Part shown: positions 1-32,000 of the stretch, piece after piece | How the letters are laid out: the number at the start of each line of letters is the position of its first letter | How positions within the stretch are numbered: position 1 is the first letter of the stretch | DNA from: Candidatus Pelagibacter sp. | Lineage (GTDB): Bacteria; Pseudomonadota; Alphaproteobacteria; Pelagibacterales; Pelagibacteraceae | Direction of reading: 5' to 3' | Length of the DNA stretch: 32,000 bases | NCBI GenBank assembly: GCA_002689925.1 | Contig: NZIO01000031.1 | Location: 2,982-34,981 of the forward strand | The notes under the pieces: model-generated | The model's input: the letters and a program-made list of their open reading frames with translations, nothing else | What the model was told of the DNA's origin: nothing | Database searches by the model: none | Made by a program: the position numbers and the translations under genes

Positions 1-938
1 AAAAAATGATCTTTATTTGTTTTTAATTTATGAAAATTAATATTAATAATAAAAAGATGAAAAGAAGGTTTATTATCACATTTAGGTATTGAGGTTATAT
101 CTTTATAGTTTTTAAAAAATTTTATATAATTATTATAAATTTTATTTCTGTTAAAAATTAATCTATTAATTTTTTTTAACTGTGAAATTGCCAGAGCACA
201 ATTTATATCACTTATTCTATAATTTAATCCAACGTTGCTTACATTATACTTCCAATGAAACTTATGATTTTTTTCTATTCCATGAGCTCTAAATAACATC
301 ATTTTTTTAAACAGTTTTTTATTATTGGTGCTTGCTATACCACCTTCTCCAGAAGTAATAGTTTTAACAGGATGTAAAGAAAAGGTAGAAATATCAGAAT
401 GTTTACATGAACCTATTGAGATATACTTATTATTATATTTATATCTAGCTCCTAACGAATGACAAGAGTCTTCAATTAAATAACATCTATATCTTTTTTT
501 TATATCATAAAAGTCAGTAATATTTATTGGGTAACCACCTAAAGACATTGTAACTATAGCTTTAATTTTTTTTATTTTATTTTTTTTTATACATTCGATT
601 AATGTTTTTGGTGTCATTTGTCCTGAATGGGCATCAATATCTGCTAAAAAAATTTTAGCATTCATTAATTTGCTTAAATTATAAACTGCAATAAAATTTA
701 CTGCTGGCATTATTATCACATCATTTTTTTTTATATCTATAGAGCTTAGAGCGAGATGTAATGCTGATGTTCCACTACTGCATGCAATAGTATATTTTGA
801 TTTAAAATATTTCTTAAAATTTTTTTCTAAGTTGGTGACGTACTTACCTCCAGATATAAAATCACTCTTTAAAGCCTTATATACAGCTTTCATATCTGAG
901 GTATTTATTGATTGTTTACCGTAAGGTATTAATTTCAT
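1..938 (-). CDS. pseC: DegT/DnrJ/EryC1-family PLP aminotransferase, PseC-like (UDP-4-amino-4,6-dideoxy-N-acetyl-beta-L-altrosamine transaminase type); partial, C-terminus lies beyond base 1
   Basis: Not in the supplied ORF track because it runs off the left edge. My minus-strand translation from the ATG at 938-936 reads MKLIPYGKQSINTSDMKAVYKALKSDFISGGKYV...CSSGTSALHLAL...STFSLHPVKTITSGEGG... The N-terminal IPYGxQSI and HPVKxITxGEGG (PLP lysine) are typical of the PseC branch. It starts 7 nt after the stop of the upstream minus-strand gene. Confidence 0.75.
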   Translation of the reverse strand, partial: MKLIPYGKQSINTSDMKAVYKALKSDFISGGKYVTNLEKNFKKYFKSKYTIACSSGTSALHLALSSIDIKKNDVIIMPAVNFIAVYNLSKLMNAKIFLADIDAHSGQMTPKTLIECIKKNKIKKIKAIVTMSLGGYPINITDFYDIKKRYRCYLIEDSCHSLGARYKYNNKYISIGSCKHSDISTFSLHPVKTITSGEGGIASTNNKKLFKKMMLFRAHGIEKNHKFHWKYNVSNVGLNYRISDINCALAISQLKKINRLIFNRNKIYNNYIKFFKNYKDITSIPKCDNKPSFHLFIININFHKLKTNKDHF

Positions 939-945
939 AATGTAT

Positions 946-2643
946 TTATTTCAGTTCTATTAAGTAATTACCCATTATTAAAATATCTATTGCTTTGTTT
1001 TGTAGTGTTTTTAAAGCTTCTTTTGGTTTACAAACTATCGGTTCTTCGTGAGCGTTAAAACTAGTATTAACTAACGCCATGTCACCAGTCAGCTCACAAT
1101 ATTTTTTTACAATATTATAATAATTAAGATTATCATTTTTGAATATTACTTGAGGTCTTGCAGTGCCATCTATATGTACAACAGCTGGATGCTTTTTTAT
1201 AAAATTGTTTGTACAGCGATATGTTCTTGTCATAAATTTACTTGCAACGTGGCTTTTATTCCAATTTATAAAACATTTTTTTGCATACTCCACAGGAGTT
1301 ACTGGTGCAAAAGGCATAAACTCTGTTCTATGCAATCTTTTGTTTAGCCAAGTGTTAATAGTAGAGTCTTTTGGGTTTGCTAGTATTGATCTATTTCCTA
1401 AGGCTCTTGGGCCATATTCCATCTTTCCATCAAATAAACCTATAATTTTTCCTTCTATTAATTTATTTGCTATAACGAGAGGTTTATTTTTTAAAAGTTT
1501 ATAATTTAAAATTTTGTAATTCTTTTTTAATTCTTTTAAAATTTCTTTATCTTTAAATATTGGACCTGAATACATATTATCAAATTTTACTTTCCCTTTT
1601 TTTGATAAATAGTATTTTGCTAAAGCAGCTGAACCAAAAGGTATGCCACCATCTGCCATATGAGGAAATACATATACATTTTTAATTCCTTTAATTTCTG
1701 AAACTATTTGATTAATTTTTACGTTTCCAAAAACACCCCCAGCTAAACAGATATTTTTAATATTTTTATTTTTTTTAATCCAATATTTAATCCAATTATA
1801 TATTATATCTTCACAATGTTTTTGTACTCCGGCTGCTATATCTTCTTTTGAATGTTTTTTTAATTTTATTAAAAGTTTTTTAGACAGTTTAGTATAAAAA
1901 GGTCTATATTCATTTAAATTACATTTAATTTCTCCATTCTTACAAGAAACAATTTTTTTAAAAATATTTATAGTTTTTTTTGGGTTTCCAAATGCAGCTA
2001 AGCCTGTAACTTTCCCTTCATGTTTATGAGGTGTAAATCCTAAATAATAAGTAATCTGTCCATACAAAAAACCAAGACCGTCAAACGCAGAAACAAGATA
2101 ACTTAATTCTTTAATACCTTTTTTAGAATCTCCATAACTAACTAAACCAGACCTCAAGTCTCCCCTTCCATCTAGTGTAAATATTAAGCTTTGTTTGAAA
2201 GGAGAAGAGCTAAAAGCTGACCACGCATGTGATTGATGATGATCTAAATATAAAATTTTTTTAATATCAATTTTAAGTTTTATGCATTCCTTTTCAAAAT
2301 CAACTCTTCTTTTATTATCTCTTTTATTTTCTACAATAACTCTTTCGTGAATTAATTTATATAAGTTATTATTTTTTTTACATTCTTCGTAAGCTCTATT
2401 AGAAAATTTGATATTATAATCACATATGTCATTTTTTTTCCCACACCATCCATAAGCAAAGTAATCTATATCTTTAATGTTTAAATTATGATTTGATAAG
2501 ATAAATTCTAAACTTTTAAATGGAAAACCTGCATACATTTTTTTCCGATTAAATCTTTCTTCATTGACAGCTGATATAACTTTTTGATCTTTGATTAAAC
2601 AAACTCCAGCGTCGCTAGCATTATGAATTCCTAAAATATACAT
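946..2643 (-). CDS. Carbamoyltransferase, NodU/CmcH/NovN family (sugar O-carbamoyltransferase candidate)
   Basis: 565-aa ORF. It has N-terminal YILGIHNASDAGVCLIKDQKVISAVNEERFNRKK, internal LDHHQSHAWSAF and C-terminal LVNTSFNAHEEPIV. Both the motifs and the length are characteristic of this family. Confidence 0.85.
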   Translation of the reverse strand: MYILGIHNASDAGVCLIKDQKVISAVNEERFNRKKMYAGFPFKSLEFILSNHNLNIKDIDYFAYGWCGKKNDICDYNIKFSNRAYEECKKNNNLYKLIHERVIVENKRDNKRRVDFEKECIKLKIDIKKILYLDHHQSHAWSAFSSSPFKQSLIFTLDGRGDLRSGLVSYGDSKKGIKELSYLVSAFDGLGFLYGQITYYLGFTPHKHEGKVTGLAAFGNPKKTINIFKKIVSCKNGEIKCNLNEYRPFYTKLSKKLLIKLKKHSKEDIAAGVQKHCEDIIYNWIKYWIKKNKNIKNICLAGGVFGNVKINQIVSEIKGIKNVYVFPHMADGGIPFGSAALAKYYLSKKGKVKFDNMYSGPIFKDKEILKELKKNYKILNYKLLKNKPLVIANKLIEGKIIGLFDGKMEYGPRALGNRSILANPKDSTINTWLNKRLHRTEFMPFAPVTPVEYAKKCFINWNKSHVASKFMTRTYRCTNNFIKKHPAVVHIDGTARPQVIFKNDNLNYYNIVKKYCELTGDMALVNTSFNAHEEPIVCKPKEALKTLQNKAIDILIMGNYLIELK

Positions 2644-2799
2644 TATTTGATTTTTAATAAAATTTTACAGATTATAGTAGTATTAAATTATCATTTAATT
2701 GCTAATTAATTAATTAAAAACACCATACAACATATAGTTGTATTTTATAAAAAATTATAATTTTTACACAAGATGTAGTTTTAAAAAAAAAACTTTACT

Positions 2800-2814
2800 G
2801 TTCAAACTTTGAAC
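2800..2814. promoter_or_regulatory. Perfect palindrome GTTCAAA-C-TTTGAAC, candidate operator
   Basis: Read directly: gttcaaactttgaac, with 7-nt arms and a 1-nt centre, located 29 nt upstream of the MarR start codon. Confidence 0.5.
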
Positions 2815-2823
2815 GATAAGATT

Positions 2824-2838
2824 GTTCAAGAATTGAAC
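2824..2838. promoter_or_regulatory. Palindrome GTTCAA-GAA-TTGAAC, candidate operator overlapping the translation-initiation region of the MarR gene
   Basis: Read directly: gttcaagaattgaac. It has the same GTTCAA/TTGAAC half-sites as 2800-2814, the centres are 24 bp apart, and it ends 4 nt before the ATG at 2843. Confidence 0.5.
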
Positions 2839-2842
2839 ACAA

Positions 2843-3148
2843 ATGAAAAAAAATACAGATCACTTTAACGTATTAAGAAAAATTCAAAATAGCCCTGGCT
2901 CTTCTCAAAGAGAATTAGCAGAAGACCTAGGTTTTAGCCTTGGTAAACTTAATTATTGTCTAAAAGCTTTAAAAAACAAAGGTTTGGTTAAAATAGATAA
3001 TTTTACAAAAAGTGATAAAAAAATTAATTATATTTACAACTTAACACCAAAAGGGATTGCTCAAAAAACTAAGCTAACTATCGAATTTATGAAAATAAAA
3101 ATGAACGAATATGATGAGCTGCAATCAGAATTAAAGGGAAAAAAGTAA
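2843..3148 (+). CDS. MarR-family winged-helix transcriptional regulator, EPS-associated subfamily
   Basis: 101 aa. The stretch LRKIQNSPGSSQRELAEDLGFSLGKLNYCLKALKNKGLVKIDNFTKSDKKINYIYNLTPKGIAQKTKLTIEFMKIKMNEYDEL closely follows the consensus I recall for small EPS-locus MarR regulators (SQRelA..LG.SlGk.NYclkAL..KGlvK..nF..S..K..Y.Y.LTPkGi). Confidence 0.85.
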   Translation: MKKNTDHFNVLRKIQNSPGSSQRELAEDLGFSLGKLNYCLKALKNKGLVKIDNFTKSDKKINYIYNLTPKGIAQKTKLTIEFMKIKMNEYDELQSELKGKK

Positions 3149-3149
3149 A

Positions 3150-3650
3150 ATGTGGATAGTAGCTAAAATAAAATTAAAAGAAATCTACAATTTTAAAAAA
3201 GAAATGAAAAAAAAACTAGGAAACGACATAGAGTTTTATTATCCAACCATGTTATTTAATAGTCAAAATAAAAATAAATCAAGAATTTTAAAAAAAATGG
3301 TTTTAGGTTCTTATATATTTTGCAAACACCAAAGTCTTGAAAAAAATGAATTATTAAATCAGTTAAAATTCACAGTCGGGTTAAATTATTTTTTATTAGG
3401 ATATAAATATCATCAAAAACAAATATTAAATTTTATAAAATATTGTAAAGAAAATGAAGATCTTAATGGAAATTTGAATCAGAGTTTTTTTTCAAATTTA
3501 TTAAAAACTTCTGCAAAGTTTATGTCAGGACCATTATCTGGTTTAATTTTTGAAGTTGTTAATAAACAAAAAAATAGATTATCAGTTTTAGTTAATAGTA
3601 AAAAAATAGTTGTAAATAAAAAATCAGGCTACTTATATTTACCTGTTTAA
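3150..3650 (+). CDS. NusG/RfaH-like specialised transcription elongation/antitermination factor (NGN + KOW)
   Basis: The ATG lies 1 nt after the MarR stop. By-eye alignment to RfaH gives an NGN domain: MWIV (WYxx), FYYPTM (xxPM), LGSYIFCK (FPNYLFV), VGLNYFL (GVSHFV). The C-terminal SGPLSGLIFEVV...RLSVLV is KOW-like. Confidence 0.65.
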   Translation: MWIVAKIKLKEIYNFKKEMKKKLGNDIEFYYPTMLFNSQNKNKSRILKKMVLGSYIFCKHQSLEKNELLNQLKFTVGLNYFLLGYKYHQKQILNFIKYCKENEDLNGNLNQSFFSNLLKTSAKFMSGPLSGLIFEVVNKQKNRLSVLVNSKKIVVNKKSGYLYLPV

Positions 3651-3732
3651 TGAAAAAAAGAAAAAAGCTTTTATACATTGACAATTTCTTAAAATGTCAA
3701 AGTGCGGAGCATTGATTAAATAATAAATTTAC

Positions 3733-4608
3733 GTGGGTACAAACACTAAAATTATAATAGGAACAGCAAATTTTGCAACTGAATATGGTATTTTGAAAAA
3801 AAAACCAATCAGTTTGAAAAATATTTCAAAAATATTTACTTTTTGTAAAAATTCAAAAATTAAATTTATTGATACAGCAAAAGCATATGGTAATTGTGAA
3901 GAAAAAATAGGAAAACTAAACTTAAAAAATTTTAAAGTCATTACTAAATTACAAAACTGTGAAAAAAAAAAAATTGATCACAAACAATGGGTAAGAAATC
4001 AAATTTTTAATTCTTTAAAATTATTAAACATAAATTCACTTTATGGAGTTTTGCTTCATAAACCTTTAGAGCTACTAAAACCAGGTGGAAAAGAAATTTA
4101 TTCTGCTTTAAAGAAACTTAAATTAAATGGTTATATTAAAAAAATTGGATTTTCAATTAATTCACCAAATGATCTAGATTTATTATTTAAAAAATTCAAA
4201 CCAGATATAGTTCAATCTCCTTTGAATATATTTGATAGAAGAATTGTAGAATCTGGTTGGTTAAGTCGTTTATCAAGCAAAAATATAGAAGTGCATGCAA
4301 GATCTATCTTTTTACAAGGCCTTCTTTTAAAAGAAAGAAAAAAAATTCCATCAAAATTTGCAGTTTATAATAAATTTTTTATTAATTGGCACAATTGGCT
4401 ATATAAAAATAATCAAAAACCACTTGAGGCTTGTTTAAACTTTATCTTTTCTCAAAAAAAAATAAATCAAATTGTAATTGGAATTGATAACTTGGAACAA
4501 TTAAAAATTATTTTAAAACATTCATATTCTAAAAAAGATTTACCACCTAAAAATTTATCTTCTAAATCATCTAAATTAATCAGCCCATCTGAATGGAAAA
4601 ATCTTTAA
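3733..4608 (+). CDS. Aldo/keto reductase family oxidoreductase (GTG start)
   Basis: 291 aa. N-terminal IIGTANFATEYG and IDTAKAYGNCEEKIG match the AKR signatures (lGt..fG, iDTA..YG.sE..iG). This is the first biosynthetic gene after the 82-bp leader. Confidence 0.7.
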   Translation: MGTNTKIIIGTANFATEYGILKKKPISLKNISKIFTFCKNSKIKFIDTAKAYGNCEEKIGKLNLKNFKVITKLQNCEKKKIDHKQWVRNQIFNSLKLLNINSLYGVLLHKPLELLKPGGKEIYSALKKLKLNGYIKKIGFSINSPNDLDLLFKKFKPDIVQSPLNIFDRRIVESGWLSRLSSKNIEVHARSIFLQGLLLKERKKIPSKFAVYNKFFINWHNWLYKNNQKPLEACLNFIFSQKKINQIVIGIDNLEQLKIILKHSYSKKDLPPKNLSSKSSKLISPSEWKNL

Positions 4609-5339
4609 ACATAACAGCATTAGTTCAAGCAAGAATGGGTTCTTCAAGACTTTATGGCAAAGTAATGAAGAAAGTTTGTGGAAAAAGTTTAATTGAATTA
4701 TTATTAAAACGATTATCCAAATCAAAATTAATAAAAAAAATAATTGTTATAACCCCAAAAAGTAATGAAAATGATATCCTTGCAAAAAAAGTTAAGTCTT
4801 TAGGTTATGACATTTTCAGAGGCAAAGAGAAAGATGTTTTAGATAGATTCTATCAAGCAATAAAGAAAGACAAACCAGAAATAGTTATAAGAATAACAGG
4901 AGATTGTCCTTTAATAGATTATAGGATAGTAGATAAGATGATTAAACTTTTTAAATCTAAAAATTATGATTATTTATCAAATAATGACCCACCCACATAT
5001 CCAGACGGACTAGACGTGGAAATGTTTAATTTTAAATCATTAGATTACGCCTGGAAATATGCTACTAAAAAATATGACAGAGAGCATGTGACTCCGTTCA
5101 TTAAAAAAACTAAAAAATTTAAGTGTAAAAATATAAAGCACTCTAAAGATTATAGCGACGAAAGAATTACTCTTGATGAACAAGAAGATTTTAAATTGAT
5201 AAAAAATATTTTTCAATATTTCTATCCAAAAATTTATTTTAATTGGTTAGAAATTATTAATCTTAAAAAAAAACGACCTTTATGGTTTAAAGTCAATCAA
5301 AACATTGAAAGAAACGAAGGATCAAAAAAATTAAATTAA
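4593..5339 (+). CDS. SpsF-type cytidylyltransferase-fold protein (CTP_transf_3-like)
   Basis: 248 aa. ALVQARMGSSRLYGKVMKKVCGKSLIELLLKRL and ITGDCPLID are typical of SpsF/FlmC-like proteins. It overlaps the upstream stop by 16 nt. Confidence 0.7.
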   Translation: MEKSLNITALVQARMGSSRLYGKVMKKVCGKSLIELLLKRLSKSKLIKKIIVITPKSNENDILAKKVKSLGYDIFRGKEKDVLDRFYQAIKKDKPEIVIRITGDCPLIDYRIVDKMIKLFKSKNYDYLSNNDPPTYPDGLDVEMFNFKSLDYAWKYATKKYDREHVTPFIKKTKKFKCKNIKHSKDYSDERITLDEQEDFKLIKNIFQYFYPKIYFNWLEIINLKKKRPLWFKVNQNIERNEGSKKLN

Positions 5340-5349
5340 ATTTTACAAA

Positions 5350-6672
5350 ATGAAAAAAAAGAATTTACTAAAAAAAGGACTAAAATTATATAAAAGAGCA
5401 AAAGAAATAATTCCTGGTGGAAACATGTTACTTTCTAAAAGACCAGAGCTTTTTTTGCCAGGTGGTTGGCCTCCATATTTTAAAAAAGCACAGGGATGTT
5501 TCGTTTGGGATATAGATAACAATAAATATATTGACATGAGTTTAATGGGAGTTGGAACTAACATATTAGGTTATTCTAATAAAATTGTAGACAAATCTGT
5601 GCAAAATGTAATTAAAACAGGTAACTTAAGCTCCCTTAATTGTGTAGAAGAAGTTCAGCTAGCTGAGCAGCTAATTAAAATACATCCTTGGGCAAAAATG
5701 GTGAAGTTTGCAAGATCTGGAGGAGAAGCTAATTCAATTGCAATAAGAATAGCAAGGGCTGCAAGCGGCAGAGATAAAGTTGCTTTTTGTGGATATCATG
5801 GTTGGCATGATTGGTATTTGGCAACTAATTTAGAAAAAAAAGGTAATCTGAATAGTCATCTTTTGCCTAGTTTAAAAATTAGGGGTGTTCCTCAAAATTT
5901 AAGAAATACAATATTCCCGTTTATGTACAATGATTTTAAACAATTGAAAAATATAGTGGACAGAGAAAAAATTGGAGTAATTTGCATGGAAGTTACTAGA
6001 AATGAATTACCAAAAAATAATTTTTTACAAAAAGTTAGAGATCTAGCTTCTAAAAAAGGTATTGTTCTTATTTTTGATGAATGCACCTCTGGATTTAGAA
6101 AAAATTTTGGAGGTATTCATAAGTATTTTAAAGTAAACCCAGACCTTGCTTTGTTTGGAAAGGCTTTAGGAAATGGATATGCAATTACATCAATTATTGG
6201 AAAAAAAGAAGTAATGGAGTCTGCTCAAGATAGTTTTATTAGTAGTACTTTTTGGACTGAAAGAGTGGGGCCAACAGCTGCATTGGCTACTCTAAGAACA
6301 ATGAAACAAACTAAATCATGGGAAAAAATAGATTCTAATGGAAAGTTTATTATTAAAGAATGGTCAAGACTTGCAAAAAAATATAATTTAGATATACAAA
6401 TCCAAGGTCTTCCTGCTTTGTGTAGTTTTTCAATTAAAAGCAAATATTCTAGGCAATATAAAACATTGATTTCACAAGAAATGTTAAAAAAGGGCTTTTT
6501 AGCTGGAACAGCAATTTATTCAACAGTTTCTCATACTAAAGAAATTTTAAATAAGTATTTTTATGAATTAGAAAGAATATTTAAGCTAATTCAAAGCTGT
6601 GAAGATGGAAGAAATATTTTTGATATATTAAATTACCCCACAGCACACTCAACATTTGAAAGATTAAATTAA
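5350..6672 (+). CDS. Class-III PLP aminotransferase, glutamate-1-semialdehyde aminomutase-like
   Basis: 440 aa. IPGGNMLLSKRP..., ARSGGEANSIAIRIARA, IFDECTSGFR and DLALFGKALGNGYA (PLP lysine) match the HemL-like layout. The glycan-locus context argues against a housekeeping HemL. Confidence 0.75.
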   Translation: MKKKNLLKKGLKLYKRAKEIIPGGNMLLSKRPELFLPGGWPPYFKKAQGCFVWDIDNNKYIDMSLMGVGTNILGYSNKIVDKSVQNVIKTGNLSSLNCVEEVQLAEQLIKIHPWAKMVKFARSGGEANSIAIRIARAASGRDKVAFCGYHGWHDWYLATNLEKKGNLNSHLLPSLKIRGVPQNLRNTIFPFMYNDFKQLKNIVDREKIGVICMEVTRNELPKNNFLQKVRDLASKKGIVLIFDECTSGFRKNFGGIHKYFKVNPDLALFGKALGNGYAITSIIGKKEVMESAQDSFISSTFWTERVGPTAALATLRTMKQTKSWEKIDSNGKFIIKEWSRLAKKYNLDIQIQGLPALCSFSIKSKYSRQYKTLISQEMLKKGFLAGTAIYSTVSHTKEILNKYFYELERIFKLIQSCEDGRNIFDILNYPTAHSTFERLN

Positions 6673-6677
6673 AAATT

Positions 6678-7700
6678 ATGAAAAAAAATAAGTTCAAATT
6701 ACCTTTTTTTATTGCAGAAATTTCAGCAAATCATTGTGGAAATTTTAATTTAGCAAAAAAATTAATTAAATGTGCAAAAGATAATGGTGCTGATGCTGTA
6801 AAATTGCAAACTTATACTGCAGATACAATGACTATTAAATCTGATAAAAAATATTTTAAGATTAAAGATGGTTTATGGAAAGGTTATCAGCTTTGGGATT
6901 TATACAACAAAGCCCATACTCCACTGGTATGGCACTCAAAACTTTTTAAATATGCAAAATCTATTGGAATCAAAATCTTTAGCACTCCATTTGATGAAAC
7001 AGCTGTAGATTTTTTAGAGAAGTTAAATTGTCCAATTTATAAGATTGCTTCATTTGAAATGACAGACATACCTTTAATAGCAAAAATTGCTTCAACAAAA
7101 AAACCTTTAATTATTTCTACTGGGATGGCAACTTTAGATGAAATTGAATTAACATTTAACACTGCAAAAAAATATGGCTCTAAGGATATTACTCTTTTAT
7201 ATTGTGTTAGTAATTATCCATCAAAAAATTCAGATTTTAATTTAAATAATATAAAAATTTTAAAAGATAAATTTAAATGTAGAGTTGGTTTTTCAGATCA
7301 TTCAAAAAATAATAAAATTGCATTAGCTGCAATTGCATCTGGAGCAGAAGTAATTGAAAAGCATATAGCTTTAGGAAATCAAAAAAAAGGACTTGATATT
7401 AACTTTTCTTTAAAAGGAAAAGAAATAGGAGTTTTTAGACAAATTATTGATGAAGCTTATAACCTATTAGGTAAAAAAAGATTCTACAGAAACAAATCTG
7501 AGGATAAAAGCAAAGTTTTTAGGAGATCTATATTTGCAATTAAAGATATAAGAAAGGGTGAAAAATTTACCAAAAACAATATAAAACGAATTAGACCAGG
7601 TTATGGACTGCCTCCACTTTATTATAAAAGATTGTTAAATAAAAAATCTTTAATTAATATAAAGAAAGGAACACCCTTAAAATTTAATAATTTCAAATAG
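6678..7700 (+). CDS. pseI: Pseudaminic acid synthase-like NeuB-family nonulosonic acid synthase
   Basis: 340 aa. FIAEISANHCGNFNLAKKLIKCAKDNGADAVKLQTYTADTMT...GLW...LY..AHTP..WH...YKIASFE...ISTGMAT...GFSDHS...VIEKH, plus a C-terminal SAF-like segment, tracks my recollection of Campylobacter/Helicobacter PseI closely. Confidence 0.8.
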   Translation: MKKNKFKLPFFIAEISANHCGNFNLAKKLIKCAKDNGADAVKLQTYTADTMTIKSDKKYFKIKDGLWKGYQLWDLYNKAHTPLVWHSKLFKYAKSIGIKIFSTPFDETAVDFLEKLNCPIYKIASFEMTDIPLIAKIASTKKPLIISTGMATLDEIELTFNTAKKYGSKDITLLYCVSNYPSKNSDFNLNNIKILKDKFKCRVGFSDHSKNNKIALAAIASGAEVIEKHIALGNQKKGLDINFSLKGKEIGVFRQIIDEAYNLLGKKRFYRNKSEDKSKVFRRSIFAIKDIRKGEKFTKNNIKRIRPGYGLPPLYYKRLLNKKSLINIKKGTPLKFNNFK

Positions 7701-7708
7701 GATAAAAA

Positions 7709-8722
7709 ATGTTTAATAAAAAAAATATATTAGTAACTGGAGGAACAGGATCGTTTGGGTCTTTTTTAGTTCAATATTTAGCTGAAAACTATCAACCTAA
7801 TAAAATTATTATATATAGCAGGGATGAACTAAAACAGTACGAATTACAAAATAAGGAATTTGTTAAAAAAAATAAAAAGATATTTCGTTTTTTTATAGGT
7901 GATATAAGAGATAAAGACAGATTAAATTTTGCATTTAAAAATAATATTGATTATGTTTTTCATGCTGCGGCCTTGAAACAAGTTCCTGCAGCTGAATATA
8001 ATCCTTTTGAAGCTATTAAAACTAATATCATAGGGTCACAAAATATTATAGACGCTGCTATAGCTAATAATGTTAAAAAAACTATTGCCCTGAGCACAGA
8101 TAAAGCTTCATCCCCAATTAATTTGTATGGTGCTACAAAACTTGTTTCTGATAAACTCTTTGTTGCAGCTAATAATTTTAAAAATAATGATTCTATTTTT
8201 TCTGTAGTTAGATATGGAAATGTTATGGGAAGCAGAGGTTCAGTTATTCCACATTTTTTATCTAAGAAAGATTCAAATCAACTAGAAATTACTGATACTA
8301 GAATGACTCGTTTTAATATTACTCTTAAAGAAGGAGTGGAATTTGTAATTAAATGTTTAAGTAAAAGTTTAGGGGGGGAAGTTTTTGTTCCTAAAATACC
8401 ATCTTATAAAATAACTGATATTGCAAAAGCAATTGCTCCCAAAGCTAAATTAAAAATTATTGGAATTAGACCAGGTGAGAAAATTCATGAAGAAATGATA
8501 TCATCTTCAGAAGGAATGAATACTTTTGAATTTAAAGATTATTTTATTATTTTTCCACAATCACAAGATATATCTTGGGGAATGAAAGAATTTAATAAAA
8601 TCCATAATGGAGAAAAATTTCAAAAAAAAGAATATGGTTTTAGCTATCAAAGCCAAAATAATAAAGATTTTTTAAGCTTAGATCAGATTAAAAATCTCAT
8701 TAAAAAAGAAAGTTACAAATAA
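7709..8722 (+). CDS. pseB: UDP-N-acetylglucosamine 4,6-dehydratase (inverting), PseB/FlaA1 type
   Basis: 337 aa. ILVTGGTGSFG, IIIYSRDELKQ, FFIGDIRD, HAAALKQVPAAEYNPFEAIKTNIIGSQN, LSTDKASSPINLYGATKL, VVRYGNVMGSRGSVIP, MTRFNITL and GIRPGEKIHEEM are near-identical in pattern to H. pylori PseB. Confidence 0.9.
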   Translation: MFNKKNILVTGGTGSFGSFLVQYLAENYQPNKIIIYSRDELKQYELQNKEFVKKNKKIFRFFIGDIRDKDRLNFAFKNNIDYVFHAAALKQVPAAEYNPFEAIKTNIIGSQNIIDAAIANNVKKTIALSTDKASSPINLYGATKLVSDKLFVAANNFKNNDSIFSVVRYGNVMGSRGSVIPHFLSKKDSNQLEITDTRMTRFNITLKEGVEFVIKCLSKSLGGEVFVPKIPSYKITDIAKAIAPKAKLKIIGIRPGEKIHEEMISSSEGMNTFEFKDYFIIFPQSQDISWGMKEFNKIHNGEKFQKKEYGFSYQSQNNKDFLSLDQIKNLIKKESYK

Positions 8723-8737
8723 TAAATTAACATTTAT

Positions 8738-10030
8738 ATGAAAAAAATAGTTTATGTTGCTTTATCAGCAGACATTTTACATGAAGGACATATAAATGTT
8801 CTTAAAAAAGCATCAAAATTTGGAGATGTAGTAGTAGGACTTCTTACCGACGAAGCTATAGCAACATATAAAAAGTTTCCTCATCTAAACTACAAACAAA
8901 GAGAAATTGTTTTAAAGAATATTAAATTTGTTAAAAGAGTAATACCTCAAAGAACACATGATTATTCAGAAAATTTAAATATACTTAAGCCTCACTTTGT
9001 AGTACATGGAGATGATTGGAAAAAAGGTGTTCAATCTTTAGTAAGAAAAAGAGTCTTAAGTACTTTAAAAAAATGGAAAGGTAAGTTAATTGAAATAAAG
9101 TATACAAAAAATATTTCTTCGACACTAATAAGAGATAAAATTAAATCATTAGGCACAACACCTGAAGTAAGAAAGTCGAAATTAAAAAGATTAATAGCAG
9201 CAAAAAAAATTGTTAGATTTCTTGAGTCACACAATTCGCTTACAGGATTAATTATTGAGAAACTTAATATAGTCAGTAAAAATCAAATATTAGAATTTGA
9301 TGGTATGTGGTCATCAAGCCTAACCGACTCAATATCAAGAGGTAAGCCTGATAATCAATCAGTTGATTATTCTACAAGAATATTGGGGCTTAATGAGACA
9401 TTAGACGCAACAACTAAACCTATAATTTTTGATGCAGATAATGGCGGAAGAAACGAACATATACGTCACCTTGTTAAATCCTTAGAGAGAGCGGGAGTTT
9501 CAGCAATGGTTATAGAGGACAAGGTTGGTTTAAAGCAAAATTCATTATTTAAGAATCAAAAAAACATTAAACAAGATAGTATAAAAGAATTTTGTAAAAA
9601 AATTCAGATTGCTAAAGACTCAAGAATTTCTAATGATTTTATGATTGTAGCTAGAATAGAAAGTTTTATTTTAGGAAAGTCTCTTAAAGATGCCCTTAAT
9701 AGGGCAGAAGCTTACTCAAAGGCAGGAGCTGATGCAATTTTAATTCACAGCAAAGAAAAGACTCCAAAACAGATTTTTAGTTTTTCAAAAAAATTTATAA
9801 AAAGCAAATACTATAAACCTATGATTGCAGTACCTTCCAAATATTCAAAAACTAATGAAATTTCATTGATTAAGAATAATTTTAAAGTTGTAATTTATGC
9901 AAATCATTTAATGAGAGCATCACATTTTGCAATGTACAAAACAGCTAGCCAAATTTTAAAAAACGGCAGAAGTTTTGAATCTGAAAAAAATATTACAAAC
10001 CTCGAATCAATCCTGCGTCTTATAAAATAA
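8738..10030 (+). CDS. pepM: Bifunctional cytidylyltransferase (HxGH type) / phosphoenolpyruvate mutase
   Basis: 430 aa. The N-terminal ~135 aa carry HEGH (nt 8780-8791) and ISSTLIR, which are TagD/CCT/ECT-type cytidylyltransferase signatures. The C-terminal ~280 aa are isocitrate-lyase/PEP-mutase-like and contain EDKVGLKQNS (nt 9515-9544), an exact match to the EDK-X5-NS PEP-mutase discriminator motif. Confidence 0.85.
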   Translation: MKKIVYVALSADILHEGHINVLKKASKFGDVVVGLLTDEAIATYKKFPHLNYKQREIVLKNIKFVKRVIPQRTHDYSENLNILKPHFVVHGDDWKKGVQSLVRKRVLSTLKKWKGKLIEIKYTKNISSTLIRDKIKSLGTTPEVRKSKLKRLIAAKKIVRFLESHNSLTGLIIEKLNIVSKNQILEFDGMWSSSLTDSISRGKPDNQSVDYSTRILGLNETLDATTKPIIFDADNGGRNEHIRHLVKSLERAGVSAMVIEDKVGLKQNSLFKNQKNIKQDSIKEFCKKIQIAKDSRISNDFMIVARIESFILGKSLKDALNRAEAYSKAGADAILIHSKEKTPKQIFSFSKKFIKSKYYKPMIAVPSKYSKTNEISLIKNNFKVVIYANHLMRASHFAMYKTASQILKNGRSFESEKNITNLESILRLIK

Positions 10031-10040
10031 TAAACATTTT

Positions 10041-10838
10041 ATGATTAGTAAAAAAGATATTTTAAAATATAATAATGATGGGTATTTAACAATTAAAAAT
10101 TTTTTTAATAAAAAAGAAATATTAAACGCTAAAAATGAAATATTAAAAAAAGTAAATTCTAAAAATAAATTAATATCTACTTATTATGAGGATATTAAAA
10201 AAAAAAAAGAAATTCGAAGAATTGAAAAAATATCAGATTATTCAAAATATTCAAAAAAACTTGTAATTTCAGAAAAATTAAAAAAAATATTAAAAATTCT
10301 TTTAAAGAAAAAATTTTTTTTGTTCAAAGATAAGGTCAACTTTAAACAACCTGGTGGAGCAGGTTTTCTTCCTCATATTGATGGACATTTTTATTGGAAA
10401 AATAAAAAAGATGGTAAACAGCAAGAAGGGTGGAGTAAATATGGAGACAGCTTTATTAATATTGTGATCCCAATGGATTCAACTACAAAAAAGAATGGTT
10501 ATCTTTTTTTATCTAAAAAAAAATATACTTTTAAAAAGTATGGAAAAAGATGGAAAAATATTGCTGATAATTTAGTTTCAGGCACACCTAACTTAAAAGA
10601 TGATGATATTAAAGATTTCAAGTTTAATGGAATGGTTTTAAATATAGGAGATATACTTATTTTTGATTGGAAATGTTGTCATTTTTCAAAAAAAAATTTA
10701 AGTAAAAAATCCAGAATGATTTTTTATCTTACATATGTAAATGCTTGTAAAAAAAATTCTAATTATTTAGTTCGTAAAAAATATTATAGTGAAAAAAAAA
10801 ACAGTCTTAATCCTTTAAAAAGAAAATCATTACAATAG
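10041..10838 (+). CDS. PhyH-family Fe(II)/2-oxoglutarate-dependent dioxygenase
   Basis: 265 aa. Start MISKKDILKYNNDGYLTIKNFF; KQPGGAGFLPHIDGHF (HxD, nt 10374-10382); distal His in CCHFS (nt 10680-10682); SRMIFYLTY as a candidate 2OG-binding Arg. Very lysine-rich. Confidence 0.6.
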   Translation: MISKKDILKYNNDGYLTIKNFFNKKEILNAKNEILKKVNSKNKLISTYYEDIKKKKEIRRIEKISDYSKYSKKLVISEKLKKILKILLKKKFFLFKDKVNFKQPGGAGFLPHIDGHFYWKNKKDGKQQEGWSKYGDSFINIVIPMDSTTKKNGYLFLSKKKYTFKKYGKRWKNIADNLVSGTPNLKDDDIKDFKFNGMVLNIGDILIFDWKCCHFSKKNLSKKSRMIFYLTYVNACKKNSNYLVRKKYYSEKKNSLNPLKRKSLQ

Positions 10839-10840
10839 AA

Positions 10841-11941
10841 ATGATAGCTGCTAAAAATTTTTCAAATACTCTGTTAAAAGAAAATATTAACTTTATAACT
10901 GGTGTACCTGATAGTGTTTTAAAAAATATGATTTTTTCATTTGATAAAAATAAGAAATTTAAGCATATGCCTGCAAATAATGAAGGAACTGCAGTTGCTT
11001 TAGCAATAGGCCATAACTTATCTACAAAGAAAATGGCAGCTGTTTACTTTCAAAACTCTGGACTAGGAAATGCCATAAATCCACTTATTTCTATTGCTCA
11101 TCAAAAAGTATACTCAATTCCAATGGTTTTGATAATAGGTTGGAGAGGATCACCAAATAAACCTGTTGATGAACCTCAACATTCAGTAAAAGGAAAAATT
11201 ACAAAGCAAATTCTTAAACTTTTAAATATTAAGTATTGTATTATAAGAAAAAAGAAGGATTTGAATAAACTTAAAGATTTAATCAAGTTATCTAAAAAAA
11301 ATAAAAAACCAGTAGCATGTTTAGTCGAAAAAGGAACACTTGAAAATCAAAGCAACAAAAACAAAAAAAAATCTAAAAAAAAATATTTACTTAGACATGA
11401 AATAATTTTAGATTTATTAAACAAAATTAAACCTAGCACAAAAATAATCTCAACTACTGGTTATACCTCAAGAGAATTGTATCAATTAAGAAATACTTAT
11501 AATATTTCGAAAGGATCAGATTTTTATATGGTTGGTGGCATGGGTCATTCAGCGATGGTATCTGTTGGTGTAGCACTTAGTACAAGAAATGAAATAATAT
11601 GTTTAGATGGAGATGGATCAATTTTAATGCACCTAGGTTCTTTGAGTTTAATAAGAGGGTCAAATAATAAAAATTTTAAACATATTTTATTAAATAATAG
11701 TTCTCACGAATCAGTTGGGGGACAAAAAACACCAGCTAACAAAATTAATTTTAAATTATTAACTTCTAGCCTAGGGTATAAAAATTATTTTTTTGCCTCT
11801 AATAAGAAAAATTATAATACAAATATTAATAAGTTTTTAAAATCAAAAGGGCCAAGCTTCTTTGAAATTAGAATAGAAGAAGGAAGTATAAAAAATTTAT
11901 TAAGGCCAAATAATTTAAAGAAAATTAAGAATAAATTTTAA
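10841..11941 (+). CDS. ppd: Phosphonopyruvate decarboxylase (ThDP-dependent)
   Basis: 366 aa. INFITGVPDSVLK, NEGTAVALAIGH and the ThDP motif LDGDGSILMHLGS...ILLNNSSHESVGGQ are present. The size, and the position two genes downstream of the PEP mutase gene (the dioxygenase ORF lies between them), fit Ppd. Sulfopyruvate decarboxylase is the nearest alternative family. Confidence 0.8.
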   Translation: MIAAKNFSNTLLKENINFITGVPDSVLKNMIFSFDKNKKFKHMPANNEGTAVALAIGHNLSTKKMAAVYFQNSGLGNAINPLISIAHQKVYSIPMVLIIGWRGSPNKPVDEPQHSVKGKITKQILKLLNIKYCIIRKKKDLNKLKDLIKLSKKNKKPVACLVEKGTLENQSNKNKKKSKKKYLLRHEIILDLLNKIKPSTKIISTTGYTSRELYQLRNTYNISKGSDFYMVGGMGHSAMVSVGVALSTRNEIICLDGDGSILMHLGSLSLIRGSNNKNFKHILLNNSSHESVGGQKTPANKINFKLLTSSLGYKNYFFASNKKNYNTNINKFLKSKGPSFFEIRIEEGSIKNLLRPNNLKKIKNKF

Positions 11942-11950
11942 CTATTTTTA

Positions 11951-13069
11951 ATGATTAGCTATTTAAAATCTACCAATTTAAGTTCTTTAAAAGAATTGTT
12001 AAAAAAAAATAACAATAAAAGAATATTAGTTATTTCAGGAAAAAAATCTTATTATAAGTCTGGAGCAAATAAAATATTTTTTAATTTGTTTAAAAAATTT
12101 AAACATCTAAACTTTTATTTTAAACAATCTTATTTTCCAGAAATTAGTGAATTAATTAAAATAATAAGAAGAATTAAAATATTTCAACCAGATATAATTA
12201 TATCAATTGGAGGAGGTTCAGTTATAGATTATGCAAAAATTGCAAATACCCTATATGATTGTAGAAATATAAAGAATCTAATTATCAAATCAAAGTACAA
12301 TATTAAAAATAAGTATTGTTCATTAATAGCAATACCTACAACCGCAGGCTCAGGAGCAGAAGTAACATCTAATGCAGTAATCTATATTGATAAAAAAAAA
12401 TATTCCATTGAGAATGAAGCATTGATTCCAAATTATTTTTATTTTATCCCTGAATTAATTAAGAATTCTTCAAAAAAAATTAAAGCTTCTTCTGGATTTG
12501 ATGCGATGGCTCAATCACTTGAATCTATTATTTCATTAAAATCAAATTCTACAAGTATAAAATATGCATCAAAATCACTTGAATATTCTTTAAATAATTA
12601 TTTAAATTTTATAAAAAAACCAAATATAAAAAATACTTATAATATGTGTATTTCTGCAAATTTATCTGGCAAAGCTATAAGCATTTCTAAAACAACAGCA
12701 CCTCATGCTGTATCTTATCCTTTTACAGCACATTTTGGAGTAAGTCATGGACATGCTGTATCTCTTACTCTTAATGAGTTTTTAAAATTTAACTTTTTTA
12801 ATATGGGTAATATTAACGTGAATTTTAATTTAAAAAAAAGGTATGAATTAATTTTTAAAATTTTCAAAGTAAAAAATATTTTTGAATTTGATAAAAAATT
12901 AGAAAATTTAAAAAAAGAAGCTAAACTAGAGCAAAATTTTACTAAATTGGGCATTAACATAGCCGAAAACTATAGTAAAATTTTATCTGGAGTTAATACA
13001 CTTAGACTTAAAAACAATCCTATTAATCTAGACAGATCAATAATTAAGAAAATTCTTTTAGAAAAATAA
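11951..13069 (+). CDS. Iron-containing alcohol dehydrogenase, phosphonate-associated (phosphonoacetaldehyde reductase candidate)
   Basis: 372 aa. GGGSVIDYAKI, PTTAGSGAEVT and HAVSYPFTAHFGVSHGHAVS are Fe-ADH signatures. It lies immediately after ppd. Confidence 0.7.
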   Translation: MISYLKSTNLSSLKELLKKNNNKRILVISGKKSYYKSGANKIFFNLFKKFKHLNFYFKQSYFPEISELIKIIRRIKIFQPDIIISIGGGSVIDYAKIANTLYDCRNIKNLIIKSKYNIKNKYCSLIAIPTTAGSGAEVTSNAVIYIDKKKYSIENEALIPNYFYFIPELIKNSSKKIKASSGFDAMAQSLESIISLKSNSTSIKYASKSLEYSLNNYLNFIKKPNIKNTYNMCISANLSGKAISISKTTAPHAVSYPFTAHFGVSHGHAVSLTLNEFLKFNFFNMGNINVNFNLKKRYELIFKIFKVKNIFEFDKKLENLKKEAKLEQNFTKLGINIAENYSKILSGVNTLRLKNNPINLDRSIIKKILLEK

Positions 13070-13074
13070 AACAG

Positions 13075-14442
13075 ATGCCTAAAGATACTATAATATATAT
13101 TCCAATTGAGGCTCCAAAAAGAGAACTTACTTCAAAAACAATGCTTGCTACAAGATTAGCTAAAGCTGGCTATACTACTATATTATTTGAGCACAGTTTT
13201 TTTGATAGACATAAATGGAAAATGCCGGGATTATATTTAGGTAAAAATTTTTTTAGATACGAGAAAAGCAAAACAAATAAATCCTGGTATAATGAAATGA
13301 AAAAAAGCAAAATTGATATTTGGTATTTAGATGAAGAGGCAGGAATTTTCCCTGGAAAAGACCCTAAATCATGGAAAATTTTTTTAGATGAAAGAATTGA
13401 TATAAATAATTTATCATCAAAAGATAAGATTCTTGTTTGGGGAAGGTGGCAGAAAGAACATTGGATAGAAAAAACAAATAAACATGAAGAAAAAAACATT
13501 ATTATAACTGGAACACCACATTATGATATGCTTCAAACAAAATATCATAAATATTTTAGAGAATTTGATTTAAATACTACAGGTAATCTTGAAAATTATA
13601 TTTTAATAAATACTAGATTTTCTCTCGTAAATAGTCATCCAAGACTAGGAAGAAAGGCTGTAGAGAAATTTTATTTAGATGCTGAAGAATCTTTTAAAAA
13701 GTTTAATAAAGAAAAATTTTCTTCTCTCATATTTAAAGAAGAAACTTTTTTAATAAAAAATTTTATTGAATTAGCTAAATACTTATCTGAAAATTTTACT
13801 GATAAAAATATTGTGCTTAGAGCTCACCCAGATGAAGGTTCAGAAAGATATAAAAATGAATTAAGTGCGCATAAAAATATAAAAGTAATTTCTGAGGGAG
13901 GGATTGATAGCTGGATAAGACTTTCTGATTGTGTAATTCACAATGGTTGTTCAACAGCAATTCAGGCTGATTTTGCAAAAAAAAAAGTAATTAGTTATTT
14001 ACCTTCAGATGGAGGACTAAATTTTTATGTAACTACACCAGGTTTACCCAACATGATTGGATTTTTAGCTAAAACCAATGAAGATGTTAAGGAAGCAATA
14101 AAAAATCCAGTTTACAAACAATCAAAACAAAAATGGGAAAGCACTTTTTCTGAAGAAAATACTATTGAAAAAATTGCTTCAATGGTTGAAGAATTTTATC
14201 CAGAAGACAAAACTTCTTCAATGAATATATTTAAGAATTTAAAGATAAAATATTTCATGGTTAATATAAAAGAGTTTTTAAAGGATATCTTAAGACCAAT
14301 TTTTAAAAAACCAAAAGTAATTTTTCCATATGAGGAGTTTTATAATATTATGAAAATTTCATCTACGACATCTAATATTTATGACACTAAAATTTCAGTT
14401 AATAAATTAGCAAGAGGAGCTATTGTAATATCGCCAAAATAA
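13075..14442 (+). CDS. Uncharacterised surface-carbohydrate biosynthesis protein, GT-B / Capsule_synth (KpsS/TagF)-like
   Basis: 455 aa. It has a Rossmann-like N-terminus (IIYIPIEAPKRELTSKTMLATRLAKAGYTTILF). The C-terminal half, IVLRAHPDEG...IKVISEGGIDSWIRLSDCVIHNGCSTAIQADFAKKKVISY, resembles the HP...ST...A motif arrangement of capsule/teichoic CMP/CDP-donor transferases. No specific family is recognised. Confidence 0.35.
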   Translation: MPKDTIIYIPIEAPKRELTSKTMLATRLAKAGYTTILFEHSFFDRHKWKMPGLYLGKNFFRYEKSKTNKSWYNEMKKSKIDIWYLDEEAGIFPGKDPKSWKIFLDERIDINNLSSKDKILVWGRWQKEHWIEKTNKHEEKNIIITGTPHYDMLQTKYHKYFREFDLNTTGNLENYILINTRFSLVNSHPRLGRKAVEKFYLDAEESFKKFNKEKFSSLIFKEETFLIKNFIELAKYLSENFTDKNIVLRAHPDEGSERYKNELSAHKNIKVISEGGIDSWIRLSDCVIHNGCSTAIQADFAKKKVISYLPSDGGLNFYVTTPGLPNMIGFLAKTNEDVKEAIKNPVYKQSKQKWESTFSEENTIEKIASMVEEFYPEDKTSSMNIFKNLKIKYFMVNIKEFLKDILRPIFKKPKVIFPYEEFYNIMKISSTTSNIYDTKISVNKLARGAIVISPK

Positions 14443-14456
14443 TTAATTTTTGAAAA

Positions 14457-14972
14457 ATGAATAAAAATAAAGGAATACTTTTTTGGGTTACTGGACTTTC
14501 AGGATCTGGAAAAACAGAAATTTCAAAAAAAATAAAAAATAAGATATCAAAATTATATGGTCCAACTATAATTTTGCATGGCGATCAACTCAGAAAAACG
14601 TTAAATCTTACAAGATACTCAAAAAATGATAGATATTTAAATTCTAAAAAGTTTGCATTACTTTGCAAAAGTTTAACGGATCAAAAAATTAATGTTATTA
14701 TTGCGCTTATAGGTCTTTTTCATAAAACCCATTCCTGGAATAGGAAAAATATTGATAACTATATAGAAATTTATATACAAAGTAATGTAAAAAAAATAAT
14801 CAGTTATAATAAAAAGAAAACATATAAAAATAATAAAAAAAATATTGTTGGTTTAGATATAAAAGCAGAATTTCCAAAAAAACCACATATTAAAATTGTT
14901 AATAATTTTACAAAAGATTTAAATTATTTGGCACAGGTATTAATTAAAAAAATTAATTTTTTGATAAGTTAA
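14457..14972 (+). CDS. P-loop kinase with adenylylsulfate (APS) kinase fold, divergent CysC-like
   Basis: 171 aa. GILFWVTGLSGSGKTEIS matches the CysC P-loop context. ILHGDQLRKTL aligns with LLDGDNVRHGL, and SKNDRYLNSKKF with SDADRKENIRRV. The FISP and RDPKGLY motifs are degenerate (ALIGLF, SYNKKKTY). Confidence 0.5.
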   Translation: MNKNKGILFWVTGLSGSGKTEISKKIKNKISKLYGPTIILHGDQLRKTLNLTRYSKNDRYLNSKKFALLCKSLTDQKINVIIALIGLFHKTHSWNRKNIDNYIEIYIQSNVKKIISYNKKKTYKNNKKNIVGLDIKAEFPKKPHIKIVNNFTKDLNYLAQVLIKKINFLIS

Positions 14973-14978
14973 TAAGTA

Positions 14979-16091
14979 ATGACTAAAATCACTATACCAA
15001 TTTCAAAACCTCATCTTGAAAAAGATGAAAAAAATAATGTTTTAAAATGTCTTAATTCTGGATGGATTTCATCTGCAGGAAAATATGTTCAAGAATTTGA
15101 AAAATCATTTGTTAATTATTTGGGCAAAGGTTTTGGTGTGGCTGTTTCTAATGGCACTGTAGCAATAGAATTAGCTTTAAGAACATTCAAAATAGGATAT
15201 GGAGATGAGGTAATAATTCCAAATTTTACATATGCGGCTACAATTAATGCAGTAATAAATTCTGGAGCAAAACCTGTTTTAGTTGATATTGAAAAAAGTA
15301 CGTGGACTATAGATATAAATGAAATAAAAAAAAAAATTAGCAAAAAAACTAAAGCGATCATTCCAGTTCATGTATATGGTCAACCTGCAAAAATAGATGA
15401 AATTAAAAGTATAGCTACAAAGAATAAAATTAAAGTAATAGAAGATTGTGCAGAAGCCTTAGGAGCAACTTATAAAAATCGAAAAATAGGTATAGAAAGT
15501 GATTGTGCGACTTTTAGTTTTTTTGGAAACAAAATAATTACTACTGGCGAAGGAGGAATTTTAGTTTTTAATGATAAAAAAAATTCTAATTTAGCTAAGG
15601 TATTAAGGAACCAAGGGCAGTCTACCAACAAATCTTTTTGGCACACTAATGCTGGTTTTAATTTTAGAATGACAAATATTCAAGCTGCAATTGGAGTTGC
15701 ACAAATTAAAAAGATTAAAAAATTTATTTCTAAAAGAAAAAAAATTTTTAAATTTTATTATAATAATTTAAAGATTAATAAAAGGATTGAATTTTTACCT
15801 TCTAATGATTGGTCTGAAAATTCATATTGGTATTATACAATCATAATTAAAAATATTGGCCAATCTAGAAGAAATAAATTAATTGAAATTTTAAAAACAT
15901 ATGGCATTGAAACCAGACCAGGGTTTTACCCATTAAACTCTATGAAACCTTACAAAAAGTATTCTCAAAAAAAATATAAAATTTCTAGTTATATTGGACA
16001 AAACTCTATTACATTGCCAACTTTCTATTCCTTAGAAAAAAAACAACAAAACTATATATCTAAAATATTATTAAAAATAATAGAAAAATAA
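14979..16091 (+). CDS. DegT/DnrJ/EryC1 aminotransferase, perosamine-synthase/LegC-like subgroup
   Basis: 370 aa. SKPHLEKDEKNNVLKCLNSGWISSAGKYVQEFEKSF, SNGTVAIELAL, IEDCAEALGA, FSFFGNKIITTGEGG and NFRMTNIQAAIGVAQ follow the pattern I recall for GDP-perosamine synthase (Per) and LegC. Confidence 0.8.
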   Translation: MTKITIPISKPHLEKDEKNNVLKCLNSGWISSAGKYVQEFEKSFVNYLGKGFGVAVSNGTVAIELALRTFKIGYGDEVIIPNFTYAATINAVINSGAKPVLVDIEKSTWTIDINEIKKKISKKTKAIIPVHVYGQPAKIDEIKSIATKNKIKVIEDCAEALGATYKNRKIGIESDCATFSFFGNKIITTGEGGILVFNDKKNSNLAKVLRNQGQSTNKSFWHTNAGFNFRMTNIQAAIGVAQIKKIKKFISKRKKIFKFYYNNLKINKRIEFLPSNDWSENSYWYYTIIIKNIGQSRRNKLIEILKTYGIETRPGFYPLNSMKPYKKYSQKKYKISSYIGQNSITLPTFYSLEKKQQNYISKILLKIIEK

Positions 16092-16106
16092 TTTAGATTT
16101 TTTACT

Positions 16107-17168
16107 ATGGCATCAGTTATAAATATTCAAAATAAAAAAATTGGACCTCATGAACCAGTTTTTATTATTGCTGAAATTGGTGTAAATCATAATGGTGATA
16201 TAAATGTTGCAAAAAAATTAATTGAAAAGGCCAAGGAATCAGGAGCAGACTGTGTCAAGTTTCAAACTTTTAAAGCAGAAAATTTAGTAACAAAAAAGGC
16301 CGTTAAAGCAAAGTATCAAGTCTTAAACGATAAACAATCAAAAGATAAAAATCAGTTTGAAATGTTAAAAAAACTTGAACTTTCAAGAGAGTCATTTGAA
16401 AAAATTTTAAAACATTGTTCTGACAATAAAATTATCTTTATTTCTACCCCATATAATTATGAGGATGTTGACTTTTTACTAAGTTATGATGTTCCTGCTT
16501 TTAAACTTTCTTCTATGCATGCTCAAGAACCTAGCTTTGCTAATTATGTAGCAAAAAAAGAAAAACCAATAATTTTATCAACAGGAATGACATCTCTTGA
16601 TCAAATTAAAGAAACAGTTAAAGCGATTAACTTAACTGGAAATAAAGATTTGGCTCTTCTTCAATGTACAACTTCATACCCATCAAAAATTTCAGAATCA
16701 AACTTGAAAACAATAAAGACCTTAGAAAAAACTTTTAATACTATAGTTGGTTTTTCAGATCATACTTTAGGTTATATTTCTGCAGTTACCTCCATAGGAT
16801 TAGGAGCTAAGATTATTGAAAAACATTTAACACTTGATAAAAGCATGAAAGGACCAGATCATGCAGCTTCTTGTGACCCTAATGAATTTTCTATTTTTGT
16901 TAGAATGATTAGAGATGCAGAAAAGACTTTAGGTTCTGAAATTAAAGAGCCAACTTTACATGAAAAAGAAAATATGGAATTTATGCTGAGAAGTATTTGT
17001 GCAAAAAAAAATATTGTTAAAAATACTATTATAAATGAAGAAATGTTAACTTTTAAAAGACCTGGAGATGGAATTCCTCCAAGACAAATAAATTCTTTAA
17101 TTGGAAAAAAAGTTGTTAGAAATATTTTAGCAGATGAATTAATAAATTGGGAAGATTTAGAAAAATAG
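16107..17168 (+). CDS. neuB: N-acetylneuraminate/legionaminate synthase (NeuB/LegI type) with C-terminal SAF domain
   Basis: 353 aa. FIIAEIGVNHNGDINVAKKLIEKAKESGADCVKFQTF, FKLSSM, LSTGMTS, LLQCTSSYPS-like (LQCTTSYPS), GFSDHT, IIEKHLTLDKSMKGPDH and a SAF-like tail. It is a distinct paralogue of the PseI-like gene at 6678. Confidence 0.85.
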   Translation: MASVINIQNKKIGPHEPVFIIAEIGVNHNGDINVAKKLIEKAKESGADCVKFQTFKAENLVTKKAVKAKYQVLNDKQSKDKNQFEMLKKLELSRESFEKILKHCSDNKIIFISTPYNYEDVDFLLSYDVPAFKLSSMHAQEPSFANYVAKKEKPIILSTGMTSLDQIKETVKAINLTGNKDLALLQCTTSYPSKISESNLKTIKTLEKTFNTIVGFSDHTLGYISAVTSIGLGAKIIEKHLTLDKSMKGPDHAASCDPNEFSIFVRMIRDAEKTLGSEIKEPTLHEKENMEFMLRSICAKKNIVKNTIINEEMLTFKRPGDGIPPRQINSLIGKKVVRNILADELINWEDLEK

Positions 17169-17170
17169 AA

Positions 17171-17782
17171 ATGAAAAAAAAAATTTTACTAATTGGGTCT
17201 GGTGGACATGCAAGAGTAGTAATAGATGCTTTAGAGCGTTTAGATTATGATTTAAAGGGAATTATAGATTTGAATTATAAAAAAAGTAAAGAGCTTATTT
17301 TGGGTTACAAAGTTATAGGAAATTATGAAAAGTTAAAAAAATTTAAACCAAAAGATTATTTTGTTTTTATTGCCATAGGAGATAATCAAATTAGAAAAAA
17401 ATATTTTAACAAAGTAAAAAAACGAGGCTTTAAAATTCCCAATATTGTACATCCAAGCTCAAATGTTTCTAAACACGTTTCTTTGGGAAAAGGTATTTTT
17501 ATTAATATCAAAGCAATAATAAATGCTTCAGCAAGAATAAAAGATAATACTATAATAAATACTGCCTCAATTATAGAACACGAAACAGTAATTGGAAAAA
17601 ATTGCCATATTTGTCCTGGAGCTAAAATAGCAGGACGTGTTTTAATTGGTGATGATACTTTTATTGGATTGGGAACAAACATTATACAAAATGTAAAAAT
17701 TGGAAAAAATACAAAAGTTGGGGCAGGTTTAACTGTTAAAAAAAATATTAAAAAAAATACTACTTTTTCAATTAATAAATAA
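17171..17782 (+). CDS. NeuD/PglD-family sugar N/O-acetyltransferase (left-handed beta-helix)
   Basis: MKKKILLIGSGGHARVVIDALE at the N-terminus plus hexapeptide repeats (IGKNCHICPGAKIAGRVLIGDDTFIGLGTNIIQNVKIGKNTKVGAG). I prefer the ATG at 17171, 2 nt after the neuB stop, over the track's 17147 start, which would overlap neuB by 22 nt. Confidence 0.8.
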   Translation: MKKKILLIGSGGHARVVIDALERLDYDLKGIIDLNYKKSKELILGYKVIGNYEKLKKFKPKDYFVFIAIGDNQIRKKYFNKVKKRGFKIPNIVHPSSNVSKHVSLGKGIFINIKAIINASARIKDNTIINTASIIEHETVIGKNCHICPGAKIAGRVLIGDDTFIGLGTNIIQNVKIGKNTKVGAGLTVKKNIKKNTTFSINK

Positions 17783-17791
17783 TTAAAAAAA

Positions 17792-18643
17792 ATGATTTAT
17801 GTTTCTACAGGTGGATTTAAAGATCAACCAGCTTGGAAAACAAGTGAAGATTTCTTAGACAATGGAATCAAAAATATTGAACTTTCTGGTGGCTTATATG
17901 ATAAAGATATGCTCACTAAACTTAAAAAACTCAAATCAAAAATTAAATTTCAAATTCATAATTATTTTCCGCCACCTGAAAACCCATTTGTTTTTAATTT
18001 AGGTTCATTGGATAAAGAAATCTTATTACTAAGTATGAAGCATGCACAAAAAGCAATTAGATGGGCCGCGGAACTTGAAAGACCAATTTATAGCTTTCAT
18101 TCTGGTTTTTTATTAGACATTACTGTTAAAGAGTTAGGCAAAAAGGTAAAAAAAAGAAAATTAAATAATCATAATGATGTAATTTTAAATTTTGTTGAAA
18201 ACGTAAATAAACTTTCTAACTACGCTAAAACACAAGGAGTGTCACTTTTGATTGAAAACAATGTTATATCAAAAAATAATTTAAAAGAATTTGGCTTAAA
18301 TCCTCTTTTGATGACTAATGTTGATGATTGCACTTATGTAATGAGACATACACCTGAAAATGTTAATCTTTTAATTGATGTTGCTCATTTAAAAGTTTCA
18401 TCTAACACTGAAAAATTTGATAAATTTAATTTTTTAAAGAAATGTGACATATGGATTAAAGGGTTTCATTTAAGTGAGAACGATGGAACAAAAGACTCTA
18501 ATGAAATTATAGAAAATAATAGTTGGTTTTGGCCTTTTTTAAAAAATAATCTAGATTATTACTCCATAGAAGTTTATAACACTGATTACAAAACTCTCTA
18601 TCAACAACAACTCAAGGTATTGAAAAAAATTAATGAAAAATAA
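17792..18643 (+). CDS. Xylose-isomerase-like TIM-barrel protein (sugar phosphate isomerase/epimerase or phosphodiesterase superfamily)
   Basis: 283 aa. [20 protein letters not shown] and GFHLSEND follow the spaced His/Glu/Asp/His-Glu metal-ligand pattern of AP_endonuc_2-type barrels. The specific function is not recognisable. Confidence 0.5.
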
Positions 18644-19658
18644 AATTGCTTTAATTGTTGGTATTACAGGTCAAGATGGGTCTTATTTAGCAGATTTTTT
18701 ATTGTCAAAAGGTTATCAAGTACATGGGTTACAAAGAAGGGCAAGTACATCTAATACTCAAAATATTGAACATCTAAATTTAGATGTAAAAACTCAAAAA
18801 AATGTTCATTTACATTATGGTGATTTGACAGATTCATCTAGTTTAAACAAAATAGTTCACTTTTGTAAACCAGATGAAATATACAATATTGGAGCCCAAT
18901 CTCATGTACACACATCTTTTCAAATGCCATTGTTTACTTCTAATGTAAATGCACTTGGAACCATAAGACTTTTAGATGTTATTAAAAATATAAATCCAGA
19001 CACAAAATTTTATCAAGCTTCGACAAGTGAACTTTTTGGTGATGCATTAGAATCTCCACAGACGGAAAAAACTCCTTTCAATCCTAGATCACCTTATGCA
19101 ATATCCAAGCTAAGTTCTTTTCATTTTGTTAAAAATTATAGAGAGGCTTTTAAAATTTTTGCTTGTAATGGAATACTTTTTAATCACGAGTCGCCTCGAA
19201 GAGGTCAGACTTTTGTTTCTAGAAAAATTACTAGAGCAGTAGCTGAAATTTATAAAGGAAATAAAGAAAAGATTTATCTTGGTAATCTTAATGCAAAACG
19301 AGATTGGGGTTATGCAAAAGAATACGTTGAAGCAATGTGGTTAATGCTTCAAAAAAAGGAGCCTGATGATTTTATTATAGCTACAGGAAAAAACTATAGC
19401 GTTAGAGATTTTGTGGAAAAAGCTTTTTCTTACATAAATATTGATTTAGTTTGGGAAGGAAAAGATGATCAAGAAAAAGGAATAAATAAAAAGAATAATA
19501 AAGTTCTAGTAGAAATTGATCCTTATTATTATAGACCTACAGAAGTAAATAGCTTAGTAGGAGATTTTTCAAAAGCACAAAAAACTTTAGGTTGGAAACC
19601 TAAAGTACAATTTAATGAATTAGTTGAAATTATGATGAGGGCAGAGCTTGAAAAATAA
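18633..19658 (+). CDS. gmd: GDP-mannose 4,6-dehydratase
   Basis: 341 aa. [70 protein letters not shown] and [10 protein letters not shown] are classic Gmd signatures. It overlaps the upstream stop by 11 nt. Confidence 0.9.
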
Positions 19659-20334
19659 AAAAATTATAGCACTAATAATTGCTAAAAAAAATAGCAAAAG
19701 ATTATCAAAAAAAAATTTTAGAAAAATTAAAAATATTTCTATTACAGAAAGAACTATAAAAATTGCTAAGACTTGCAAGTATTTGGATAAGATAATGTTA
19801 TCATCAGATTCTAAAGAATTAATACAAATTGCTAATAAACATAAAATTTCAGCTCCTTTTATAAGACCTGCATATTTATGTAAAAGTAAAGTTAAACCCT
19901 GGCCAGTAATAAAACATTCAATAAATTATTTGAGTCAGCTGAAAGAAAAATATGATTTCATGCTTTTGTTACAACCAACATCAGCACTAAGAAAAAAAAA
20001 ACATATTGATAAAGCAATACAAATCATGAAAAAAAACAAATATAAAAAAAACGTTTATTCTATGGTGACAAAAGATAATTGTAAAAAAATAAAATTTGCA
20101 AAAATTTATGCTGAAGTGGGCAATAAATTTTCTCAAAGTATAAATATTTTAAATCAAAAACAGATAAAAACAAAAGCCGTTGTTAATGGAAATATTTATT
20201 TATTTAATATTAAAAAAGCAATTTTAAATAGAAGTCATTTTTTAAATAATTCAATTGGATTTTTAATGAATAAAAAAGATTCAATTGACATAGATACTCT
20301 TCAAGACCTTAAAGAAGCAAGGAAATATATTTAA
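19648..20334 (+). CDS. Acylneuraminate (nonulosonate) cytidylyltransferase, NeuA/LegF-like (TTG start)
   Basis: 228 aa. [40 protein letters not shown] and [10 protein letters not shown] match the CMP-NulO synthetase layout. The first in-frame ATG would delete the nucleotide-binding N-terminus, so a TTG (19648) or nearby ATT/ATA start is required. Confidence 0.75.
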
Positions 20335-21438
20335 GTGGAAAATAAATTAGTTTTTGGAACAGGAACCATAAGAAGTGGAGGTTCATTAGTAGCAAATATA
20401 CTCTCGACACATAAAAAGATACTAATAACAACAGATTTTATTAAATTTTTTAGGCATATATTTAAAAAATATGATCCAATTTCAAATAAAAAGAATCAAT
20501 TTCTTTTAGTTGAAGAATTGGCACTTAGATTAAAATATAGAAAAAATATTGAAATTGACAAAAAATTAATTTTTGAGAATCTTTCTCATTCAAAAGTTAA
20601 AAATTATTATGATGTTCATAAAGTTCTAGCTCATTATTTTTTAAAAAAAGTTGAAAATAAAGATTTATTCGGAGAATATGAAAATAGTGAATGGAGAAAT
20701 ATAAAAACTATTTTAGAATCAAATAAAAATTATAAAGCATTTCAGTTGATTAGAGATCCTAGAGCTATTATAGCCTCTTGGAAAAAAATAATATCATTTG
20801 GTAAAGGATACTTGTATTTAAATTATATTTTTAATTGGATTGATTCAATAAATTATTATTATATCTATAATAAAAAATATTCTACCAACAGATATATAGC
20901 TATTAAATTTGAAGACATTCATAATCAACCCTTAAAAACAGCCAAGAGGCTATGTAAATTTTCTAACGTAAAATTTGATGTAAATATGATTTCAACTCAT
21001 AAATGGAAAAAAATACTTAATAATCCTTTTTTATATATAAATTTTTCTGCTCACAGTGATATAAAAAAAAAAATTTATGGTTTTTCAAAAAAAAGAATTA
21101 ATAATTGGAAAAAAAGTCTTGATGATTGGGAAGTAGCTCTTATTAATCATTTAACACAAAAACAATTAATCAATTTAGGTTATGAGGTAGAAACTTATAG
21201 TAAAAGCATATTACAAAAAGGCATAGATATATTAAATAAAAATAAATTACTAAAAAAAAATTATGAAATATATATCAAAAGTGGTAAAGGAATAAATAGC
21301 GGTCTTAATGACCCATCATTAGCTAAAAATTGGTCATCACTTAAAAATCCCAAAAAAAAATTTATTGATACAAAAGAGTATGCAGCCTTTAACAAAGATT
21401 TAAAAAAAATTATAAAAAAATCTAAAAATATAATTTAA
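20335..21438 (+). CDS. Sulfotransferase (PAPS-dependent type; GTG start)
   Basis: 367 aa. GTGTIRSGGSLVANIL near the N-terminus is a 5-prime-PSB-like loop and LIRDPRAIIASW is a 3-prime-PB-like motif. The GTG immediately follows the upstream TAA. Confidence 0.65.
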   Translation: MENKLVFGTGTIRSGGSLVANILSTHKKILITTDFIKFFRHIFKKYDPISNKKNQFLLVEELALRLKYRKNIEIDKKLIFENLSHSKVKNYYDVHKVLAHYFLKKVENKDLFGEYENSEWRNIKTILESNKNYKAFQLIRDPRAIIASWKKIISFGKGYLYLNYIFNWIDSINYYYIYNKKYSTNRYIAIKFEDIHNQPLKTAKRLCKFSNVKFDVNMISTHKWKKILNNPFLYINFSAHSDIKKKIYGFSKKRINNWKKSLDDWEVALINHLTQKQLINLGYEVETYSKSILQKGIDILNKNKLLKKNYEIYIKSGKGINSGLNDPSLAKNWSSLKNPKKKFIDTKEYAAFNKDLKKIIKKSKNII

Positions 21439-21440
21439 AA

Positions 21441-22778
21441 ATGAAAAATTTATATATAGTACATGCCGTTGATACTGAAGGACCACTTAATGAAAGTTTA
21501 GATGCAACTTTTATAAGAATTAAAGAATTATTTAATATTAAAGGCATACCCAAAAATAAAAAAACTTTAGAAGATTTACGAAATGGCAAATATACCAAAA
21601 ACAAAATTAAATTAAAAAAAATAAAAGAAACATTAAATCCCCATTTACTTGACTACAAAAAAAACTGGAAAGAAATTAAAGACAACTTACAAGAATCATG
21701 TTCTAAAAGTTTTAGAAATTTACAAAAAGATTCCTTTGGAAATGGTTGGGTTTATAGTTGGCATTGTGTCGATCATGTTAATTTCAAAACTAACCCAAGA
21801 AAAAAAACTTTTGGTTACCATAAAATATTTGACTATTATAAAAATTTTATAAGAAAGAAAGAAAACCTTAAAGACAAGATACATTTCCATTTTCACCCTA
21901 TGTCAACTTATTTTGAGTCAAACAGAAATGCTTCATCTTTTGAAAACTCACCTCATTTGCATCAAGTAATGTGTAAAAGAATAATCGATCGTAAATGGTT
22001 TCCAGTAGTTAATAGAGCTGGATTTCATATTGAAAGACCAGACAGTAATTGGTTTTTAGAGCAGTGGATACCTTTTGATTTGTCAAATATTTCCCAAAAA
22101 AAAGCCAAAAACAATAAAATTGATCAAGCATATGAAGCAAGAGGTTATGATTGGAGAAGAGCTACACAAAAATGGGAATTATATAATCCAAGTCATGATG
22201 ATTATCAGGTACCAGGAAAATGCAGGAGATATATTGGAAGAGTTCTGGGTATAATGAATCGAACTGAGTCAATAACTTTAAAAGAAACTATTAAAGCATT
22301 TAAAAGAGCATCAAAAGGCAAAAATACAATGATGGCAGTGACCTCTCATGATTTTAGAAGTCTTAAGGCTGAAGTGGAAGAAGTTAGAAAATATATTTCG
22401 ATTGCACATAAAAGATTTCCTAAAGTTAAAATAAAATTTTGTGACTCTTTGGAAGGTTTTAGAAAAGTTTTGAATATAAAAAACCCTGAATCGAAAAGAC
22501 TTAAATTATCCATAAGAAAGATAAAAACAAAAAATGCAGAGACTTGTTTTAAAATATCAACCTTAAAAGGAAAAGTTTTTGGACCACAACCTTATTTAGC
22601 AATGAAATTAAAAAATGGAACATATAGACATGATAATTTAGATTTTGGACTCAAAGCTGGAGAATGGTTTTATTCAGTTTATGAAGATACAATTAAATTA
22701 TCTGATATAAAAGAAGTAGCAGTTGGAGCAGCTGATCAAAAAGGTAATTTTGATATATGCTCAATAAAATTTAAATAA
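21441..22778 (+). CDS. Conserved-looking hypothetical protein; possible metal-dependent carbohydrate esterase/hydrolase fold
   Basis: 445-aa uninterrupted ORF packed 2 nt after the sulfotransferase gene. Notable elements are YIVHAVDTEGP, a His cluster KIHFHFHP, and MMAVTSHDF. I recognise no family. Confidence 0.3.
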   Translation: MKNLYIVHAVDTEGPLNESLDATFIRIKELFNIKGIPKNKKTLEDLRNGKYTKNKIKLKKIKETLNPHLLDYKKNWKEIKDNLQESCSKSFRNLQKDSFGNGWVYSWHCVDHVNFKTNPRKKTFGYHKIFDYYKNFIRKKENLKDKIHFHFHPMSTYFESNRNASSFENSPHLHQVMCKRIIDRKWFPVVNRAGFHIERPDSNWFLEQWIPFDLSNISQKKAKNNKIDQAYEARGYDWRRATQKWELYNPSHDDYQVPGKCRRYIGRVLGIMNRTESITLKETIKAFKRASKGKNTMMAVTSHDFRSLKAEVEEVRKYISIAHKRFPKVKIKFCDSLEGFRKVLNIKNPESKRLKLSIRKIKTKNAETCFKISTLKGKVFGPQPYLAMKLKNGTYRHDNLDFGLKAGEWFYSVYEDTIKLSDIKEVAVGAADQKGNFDICSIKFK

Positions 22779-22796
22779 AATTTATTTTAGTGTATA

Positions 22797-24593
22797 ATGT
22801 TTAAATCAATTTTACATCTTTATAGTTTATTAACACCCAAGCAACAGTTTAATTTAAAAGTTCTTCAGTTGTTAATGATTGTATCTGCTTTGTTAGAAAT
22901 TATAAGTATTGCATCTGTAGGCCCATTTATAATGTTGGCTGTTAATAATAATATTTTACAAGAAAATGAGATTTTTAAAATTTTAGCTAATATCATAGGA
23001 ACAACAACGTACAATGGTTTTTTAATAAAATTAGGAACTATTACTCTTTTAATCTTTGTAATAAGTTCAGTTATTTCCATATTTACTCTTTGGCGTTTAA
23101 ATTTATATTGCCATAAAATTGGTGCAGAAATATCAATTAAATTATTTAAATACTATATTTATCAATCATGGCTTTATCATACACAAAACACTAGCAACGT
23201 AATTTTTACAAAACTTATTTCTGAATGCCAAAGACTTACAAACAACATAACTTATCCTATTCTTTTTATGAATTCTAAAATAATTTTATGTTTATGCATG
23301 TTAATTGCAATTTTAGTATACAAACCAATTATTGTATTAATAACAGTTATCTTTGCATCAGTTTTTTATTTTATATTTTATAGTCTTTTTAAATTTAGAT
23401 TAAAAAAATTTGGTCAATTAGTTTCATCAAGTCAAAAAAATATTTTTAATATTGTTTCTGAAAGTTTTGGAGGAATAAAAGATGTGCTATTTTTGGGAAA
23501 ACAAAAAAAGTTTATTAGAGAATTTGATAAAAACTATTTAACATTTGGACGAAGCGTAGGGACCGCAGCAGCATTAGGACAAATACCAAAATATATATTA
23601 GAGCTTTTAGGCTATGGGTCAGTAATATTAATAATAATCTATATTATAAGTTTTGAAGATAAAAACTTTATTAACTATCTTCCAATTTTATCTGTTTATG
23701 CACTTGCTGGGTTGAAGTTGCTCCCTGCATTCCAAGCTATTTATAGTTGTGTTTCTGGCATTAAATCAAATATTCAGGCTTTTGAAGTTTTAAAAGAAGA
23801 TATATCAAAAAGTAAGTATGAATTAATAGAATCGCAAGATGATAAGGATTTACCTCAAATAAATAGTAAAATAGAATTAAAGGATATATCCTTTGCTTAC
23901 CCAAATAAAAAAAACTTAATACTTAGTAATTTTAATTTATCTTTACCAATTAAAAAAGTTATTGGCATAGTAGGTGAAACTGGTTCTGGAAAATCTACTT
24001 TAATAGATATCATTTTAGGTCTAATCGAACCTCAAAGCGGAGGGTTATATTTAGACGGTAAAAAATTATTAAATAAACAAAAAAGAGCTTGGCAAAATCA
24101 AATTGGAGTAGTCCCTCAAAATATTTTTTTAATGAATAAGTCAATAAAAGAAAATATTGCCTTCGAGCTAGACCCAAAGACAATTGATGAGGAAAAAATA
24201 TTTAATGCACTAAAGCTTTCGAGACTAGATAAGTTTGTTTCAACTCTTCCAAATGGAATAAATACAATAGTAGGTGAAAGAGGTGTTCAACTTTCAGGTG
24301 GTCAATGTCAAAGAGTAGGTATTGCTAGAGCATTGTATAACGATCCTGAATTTCTTTTATTTGATGAAGCTACCAGTTCTCTTGATGGTATAACAGAAAA
24401 ATTAATAATGGATGCTATCCAAGATTTTTCAGGAAATAAAAGTATTATCATTATAACCCATAGATTAAGCACAATTAAAATTTGTGATAACATCTTTTTA
24501 ATCGAGAATGGAAAAGTAGTTGATGAAGGAAGTTATTCAACTTTAATAAAAAATAACGATAAGTTTAAAAAAATGGCAGCCGAAGATAATTAG
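22797..24593 (+). CDS. ABC exporter, fused permease/ATPase half-transporter (MsbA/PglK-like)
   Basis: 598 aa. The N-terminal ~300 aa have about six hydrophobic segments. These are followed by Walker A GETGSGKST, the signature LSGGQCQR, Walker B LLFDEATS and H-loop IITHRL. Confidence 0.85.
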   Translation: MFKSILHLYSLLTPKQQFNLKVLQLLMIVSALLEIISIASVGPFIMLAVNNNILQENEIFKILANIIGTTTYNGFLIKLGTITLLIFVISSVISIFTLWRLNLYCHKIGAEISIKLFKYYIYQSWLYHTQNTSNVIFTKLISECQRLTNNITYPILFMNSKIILCLCMLIAILVYKPIIVLITVIFASVFYFIFYSLFKFRLKKFGQLVSSSQKNIFNIVSESFGGIKDVLFLGKQKKFIREFDKNYLTFGRSVGTAAALGQIPKYILELLGYGSVILIIIYIISFEDKNFINYLPILSVYALAGLKLLPAFQAIYSCVSGIKSNIQAFEVLKEDISKSKYELIESQDDKDLPQINSKIELKDISFAYPNKKNLILSNFNLSLPIKKVIGIVGETGSGKSTLIDIILGLIEPQSGGLYLDGKKLLNKQKRAWQNQIGVVPQNIFLMNKSIKENIAFELDPKTIDEEKIFNALKLSRLDKFVSTLPNGINTIVGERGVQLSGGQCQRVGIARALYNDPEFLLFDEATSSLDGITEKLIMDAIQDFSGNKSIIIITHRLSTIKICDNIFLIENGKVVDEGSYSTLIKNNDKFKKMAAEDN

Positions 24594-24598
24594 ATCAT

Positions 24599-25360
24599 AT
24601 GGTTAGTTGCATTGGAATAATAGCTCGTTTAAATTCGAAAAGATTAAAAAATAAACATTTATTACAAGTTAACAACAAACCTATTTTATCTTATTTAATT
24701 GAAAGAATTAAGTTTGAATTTCAGAATGAAATTGATAATAATCTTTTAGAAATTTCACTATTAACTGGAAATGAGAAAGATAATAAAGATTTTATTAATT
24801 TAGTTGATTTTTATAAAATTAGAATTTTTTTTGGTAATAATGATAACGTGCTTTTAAGAATACATGAAAACCTAAAAATTAATAAATACACATCAATTAT
24901 TTGTGTTGAAGGTGATGATATACTTTGTTCTGTTAAAGGAATGAGGCAGATATATGAGTCATTAAAAAAAAATTCAAAAGATATTGTAAAAACTAGAAGC
25001 TATCCTTTTGGTATGAATAGTTTAGGTTTTACTTTTGAATTTATAAATAGATTTTTTAACAAAGAAAATTTAAGTTATAATAAATCAATTTGGAAAACTT
25101 CTTTAGAAAGAGATAATAAAGTCATTTTTGTTGATAATTTACATAAATGGGATAATCGTTTACGCTTTACTTTAGACTATCCAGATGATTTAAAATTTTT
25201 TAATGAAATTATAAACTCCAATTTAAATATCAAAACTGCTAAAGATAAAGAAATTATTGACCATGTAATAGGCCATGAAGTGTATAAATTTAATTCACAT
25301 TTGATAGCTGATTATTGGAAAAACTATAACCATGAAAGCAAAAATGATGAAATCAAATAA
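24599..25360 (+). CDS. SpsF-type cytidylyltransferase-fold protein (second copy)
   Basis: 253 aa. IGIIARLNSKRLKNKHLLQVNNKPILSYLIERI and VEGDDILCS parallel the motifs in the 4593-5339 ORF (ARMGSSRLYGK..., ITGDCPLID). Confidence 0.6.
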   Translation: MVSCIGIIARLNSKRLKNKHLLQVNNKPILSYLIERIKFEFQNEIDNNLLEISLLTGNEKDNKDFINLVDFYKIRIFFGNNDNVLLRIHENLKINKYTSIICVEGDDILCSVKGMRQIYESLKKNSKDIVKTRSYPFGMNSLGFTFEFINRFFNKENLSYNKSIWKTSLERDNKVIFVDNLHKWDNRLRFTLDYPDDLKFFNEIINSNLNIKTAKDKEIIDHVIGHEVYKFNSHLIADYWKNYNHESKNDEIK

Positions 25361-26561
25361 TAATTATTCTTGGCGTTTTGACAAAAGAGAAAGAAAGTAT
25401 GTAGAACAAGTTTTAAAATCTGGATTTGTTAGTTCTACTTCAGGAAATATGAATAGTAAATTAGAAGATGCTTTTGCAAAAAGGTTTAAAAGTAAATTTG
25501 CAATAACTTTTAACTCTGGAACTACAACGTTACATGCTGCACTGGAAGCTTTTGGAGTGGGATATGGAGATGAAGTAATAGTTTCACCATTAACAGTAAT
25601 TTCATGTATGAATGCCATACTTTACTGTAATGCAATTCCAGTTTTTGCTGATATCGATGAGAATAGTTTTTTAATTGATCCCAAACAAATAGAAAAAAAA
25701 ATAACTTCAAAAACTAAAGCTATTCTACCCGTTCATTTATACGGAAAGGTTTGTAACATGACTGAAATAATGAAAATTGCAAAAAAACATAAACTTTTTG
25801 TCCTTGAAGACTCAGCACAATGTTTTTTGGGTACACATAAAGGGAAATATGCAGGTACTTTTGGAAATGCAAGCAGCTGGAGTTTTGAAAATTCAAAACA
25901 TTTAACAACAGGGGATGGTGGAATTCTTACTTGTAATAATAGGATTTTAGGTGGTAAAATAAGGAAATTTAGTACCCAGGGGTTTAGAAACGCAACGGCC
26001 AAGTCAGGAAAAATAAGAATTTCAAAAAATCTTTTTCAAGATCCTCAATATAAAAGACATGACCAATTTGGTTATATGTATAGATTACCCGAAATTGCAG
26101 CAGCAGTTGGTTTGGCCCAAGTTGAAAAAATTGATTTATTTGTTAGAAAAAGAATAAAAATGGCCAAGATGTATGAAGAAGTAATCAAAACAACTAATTG
26201 CAAATGGCTTATTCCACAAATTAAAACAAAAACTGATACGAATGCATATTGGTCATATGCAGTAAAATTTGAAAACAAAAGAATATCTTGGTACGATTTT
26301 AGAAAAAAATACATGTATTTTGGTGGAGATGGTATTTTTGCTGCCTGGTCTTTATGTTATAATGAAGATTCTATAAAAGACATTAAAAAAAGACTAAGAA
26401 TGATTAGATTACACAAAAGATTTAAAGTTAAAAAAGGTTTGTGTCCTGTTGCAGAAAAGGTTCAATTAAAAATTATGCAATTTACTTGCAATCAAAAAGA
26501 TGAAAAGGAAATGAGAAAACAAGCCCAAGCATTATATAAAACTATTAAATATTTTTCTTAA
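25332..26561 (+). CDS. DegT/DnrJ/EryC1-family aminotransferase (long form)
   Basis: 409 aa. FNSGTTTLHAALEAFGVGYGDEVIVSPLT, LEDSAQCF, WSFENSKHLTTGDGG (PLP lysine) and YRLPEIAAAVGLAQ. The start could instead be the ATG at 25344 or 25347. All three options overlap the upstream gene. Confidence 0.75.
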   Translation: MKAKMMKSNNNYSWRFDKRERKYVEQVLKSGFVSSTSGNMNSKLEDAFAKRFKSKFAITFNSGTTTLHAALEAFGVGYGDEVIVSPLTVISCMNAILYCNAIPVFADIDENSFLIDPKQIEKKITSKTKAILPVHLYGKVCNMTEIMKIAKKHKLFVLEDSAQCFLGTHKGKYAGTFGNASSWSFENSKHLTTGDGGILTCNNRILGGKIRKFSTQGFRNATAKSGKIRISKNLFQDPQYKRHDQFGYMYRLPEIAAAVGLAQVEKIDLFVRKRIKMAKMYEEVIKTTNCKWLIPQIKTKTDTNAYWSYAVKFENKRISWYDFRKKYMYFGGDGIFAAWSLCYNEDSIKDIKKRLRMIRLHKRFKVKKGLCPVAEKVQLKIMQFTCNQKDEKEMRKQAQALYKTIKYFS

Positions 26562-26563
26562 TT

Positions 26564-27322
26564 ATGAATATAAAAGGTAAGGTCATTTACATTGCAGGAG
26601 CTGGAGGTAAGATCGGTTTTTCTGTAACAAAGAATGTTTTGGCCCATGGTGGAAAAGTTATTTTAGGTGAAATTAAAACAAAAAAATTAACTACAATTAT
26701 TAATAAATTTGAAAAAAAAAATTTAATTATCGTTAGAGGCGACCATAGAAAAAAAAAAATAATTGATAAAAGTATTACACTTGGAATAAAAAAATTTAAA
26801 AAAATAGATGGCGCAGTAGATTGTATGTATAGTAATAAAAAATGGAAAAAATTTGAAAATATAAACCTTGATCATCTTAAAAAAAGTTTACTCCCACATA
26901 TAGGTTCTACAATTATTTTTTCTCAAAGATTAATAAAATTTTTTAAAAAACAAGGTTATGGAAATTTAATTTTAAACTCCTCAGTTTATGGGCATAAAAT
27001 ACCACAATTTGGAATTTATAAAAATAGTGATTTATTTAATCCTATAGATTATTCTGCTTCTAAGGCTGCGATCCAATATATTGTAAAATATCTTGCAAAA
27101 CTTTATCTTAAAAAGAAAATTAAGGTTAATTGTGTTTCTCCAGGTGGAATTTATGAAAAAAAATTTTCAAAAAATTTTTTAAAAAATTATAAAAAAAACA
27201 CTGGATCAAAAGGAATGTTAGATGCAAATGATATTAATGGCACAATTTTATTTTTACTGTCAGATGAGTCAAAGTTTATAACTGGTCAAAATATAGTTGT
27301 AGATGATGGATTTAGCATCTAA
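26564..27322 (+). CDS. Short-chain dehydrogenase/reductase (classical SDR)
   Basis: 252 aa. IAGAGGKIGFSV (glycine-rich NAD(P) loop), NSSVYG, YSASKAA (YxxxK) and PGGI. Confidence 0.8.
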   Translation: MNIKGKVIYIAGAGGKIGFSVTKNVLAHGGKVILGEIKTKKLTTIINKFEKKNLIIVRGDHRKKKIIDKSITLGIKKFKKIDGAVDCMYSNKKWKKFENINLDHLKKSLLPHIGSTIIFSQRLIKFFKKQGYGNLILNSSVYGHKIPQFGIYKNSDLFNPIDYSASKAAIQYIVKYLAKLYLKKKIKVNCVSPGGIYEKKFSKNFLKNYKKNTGSKGMLDANDINGTILFLLSDESKFITGQNIVVDDGFSI

Positions 27323-27352
27323 AATATAATTTCTAAAATTTCCTATTTCTAA

Positions 27353-28120
27353 ATGATTAAAATTCTAAGAAGGCTGTACCATCTTTCTAATAAGTTTTAT
27401 TTTTCTCTATTAGGCTTATTAGTAAAATTTTTTGTTAATCATTCCAAAGAAATACCTTATGACGATATAATTGTATTGGGACGCGGAAAGTCATTAAATT
27501 ATTATTTTAAGAATTATAATAAGTTTGATCACATTAAGCATGTTGTTTTAACTAATTTTAACAAAAGAGATTTAAATCGAAAAACTATTTTATCATTAAA
27601 TAATAAAATTGTTCATTTTATTTTAAGCTCTGTTGAACCAACTCTGTCAATTAGTCAAATTTTAAAATTAAATATCGGTAAAGTTTTTTATGCAAAACCA
27701 ATTGCCATGAAAAGTGATCCTAAAACAAATAGAAAATTATTTAGAGGAAATAAATATGGTGTGTCAGTAGATTACTTACCAAACTCTATAGATCCTTATT
27801 TAAAATTTTGTGCAGGAACAGGTTTATATGGAATTATTAATTCTATTGAAAACTGGAATATAAAAAATGCTTATCTTTTTGGTTTTGACTTCTATTCATC
27901 AGATTATCATGGAGGAAATCAGCATATATTAACGAAAGAAAGAGTTTCGATATTTAAAAAACCCAAAAAAGAATTTCTTGGTGCGTTTCACAAAACACAT
28001 TATGACGTAGATAAACCTGCTTTTCTTGGATACGTATCAGAAAAACAGAATGTTAAATTTTTAATACATACTTTGGCGGACTTAAATAAAAAATATAAGA
28101 ACTTAATATTTTTAGATTAA
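27353..28120 (+). CDS. Sialyltransferase-like protein with GT42 (Cst-I/Cst-II type) motifs; candidate nonulosonic acid transferase
   Basis: 255 aa. IVLGRGKSL aligns with Cst-II IAGNGPSL, and VVLTNFN with VFRCNQF. GTGLYGIINSIENWNIKNAYLFGFDFYSSDYH (nt 27815-27910) aligns with TSGVYMCAVAIALGYKEIYLSGIDFYQNGSSY. Downstream there are His residues (FHKTHYD). The comparison is to my recollection of Cst-II, not to a search. Confidence 0.55.
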   Translation: MIKILRRLYHLSNKFYFSLLGLLVKFFVNHSKEIPYDDIIVLGRGKSLNYYFKNYNKFDHIKHVVLTNFNKRDLNRKTILSLNNKIVHFILSSVEPTLSISQILKLNIGKVFYAKPIAMKSDPKTNRKLFRGNKYGVSVDYLPNSIDPYLKFCAGTGLYGIINSIENWNIKNAYLFGFDFYSSDYHGGNQHILTKERVSIFKKPKKEFLGAFHKTHYDVDKPAFLGYVSEKQNVKFLIHTLADLNKKYKNLIFLD

Positions 28121-28128
28121 ACAAAAAT

Positions 28129-29316
28129 ATGAGAAGTTTTGTTAATAAAATAGAAACATTTTTCAACATAAGTGTTCGCCTTAATAAATTAGTAGTAAAT
28201 AATTACAATCCCTTAGGCATTAAATCAAAAAAAAATGCATTATTATTTTTTAAAACTGACTGGTATGGACTTAATGGTAAAAAAAAAATAATACCTGGCA
28301 CAACTCAATATGAAGCTCAACAACAAGCAATTGCTTTAAATGAATTAGGTTATATCGTAACGATTGTAGATAGAAAAGTTAAAGTAAAATTTAATAAAGA
28401 TTTTGATTTATTTGTAGGACATGTTGTAGGTGGAAATGGCAAATATTTTTCACATTATTTTAATTTAATGAAAATTAATTGTATTAAAATTGCAATTTCT
28501 CCAGGAGCAAATCCAATGTTATCTTATTCAAACTATAAAGAAAGAATCAGATATTTTAATAATAGACATAAAAATTTAAAAGGTTTTGACAAATTAAAGA
28601 TGCCAAGAACAGCACCGTTAGAGATAATAACAAAAAATAATAATTTGATTAAAAAATGTAAAGGAATTTTAGTACATTCAAATAAATTTGCATTTGAAAG
28701 TTATAAAAATTTAAAAATTTCTAGATATAAAATTGTGTCACCGATTAGAAAAATTAAAGATATTTATCCACAATATAAAAAAAAATTTAGATATAAGAAG
28801 AATTTTTTTTTCTATTCTGGTGGTGGGGCTTTACATAAAGGATTGGATATAGTTATAGAATCATTTAAGAAATTGCCTAATCTAAATTTATTTGTAGCAA
28901 CATTAAATGATGAATTTATATTCAGTGAATACTATAAGATAAAAAATTTTAATAATATTAAATTTTTTAAAAATATAAAATCTGACTCAATAGAAATGAA
29001 AAAAATTACTGATAAATGTGCATTTGTAATTGGACCAAGTTGTTCAGATGGTGATCCAGTTTCTATTGCAGAATGTATGAAATTTGGTTTAATTCCAATG
29101 GTTACAAAAGAAACAGATAATAATCAAAAATATTCATTATTATTTAATAATTTCAAATTAAAGACTATCAAAAAACTCATTCTTTATTCTCAAAAACTTA
29201 CCAAAGTTAAAATTTCCAATCTTTCAAGAGGAAATATTAGGATGAGTAGAAATAATGAACCTGAAAATCATCGATCTTCTTTTAAAAAAGCAATTAAGCA
29301 TTGTATAAAAAAATAA
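28129..29316 (+). CDS. GT-B fold glycosyltransferase (group 1 / GT4-like)
   Basis: 395 aa. FFFYSGGGALHKGLDIVIESFKKLPNLNLFV and SDGDPVSIAECMKFGLIPMV resemble the GT4 C-terminal domain pattern (vGr...KG.d.li.af; E.fg....EAma.G.P). Confidence 0.55.
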   Translation: MRSFVNKIETFFNISVRLNKLVVNNYNPLGIKSKKNALLFFKTDWYGLNGKKKIIPGTTQYEAQQQAIALNELGYIVTIVDRKVKVKFNKDFDLFVGHVVGGNGKYFSHYFNLMKINCIKIAISPGANPMLSYSNYKERIRYFNNRHKNLKGFDKLKMPRTAPLEIITKNNNLIKKCKGILVHSNKFAFESYKNLKISRYKIVSPIRKIKDIYPQYKKKFRYKKNFFFYSGGGALHKGLDIVIESFKKLPNLNLFVATLNDEFIFSEYYKIKNFNNIKFFKNIKSDSIEMKKITDKCAFVIGPSCSDGDPVSIAECMKFGLIPMVTKETDNNQKYSLLFNNFKLKTIKKLILYSQKLTKVKISNLSRGNIRMSRNNEPENHRSSFKKAIKHCIKK

Positions 29317-29389
29317 CTAGACAATTATTCAAAACCTATGTATTCAAGTTTAAAATCAAATTTTAAATTTAGTAAAATCTTTAAGAATT

Positions 29390-30496
29390 ATGCCAGACAT
29401 TAAAAGTTTAAAAGTATATTTTACAGAAAAACAAATAGAAGATATTATTAAAGACATGAGAATTGTTCTTTCAAGTGGACAATTAGCTGCTGGAAAATAT
29501 GTTTCAAAATTTGAAGAAAATTGGGCAAAAAAAAATAATTGTAAGTATGGAATAGGTGTCTCAAGTGGGGGGGCTGCATTAGAGATTATTTTTAAAAGCT
29601 TAAATATAAAAGACAAAGAAGTTATAGTGCCAACTAATACTTTTGTTGCAACTTCAAATGCTGTTTCTTTTGCCGGTGGAAAAATTAAGTTTGCTGATAT
29701 ATCTAAAAAAGATATGTGCTTAGATTTGGAAAATATAAAAAAAAATTTAACAGAAAAGACAAAAGCTGTTTGTTTGGTCCATATTGGTGGAATTATTTCA
29801 TCTGAGATAGAAAAAATAACAAAGTTTTGTGAAGATAATAAAATATTTTTAGTAGAAGACGCGGCTCACGGTCATGGCTCTAGCTTTAATAGTAAGTTTT
29901 CTGGACAATTTGGAATTGCAGCAGCATATTCTTTCTTTTCAACAAAAACTTTAACATCTGGTGAAGGAGGAATGATTTTAACTAATGATGATGAGCTTGA
30001 TAAAAAATTTAGAAGTTTACGAGACTATGGTAAAAAATCTCAATGGGAATCATTTTACACAGATCTTTCATCTAATTATAGAATGAGTAACGTTACTGCA
30101 ATTATAGGTGAACATCATTCAAGAGAGCTTGACAACTTTTTATCAGCTAGAGAAAAAATTGCTTCATATTATACAGCTACACTAAATAAAAAATTTGAAA
30201 AAGTTTTACCCACAGGAAAATCCAGCTGGTATAAATATATTGTATATTTGCCAAAAAATGTTGAAAAAAAGAAATTTAAAGAAGCTTGCAAAGAAAAAGG
30301 AGTTCAATTTCCTGGAGGAGTTTATGATATGCCTTTACATTTACAACCAATTTACAAAGACTTTAACCTAAGTGGAATTTTAACTACAGCAGAAGAATAT
30401 TGTGAAAGACACTTATGTTTGCCTATGTATCCAAATCTTGAAGAAAAAGATTACAAATATATTGTAGAAATTATGAACCAGGTTATAGATATTTAA
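29390..30496 (+). CDS. DegT/DnrJ/EryC1-family aminotransferase
   Basis: 368 aa. SSGGAALEIIF, VEDAAHGHGS, YSFFSTKTLTSGEGG (PLP lysine), YRMSNVTAIIG and LCLPMYPNL. It is preceded by a 73-bp spacer, the largest gap in the downstream half. Confidence 0.85.
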   Translation: MPDIKSLKVYFTEKQIEDIIKDMRIVLSSGQLAAGKYVSKFEENWAKKNNCKYGIGVSSGGAALEIIFKSLNIKDKEVIVPTNTFVATSNAVSFAGGKIKFADISKKDMCLDLENIKKNLTEKTKAVCLVHIGGIISSEIEKITKFCEDNKIFLVEDAAHGHGSSFNSKFSGQFGIAAAYSFFSTKTLTSGEGGMILTNDDELDKKFRSLRDYGKKSQWESFYTDLSSNYRMSNVTAIIGEHHSRELDNFLSAREKIASYYTATLNKKFEKVLPTGKSSWYKYIVYLPKNVEKKKFKEACKEKGVQFPGGVYDMPLHLQPIYKDFNLSGILTTAEEYCERHLCLPMYPNLEEKDYKYIVEIMNQVIDI

Positions 30497-30497
30497 A

Positions 30498-31442
30498 ATG
30501 GCAAACATAGCAGTAACAGGTGGCAATGGTTTTATAGGTGGTCATATTGTTGATGAACTTCAAAATGCAAAACACAATGTTTTTATAATTGATGTTTTAC
30601 AAGGAATTAAGAAAAAAAATAATTTTTTTAAAATTGACATTAATGATACTAAAAACTTAGAAAAATGCTTTATCGAAAATAAAATAGAATATGTTTTTCA
30701 TATAGCAGCCATTGCAAATGCAAGACAATCAATTGAAGATCCCGTTCAAACAATCGATATAAATGTTAAAGGTACAGCATCAGTTTTATTTGCTTCTCAT
30801 AAAGCTCAAGTAAAAAAAGTTATATTAGCTAGTACAGTATGGGTTTTTAACGCCTGTGAAAAAGATTTTACAAAATCTAAAAATATAACTCTTGATGAAA
30901 CAGCATTGATTAAACCAGAAGGTGGAAAACATTTTTATACAACATCTAAATTAGTATCAGAATTATTGTGCCAAGATTTTTCATCATTAAAAAATTTAAA
31001 ATTTACAATATTAAGATATGGTATTCCTTATGGGCCGAATATGTGGAAAGGATTAGTTCTAAGATCTTTTGTTGAAAACGCACTAGGTAAAAAACCTCTG
31101 AATATTATAGGAGATGGAACTGCTAAAAGAAGATTTATTCACGTTTCAGATTTGGCTAAAGCACATTTGCTTTCTTTAAGTGAAAAAGCAGATAATCAGA
31201 TTTTTAATATAGAGGGAAACAATGATGTTACAATTGGAGAACTTGCAAATCTTGTGGCTCAAAATATTGAGAATACGAGTGTAAATTTTACTGAAGACAG
31301 CACCAGAAAAGGAGAATTAAATATGGATAATTTTGAAATATCTAATTTAAAAGCAAAAAAACTTTTAAACTGGGAGCCAAAAATTGAAATTAAACAAGGC
31401 GTTAAAGATTATATAGATTGGTACAAATCTAATAATTCATAA
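30498..31442 (+). CDS. NAD-dependent epimerase/dehydratase (extended SDR)
   Basis: 314 aa. IAVTGGNGFIGGHIVDEL, STVWVF and YTTSK (YxxxK). The ATG lies 1 nt after the upstream stop. Confidence 0.8.
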   Translation: MANIAVTGGNGFIGGHIVDELQNAKHNVFIIDVLQGIKKKNNFFKIDINDTKNLEKCFIENKIEYVFHIAAIANARQSIEDPVQTIDINVKGTASVLFASHKAQVKKVILASTVWVFNACEKDFTKSKNITLDETALIKPEGGKHFYTTSKLVSELLCQDFSSLKNLKFTILRYGIPYGPNMWKGLVLRSFVENALGKKPLNIIGDGTAKRRFIHVSDLAKAHLLSLSEKADNQIFNIEGNNDVTIGELANLVAQNIENTSVNFTEDSTRKGELNMDNFEISNLKAKKLLNWEPKIEIKQGVKDYIDWYKSNNS

Positions 31443-31471
31443 CTCTTTTATTTCATAATCTTAATATAAAA

Positions 31472-32000
31472 ATGAGAAAAATACTTGTAACTGGTGGAGC
31501 CGGATATATCGGTAGCCATGCTTGCAAAGAACTTTCTAGGGCAGGTTATCTTCCAGTTTCTTTTGACAACTTAAGTAATGGTCACAAAAAAGCAGTTAAA
31601 TGGGGACCATTAATTATAGGTAATATTAACAATAGCAATCAATTAAATAAAGTTTTTACAAAATATAAGCCACTTGCTGTAATGCATTTTGCTGGATGCA
31701 TCAGCGTCGGTGAATCTGAAATTAGACCATCAAAATATTATAAAAACAATGTCAAAGGAACTTTGTCTTTACTTAATGTAATGAAAAAATTTTCAGTTAA
31801 GTATATGGTTTATTCTAGCAGCGGTGCCGTATATGGAAAAACAAAAAAAAACCCCATAAAAGAAACTGCAATAAAAAAACCAACTAATCCCTATGGTTGG
31901 TCAAAATTAATTTCTGAGAAAATGATTTTAAAATTTAGTGATATTTGTGGAATTAAATTTGCAATATTAAGGTACTTTAATGCTTCGGGAGCAGACAAGT
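31472..32000 (+). CDS. galE: UDP-glucose 4-epimerase (partial, continues beyond right edge)
   Basis: Not in the ORF track because it is open-ended. My translation from the ATG at 31472 reads MRKILVTGGAGYIGSHACKELSRAGYLPVSFDNLSNGHKKAVKWGPLIIGNI...MHFAGCISVGES...YSSSGAVYG...PTNPYGWSKL...ILRYFNASGAD, a classic GalE N-terminal half. Confidence 0.85.
   Translation, partial: MRKILVTGGAGYIGSHACKELSRAGYLPVSFDNLSNGHKKAVKWGPLIIGNINNSNQLNKVFTKYKPLAVMHFAGCISVGESEIRPSKYYKNNVKGTLSLLNVMKKFSVKYMVYSSSGAVYGKTKKNPIKETAIKKPTNPYGWSKLISEKMILKFSDICGIKFAILRYFNASGADK

Follow-up and report, generated by a model that had tools for sequence, protein, structure and literature searches.

A four-gene phosphonate cassette in a SAR11 surface-glycan island, probably making a CMP-activated hydroxyethylphosphonate or its hydroxylated derivative

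The DNA analysed here, a window of 32,000 nucleotides from Candidatus Pelagibacter sp. TMED64 (SAR11), carries at positions 8738-13069 four tightly packed genes on the forward strand, with intergenic gaps of 2-15 nt. We consider it likely that they form a Fom1/Fom2/FomC-type module making a CMP-activated, possibly hydroxylated 2-hydroxyethylphosphonate (HEP) for a surface glycan. The host agrees with the pelagic oligotroph surmised in a preliminary description of this DNA, and every motif quoted there was found at the coordinates given; its count of three genes has to be raised to four, since ORF 10041-10838 had been overlooked. The cassette sits inside a SAR11 hypervariable surface-glycan island, flanked by PseB, PseI, LegC-like and NeuB enzymes, three CMP-sugar synthetases, an ABC exporter and a GT1 glycosyltransferase.

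In the pathway that we propose, the PEP phosphomutase (Ppm) domain of the first gene would convert PEP to phosphonopyruvate, which phosphonopyruvate decarboxylase (Ppd) would irreversibly decarboxylate to phosphonoacetaldehyde, and an Fe-dependent alcohol dehydrogenase (Fe-ADH) would reduce the aldehyde to HEP. An embedded PhyH-family Fe(II)/2-oxoglutarate dioxygenase would then hydroxylate C1, most likely giving 1,2-dihydroxyethylphosphonate, and the cytidylyltransferase fused to the N-terminus of Ppm would join the phosphonate with CTP to give CMP-phosphonate. Finally, a CMP-releasing phosphotransferase would place the phosphonate ester on the nonulosonic-acid-rich glycan, or on a glycoprotein glycan, of the operon; surface glycoproteins have been proposed as the site of the phosphonates of SAR11 and Prochlorococcus (PMC8931226). 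The family identities are carried by the sequence itself, in the case of the dehydrogenase by its general family together with its conserved position.

The first gene (8738-10030) was proposed to encode a cytidylyltransferase-PEP mutase fusion, and Pfam profiles find both domains; the family scores of the fusion, the decarboxylase and the dehydrogenase all lie well above chance level. In the N-terminal, HxGH-type domain (residues 1-137, nt 8738-9148), PF01467 (CTP_transf_like) covers residues 12-133 at 46 bits, with HEGH at residues 15-18 (nt 8780-8791) and ISSTLIR at residues 126-132 (nt 9113-9133). The cytidylyltransferase domain of Fom1 (PDB 5x3d), which in fosfomycin biosynthesis yields CMP-2-hydroxyethylphosphonate (PMC6697681), matches this domain over 136 aa with 170 bits, an E value of 7.5e-49 and 54% identity. 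To judge from this match, the domain stands close to the only characterised HEP cytidylyltransferase, and from that close homology to Fom1 we infer CMP activation, with a predicted conversion of CTP and (di)hydroxyethylphosphonate to CMP-phosphonate and PPi.

The C-terminal domain (residues about 145-430, nt 9170-10030) is spanned by the Pfam PEP_mutase profile at residues 149-407 (156 bits). The PEP mutase model TIGR02320 scores 350.8 bits on the fusion, above its curated cut-off of 319.55, while the phosphonopyruvate hydrolase and methylisocitrate lyase models reach 132 and 79.6 bits. The domain contains EDKVGLKQNS at residues 260-269 (nt 9515-9544) and aligns with the Ppm enzymes of Mytilus (1m1b) and Streptomyces (5unc) at E about 1e-44; in the alignment, Ppm residues D58, D85, D87, E114, K120, N122 and S123 correspond to D205, D232, D234, E260, K266, N268 and S269. 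The scores speak against a non-Ppm enzyme of the isocitrate-lyase type, the outcome that had been named as fatal to the assignment, and on this profile and residue evidence the domain is a true Ppm.

The decarboxylase gene (10841-11941, forward strand) has its counterpart directly 3' of the fusion gene in the majority of related loci. Its product, of 366 aa, scores 384.8 bits with the phosphonopyruvate decarboxylase model TIGR03297 (cut-off 312.5), as against 113.5 and 96 for the sulfopyruvate decarboxylase subunits and about 50 for acetolactate synthase, the two rival identities that had been put forward; it contains GDGS and LLNNSSHES, the GDGS...NN motif for thiamine diphosphate (ThDP) lying at nt 11609-11713. 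On these scores this ThDP enzyme, which would release CO2 in forming phosphonoacetaldehyde, is a true Ppd. The product of the last gene (11951-13069, forward strand) has both the N- and C-terminal domains of Fe-ADH (PF00465, PF25137) and contains GGGSVIDYAKI, HAVSYP and HGHAVS. The earlier proposal of an Fe-ADH giving HEP therefore stands as to family, but with the phosphonate-specific dehydrogenase model TIGR03405 the protein scores 127 bits, well short of the cut-off of 423.7; the predicted role as phosphonoacetaldehyde reductase (PhpC/FomC/Pdh) draws on the general family and the conserved gene order instead of that model.

The genes for the fusion, for Ppd and for Fe-ADH keep a collinear order in 49 of the 78 Ppm-anchored loci; the hosts are Pelagibacteraceae, Bacteroidales, Ignavibacteria, Prochlorococcus, Planctomycetota and archaea. 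Because of this collinearity and the 54% identity to Fom1, the suggestion of a CMP-activated phosphonate other than 2-aminoethylphosphonate (AEP), intended for a surface glycan, is well supported, and, as had been noted, there is no class-V AEP transaminase near the cassette. The arrangement, treated in the preliminary description as noteworthy, is in fact established: fusions to PF01467 account for 23.6% of the RefSeq Ppm that bear the motif (Rice 2019, PMC6697681), pepM-aepY-phpC clusters adjoining glycan genes in SAR11 are already published (PMC9381506; PMC8931226), and the fusion gene already carries a PEP mutase annotation in GenBank. Compared with published cassettes this one is a modest variant, differing in its embedded dioxygenase and in lacking both MPnS and the usual TagF-like transferase.

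The dioxygenase gene (10041-10838, forward strand, 265 aa; PF05721, 54.7 bits) is placed between the fusion and decarboxylase genes, with gaps of 10 nt and 2 nt. Residues H112, D114, H214 and R225 are invariant across 33 homologues, so that the HxD...H and R site is intact, and the AF2 model (pLDDT 93.9) has a PhyH-clade fold. The top NCBIfam match is the methylphosphonate hydroxylase PhnY* (E 3.4e-17), at 62.8 bits far under its cut-off of 500. Homologues are labelled 2-aminoethylphosphonate dioxygenase in source databases. DhpA and FzmG are known to hydroxylate 2-HEP to 1,2-dihydroxyethylphosphonate (PMC4303578), and from family resemblance and gene position we suggest that the protein is probably a C1 hydroxylase carrying out the same reaction, so that the cassette would probably yield a hydroxylated derivative instead of HEP itself. 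FzmG additionally oxidises phosphonoacetaldehyde to phosphonoacetate (PMC4303578), so a different cassette product could also arise.

It is less probable, but still deserves some weight, that the product is plain CMP-2-HEP and that the dioxygenase has a substrate other than the phosphonate, for instance a sugar, the side chain of a nonulosonic acid or a protein residue within the same surface structure. Homologues do occur in glycan clusters that have no Ppm, Ppd or ADH gene within 8-10 kb (L162, L165), so the substrate could be something else; the fold matches generic small-molecule hydroxylases, and the PhnY* score is low. On the other hand, that hydroxylase is the sole specific family match of the protein, and the close packing between Ppm and Ppd also counts against this reading: the position is kept in two other loci (L161, L163) at only about 50% identity, and the gene adjoins the cassette in at least six more (L006, L016, L019, L021, L022, L082). 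We thus prefer phosphonate hydroxylation.

The transfer step is where the preliminary description held less well, in that an enzyme attaching the phosphonate to the glycan of the operon could not be identified: the 32-kb window yielded no recognised phosphonyl transferase, whether TagF-like, LicD-like or of another kind. Elsewhere a TagF-like PF04464 gene lies near the cassette in 22 + 5 loci, mostly as the first gene 3' of the ADH gene, and this neighbourhood fits CMP-phosphonate as a donor. Because the usual TagF-like transferase is missing from this locus, the transfer step and its acceptor are drawn from context only. The gene that follows the cassette here (13075-14442, forward strand) encodes a TIGR04396 GT-B protein (238 bits), a remote TagB/TagF-like transferase that would use a CMP-linked donor. 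Its AF2 model (pLDDT 84) has GT-B fold matches that include TagF (3l7k), and hhalign relates it with 97.3% probability to the TagF-like proteins found 3' of the ADH elsewhere; among Pfam profiles it has no significant PF04464 match. Its invariant E87-E88 and R249-P250-H251-P252 correspond to the D/E-D/E-G and HP motifs that bacterial sialyltransferases carry, and homologues occur in nonulosonic-acid clusters that lack phosphonate genes. Most likely it is a nonulosonic-acid transferase, and only possibly a phosphonyl transferase.

The absence of a conventional phosphonyl transferase leaves room for another route, in which the APS-kinase-family protein encoded next (14457-14972, forward strand; PRK05541, 131.4 against a cut-off of 127) 3'-phosphorylates CMP-phosphonate and a sulfotransferase-fold enzyme (20335-21438) uses this PAPS-like donor to transfer the phosphonyl group. 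Campylobacter offers a precedent, in that Cj1415-Cj1418 make a 3'-phosphorylated cytidine donor and Cj1415 helps to form CDP-phosphoramidate 3'-phosphate (PMC11800397). The kinase is also a recurrent neighbour of the cassette: in L161 and L163 its gene directly follows the ADH gene, with overlapping reading frames, and is itself followed by a Sulfotransfer_3-like gene, and of 70 kinase-anchored metagenome loci, 23 contain phosphonate genes, in 14 cases next to the kinase gene. Many kinase loci nevertheless lack phosphonate genes, and ATP sulfurylase (PF01747) lies within two genes of the kinase in 11 of 68 loci; these include the closest homologues (about 60% identity; L091, L095, L099), some with a TauE exporter as well, as in a normal PAPS module. 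The sulfotransferase of the window, moreover, has no detectable relationship to that of L163. We therefore regard this route as very improbable, and the kinase as most likely a genuine PAPS-forming enzyme for glycan sulfation.

HEP, the substrate of MPnS, might instead be an intermediate that MPnS or HEPD encoded elsewhere turns into methylphosphonate or hydroxymethylphosphonate, as in other SAR11 strains, and six loci (L016, L027, L030, L031, L035, L069) do have a homologue of MPnS (383 bits to 6b9s) beside the same cassette. We think this very improbable: tblastn (E <= 0.01) finds no MPnS or HEPD homologue in the window, whose 445-aa ORF of unknown function is neither, and metagenomes contain phpC far more often than mpnS or hepD (PMC9381506), so that most such cassettes must end elsewhere. 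That the cassette makes AEP, with a class-III aminotransferase (5350-6672) three genes upstream and weakly matching PbfA (107 bits, cut-off 525) standing in for the class-V enzyme normally used, is scarcely credible, since the cassette conserves a dedicated reductase consuming phosphonoacetaldehyde, its cytidylyltransferase is of the HEP type (Fom1) rather than the AEP-type PntC family PF12804, and phosphonate-free clusters (L088, L090) have an aminotransferase of this type fused to CMP-nonulosonate synthetases, which assigns it to the nonulosonic-acid module. PbfA is itself a phosphonate-handling enzyme of class-III fold.

Among the closest known counterparts of the cassette is Fom1-Fom2-FomC of Streptomyces wedmorensis, with which it has in common the cytidylyltransferase-Ppm fusion, Ppd, an HEP-making Fe-ADH and predicted CMP-HEP. 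Unlike the fosfomycin cluster, the window lacks the B12-radical-SAM methyltransferase Fom3, the epoxidase Fom4 and the hydrolase FomD, has the extra PhyH dioxygenase, and sets the cassette among surface-glycan genes of a streamlined marine alphaproteobacterium instead of in an antibiotic cluster; the CMP ester, a transient handle in fosfomycin biosynthesis, is here presumably the transfer donor. DhpA (dehydrophos), FzmG (fosfazinomycin) and PhnY* are Fe/2OG hydroxylases acting on the carbon adjoining phosphorus, as proposed for ORF 10041-10838, which is likened to PhnY* by a weak match and to DhpA and FzmG by its proposed reaction; its substrate may be free HEP, CMP-HEP or phosphonoacetaldehyde. 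ORF 13075-14442 shares the GT-B fold and the G-x-P-x-x-D and R-P-H-P motifs with the TagB/TagF CDP-glycerol glycerophosphotransferases, but differs from them in its lack of a significant PF04464 match and in the company its homologues keep; it resembles the TagB-like Pse/Leg transferases of Tannerella forsythia in having the sialyltransferase motifs and in its length, about 445 aa.

Marine pepM-aepY(ppd)-phpC(pdh) clusters, with or without mpnS, were reportedly described in SAR11, Prochlorococcus and Nitrosopumilus by Metcalf in 2012 and Born in 2017. Such clusters share with the present locus the core enzymes, the host group, the glycan or genomic island and a proposed role in surface phosphonoglycans or glycoproteins (PMC8931226; PMC9381506), whereas the TMED64 locus lacks MPnS and HEPD and has PhyH inside the cassette; we found no discussion of such a dioxygenase in a marine cassette in Acker 2022 (PMC8931226) or Lockwood 2022 (PMC9381506). 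The Pnt phosphonyl-tailoring system (Rice 2019, PMC6697681) follows a common logic, a Ppm-cytidylyltransferase fusion and a CMP-phosphonate that decorates cell surfaces, but the characterised PntC is LicC-like (PF12804) and prefers AEP, while the SAR11 fusion is of the PF01467/Fom1 type and has a reductase, not an AEP transaminase, as its partner.

The cassette lies in a long plus-strand operon that runs from 2843 to at least 31442, in a window of ~25% G+C where the single minus-strand gene is a carbamoyltransferase (946-2643). The preliminary description had listed three phosphonate genes in 8738-13069; this list was incomplete, as the interval contains four ORFs (8738-10030, 10041-10838, 10841-11941 and 11951-13069) with gaps of 10, 2 and 9 nt, the one missed being a PhyH-family dioxygenase at 10041-10838. 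All motifs quoted in that description were found at their quoted positions. The window proteins are identical to entries of Candidatus Pelagibacter sp. TMED64, where the first gene product already bears the name phosphoenolpyruvate mutase and the dioxygenase is listed as a hypothetical protein; marine metagenome contigs, from Tara and elsewhere, carry the same cassette too.

The first ORF (8738-10030) is a fusion of a CTP_transf_like domain (PF01467, residues 12-133) and a PEP_mutase domain (residues 149-407). The earlier view of the latter as a true PEP phosphomutase (Ppm), as opposed to another enzyme of the isocitrate-lyase superfamily, is borne out by profile scores: TIGR02320 gives 350.8 bits and so clears the curated threshold of 319.55, while the sister families are all lower (phosphonopyruvate hydrolase 132, methylisocitrate lyase 79.6, CPEP mutase 42). 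The EDK-X5-NS motif is present as EDKVGLKQNS (aa 260-269), and an alignment with 1m1b, the enzyme from Mytilus, shows that the ligands for Mg and substrate are kept, with D205, D232, D234, E260, K266, N268 and S269 corresponding to D58, D85, D87, E114, K120, N122 and S123. Judged from its sequence, the C-terminal domain is a true Ppm, with conversion of PEP to phosphonopyruvate as its predicted activity.

The cytidylyltransferase (CyTase) domain is N-terminal to Ppm and carries HEGH at aa 15-18 and ISST at aa 126-129. Among characterised proteins its nearest relative is Fom1: residues 2-137 match the solved CyTase domain (5x3d) with 170 bits (E 7.5e-49, 54% identity over 136 residues); the competing matches, to ethanolamine-phosphate and glycerol-3-phosphate cytidylyltransferases, reach a mere 45-55 bits (ECT, 3elb, 55 bits; TagD, 1coz, 45 bits). 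Fom1 is a bifunctional CyTase-Ppm of fosfomycin biosynthesis, the CyTase domain of which makes CMP-2-hydroxyethylphosphonate (CMP-HEP) (PMC6697681). According to Rice et al., 23.6% of the RefSeq Ppm that bear EDKX5NS have a fusion partner of the PF01467 family (PMC6697681), so the fusion is an established architecture. From the homology to Fom1 and the co-conserved reductase, we infer that the substrate here would be HEP and the product CMP-HEP.

The third ORF (10841-11941), with the ThDP motif GDGS...NN at aa 257-286, scores 384.8 bits against the phosphonopyruvate decarboxylase (Ppd) model TIGR03297 (cut-off 312.5), as compared to 113.5 and 96 bits for the beta and alpha chains of sulfopyruvate decarboxylase and ~50 or less for acetolactate synthase; the proposed identity as Ppd, and not as one of these two relatives, thus holds. 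For the fourth ORF (11951-13069), assignment to the Fe-alcohol dehydrogenases (Fe-ADH) stands by PF00465 and PF25137, but the phosphonate-associated model TIGR03405 (PsrA) does not extend to it, with 127 bits against an equivalog cut-off of 423.7. A phosphonate role like that of PhpC, FomC and Pdh must therefore rest on context, and its position right after Ppm and Ppd is kept across phyla.

Taking one genome per species, we surveyed 78 Ppm-anchored loci, about half of them from Pelagibacteraceae single-cell genomes. Fusion, Ppd and Fe-ADH are collinear in 49 of the 78, among Pelagibacteraceae, Bacteroidales, Ignavibacteria, Prochlorococcus, Planctomycetota and archaea. A TagF-like gene (PF04464) lies nearby, mostly next after the ADH, in one cluster of 22 loci, which includes 3 PhyH-anchored metagenome loci, and another of 5; a methylphosphonate synthase (MPnS; 383 bits to 6b9s) adjoins the cassette in 6/78, and a PhyH homologue is present in 7/78. 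The loci with PhyH are spread over a Ppm tree, a pattern suggesting that PhyH has been gained and lost as a module. Two further arrangements were observed in the survey. In the Pelagibacteraceae loci L020, L027, L030, L031 and L078 the cassette, which often includes MPnS, is flanked by valS-ilvD-manC-like genes on one side and the phosphate-uptake cluster phoR-pstS-pstC on the other, so that phosphonate synthesis adjoins the phosphate-scavenging regulon. In Bacteroidales (L041-L043, L048, L049, L054-L056 and L079), fusion, Ppd, ADH and the TagF-like gene are followed by a protein of ~1000 aa that combines a YidC-like membrane domain with a sulfatase/LtaS-like one and is possibly a phosphonate- or phospho-transferase acting outside the cytoplasm.

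The additional ORF (10041-10838, 265 aa) encodes an Fe/2-oxoglutarate dioxygenase of the PhyH family. Its top NCBIfam match is the PhnY* methylphosphonate hydroxylase NF052437 (E 3.4e-17, near full length), far under the model cut-off (62.8 vs 500 bits); the sole other match is ectoine hydroxylase with 25 bits, and several homologues are named '2-aminoethylphosphonate dioxygenase' in their source databases. The Fe(II) facial triad HxD...H and the 2OG-binding Arg are intact, H112, D114, H214 and R225 being invariant in 33 homologues. The AF2 model is confident (pLDDT 93.9), and its fold matches generic hydroxylases of the PhyH clade; a search of the PDB for a phosphonate-specific PhyH structure from which to read substrate residues found none, with matches to generic hydroxylases alone. 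The gene order fusion, PhyH, Ppd, ADH recurs in L161 and L163, related loci with protein identities of only 49-67% to the window; in L006 PhyH adjoins Ppd and the fusion, and in L007-L009 it is clustered with a TagF-like gene and ADH. Two PhyH contexts, one of them L162, have a B12-radical-SAM neighbour, with phosphonate genes absent within 8-10 kb. Such a B12-binding radical-SAM gene of ~500 aa (L162, 10818-12323) recurs beside PhyH homologues, APS kinase and phosphonate cassettes on SAR11-like contigs (L162, L108, L123, L116 and the contig of P0022). Fom3, which methylates CMP-HEP, belongs to the same class, and by this analogy C-methylated phosphonates may be the product of some marine cassettes.

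The setting of the cassette in a surface-glycan operon, as first described, was confirmed. It sits amid genes for nonulosonic acids (NulO) and other surface sugars: PseB, PseI, a LegC-like aminotransferase, a second NeuB, a PglD-like acetyltransferase, a GDP-sugar dehydratase, three CMP-sugar synthetases, an ABC exporter and a GT1 glycosyltransferase. The three synthetases (CTP_transf_3, CMP-nonulosonate/KDO synthetase-like) are at 4593-5339, 19648-20334 and 24599-25360, and the two NeuB-family synthases at 6678-7700 (PseI-like) and 16107-17168, implying that the operon makes two or three distinct CMP-activated acidic sugars. The order of aldo-keto reductase, CMP-sugar synthetase and class-III aminotransferase genes at 3733-8722 is conserved, with synthetase and aminotransferase fused (~675 aa) in L088 and L090; this gene order points to an amino-modified NulO made by a route other than the textbook Pse pathway. 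Surface glycoproteins have been proposed as the site of SAR11 and Prochlorococcus phosphonates (PMC8931226).

A CMP-phosphonate donor would need a TagF-like gene of the kind found in related loci. Across the window, genes for PF04464, LicD-like, MPnS, Fom3-like (B12-radical-SAM) and ATP-sulfurylase proteins were sought and none was found, and window ORFs gave no match to HMMs from the 22 and 5 TagF-like neighbours or to tblastn probes. The gene after the ADH (13075-14442) encodes a TIGR04396 'surface carbohydrate biosynthesis protein' of GT-B fold with an invariant E87-E88 and R-P-H-P (H251-P252). These correspond to D/E-D/E-G and HP motifs, which bacterial sialyltransferases share with the TagB-like Pse/Leg transferases from Tannerella (PMC5420450). 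Its homologues directly follow NulO genes in clusters that lack phosphonate genes, and we consider it more likely that 13075-14442 is a NulO transferase, probably for pseudaminic or legionaminic acid, a class with few characterised members. That it is instead a dedicated phosphonyl transferase handling CMP-phosphonate would agree with its occupying the slot of the TagF-like gene of other loci and with its remote homology to post-cassette TagF-like proteins (hhalign 97.3%, E 2e-11), but the phosphonate-free NulO clusters speak against this, and we regard it as doubtful. The phosphonate-free clusters read aldo-keto reductase, CMP-synthetase/aminotransferase, NeuB, transferase, suggesting insertion of the four phosphonate genes into a NulO module of this type. 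Elsewhere among the compared loci, a LicD-like reading of cluster c46, guessed from sequence, had no Pfam support, and the 446-aa gene upstream of the L161/L163 cassette showed no similarity to the 445-aa ORF of the window or to either transferase family.

From the enzyme identities and the established pathway (PMC8942020), the cassette would convert PEP via phosphonopyruvate and phosphonoacetaldehyde to HEP, and by homology to Fom1 the fused CyTase would then provide CMP activation. Conversion of HEP to 1,2-dihydroxyethylphosphonate (1,2-DHEP) is carried out by DhpA and FzmG (PMC4303578), and FzmG has been described as a PhnY* homologue (PMC8942020). Given this precedent and the place of the PhyH gene within the cassette, its product probably hydroxylates C1 to give 1,2-DHEP, and the context suggests that the phosphonate would be transferred to the glycan. 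On a bolder reading, which we consider less likely than not, the cassette with its internal dioxygenase and the recurring APS-kinase and sulfotransferase-like genes beside it would build a surface phosphonate new for marine bacteria, namely 1,2-DHEP, possibly sulfated further, esterified to NulO-rich SAR11 glycans; if true, such an ester would be a distinct, unrecognised part of marine high-molecular-weight phosphonate. Since FzmG also oxidises phosphonoacetaldehyde (PMC4303578), phosphonoacetate would by analogy be a minor alternative product. A cupin gene for MPnS or HEPD was sought, and the MPnS homologues of related loci found no match in the window (tblastn E <= 0.01); ORF 21441-22778 (445 aa, no Pfam) was rejected as either enzyme, with no sequence match to 6b9s/6b9r and no NCBIfam match. 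The class-III aminotransferase was ruled out as a 2-aminoethylphosphonate transaminase on genomic context.

ORF 14457-14972 has an APS-kinase fold (PRK05541, 131.4 bits vs a cut-off of 127). In L161 and L163 the kinase directly follows the ADH in an overlapping frame and precedes a Sulfotransfer_3-like gene, and a kinase-anchored metagenome scan found phosphonate genes in 23/70 loci, immediately adjacent in 14. This association raised the idea of a 3'-kinase like Cj1415 (PMC11800397) making a PAPS-like donor, here 3'-phospho-CMP-phosphonate for a sulfotransferase-fold phosphonyl transferase; we hold this to be very improbable, because the closest kinase homologues adjoin ATP sulfurylase (PF01747, 168.7 bits; within two genes in 11/68 loci), some also a TauE exporter. 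The ordinary reading, that the kinase supplies PAPS for the sulfotransferase at 20335-21438, is more likely. That sulfotransferase showed no similarity to the post-kinase one in L163. The window has the APS-kinase-family gene and the Sulfotransfer_3 gene without ATP sulfurylase; in the related SAR11 contigs L091, L095, L096, L099, L119 and L121 the kinase lies beside ATP sulfurylase, in some with a TauE-like exporter. Together, these gene sets suggest sulfated surface glycans in the SAR11 lineage, which to our knowledge lacks assimilatory sulfate reduction. In L152, L154, L155 and L158 the neighbours of the kinase homologue are, instead of a Ppm fusion, a LicC/PntC-like nucleotidyltransferase that stands alone (246 aa) and an asparagine-synthase-like gene.

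The operon opens with a winged-helix regulator (2843-3148) and a 166-aa protein with no function assigned (3150-3650); the pair recurs in many related marine contigs (L109, L126, L152, L155, L157 and L159), the regulator stands without its partner in others (L091 and L095), and regulation of the glycan island may be its conserved function. The listed TTG start of 17147-17782 overlaps the upstream NeuB gene by 22 nt and is probably an artefact, the identical metagenome contig L001 calling a product of 203 aa from a start at ~17171. ORF 27353-28120 (255 aa), like 21441-22778, matches nothing in Pfam, NCBIfam or the PDB sequences.

Phosphonates form a large share of the dissolved organic phosphorus in the sea, and their degradation feeds the aerobic release of methane and ethylene. 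The reductase gene phpC greatly outnumbers mpnS or hepD in metagenomes from the ocean (PMC9381506), so that what most marine producers do with HEP is left unexplained. A simple answer is suggested by the present locus together with the 78 related ones: CMP activation of HEP by the fused Fom1-like domain, followed usually by transfer by a TagF-like enzyme. In that case the default product would be HEP esterified to surface glycans, and the PhyH-bearing sub-type (7/78 Ppm-anchored loci and further metagenome contigs) predicts a hydroxylated variant. We found no description, in the literature searched, of a PhyH dioxygenase inside a marine HEP cassette or of a conserved cassette order ending in APS kinase. 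The joint occurrence of pepM-aepY-phpC in Pelagibacterales (PMC9381506), the surface-glycan context of marine phosphonate clusters (PMC8931226) and Ppm-cytidylyltransferase fusions (PMC6697681) have all been published. The locus is genuine and was read correctly; it belongs to a known kind, from which it departs modestly, and it refines the known picture rather than adding a new principle.

Follow-up and report, generated by a model that had tools for sequence, protein, structure and literature searches.

What might a phosphonate made by SAR11 bacteria look like? According to published estimates, most of the capacity of the surface ocean for phosphonate synthesis resides in these organisms, and their phosphonates have never been chemically identified (PMC8931226). 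The question is raised by a 32,000-nucleotide stretch from Candidatus Pelagibacter sp. (contig NZIO01000031.1; the whole stretch is hereafter called the window), in which a gene for a putative Fe(II)/2-oxoglutarate (2OG) oxygenase lies between the genes for phosphoenolpyruvate (PEP) mutase (ppm) and phosphonopyruvate decarboxylase (ppd). A previous reading of the DNA letters alone (the sequence-only reading) had taken this gene for a candidate new phosphonate tailoring step.

The oxygenase and its active site

As judged from its sequence and structural model, the following open reading frame encodes a real, full-length PhyH-type Fe(II)/2OG oxygenase with a facial triad and a 2OG-binding arginine.

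10041..10838, + strand: PhyH-type Fe(II)/2-oxoglutarate oxygenase, 265 aa, ATG start
10374..10382, + strand: H112-x-D114, predicted proximal iron ligands, invariant in 36 sequences, aligned with HSD of the EctD motif FDWHSD
10680..10682, + strand: H214, predicted distal iron ligand, invariant in 36 sequences, aligned with the His of the EctD motif MHGS
10713..10715, + strand: R225 in SRMIFY, candidate arginine binding the 2OG C5-carboxylate, invariant in 36 sequences

The 5' neighbour ends at 10030 and the 3' neighbour starts at 10841, leaving gaps of 10 and 2 nt, respectively; these distances, the 265-aa length, the nucleotide positions of H112-x-D114 (codon starts 10374 and 10380) and H214, and the SRMIFY arginine had all been given exactly by the sequence-only reading. 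Candidatus Pelagibacter sp. TMED64 has an identical protein on record and a search with the oxygenase found 58 more homologues, which, together with the invariant ligand residues, argues against a chance ORF. The Pfam family PF05721 (PhyH) was matched with an E value of 2.2e-14 and 54.7 bits (cut-off 22) over profile positions 1–212 of 213, and the protein was placed in this family by the above-threshold match over the whole domain, the HxD...H triad (assigned by sequence), the 2OG arginine and the double-stranded beta-helix of the model. The AF2 model (pLDDT 94.1, pTM 0.92) gave as its best PDB matches in Foldseek the PhyH-family hydroxylases H11, GriE, MysH, SnoN, PHYHD1 and EctD (E values 9e-15 to 4e-12, probability 1.0), so that the fold that had been read from the letters, and the beta-helix on which that reading had staked itself, were both borne out. 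Conservation of H112, D114, H214 and R225 was judged on an alignment of 36 homologues, and the EctD equivalences were taken from a profile-to-PDB alignment, in which H112 and D114 fall on the HSD residues that we take to be iron ligands of EctD. H214 begins the strand 214–216 of the model and R225 follows it by 11 residues, the same spacing as that between the aligned arginine of the EctD motif YPRN and its aligned histidine. A cupin of the MpnS/HEPD/HppE type (2-His-1-Glu/Gln, no 2OG arginine) is not indicated, the protein being PhyH-type with R225 and matching neither MpnS nor HEPD in the PDB.

The phosphonate cassette and the glycan island

The oxygenase gene is contiguous with ppm, ppd and an alcohol dehydrogenase gene, and two further genes follow on the same strand.

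8738..10030, + strand: cytidylyltransferase (CyTase, PF01467)-PEP mutase (Ppm) fusion, CTP_transf_like at residues 12–133 and PEP_mutase at 149–407 (Pfam)
10841..11941, + strand: phosphonopyruvate decarboxylase (Ppd), TIGR03297 at 384.8 bits (cut-off 312.5)
11951..13069, + strand: iron-containing alcohol dehydrogenase (Fe-ADH), Pfam Fe-ADH and ADH_Fe_C
13075..14442, + strand: TIGR04396 'surface carbohydrate biosynthesis protein', 455 aa, 238.4 bits (cut-off 125, NCBIfam)
14457..14972, + strand: APS-kinase-like P-loop kinase, Pfam APS_kinase E 2e-20, NF004041 at 131 bits (cut-off 127)

The identities of the ppm, ppd and alcohol dehydrogenase neighbours, as first read from the letters, agree with these profiles. 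The CyTase-Ppm fusion, which shares its architecture with Fom1, also scored 350.8 bits with TIGR02320 (cut-off 319.6, NCBIfam), and the Ppm motif EDKVGLKQNS (EDKxxxxxNS) can be read in its translation. The Fe-ADH reached 127 bits with TIGR03405 (Phn_Fe-ADH), under the cut-off of 423.7, and is presumed to be a PhpC/FomC-like phosphonoacetaldehyde reductase that makes 2-hydroxyethylphosphonate (HEP). The TIGR04396 protein may be a transferase or a glycan-assembly partner. Pfam and NCBIfam profiles describe the window as a surface-glycan island with many nonulosonic-acid and other sugar-modifying genes, including a class-III aminotransferase at 5350–6672 and DegT-type aminotransferases. A PhnW-type Aminotran_5 transaminase was not found by profile scans of the window, in line with the earlier remark that the cassette holds an alcohol dehydrogenase rather than a transaminase, and Fom3, Fom4 and FomD are likewise absent from the window. 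A hidden MpnS or HEPD, which would have made the oxygenase a methylphosphonate hydroxylase yielding hydroxymethylphosphonate, was considered and rejected: neither was found in the window by profile and PDB comparison, the 445-aa ORF at 21441–22778 matches nothing in the PDB, MpnS and HEPD included, nor in Pfam or NCBIfam, and the 455-aa ORF at 13075–14442 is the TIGR04396 protein.

Conservation of the linkage among relatives

Linkage was evaluated in 47 non-redundant marine loci whose oxygenase is at least 43% identical to that of the window (range 43–54%). A ppm, ppd or Fe-ADH gene is visible in 27 of these loci, and in 24 a cassette gene lies no more than 300 bp away. Where at least 5 kb is available on both sides, 9 of 13 loci carry one of the three genes, whereas all three are absent within 10 kb in the other 4. 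The commonest neighbours were found to be the CyTase-Ppm fusion (median gap 29 bp), followed by the APS-kinase-like gene (21–23 related loci, median 164 bp), Fe-ADH (accompanying the cassette in 14–18 related loci) and Ppd. Gene order is reshuffled among the close loci and the linkage is kept, the oxygenase tree tracks cassette type, and the linkage to phosphonate genes persists across phyla with differing sugar genes. The oxygenase is thus a dedicated cassette member and no bystander, as had been supposed from its tight spacing. The position between ppm and ppd, correctly read in the window, does not hold as a general layout: of the 22 loci with a visible ppm, only 4 show it.

Among more distant relatives, ppm is present in 22 of 107 loci, and the rest lie beside PntC-like, CDP-alcohol transferase, TagF-like or LicD-like genes. 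Fused forms also occur, namely Ppd-PhyH (P0107), CyTase-methyltransferase-PhyH (P0199) and HD-PhyH, the first two of which again speak for cassette membership. Methyltransferases repeatedly adjoin relatives or are fused to them, suggesting further processing of the oxygenase product.

Proposed reaction and alternatives

The oxygenase probably adds a hydroxyl group beside the phosphorus. In the proposed pathway, the Ppm domain would convert PEP to phosphonopyruvate, Ppd would decarboxylate this to phosphonoacetaldehyde (PnAA), Fe-ADH would reduce PnAA to HEP, and the Ppm-fused cytidylyltransferase domain would form CMP-HEP, as in Fom1. With Fe(II) held by H112, D114 and H214 and 2OG by R225, the oxygenase would act through an Fe(IV)-oxo species and hydroxylate C1, the phosphorus-bound carbon, of HEP or CMP-HEP, before or after cytidylylation, and the resulting 1,2-dihydroxyethylphosphonate (1,2-DHEP) would then be esterified to the nonulosonic-acid-rich surface glycan of the island. 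The presence of an alcohol dehydrogenase and the absence of a PhnW-type transaminase make a HEP-derived substrate the sensible guess. We lean, with somewhat better than even confidence, towards an enzyme dedicated to tailoring within the SAR11 cassette, one that hydroxylates C1 of HEP, free or as its CMP conjugate, to give a 1,2-DHEP glycan head group.

A phosphonate-tailoring oxygenase of this kind could also have another substrate or outcome, such as FzmG-like oxidation of PnAA to phosphonoacetate, PhnY*-like hydroxylation of 2-aminoethylphosphonate (2-AEP) made with an unlinked or non-PhnW aminotransferase, or action on a glycan-attached phosphonate, and we hold this to be possible, if on the unlikely side. 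FzmG performs PnAA oxidation in addition to alpha-hydroxylation (PMC4303578), so a different outcome is conceivable here, and some cassettes of the clade are built without Fe-ADH (L001, L100 and L097, with an AsnB-like gene and an NTP transferase in its place) or without a recognisable Ppd (L098 and L008, with two unknown genes present), which implies that HEP is not the substrate in every member. The location of distant relatives in AEP-type phosphonolipid clusters, the recurrent methyltransferases and the class-III and DegT-type aminotransferases of the window point the same way. The class-III enzyme, however, co-travels with NeuB and sugar genes rather than with ppm, no PhnW-type enzyme accompanies it in the window, and HEP is indicated by the Fe-ADH, which forms part of the cassette here and at most of the long related loci.

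It is rather doubtful that the target is a non-phosphonate part of the glycan (a sugar, the N-acyl group of a nonulosonic acid or a nucleotide sugar) and that ppm is adjacent only by way of a shared hypervariable island. Sugar-modifying genes do crowd the window, ppm is missing within 8–10 kb of some close relatives (the P0022 contig, L007, L102 and L010), and two members of the alignment weakly match TIGR04324, a 'sporadic carbohydrate cluster 2OG-Fe(II) oxygenase'. Against this, the specific link is to CyTase-Ppm and to no sugar gene, it outlasts the change of sugar genes between phyla, and Ppd and CyTase domains are found fused to PhyH. Even at L007, the gene adjoining the oxygenase encodes a B12 radical-SAM enzyme with best matches among phosph(on/in)ate P-methyltransferases, and its oxygenase groups with clade members that have ppm about 8 kb away. 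Moreover, each of the 36 aligned members has a phosphonate hydroxylase as its best curated family, the PhnY* methylphosphonate hydroxylase model NF052437 (best E 6e-43). This same match, the name '2-aminoethylphosphonate dioxygenase' given by JGI to several 50%-identical homologues and the detection of HD-PhyH fusions as relatives could be taken to mean a catabolic PhnY* that helps to scavenge phosphorus by readying 2-AEP or methylphosphonate from outside the cell for oxidative cleavage of the C-P bond. Such a role was rejected as highly improbable, the scan of window ORFs (100 aa or longer) having found no HD-domain (PhnZ) gene, and the neighbours that recur in the close clade including none either. 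In addition, the NF052437 score of 62.8 bits, although the best NCBIfam match of the oxygenase, stands against an equivalog cut-off of 500, the gene is set within a biosynthetic operon at 10 and 2 nt from its neighbours, and consumption pathways are almost never found in producer genomes (PMC8931226).

Implications

The many SAR11 cassettes with a PhnY*-like oxygenase predict an alpha-hydroxy phosphonate as product, beyond plain HEP or methylphosphonate. If this is true, it changes the 31P-NMR signals to be sought in cells and dissolved organic matter, the catabolic routes that recycle the compound (PhnZ-type oxidative cleavage versus C-P lyase) and the extent to which SAR11 phosphonate feeds aerobic methane production. 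The oxygenase itself, a small, soluble and well-modelled enzyme, is suited to studying whether enzymes of cell-surface pathways choose free or CMP-activated phosphonates. A more speculative extension, which we think improbable as a whole and which is drawn by analogy, is that the SAR11 glycan bears 1,2-DHEP, not plain HEP or methylphosphonate, and that the APS-kinase-like protein 3'-phosphorylates the CMP-phosphonate to a PAPS-like donor, comparable to Campylobacter Cj1415 in the phosphoramidate modification of the capsule, for use by a sulfotransferase-fold or TIGR04396 transferase. In that case, a substantial fraction of the phosphonate in the sea would already carry the 1-hydroxyl that PhnZ-type cleavage needs and would give no methane via C-P lyase.

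Comparison with known systems

The closest solved structures (EctD, the proline hydroxylase H11, GriE and PHYHD1) have metal and 2OG ligands at positions equivalent to those of the oxygenase, while identity to EctD and the other solved PhyH hydroxylases is 12–20% and their substrates are unrelated. Two residues invariant in the oxygenase family, R60 and E62, are Ser and Phe, respectively, in EctD. PhnY* shares the PhyH fold, and by sequence the oxygenase belongs to a PhnY*-related clade of phosphonate biosynthetic clusters, outside the PhnY* equivalog itself. The motifs FKxKxNFK...PHxD, H-S-x-x-N-x-S-x-x-x-R and R-I-E are common to this clade and to the HD-PhyH fusions (PhnZ-PhnY*-like, 31% identical to the oxygenase), whereas a segment of about 11–13 residues past HxD (DGHFxWK...GW) is present in the SAR11 clade and in the Ppd-PhyH fusion and is missing from the HD-PhyH fusion. 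PhnY* is catabolic and partnered by PhnZ, whereas the SAR11 oxygenase has a biosynthetic context without a PhnZ gene, HD-PhyH being met only among remote relatives.

The core genes of the most populous family of ppm clusters include one for an alpha-ketoglutarate oxygenase, and the products are predicted to be 1-hydroxy phosphonates (Li & Horsman 2022, PMC8942020). The context of the seven-gene phosphonolipid core named 'Burkholderiales_CDP-OH' is matched by oxygenase relatives of 26–31% identity (tblastn E 1e-30 to 1e-36), which adjoin a Ppm-PntC fusion, a second PntC, a CDP-alcohol phosphatidyltransferase and an LPG_synthase_TM gene; neighbours were clustered here under a GC3 filter that guards against spurious antisense ORFs in high-GC loci. 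The window differs from this core, to which it does not belong, since it holds neither lipid genes nor an AEP transaminase (AEPT): the Burkholderiales clusters combine AEP transaminase with lipid transferases and a PF12804 cytidylyltransferase, whereas the window combines Fe-ADH, of the HEP branch, with glycan genes and a PF01467 cytidylyltransferase.

The early fosfomycin pathway of Streptomyces (Fom1, the Ppd Fom2 and the alcohol dehydrogenase FomC) has the same trio of CyTase(PF01467)-Ppm, Ppd and Fe-ADH. The Fom1 CyTase domain produces CMP-HEP, and the tailoring of CMP-activated phosphonates has precedent (PMC6697681). Fom3, a B12 radical-SAM enzyme, acts there on CMP-HEP, and some oxygenase relatives adjoin a B12 radical-SAM methyltransferase. 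In SAR11, by contrast, tailoring falls to a 2OG oxygenase, and what is made presumably decorates a glycan instead of serving as an antibiotic.

The nearest precedents in chemistry are DhpA (dehydrophos) and FzmG (fosfazinomycin), 2OG/Fe oxygenases that turn 2-HEP into 1,2-DHEP (PMC4303578). FzmG has been described as homologous to PhnY*, and the alpha-carbon of phosphonates is a common site of hydroxylation by enzymes of this kind (PMC8942020); the family assignment of DhpA follows these two papers. Both belong to ppm clusters, where they are encoded downstream of Ppm, Ppd and an alcohol dehydrogenase, a context that the contiguous ppm, ppd and Fe-ADH genes of the window reproduce, and the same reaction is proposed for the SAR11 oxygenase. 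The likeness is one of gene context and proposed reaction, with the published description of FzmG as a PhnY* homologue as an indirect tie in sequence. 2OG oxygenases of the PhnY* family are thus already known to hydroxylate phosphonates at the alpha-carbon, and the reaction type is not the new step that the sequence-only reading had suggested. In the literature searched, no description was found of 1,2-DHEP on a bacterial glycan, and nothing specific on the oxygenase in Pelagibacter clusters. The SAR11 glycan setting and the predicted product are uncharacterised: DhpA and FzmG come from Streptomyces antibiotic pathways, whereas the SAR11 oxygenase lies in a cell-surface glycan island, and its cassette adds to the DhpA/FzmG setting an APS-kinase-like gene and a CyTase fusion like that of Fom1, which raise the possibility of a CMP-conjugated substrate.

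The oxygenase gene and its cassette

The PhyH-type oxygenase was confirmed as a 265-aa ORF at 10041-10838 (+), separated by 10 nt from the upstream gene, which stops at 10030, and by 2 nt from the downstream start (10841). H112, D114 and H214 were found at the nucleotides assigned to them in the sequence-only reading, and R225 (nt 10713) in the SRMIFY segment that it named. The window has a G+C content of 25.6%, and a single array of co-directional genes extends across it between about 2.8 and 31.4 kb. A 100% identical protein is on record for Candidatus Pelagibacter sp. TMED64, which assigns the window to SAR11. The genes associated with the oxygenase are the following.

8738-10030 (+), PF01467 cytidylyltransferase-PEP mutase fusion (CyTase-Ppm; TIGR02320 above cut-off, EDKVGLKQNS motif)
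10841-11941, phosphonopyruvate decarboxylase (Ppd; TIGR03297 above cut-off)
11951-13069, Fe-ADH (domain and family matches)
13075-14442, surface-carbohydrate protein (TIGR04396 match)
14457-14972 (+), APS-kinase-like protein (domain and family matches)

The proposal that an alcohol dehydrogenase takes the place of a transaminase was borne out, as the Fe-ADH is present and a search among the window genes for a PhnW-type AEP transaminase, an HD/PhnZ gene or an MpnS/HEPD homologue found none. The surrounding island encodes two NeuB-type synthases (6678-7700 and 16107-17168) and three CTP_transf_3 cytidylyltransferases of CMP-sugar type (4593-5339, 19648-20334 and 24599-25360), a complement that suggests, from sequence matches, more than one nonulosonic-acid pathway within one island. 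LegC/DegT aminotransferases, NeuD, dehydratases, epimerases, a Sulfotransfer_3-family gene (20335-21438 (+)), an ABC exporter and glycosyltransferases were also found. Two further ORFs of the island, of 445 aa (21441-22778 (+)) and 255 aa (27353-28120 (+)), had no Pfam or NCBIfam match, and the former had no meaningful match against PDB sequences. The cluster is headed by a winged-helix HTH gene (2843-3148 (+)), followed by a weak UpxY-like antiterminator (3150-3650 (+); NF033644, 35 bits); the HTH gene again lies beside the phosphonate cassette in the related loci L001, L005, L088 and L097, accompanied by the UpxY-like gene in L001, L088 and L097. A NodU/CmcH-type carbamoyltransferase (946-2643 (-)) lies on the opposite strand just upstream.

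Fold, active site and family

The predicted PhyH-type Fe(II)/2OG fold with its facial triad was supported by profile and structural comparisons. Pfam PhyH covers the ORF end to end (E = 2.2e-14, 54.7 bits against a cut-off of 22), and H112, D114, H214 and R225 are invariant across 36 aligned homologues, as are R60, E62, K96, K98, N100, K102, W131, N152, S216, N219 and S221. With the profile of this alignment, the closest solved relative was found to be ectoine hydroxylase EctD (E = 3.7e-14), in which WHSD aligned with the PHxD of the oxygenase and a His...Arg pair matched H214...R225, with a spacing of 11 residues in both. The alignment-based AlphaFold2 model reached a pLDDT of 94.1 and a pTM of 0.92, and its top Foldseek matches in the PDB were exclusively PhyH-family 2OG hydroxylases (probability 1.0), among them proline hydroxylase H11, GriE, MysH, SnoN/SnoK, PHYHD1 and EctD. 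These results together argue against the absence of a double-stranded beta-helix or facial triad. EctD has Ser and Phe where the oxygenase family has R60 and E62, and these two residues, with the K96/K98/K102 ladder, are candidate phosphonate or nucleotide binders.

The top NCBI curated family for the ORF was a methylphosphonate hydroxylase, PhnY* from Gimesia (NF052437), which was matched by all 36 aligned homologues (best E = 6e-43). The score of the ORF, 62.8 bits, lies far under the equivalog cut-off of 500 bits, so that the protein is related to PhnY* without being PhnY* proper. In a library of 1.84 billion representatives the family is small, with 603 clusters at E ≤ 1e-3, 160 at ≤ 1e-10 and 20 at ≤ 1e-30. 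Fusion proteins in this library tie it both to catabolic PhnY* and to biosynthetic Ppd and phosphonate cytidylyltransferase. P0160, P0184 and P0204 are HD-PhyH fusions with a PhnZ-PhnY*-like layout (31% identity to the ORF for P0204), P0107 is a Ppd(TPP_C)-PhyH fusion (28% identity), P0176 a methyltransferase-PhyH fusion and P0199 a CyTase(PF01467)-methyltransferase-PhyH fusion. R60 and E62 are also present in the HD fusion. The DGxFxWK...GW segment after HxD, found in the SAR11 clade and in P0107, is absent from the HD fusion. Methyltransferase genes also lie beside oxygenase relatives in L165, L167 and L168.

Linkage in related loci

The window cassette proteins were mapped onto 164 related loci gathered from genomes and metagenomes, among which the close relatives from the sea, at 43% identity or more, form a clade of 47 non-redundant loci, largely from Pelagibacteraceae single-cell genomes and marine metagenomes. 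Within this clade, ppm, ppd or the orthologous Fe-ADH was seen in 27/47 loci, rising to 34 when the APS-kinase-like gene is included, and a cassette gene lay within 300 bp of the oxygenase in 24. Where at least 5 kb was available on both sides, ppm, ppd or Fe-ADH was present in 9 of 13 loci (11 counting the kinase). Unsupervised clustering of the neighbouring genes put CyTase-Ppm at the top, in 22 loci and at a median distance of 29 bp, followed by the APS-kinase-like gene (21 loci in this clustering, 21-23 across the analyses; median 164 bp), Fe-ADH (18 loci) and Ppd (16 loci). The oxygenase is therefore linked to the cassette and no bystander, and in this clade its homologues do not occur mainly outside phosphonate contexts. 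The slot between ppm and ppd is real in the window, L006, L087 and L093 (CyTase-Ppm > PhyH > Ppd > Fe-ADH), but it is just one among several arrangements: APSK > PhyH > CyTase-Ppm > Ppd > Fe-ADH was found in L091, L095, L094, L085 and others, Ppd > Fe-ADH > PhyH > CyTase-Ppm in L105, and divergent or spaced arrangements in other loci. In a neighbour-joining tree the oxygenases group by cassette type, as expected if the oxygenase is inherited together with the cassette.

Variant cassettes were also found. No Fe-ADH was seen in L001, L100 and L097, where the oxygenase accompanies CyTase-Ppm, Ppd and NTP_transf_3 genes; L001 also has an AsnB-like amidotransferase (624 aa). L098, L008, L121 and L096 have the layout CyTase-Ppm < c18 < c19 > PhyH without a recognisable Ppd; the conserved genes c18 and c19 (about 368 and 318 aa; for example L008:1706-2815 (-) and L008:2887-3843 (+)) have no match in Pfam or NCBIfam, and may be an alternative way of pulling the Ppm equilibrium forward. 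Given these Fe-ADH-less and Ppd-less variants, the close clade as a whole cannot be restricted to HEP. The long loci L007, L102 and L010 have no ppm within 10 kb. A B12-binding radical-SAM gene abuts the oxygenase in L007 (10762-12267 (-)) and in the P0022 contig, which likewise shows no ppm; the best matches of the L007 gene are P-methyltransferases (NF038361, 245 bits; PhpK family, 120 bits), which indicates, by homology, that this neighbour still belongs to phosphorus chemistry. L010 (6858-9857) and L104 have the arrangement distant Fe-ADH (29% identity) < phosphoglycerate-kinase-family protein (388 aa) < NTP_transf_3 < PhyH at the island edge, adjoining priA.

The distant set comprises 107 loci (26-31% identity) from soil and aquatic Proteobacteria, Rokubacteria/Methylomirabilota, Nitrospinota and others, with ppm in view in 22 (10 of the 43 with long flanks). 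Recurrent neighbours were PntC-like NTP_transf_3 (25 loci), CDP-alcohol phosphatidyltransferase (18) and a Ppm-NTP_transf_3 fusion (16), as well as Ppd, LPG_synthase_TM and MlaA; loci with no ppm in view had TagF-like, LicD-like or sulfatase/DUF3413 neighbours. Two further relatives also keep the linkage. P0059 (36% identity) has CyTase-Ppm, Ppd and a methyltransferase of the TylF type as neighbours. L168 (IMG/VR_UViG_3300030430_004778, 63.5 kb), classed as viral, carries at 7215-11752 consecutive genes for a methyltransferase, PhyH, Ppm, a split Ppd, an aminotransferase-V-like protein and a PF01467 cytidylyltransferase, with glycosyltransferases upstream and an amidase-domain protein downstream.

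Proposed reaction

That the oxygenase tailors the phosphonate of its own cassette is considered probable. Hydroxylation of the P-bonded carbon is established chemistry for such oxygenases, with 2-AEP or methylphosphonate as substrates of PhnY* and conversion of 2-HEP to 1,2-DHEP by DhpA and FzmG, the latter also oxidizing phosphonoacetaldehyde to phosphonoacetate (PMC4303578; PMC8942020). In the window, HEP would be made by Ppm, Ppd and Fe-ADH and activated by the Fom1-like CyTase, and the oxygenase would hydroxylate HEP, free or as CMP-HEP, at C1. The resulting 1,2-DHEP head group would end on the glycan of the island. This specific outcome is slightly favoured. The fold, the ligand residues, the kinship and the linkage are shown by the comparisons above, while we infer which substrate is used, which carbon is attacked, whether this happens before or after cytidylylation, and which acceptor receives the product. 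Action on a sugar, in an island rich in sugar-modifying genes, is possible and the weaker reading beside the linkage to CyTase-Ppm. A catabolic role, which kinship to PhnY* and the HD fusions might recall, is very unlikely in a cassette of this composition.

The role of the APS-kinase-like protein may be limited to providing the sulfotransferase-family protein with PAPS, for glycan sulfation. Its gene is tightly linked to the CyTase-Ppm/PhyH pair, which also allows a second reading. By analogy with Campylobacter Cj1415, an analogy that sequence matches also suggest, the kinase might make a PAPS-like donor by 3'-phosphorylating a CMP-phosphonate.

Comparison with known systems

The interest of the oxygenase lies in the SAR11 phosphonates, which are important for ocean chemistry and await chemical identification. 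In the literature searched, neither this oxygenase clade in SAR11 HEP-type glycan cassettes, nor the steady APS-kinase-like partnership, nor the predicted DHEP decoration was described, and the principal study on marine producers lists no pepM neighbours other than ppd, pdh and mpnS. In its architecture the trio of CyTase-Ppm, Ppd and Fe-ADH corresponds to Fom1, Fom2 and FomC of fosfomycin biosynthesis, where CMP-HEP is the product of the Fom1 CyTase domain (PMC6697681). The gene content around the distant relatives equals that of the seven-gene "Burkholderiales_CDP-OH" phosphonolipid core described by Li and Horsman, for which 1-hydroxy phosphonate products are predicted (PMC8942020), and the oxygenase in that core is homologous to the ORF. 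The ORF belongs to the PhyH superfamily and is a relative, though no equivalog, of PhnY*; its mode of action is predicted to be that of DhpA and FzmG.

Follow-up and report, generated by a model that had tools for sequence, protein, structure and literature searches.

Our analysis suggests that the ORF at 13075..14442 of this Candidatus Pelagibacter sp. DNA codes for a GT-B enzyme that belongs to the TIGR04396 family and may be attached peripherally to the membrane; it probably transfers a CMP-activated nonulosonic acid (NulO) onto a growing surface glycan and releases CMP. The protein is a member of TIGR04396, its predicted structure is a GT-B fold, it carries the residues that the family conserves most, and its gene, like those of its relatives, shares a surface-carbohydrate locus with genes for NeuB and CMP-NulO synthetase. 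The preliminary description of this DNA had favoured the transfer of a phosphonate from CMP and had given the transfer of a CMP-nonulosonic acid as the alternative; we find the alternative the better supported of the two. The elements of the window (the whole stretch of 32,000 nucleotides that was analysed) on which the argument turns are the following.

13075..14442, + strand: ORF P0001, 455 aa, TIGR04396 member and probable CMP-nonulosonic-acid transferase
3733..8722, + strand: putative donor-synthesis block (aldo-keto reductase, CMP-NulO synthetase (CTP_transf_3), class-III aminotransferase, PseI-like NeuB, PseB-like dehydratase), from Pfam matches and recurrence
8738..13069, + strand: phosphonate cassette (cytidylyltransferase-PEP mutase fusion, PhyH dioxygenase, phosphonopyruvate decarboxylase, Fe-ADH), between the PseB and the family gene

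The TAA stop of the Fe-ADH gene occupies 13067-13069 and is separated by five bases (aacag) from the ATG of the ORF at 13075; the ORF stops with TAA at 14440-14442 and the next gene begins at 14457. Position, length, and the spacing of 5 nt after the Fe-ADH stop are thus as the preliminary description gave them, on the + strand, and the strings that it quoted (IIYIPIEAPKRELTSKTMLATRLAKAGYTTILF, LRAHPDEG, and SDCVIHNGCSTAIQADFAKKKVISY) are all found in the translation.

A large family linked to nonulosonic-acid genes

The same description called the ORF an orphan, which it is not: it scores 238.4 bits (E 1.7e-70) against the NCBIfam model TIGR04396, "surface carbohydrate biosynthesis protein", whose cut-off is 125, and its homologues number thousands of cluster representatives. 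The match joins residues 7-385 to model positions 1-355 of 427 and leaves the C-terminal 70 residues beyond the HMM match; a six-frame search of the genome with the same model gives 238 bits at the ORF. An exhaustive profile search returned 8,939 cluster representatives (50% identity) when the limit was E<=1e-3 and 3,268 when it was E<=1e-30. TIGR04396 is a large catalogued family known by name, for which a literature search found no paper and whose function is putative. Atlas clusters named as TIGR04396 match the structure of the ORF with TM 0.82-0.84 over 420-428 residues and share with it the full-length architecture; the ORF also has the NulO-locus context of the family. Two homologues were set aside. 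P0003 shows 95% identity along 45% of the query, but it continues into TrkA domains and was taken as a chimera or mis-assembly. The fused form P0072 (945 aa) offered no functional clue, its extra half holding only an FG-GAP/beta-propeller-like region.

The genes of this family accompany those for NulO biosynthesis. In our sample of the phylum, NeuB and/or CTP_transf_3 genes lay at most ~13 kb from the family gene in every contiguous case, and 21 of the 29 family genes of the same-order sample were within 10 kb of NeuB. Some proximity to NeuB is expected anyway, because these small genomes cluster all surface-glycan genes in one island. Closer arrangements include a three-gene module FAM-NeuB-NeuA, FAM being the TIGR04396 gene (G159). 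Often the gene is additional to a complete pathway that already has NeuC or PseG, in the orders NeuB-NeuC-FAM-FAM-NeuA (G012), FAM-FAM adjoining NeuA-NeuB-NeuC (G164), NeuB-NeuA-FAM-NeuB-PseG (G146), and NeuB-NeuC-CMP-synthetase-FAM (L011). NeuC-like genes adjoin the family gene at four more loci (L054, L055, L057, and L066), and tandem family paralogues are found in G012, G164, and G620. In Herbaspirillum, neuABC is followed by a gene of the TIGR04396 family (PMC6679464). The donor-synthesis block of the window recurs, whole or in part, beside family genes on the contig of P0013 and at L010 and L059; a scan of related loci with a 9-sequence alignment returned only 6 loci. The Pfam scan of the window ORFs places NeuB genes at 6678 and 16107 and CTP_transf_3 genes at 4593, 19648, and 24599. 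The window holds several CTP-dependent nucleotidyltransferase genes.

Predicted fold and conserved motifs

The AlphaFold (AF2) model of the ORF is a GT-B fold (pLDDT 84, pTM 0.87), and strand 6-11, helix 14-30, and strand 34-39 give it the Rossmann-like N-terminus that had been read from the sequence; the GT-B assignment made at the same time is likewise upheld by the model and by its fold matches. In GT-B enzymes the N-terminal domain forms the acceptor and sugar side and the C-terminal domain the nucleotide-binding side. The features of the protein are listed here in order, with conservation figures from 165 family representatives.

13075..13644, + strand: N-terminal Rossmann-like domain, ~residues 1-190, from AF2 secondary structure
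13102..13125, + strand: P10-x-E12-x3-R16-E17 loop after strand 1 (R16 invariant, E12 96%, E17 93%, P10 90%)
13330..13344, + strand: D86-E87-E88-A89-G90, of D/E-D/E-G type, where strand 80-85 ends, putative general base (E88 invariant, E87 96%)
13795..14214, + strand: C-terminal Rossmann-like domain, ~residues 241-380, from the AF2 model, fold alignments, and hhalign to WecB
13819..13836, + strand: R249-A250-H251-P252-D-E254, HP motif after the first C-domain strand (R249 and P252 invariant, H251 and E254 98% each)
13939..13965, + strand: H289-N-G-C292-S-T294-A-I-Q297, at the GT-B ribose/phosphate-binding position (C292 98%, T294 97%)
14218..14439, + strand: C-terminal extension, residues 382-455, long helices with a small beta hairpin, conserved throughout the family
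14242..14319, + strand: basic amphipathic helix, ~residues 390-415, putative peripheral membrane anchor

Fold alignments of the model cover residues 1-380. Among the best 50 neighbours are a UDP-GlcNAc 2-epimerase (1v4v, Z 18.3), TarL (8va1, Z 17.7 over 300 residues), NeuC (5zlr, Z 16.4), Bcs3 (16.4), TagF (3l7i, 16.2 over 318 residues), and a polysialyltransferase (12.3). The best of them bind a nucleotide-linked donor or substrate. The model is equally near the UDP-GlcNAc 2-epimerases and TagF/TarL and, since the best matches include non-transferases such as the 2-epimerases, the fold does not settle the chemistry. A PDB sequence search with the family profile gave nothing significant, the best hit being an epimerase fragment at E 0.64.

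The ORF carries the core of the family, i.e., R16, E87/E88, W122-G123, G146, R249-x-H251-P252, E254, and C292-x-T294, and the regions of DEEAG and RxHP hold the most conserved positions among the 165 representatives. The invariant N-domain residues (E12, R16, E87, and E88) are acidic or basic, and none is a histidine. By hhalign, the motif at 86-90 aligns with SEG of a member of the BFO_1060 family, the HP motif with RRHP of that member and with H213 of WecB, and the segment 289-297 with ETTTNLEA of the former and SGGIQEE of the latter. The family consensus is LDEEGG and RPHP, where the ORF has DEEAG (86-90) and RAHP (249-252): it departs from the consensus at G89A (G in 90% of the family), P250A (P in 96%), and R149H (R in 83%), which counts against reading it as a NulO transferase. 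Position 297 is E in 82% of the family and Q throughout the clade of the ORF. The P10-x-E12-x3-R16-E17 loop is also present in A1 and A3. By eye, DEEAG resembles the VEAG of epimerases, a likeness with no supporting alignment.

From these features and from the gene context we infer how the enzyme might work. The donor would be a sugar of the pseudaminic or legionaminic type, supplied by the NeuB and CMP-synthetase genes that flank the ORF. The C-terminal Rossmann domain would bind CMP through the RxHP motif (R249 and H251) and the CST..Q/E segment (292-297), and the acidic pair E87/E88, placed at the domain cleft, could act as the base for the acceptor hydroxyl. The helix at 390-415 has the highest hydrophobic moment of the protein (0.63-0.66) and a net positive charge; it may anchor the enzyme to the inner membrane, close to an acceptor carried on a lipid.

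The phosphonate cassette

We judge the phosphonate cassette at 8738..13069 to be without functional tie to the ORF. The preliminary description proposed that the ORF moves the phosphonate from CMP to the glycan. In chemical terms, the phosphonyl of CMP-2-hydroxyethylphosphonate, or of its hydroxylated form, would be transferred to a glycan hydroxyl by a TagF-like chemistry. Several facts speak for this idea: the ORF begins 5 nt after the last gene of the cassette, its fold is like that of TagF and TarL, two enzymes that take a phosphoester unit from a donor linked to CDP and set CMP free, and the scanned ORFs of the window include no recognisable transferase of LicD type. The co-occurrence with ppm, which the same description suggested examining, argues against it, because the family tracks NeuB and CMP-NulO synthetase regardless of ppm, the very outcome that this description had named as favouring a NulO-related role. 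A true PEP mutase is encoded in one of the 14 family-positive genomes, this one. Conversely, of 17 related genomes with ppm, 16 (90-99% complete) are without the family and one encodes it, on another contig; across 250 genomes of the same order, ppm and the family overlap once, against 1.5 expected by chance. Ppm, Ppd, and Fe-ADH are in none of the ~40 homologue loci, and a family gene is likewise missing from the second ppm cassette of this assembly, on contig C11. When 19 ppm cassettes were compared, the gene after the cassette varied and was a family gene only here. Together, these data make a CMP-phosphonate transferase highly improbable.

The position of the ORF behind the phosphonate genes has a simpler reading. 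In the closest relatives (L007 and L008), the family gene is directly downstream of a PseB-like gene, and in this genome the cassette stands exactly between the two; the order in the relatives makes the cassette look inserted, and a mobile cassette that entered between the PseB-like gene and the ORF is the likely origin of the arrangement. The enzyme of this locus that attaches the phosphonate is to be sought elsewhere than in the ORF at 13075-14442. A search for a conserved transferase partner across the 19 cassettes found none, the widest-spread unnamed clusters occurring in 4-5 loci. Three unassigned ORFs near the C11 cassette were tried as hidden family members and rejected (0.1%, 0.8%, and 2.2%), and a recurrent 430-aa neighbour of ppm cassettes turned out to be an M23 peptidase of the core genome at the island edge. 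Also recurrent is a protein of 558-595 aa assigned to no family. A general coupling of cassette and transferase is disfavoured by the co-occurrence data. A coupling in this strain alone, which would be the reason why the cassette landed between PseB and the transferase gene, is very unlikely in our view: the NulO itself could be decorated with hydroxyethylphosphonate, or the enzyme could have been recruited to accept a CMP-phosphonate. If true, this abundant ocean bacterium would carry on its surface a sialic-acid-like sugar that is phosphonylated.

Alternative functions within the nonulosonic-acid pathway

With a UDP-GlcNAc 2-epimerase as top fold match (Z 18.3) and NeuC close behind, the ORF could be a GT-B enzyme of NulO biosynthesis, a nucleotide-sugar hydrolase or hydrolysing 2-epimerase that replaces PseG, LegG, or NeuC by releasing the hexose for the condensation with PEP by NeuB. 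Its only Pfam match is indeed to Epimerase_2 (PF02350), below threshold (16.6 bits, E 0.0037, residues 137-194 only, for a gathering score of 30.6), and 23 of 89 family members have weak Epimerase_2 matches. Hhalign to E. coli WecB gives 68% (E 4.8e-5) over the C-domain only (columns 209-370), pairing H251 with H213 and position 297 with E296; however, the N-terminal domain has no alignment to WecB, and E. coli NeuC reaches 0.1%. The residues D95, E117, and E131 of WecB are the catalytic acidic residues of its N-domain. Gene content points both ways. The assembly has seven NeuB matches, no PseG, and one Epimerase_2 gene, on another contig, and a Leg-like locus around P0016 is without an Epimerase_2 gene, but a bona fide NeuC-type or PseG gene shares the operon with the family gene in G012, G164, G146, and L011, which sets the family apart from Epimerase_2 enzymes, and NeuC-like genes adjoin it in the four loci named above. 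The tandem paralogues are typical of transferases, an amphipathic tail of membrane type is unexpected in a soluble pathway enzyme, and knock-outs of the remote homologues in Tannerella forsythia keep their pool of CMP-sugar. A biosynthetic role is therefore, in our view, quite unlikely.

The ORF might also be a transferase that takes part in assembling the NulO glycan with another donor, either a TagF-like alditol- or sugar-phosphate transferase using a CDP-linked donor or a hexosyltransferase that builds the acceptor. TarL, TagF, and Bcs3 rank high in the fold comparison (Z 16-17.7), seven of the 89 family members have weak matches to Glyphos_transf (the best at 1.3e-6), the CTP-dependent nucleotidyltransferases of the window are several, and at the locus of the distant homologue P0017 no NeuB was seen within the available 15 kb. 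Yet the linkage of the family is specifically to NeuB and CMP-NulO synthetase, down to the three-gene module of G159, genes for CDP-alditol synthesis are not recurrent in the family loci examined, and the nearest relatives touched by experiment are NulO transferases. We consider a donor other than a NulO unlikely, and the transfer of a CMP-activated NulO the best explanation.

Few transferases of the Pse/Leg type are known (Maf proteins, the GT118 enzyme KpsS1, and the GtfS-type enzymes of T. forsythia), and FlmG is reportedly another. A member of TIGR04396 from a streamlined marine alphaproteobacterium is a clean candidate for biochemical work, and it adds to the picture of the hypervariable surface-glycan island, which presumably shapes how these cells interact with phages and grazers.

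Comparison with known transferase systems

The pair of motifs found in the ORF, D/E-D/E-G in the N-domain and HP in the C-domain, has been reported for bacterial sialyltransferases, going by the citation of Freiberger et al. 2007 in PMC5420450; such short motifs alone are no proof of membership among sialyltransferases. GT38 NeuS, GT52, and GT80 resemble the ORF in having the pair in the same two domains. PF07388 (GT38) does not match the ORF and is absent among the 25 most frequent families in the Pfam scan of its relatives. One look-alike Atlas cluster has PF07388 in 18% of its members.

The enzymes KpsS and KpsC (GT107) and KpsS1 (GT118) use CMP-activated ulosonic or nonulosonic acids as donors and have an HP-type motif; for the KpsS1 of Acinetobacter baumannii, a pseudaminyltransferase, our source is its citation in PMC12887879. 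The preliminary description likened the ORF to KpsS and TagF-type enzymes, which use CMP- or CDP-linked donors. The TagF part of this likeness stands (TarL Z 17.7, TagF Z 16.2), and the KpsS part is weak: Pfam Capsule_synth (PF05159) has no match in the ORF at E<=1 and weak ones in 5 of 89 relatives (best E 0.012), and no KpsC or KpsS structure (KpsC/WbbB-type Kdo transferase) is among the best 50 matches of the wide structural search, an absence from that list only. Remote-homology comparisons of the kind that it had proposed gave, besides the TagF fold match, a polysialyltransferase fold at Z 12.3 and hhalign probabilities of 31% for E. coli KpsS (81 columns, HHP and NSTAGISA on RPHP and CTTAIEA), 4.7% for E. 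coli NeuS, and 0.2% for the DUF6716 protein of E. coli, the last two too low to be of use.

TagF, TarL, TagB, and the TagF-like module of Bcs3 share with the ORF the GT-B fold (Z 16-17.7 over ~300-318 residues) and, in the C-domain, a motif of HP type. Further likenesses to be expected are a donor that contains CMP and a peripheral attachment to the membrane. The catalytic histidine, H444 in TagF and H300 in TarL, belongs to the N-terminal half of their catalytic region. Pfam Glyphos_transf (PF04464) has no match in the ORF, and the gene context is that of NulO and not of CDP-alditol.

The closest functional parallel comes from T. forsythia, whose Pse/Leg transferases are, as far as profiles can tell, remote homologues of TIGR04396. 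The NCBIfam model NF046086 (BFO_1060 family glycosyltransferase) is matched by 85 of 89 TIGR04396 members; this model and one proteobacterial member (P0173) stood in for the T. forsythia sequences. In the six-frame search the ORF scores 42.5 bits (E 2e-11) over model positions 99-298, below the cut-off of 200, and is not a member; hmmscan of the ORF protein does not list the model. A pairwise BLAST of the ORF to the true NF046086 member was not significant; hhalign of the TIGR04396 family to it reaches 95.6% (E 1.1e-8) and brings the EG, HP, and TT..E motifs into register. SpsB of Bacillus subtilis, another TagB-like candidate, is dispensable for the transfer of Leg (PMC7439481), a point against the NulO-transferase reading. 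The assignment of the T. forsythia transferases is genetic, no in-vitro assay having been reported as of the 2017 paper (PMC5420450): in the knock-outs only the terminal Pse or Leg residue is lost and the CMP-sugar still accumulates (PMC5420450; PMC6120980). GtfS/Tanf_01245, TFUB4_00887, and BFO_1060 are close to the ORF in size (~440 aa) and, like it, are GT-B and TagB-like, carry EG-type and HP motifs, and are encoded just after the genes for NulO biosynthesis.

The target gene and its family

The window is a single long + strand operon of surface-glycan genes, whose main features are as follows.

4593, 19648 and 24599, +: three CMP-sugar synthetases (CTP_transf_3)
6678 and 16107, +: two NeuB paralogues
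7709-8722, +: PseB-like dehydratase
8738-13069, +: phosphonate cassette (cytidylyltransferase-PEP mutase fusion, PhyH dioxygenase, phosphonopyruvate decarboxylase, Fe-ADH)
13075-14442, +: target ORF, 455 aa
21441-22778: 445-aa ORF between the sulfotransferase and the ABC exporter, matching neither Pfam nor NCBIfam
Elsewhere, +: several DegT aminotransferases, a PglD-like acetyltransferase, Gmd, an APS-kinase-like gene, a sulfotransferase, an ABC exporter and a GT1 gene

The target had been described as starting 5 nt after the Fe-ADH stop, and the sequence bears this out: the TAA occupies 13067-13069, and five bases separate it from the ATG at 13075. The next gene, whose product is APS-kinase-like, begins 14 bases beyond the target's own stop at 14440-14442. 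Every peptide string quoted in the preliminary description occurs in the translation.

The protein is not the orphan it was taken to be. It scores 238.4 bits on NCBIfam TIGR04396, "surface carbohydrate biosynthesis protein" (cut-off 125). A word-indexed search recovered only 24 relatives; when 1.84 billion cluster representatives were searched exhaustively with a profile, 8,939 matched at E<=1e-3 and 3,268 at E<=1e-30, almost all of them 420-490 aa in length. Its sole Pfam match, Epimerase_2, is sub-threshold (16.6 bits). By sequence, it adds a member to an established, named family whose role has been inferred, not measured. Over 165 family representatives, the best-conserved positions are P10, E12, R16, E17, G52, K57, D86-E87-E88-G, W122-G123, G146-x-P148, R249-P-H251-P252-x-E254, W280 and H289-x-G-C292-T-T294-x-x-E297. 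The target has all the invariant residues; it departs from the consensus at 89 (G to A), 149 (R to H) and 250 (P to A), and has Q instead of E at 297, as does its entire clade. Among the relatives, P0003 is made up of TrkA domains and a 95%-identical copy of the target's N-terminal half, probably on a chimeric contig, and P0072 of a complete family domain plus an FG-GAP/beta-propeller-like region of ~490 aa.

Predicted fold

The AlphaFold2 model of the target (20 sequences; mean pLDDT 84, pTM 0.87) has Rossmann-like domains at ~1-190 and ~241-380, a helical insert and a C-terminal extension at 382-455.

Structural matches to the target model (Z-score)
UDP-GlcNAc 2-epimerase 1v4v: 18.3
TarL 8va1: 17.7
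NeuC 5zlr: 16.4
Bcs3 8a0c: 16.4
TagF 3l7i: 16.2
WaaA: 13.3
Polysialyltransferase 5wc6: 12.3

Foldseek gave the same picture. Since the neighbours include TarL, TagF and epimerases, the earlier prediction of a GT-B fold stands, and the likeness to TagF was fairly drawn. That to KpsS is not supported: KpsC/KpsS-type structures are absent from the best 50 matches, and Capsule_synth is a weak match in 5 of 89 family members, next to Epimerase_2 (23), DUF354 (11), Glyphos_transf (7) and LpxB (4). By itself, the modelled fold cannot tell a transferase from an epimerase or a hydrolase. Matches in the Atlas, to clusters named for the TIGR04396 family, span the full length including the tail (TM 0.82-0.84); amphipathicity along the protein peaks within this tail, in a basic helix at ~390-415 that may be a peripheral membrane anchor.

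Linkage to nonulosonic acid genes

Family genes lie close to genes for nonulosonic acid (NulO) synthesis. In a phylum sample of 401 genomes, 14 have a true family member, and in all contiguous assemblies among them NeuB and/or CTP_transf_3 lies at most ~13 kb away. The linkage extends to metagenomic contigs and named genomes, including a Herbaspirillum island where a family gene follows neuABC (PMC6679464).

Gene order around family genes (FAM)
G159: FAM-NeuB-NeuA, a three-gene module
G146: NeuB-NeuA-FAM-NeuB-PseG
G012: NeuB-NeuC-FAM-FAM-NeuA; at a second locus, FAM near PseF/PseG and NeuB
G164: FAM-FAM, divergent from NeuA-NeuB-NeuC
G056, G319, G022, G006: FAM 6-12 kb from NeuB, flanked by two NeuB in G319 and G022
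Desulfomonilia locus: NeuB-NeuC-CMP-synthetase-FAM

Among 250 genomes of the same order, 22 carry 29 family genes, with NeuB within 10 kb of 21 and within 16 kb of 23; a NeuC-like gene adjoins the family gene in 4 of the 19 loci fetched. This linkage bears on the possibility that the target is a biosynthetic hydrolase or epimerase, which its fold would allow. The family gene so frequently comes on top of a complete NeuABC or Pse set, sometimes as a tandem pair, that a stand-in role for NeuC, LegG or PseG is very unlikely, and we give a biosynthetic role little credence. The best fit is a step that follows CMP activation.

In same-order genomes, an MsbA-like ABC exporter gene, homologous to that at 22797-24593 in the window, often directly adjoins the family gene (L053, L055, L064, L065, L069), which hints that both proteins act on the same lipid-linked intermediate. 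The window's whole assembly has seven NeuB matches, seven CTP_transf_3 matches and one Epimerase_2 gene (C20:12653-13657), and a search of it for PseG gave no match; its contamination is 7%, and island variants of several strains are probably mixed in it. The legionaminic-type locus of the family protein P0016 (L004) encodes a dehydratase, an aminotransferase, a PglD-like acetyltransferase, NeuB, a PtmE-like NTP transferase and a CMP-synthetase; a 270-aa ORF without family (L004:2530-3342) occupies the usual LegG/NeuC position, and the 21 kb fetched around P0016 contain no Epimerase_2 gene.

The adjacent phosphonate cassette

Its start immediately after the last cassette gene had made the target a candidate CMP-phosphonate transferase, but co-occurrence argues against this in both directions. 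PEP mutase (Ppm) is above threshold in one of the 14 family-positive genomes, the window's own, and some 40 homologue loci have no match to Ppm, phosphonopyruvate decarboxylase (Ppd) or Fe-ADH. Conversely, of 17 same-order genomes (90-99% complete) with a cytidylyltransferase-Ppm gene, one (G613) has a family gene, on a different contig; this overlap of 1 compares with a chance expectation of 22 x 17 / 250 = 1.5.

A second cassette in the window's assembly (C11; L018:2451-10663) comprises CT-Ppm, Ppd and Fe-ADH and lies beside genes for ATP sulfurylase, APS kinase and an AsnB-like protein. It has diverged (identity 58% for CT-Ppm, 52% for Ppd and 48% for Fe-ADH) and lacks both PhyH and a family gene; the three unknown ORFs next to it proved unrelated to the family. 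Across 19 cassettes (L035-L051 from 17 related genomes, L018 and the window), Ppm and Ppd are universal (19/19 each), Fe-ADH occurs in 14 and PhyH in 5, and the gene 3' of the cassette varies, being a family gene in the window only. Four of the five cassettes without Fe-ADH have a class-V aminotransferase (L036:11179-12165 type). There are thus two flavours, one whose Fe-ADH points to hydroxyethylphosphonate and one whose aminotransferase points to aminoethylphosphonate.

The closest relatives come from two marine alphaproteobacterial single-cell genomes (L007:2396-4487 and L008:1555-3649; 42% identity), where 10 nt separate the family gene from the PseB-like gene upstream of it. In the window, what separates PseB (ending at 8722) from the family gene (starting at 13075) is precisely the 4.3-kb cassette. 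The block of aldo-keto reductase, CMP-synthetase, class-III aminotransferase, PseI-like NeuB and PseB recurs, whole or in part, with family genes on the P0013 contig, L010 and L059. From the co-occurrence in both directions, the cassette comparison and the synteny of L007 and L008, we therefore infer, on few loci, that the cassette inserted into a conserved PseB-family gene pair with no functional pairing. A phosphonate transferase is accordingly the least probable of the functions weighed, and highly improbable.

Among the cassettes, APS kinase accompanies five of the 19, a recurring pairing of phosphonate and sulfate-activation genes, and several cassettes lie at an island edge, adjoining phoR-pstS-pstC or an M23 peptidase gene. 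A protein of 558-595 aa without Pfam family, encoded near four of the 19 (including L041:13579-15255, -; L036:13272-15038, -; L047:18207-19994, +), is a candidate for the missing phosphonate transferase or polymerase. No homologue of the 445-aa ORF at 21441-22778 was found near other ppm cassettes (BLAST E<=1e-8).

Proposed function and comparison with known transferases

The target is probably a NulO transferase. The preliminary description was largely right in its observations, "orphan" excepted; its main interpretation is not supported, and its fallback, a CMP-NulO transferase, is. A transferase for another unit of the same glycan is unlikely, if marginally less so than the biosynthetic role. 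As a NulO transferase, the protein would be a peripheral-membrane GT-B enzyme whose C-terminal domain holds the CMP of the CMP-nonulosonic acid, with R249/H251 at the phosphate and the C292-T294...Q297 segment at the ribose, and whose E87/E88 pair at the cleft may activate the acceptor hydroxyl. The acceptor receiving the sugar would be either lipid-linked or a polymer, and export would follow later, perhaps via the ABC exporter often neighbouring family genes. Because of synteny, the donor is most likely a Pse-type sugar from the 3733-8722 block.

The family can be compared with NF046086, the BFO_1060 family of Tannerella forsythia NulO transferases; BFO_1060 (strain FDC 92A2) is a homologue of Tanf_01245 (GtfS) and TFUB4_00887. 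T. forsythia deletion mutants lack just the terminal Pse or Leg derivative of the O-glycan and still accumulate the fully modified CMP-sugar, and complementation restores the glycan; each enzyme is specific to its own sugar, and no in-vitro assay is reported (PMC5420450; PMC6120980). NF046086 is matched by 85 of the 89 family members at E<=1 (best 1.7e-36). In a six-frame genome search, the target region 13402-14025 gave 42.5 bits (E 2e-11) against a cut-off of 200 bits, whereas hmmscan of the translated protein did not list NF046086 at E<=1, which makes for thin evidence where the target alone is concerned. P0173 of G103, a true member of NF046086 (383 bits) located after a PseF-PseG set, aligns with the family profile in hhalign over 223 columns (probability 95.6%, E 1.1e-8), pairing DEEG with SEG, TGxPxxD with TGHTGMD, RPHP with RRHP and CTTAIEA with ETTTNLEA; pairwise BLAST between it and the target is not significant. 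Against Escherichia coli proteins, hhalign gave the family 68% with WecB (C-terminal domain only, H251 on H213), 31% with KpsS, 4.7% with NeuS and 0.1% with NeuC. The T. forsythia authors also drew attention to two motifs of bacterial sialyltransferases, D/E-D/E-G and HP (PMC5420450), and these form the invariant core of TIGR04396.
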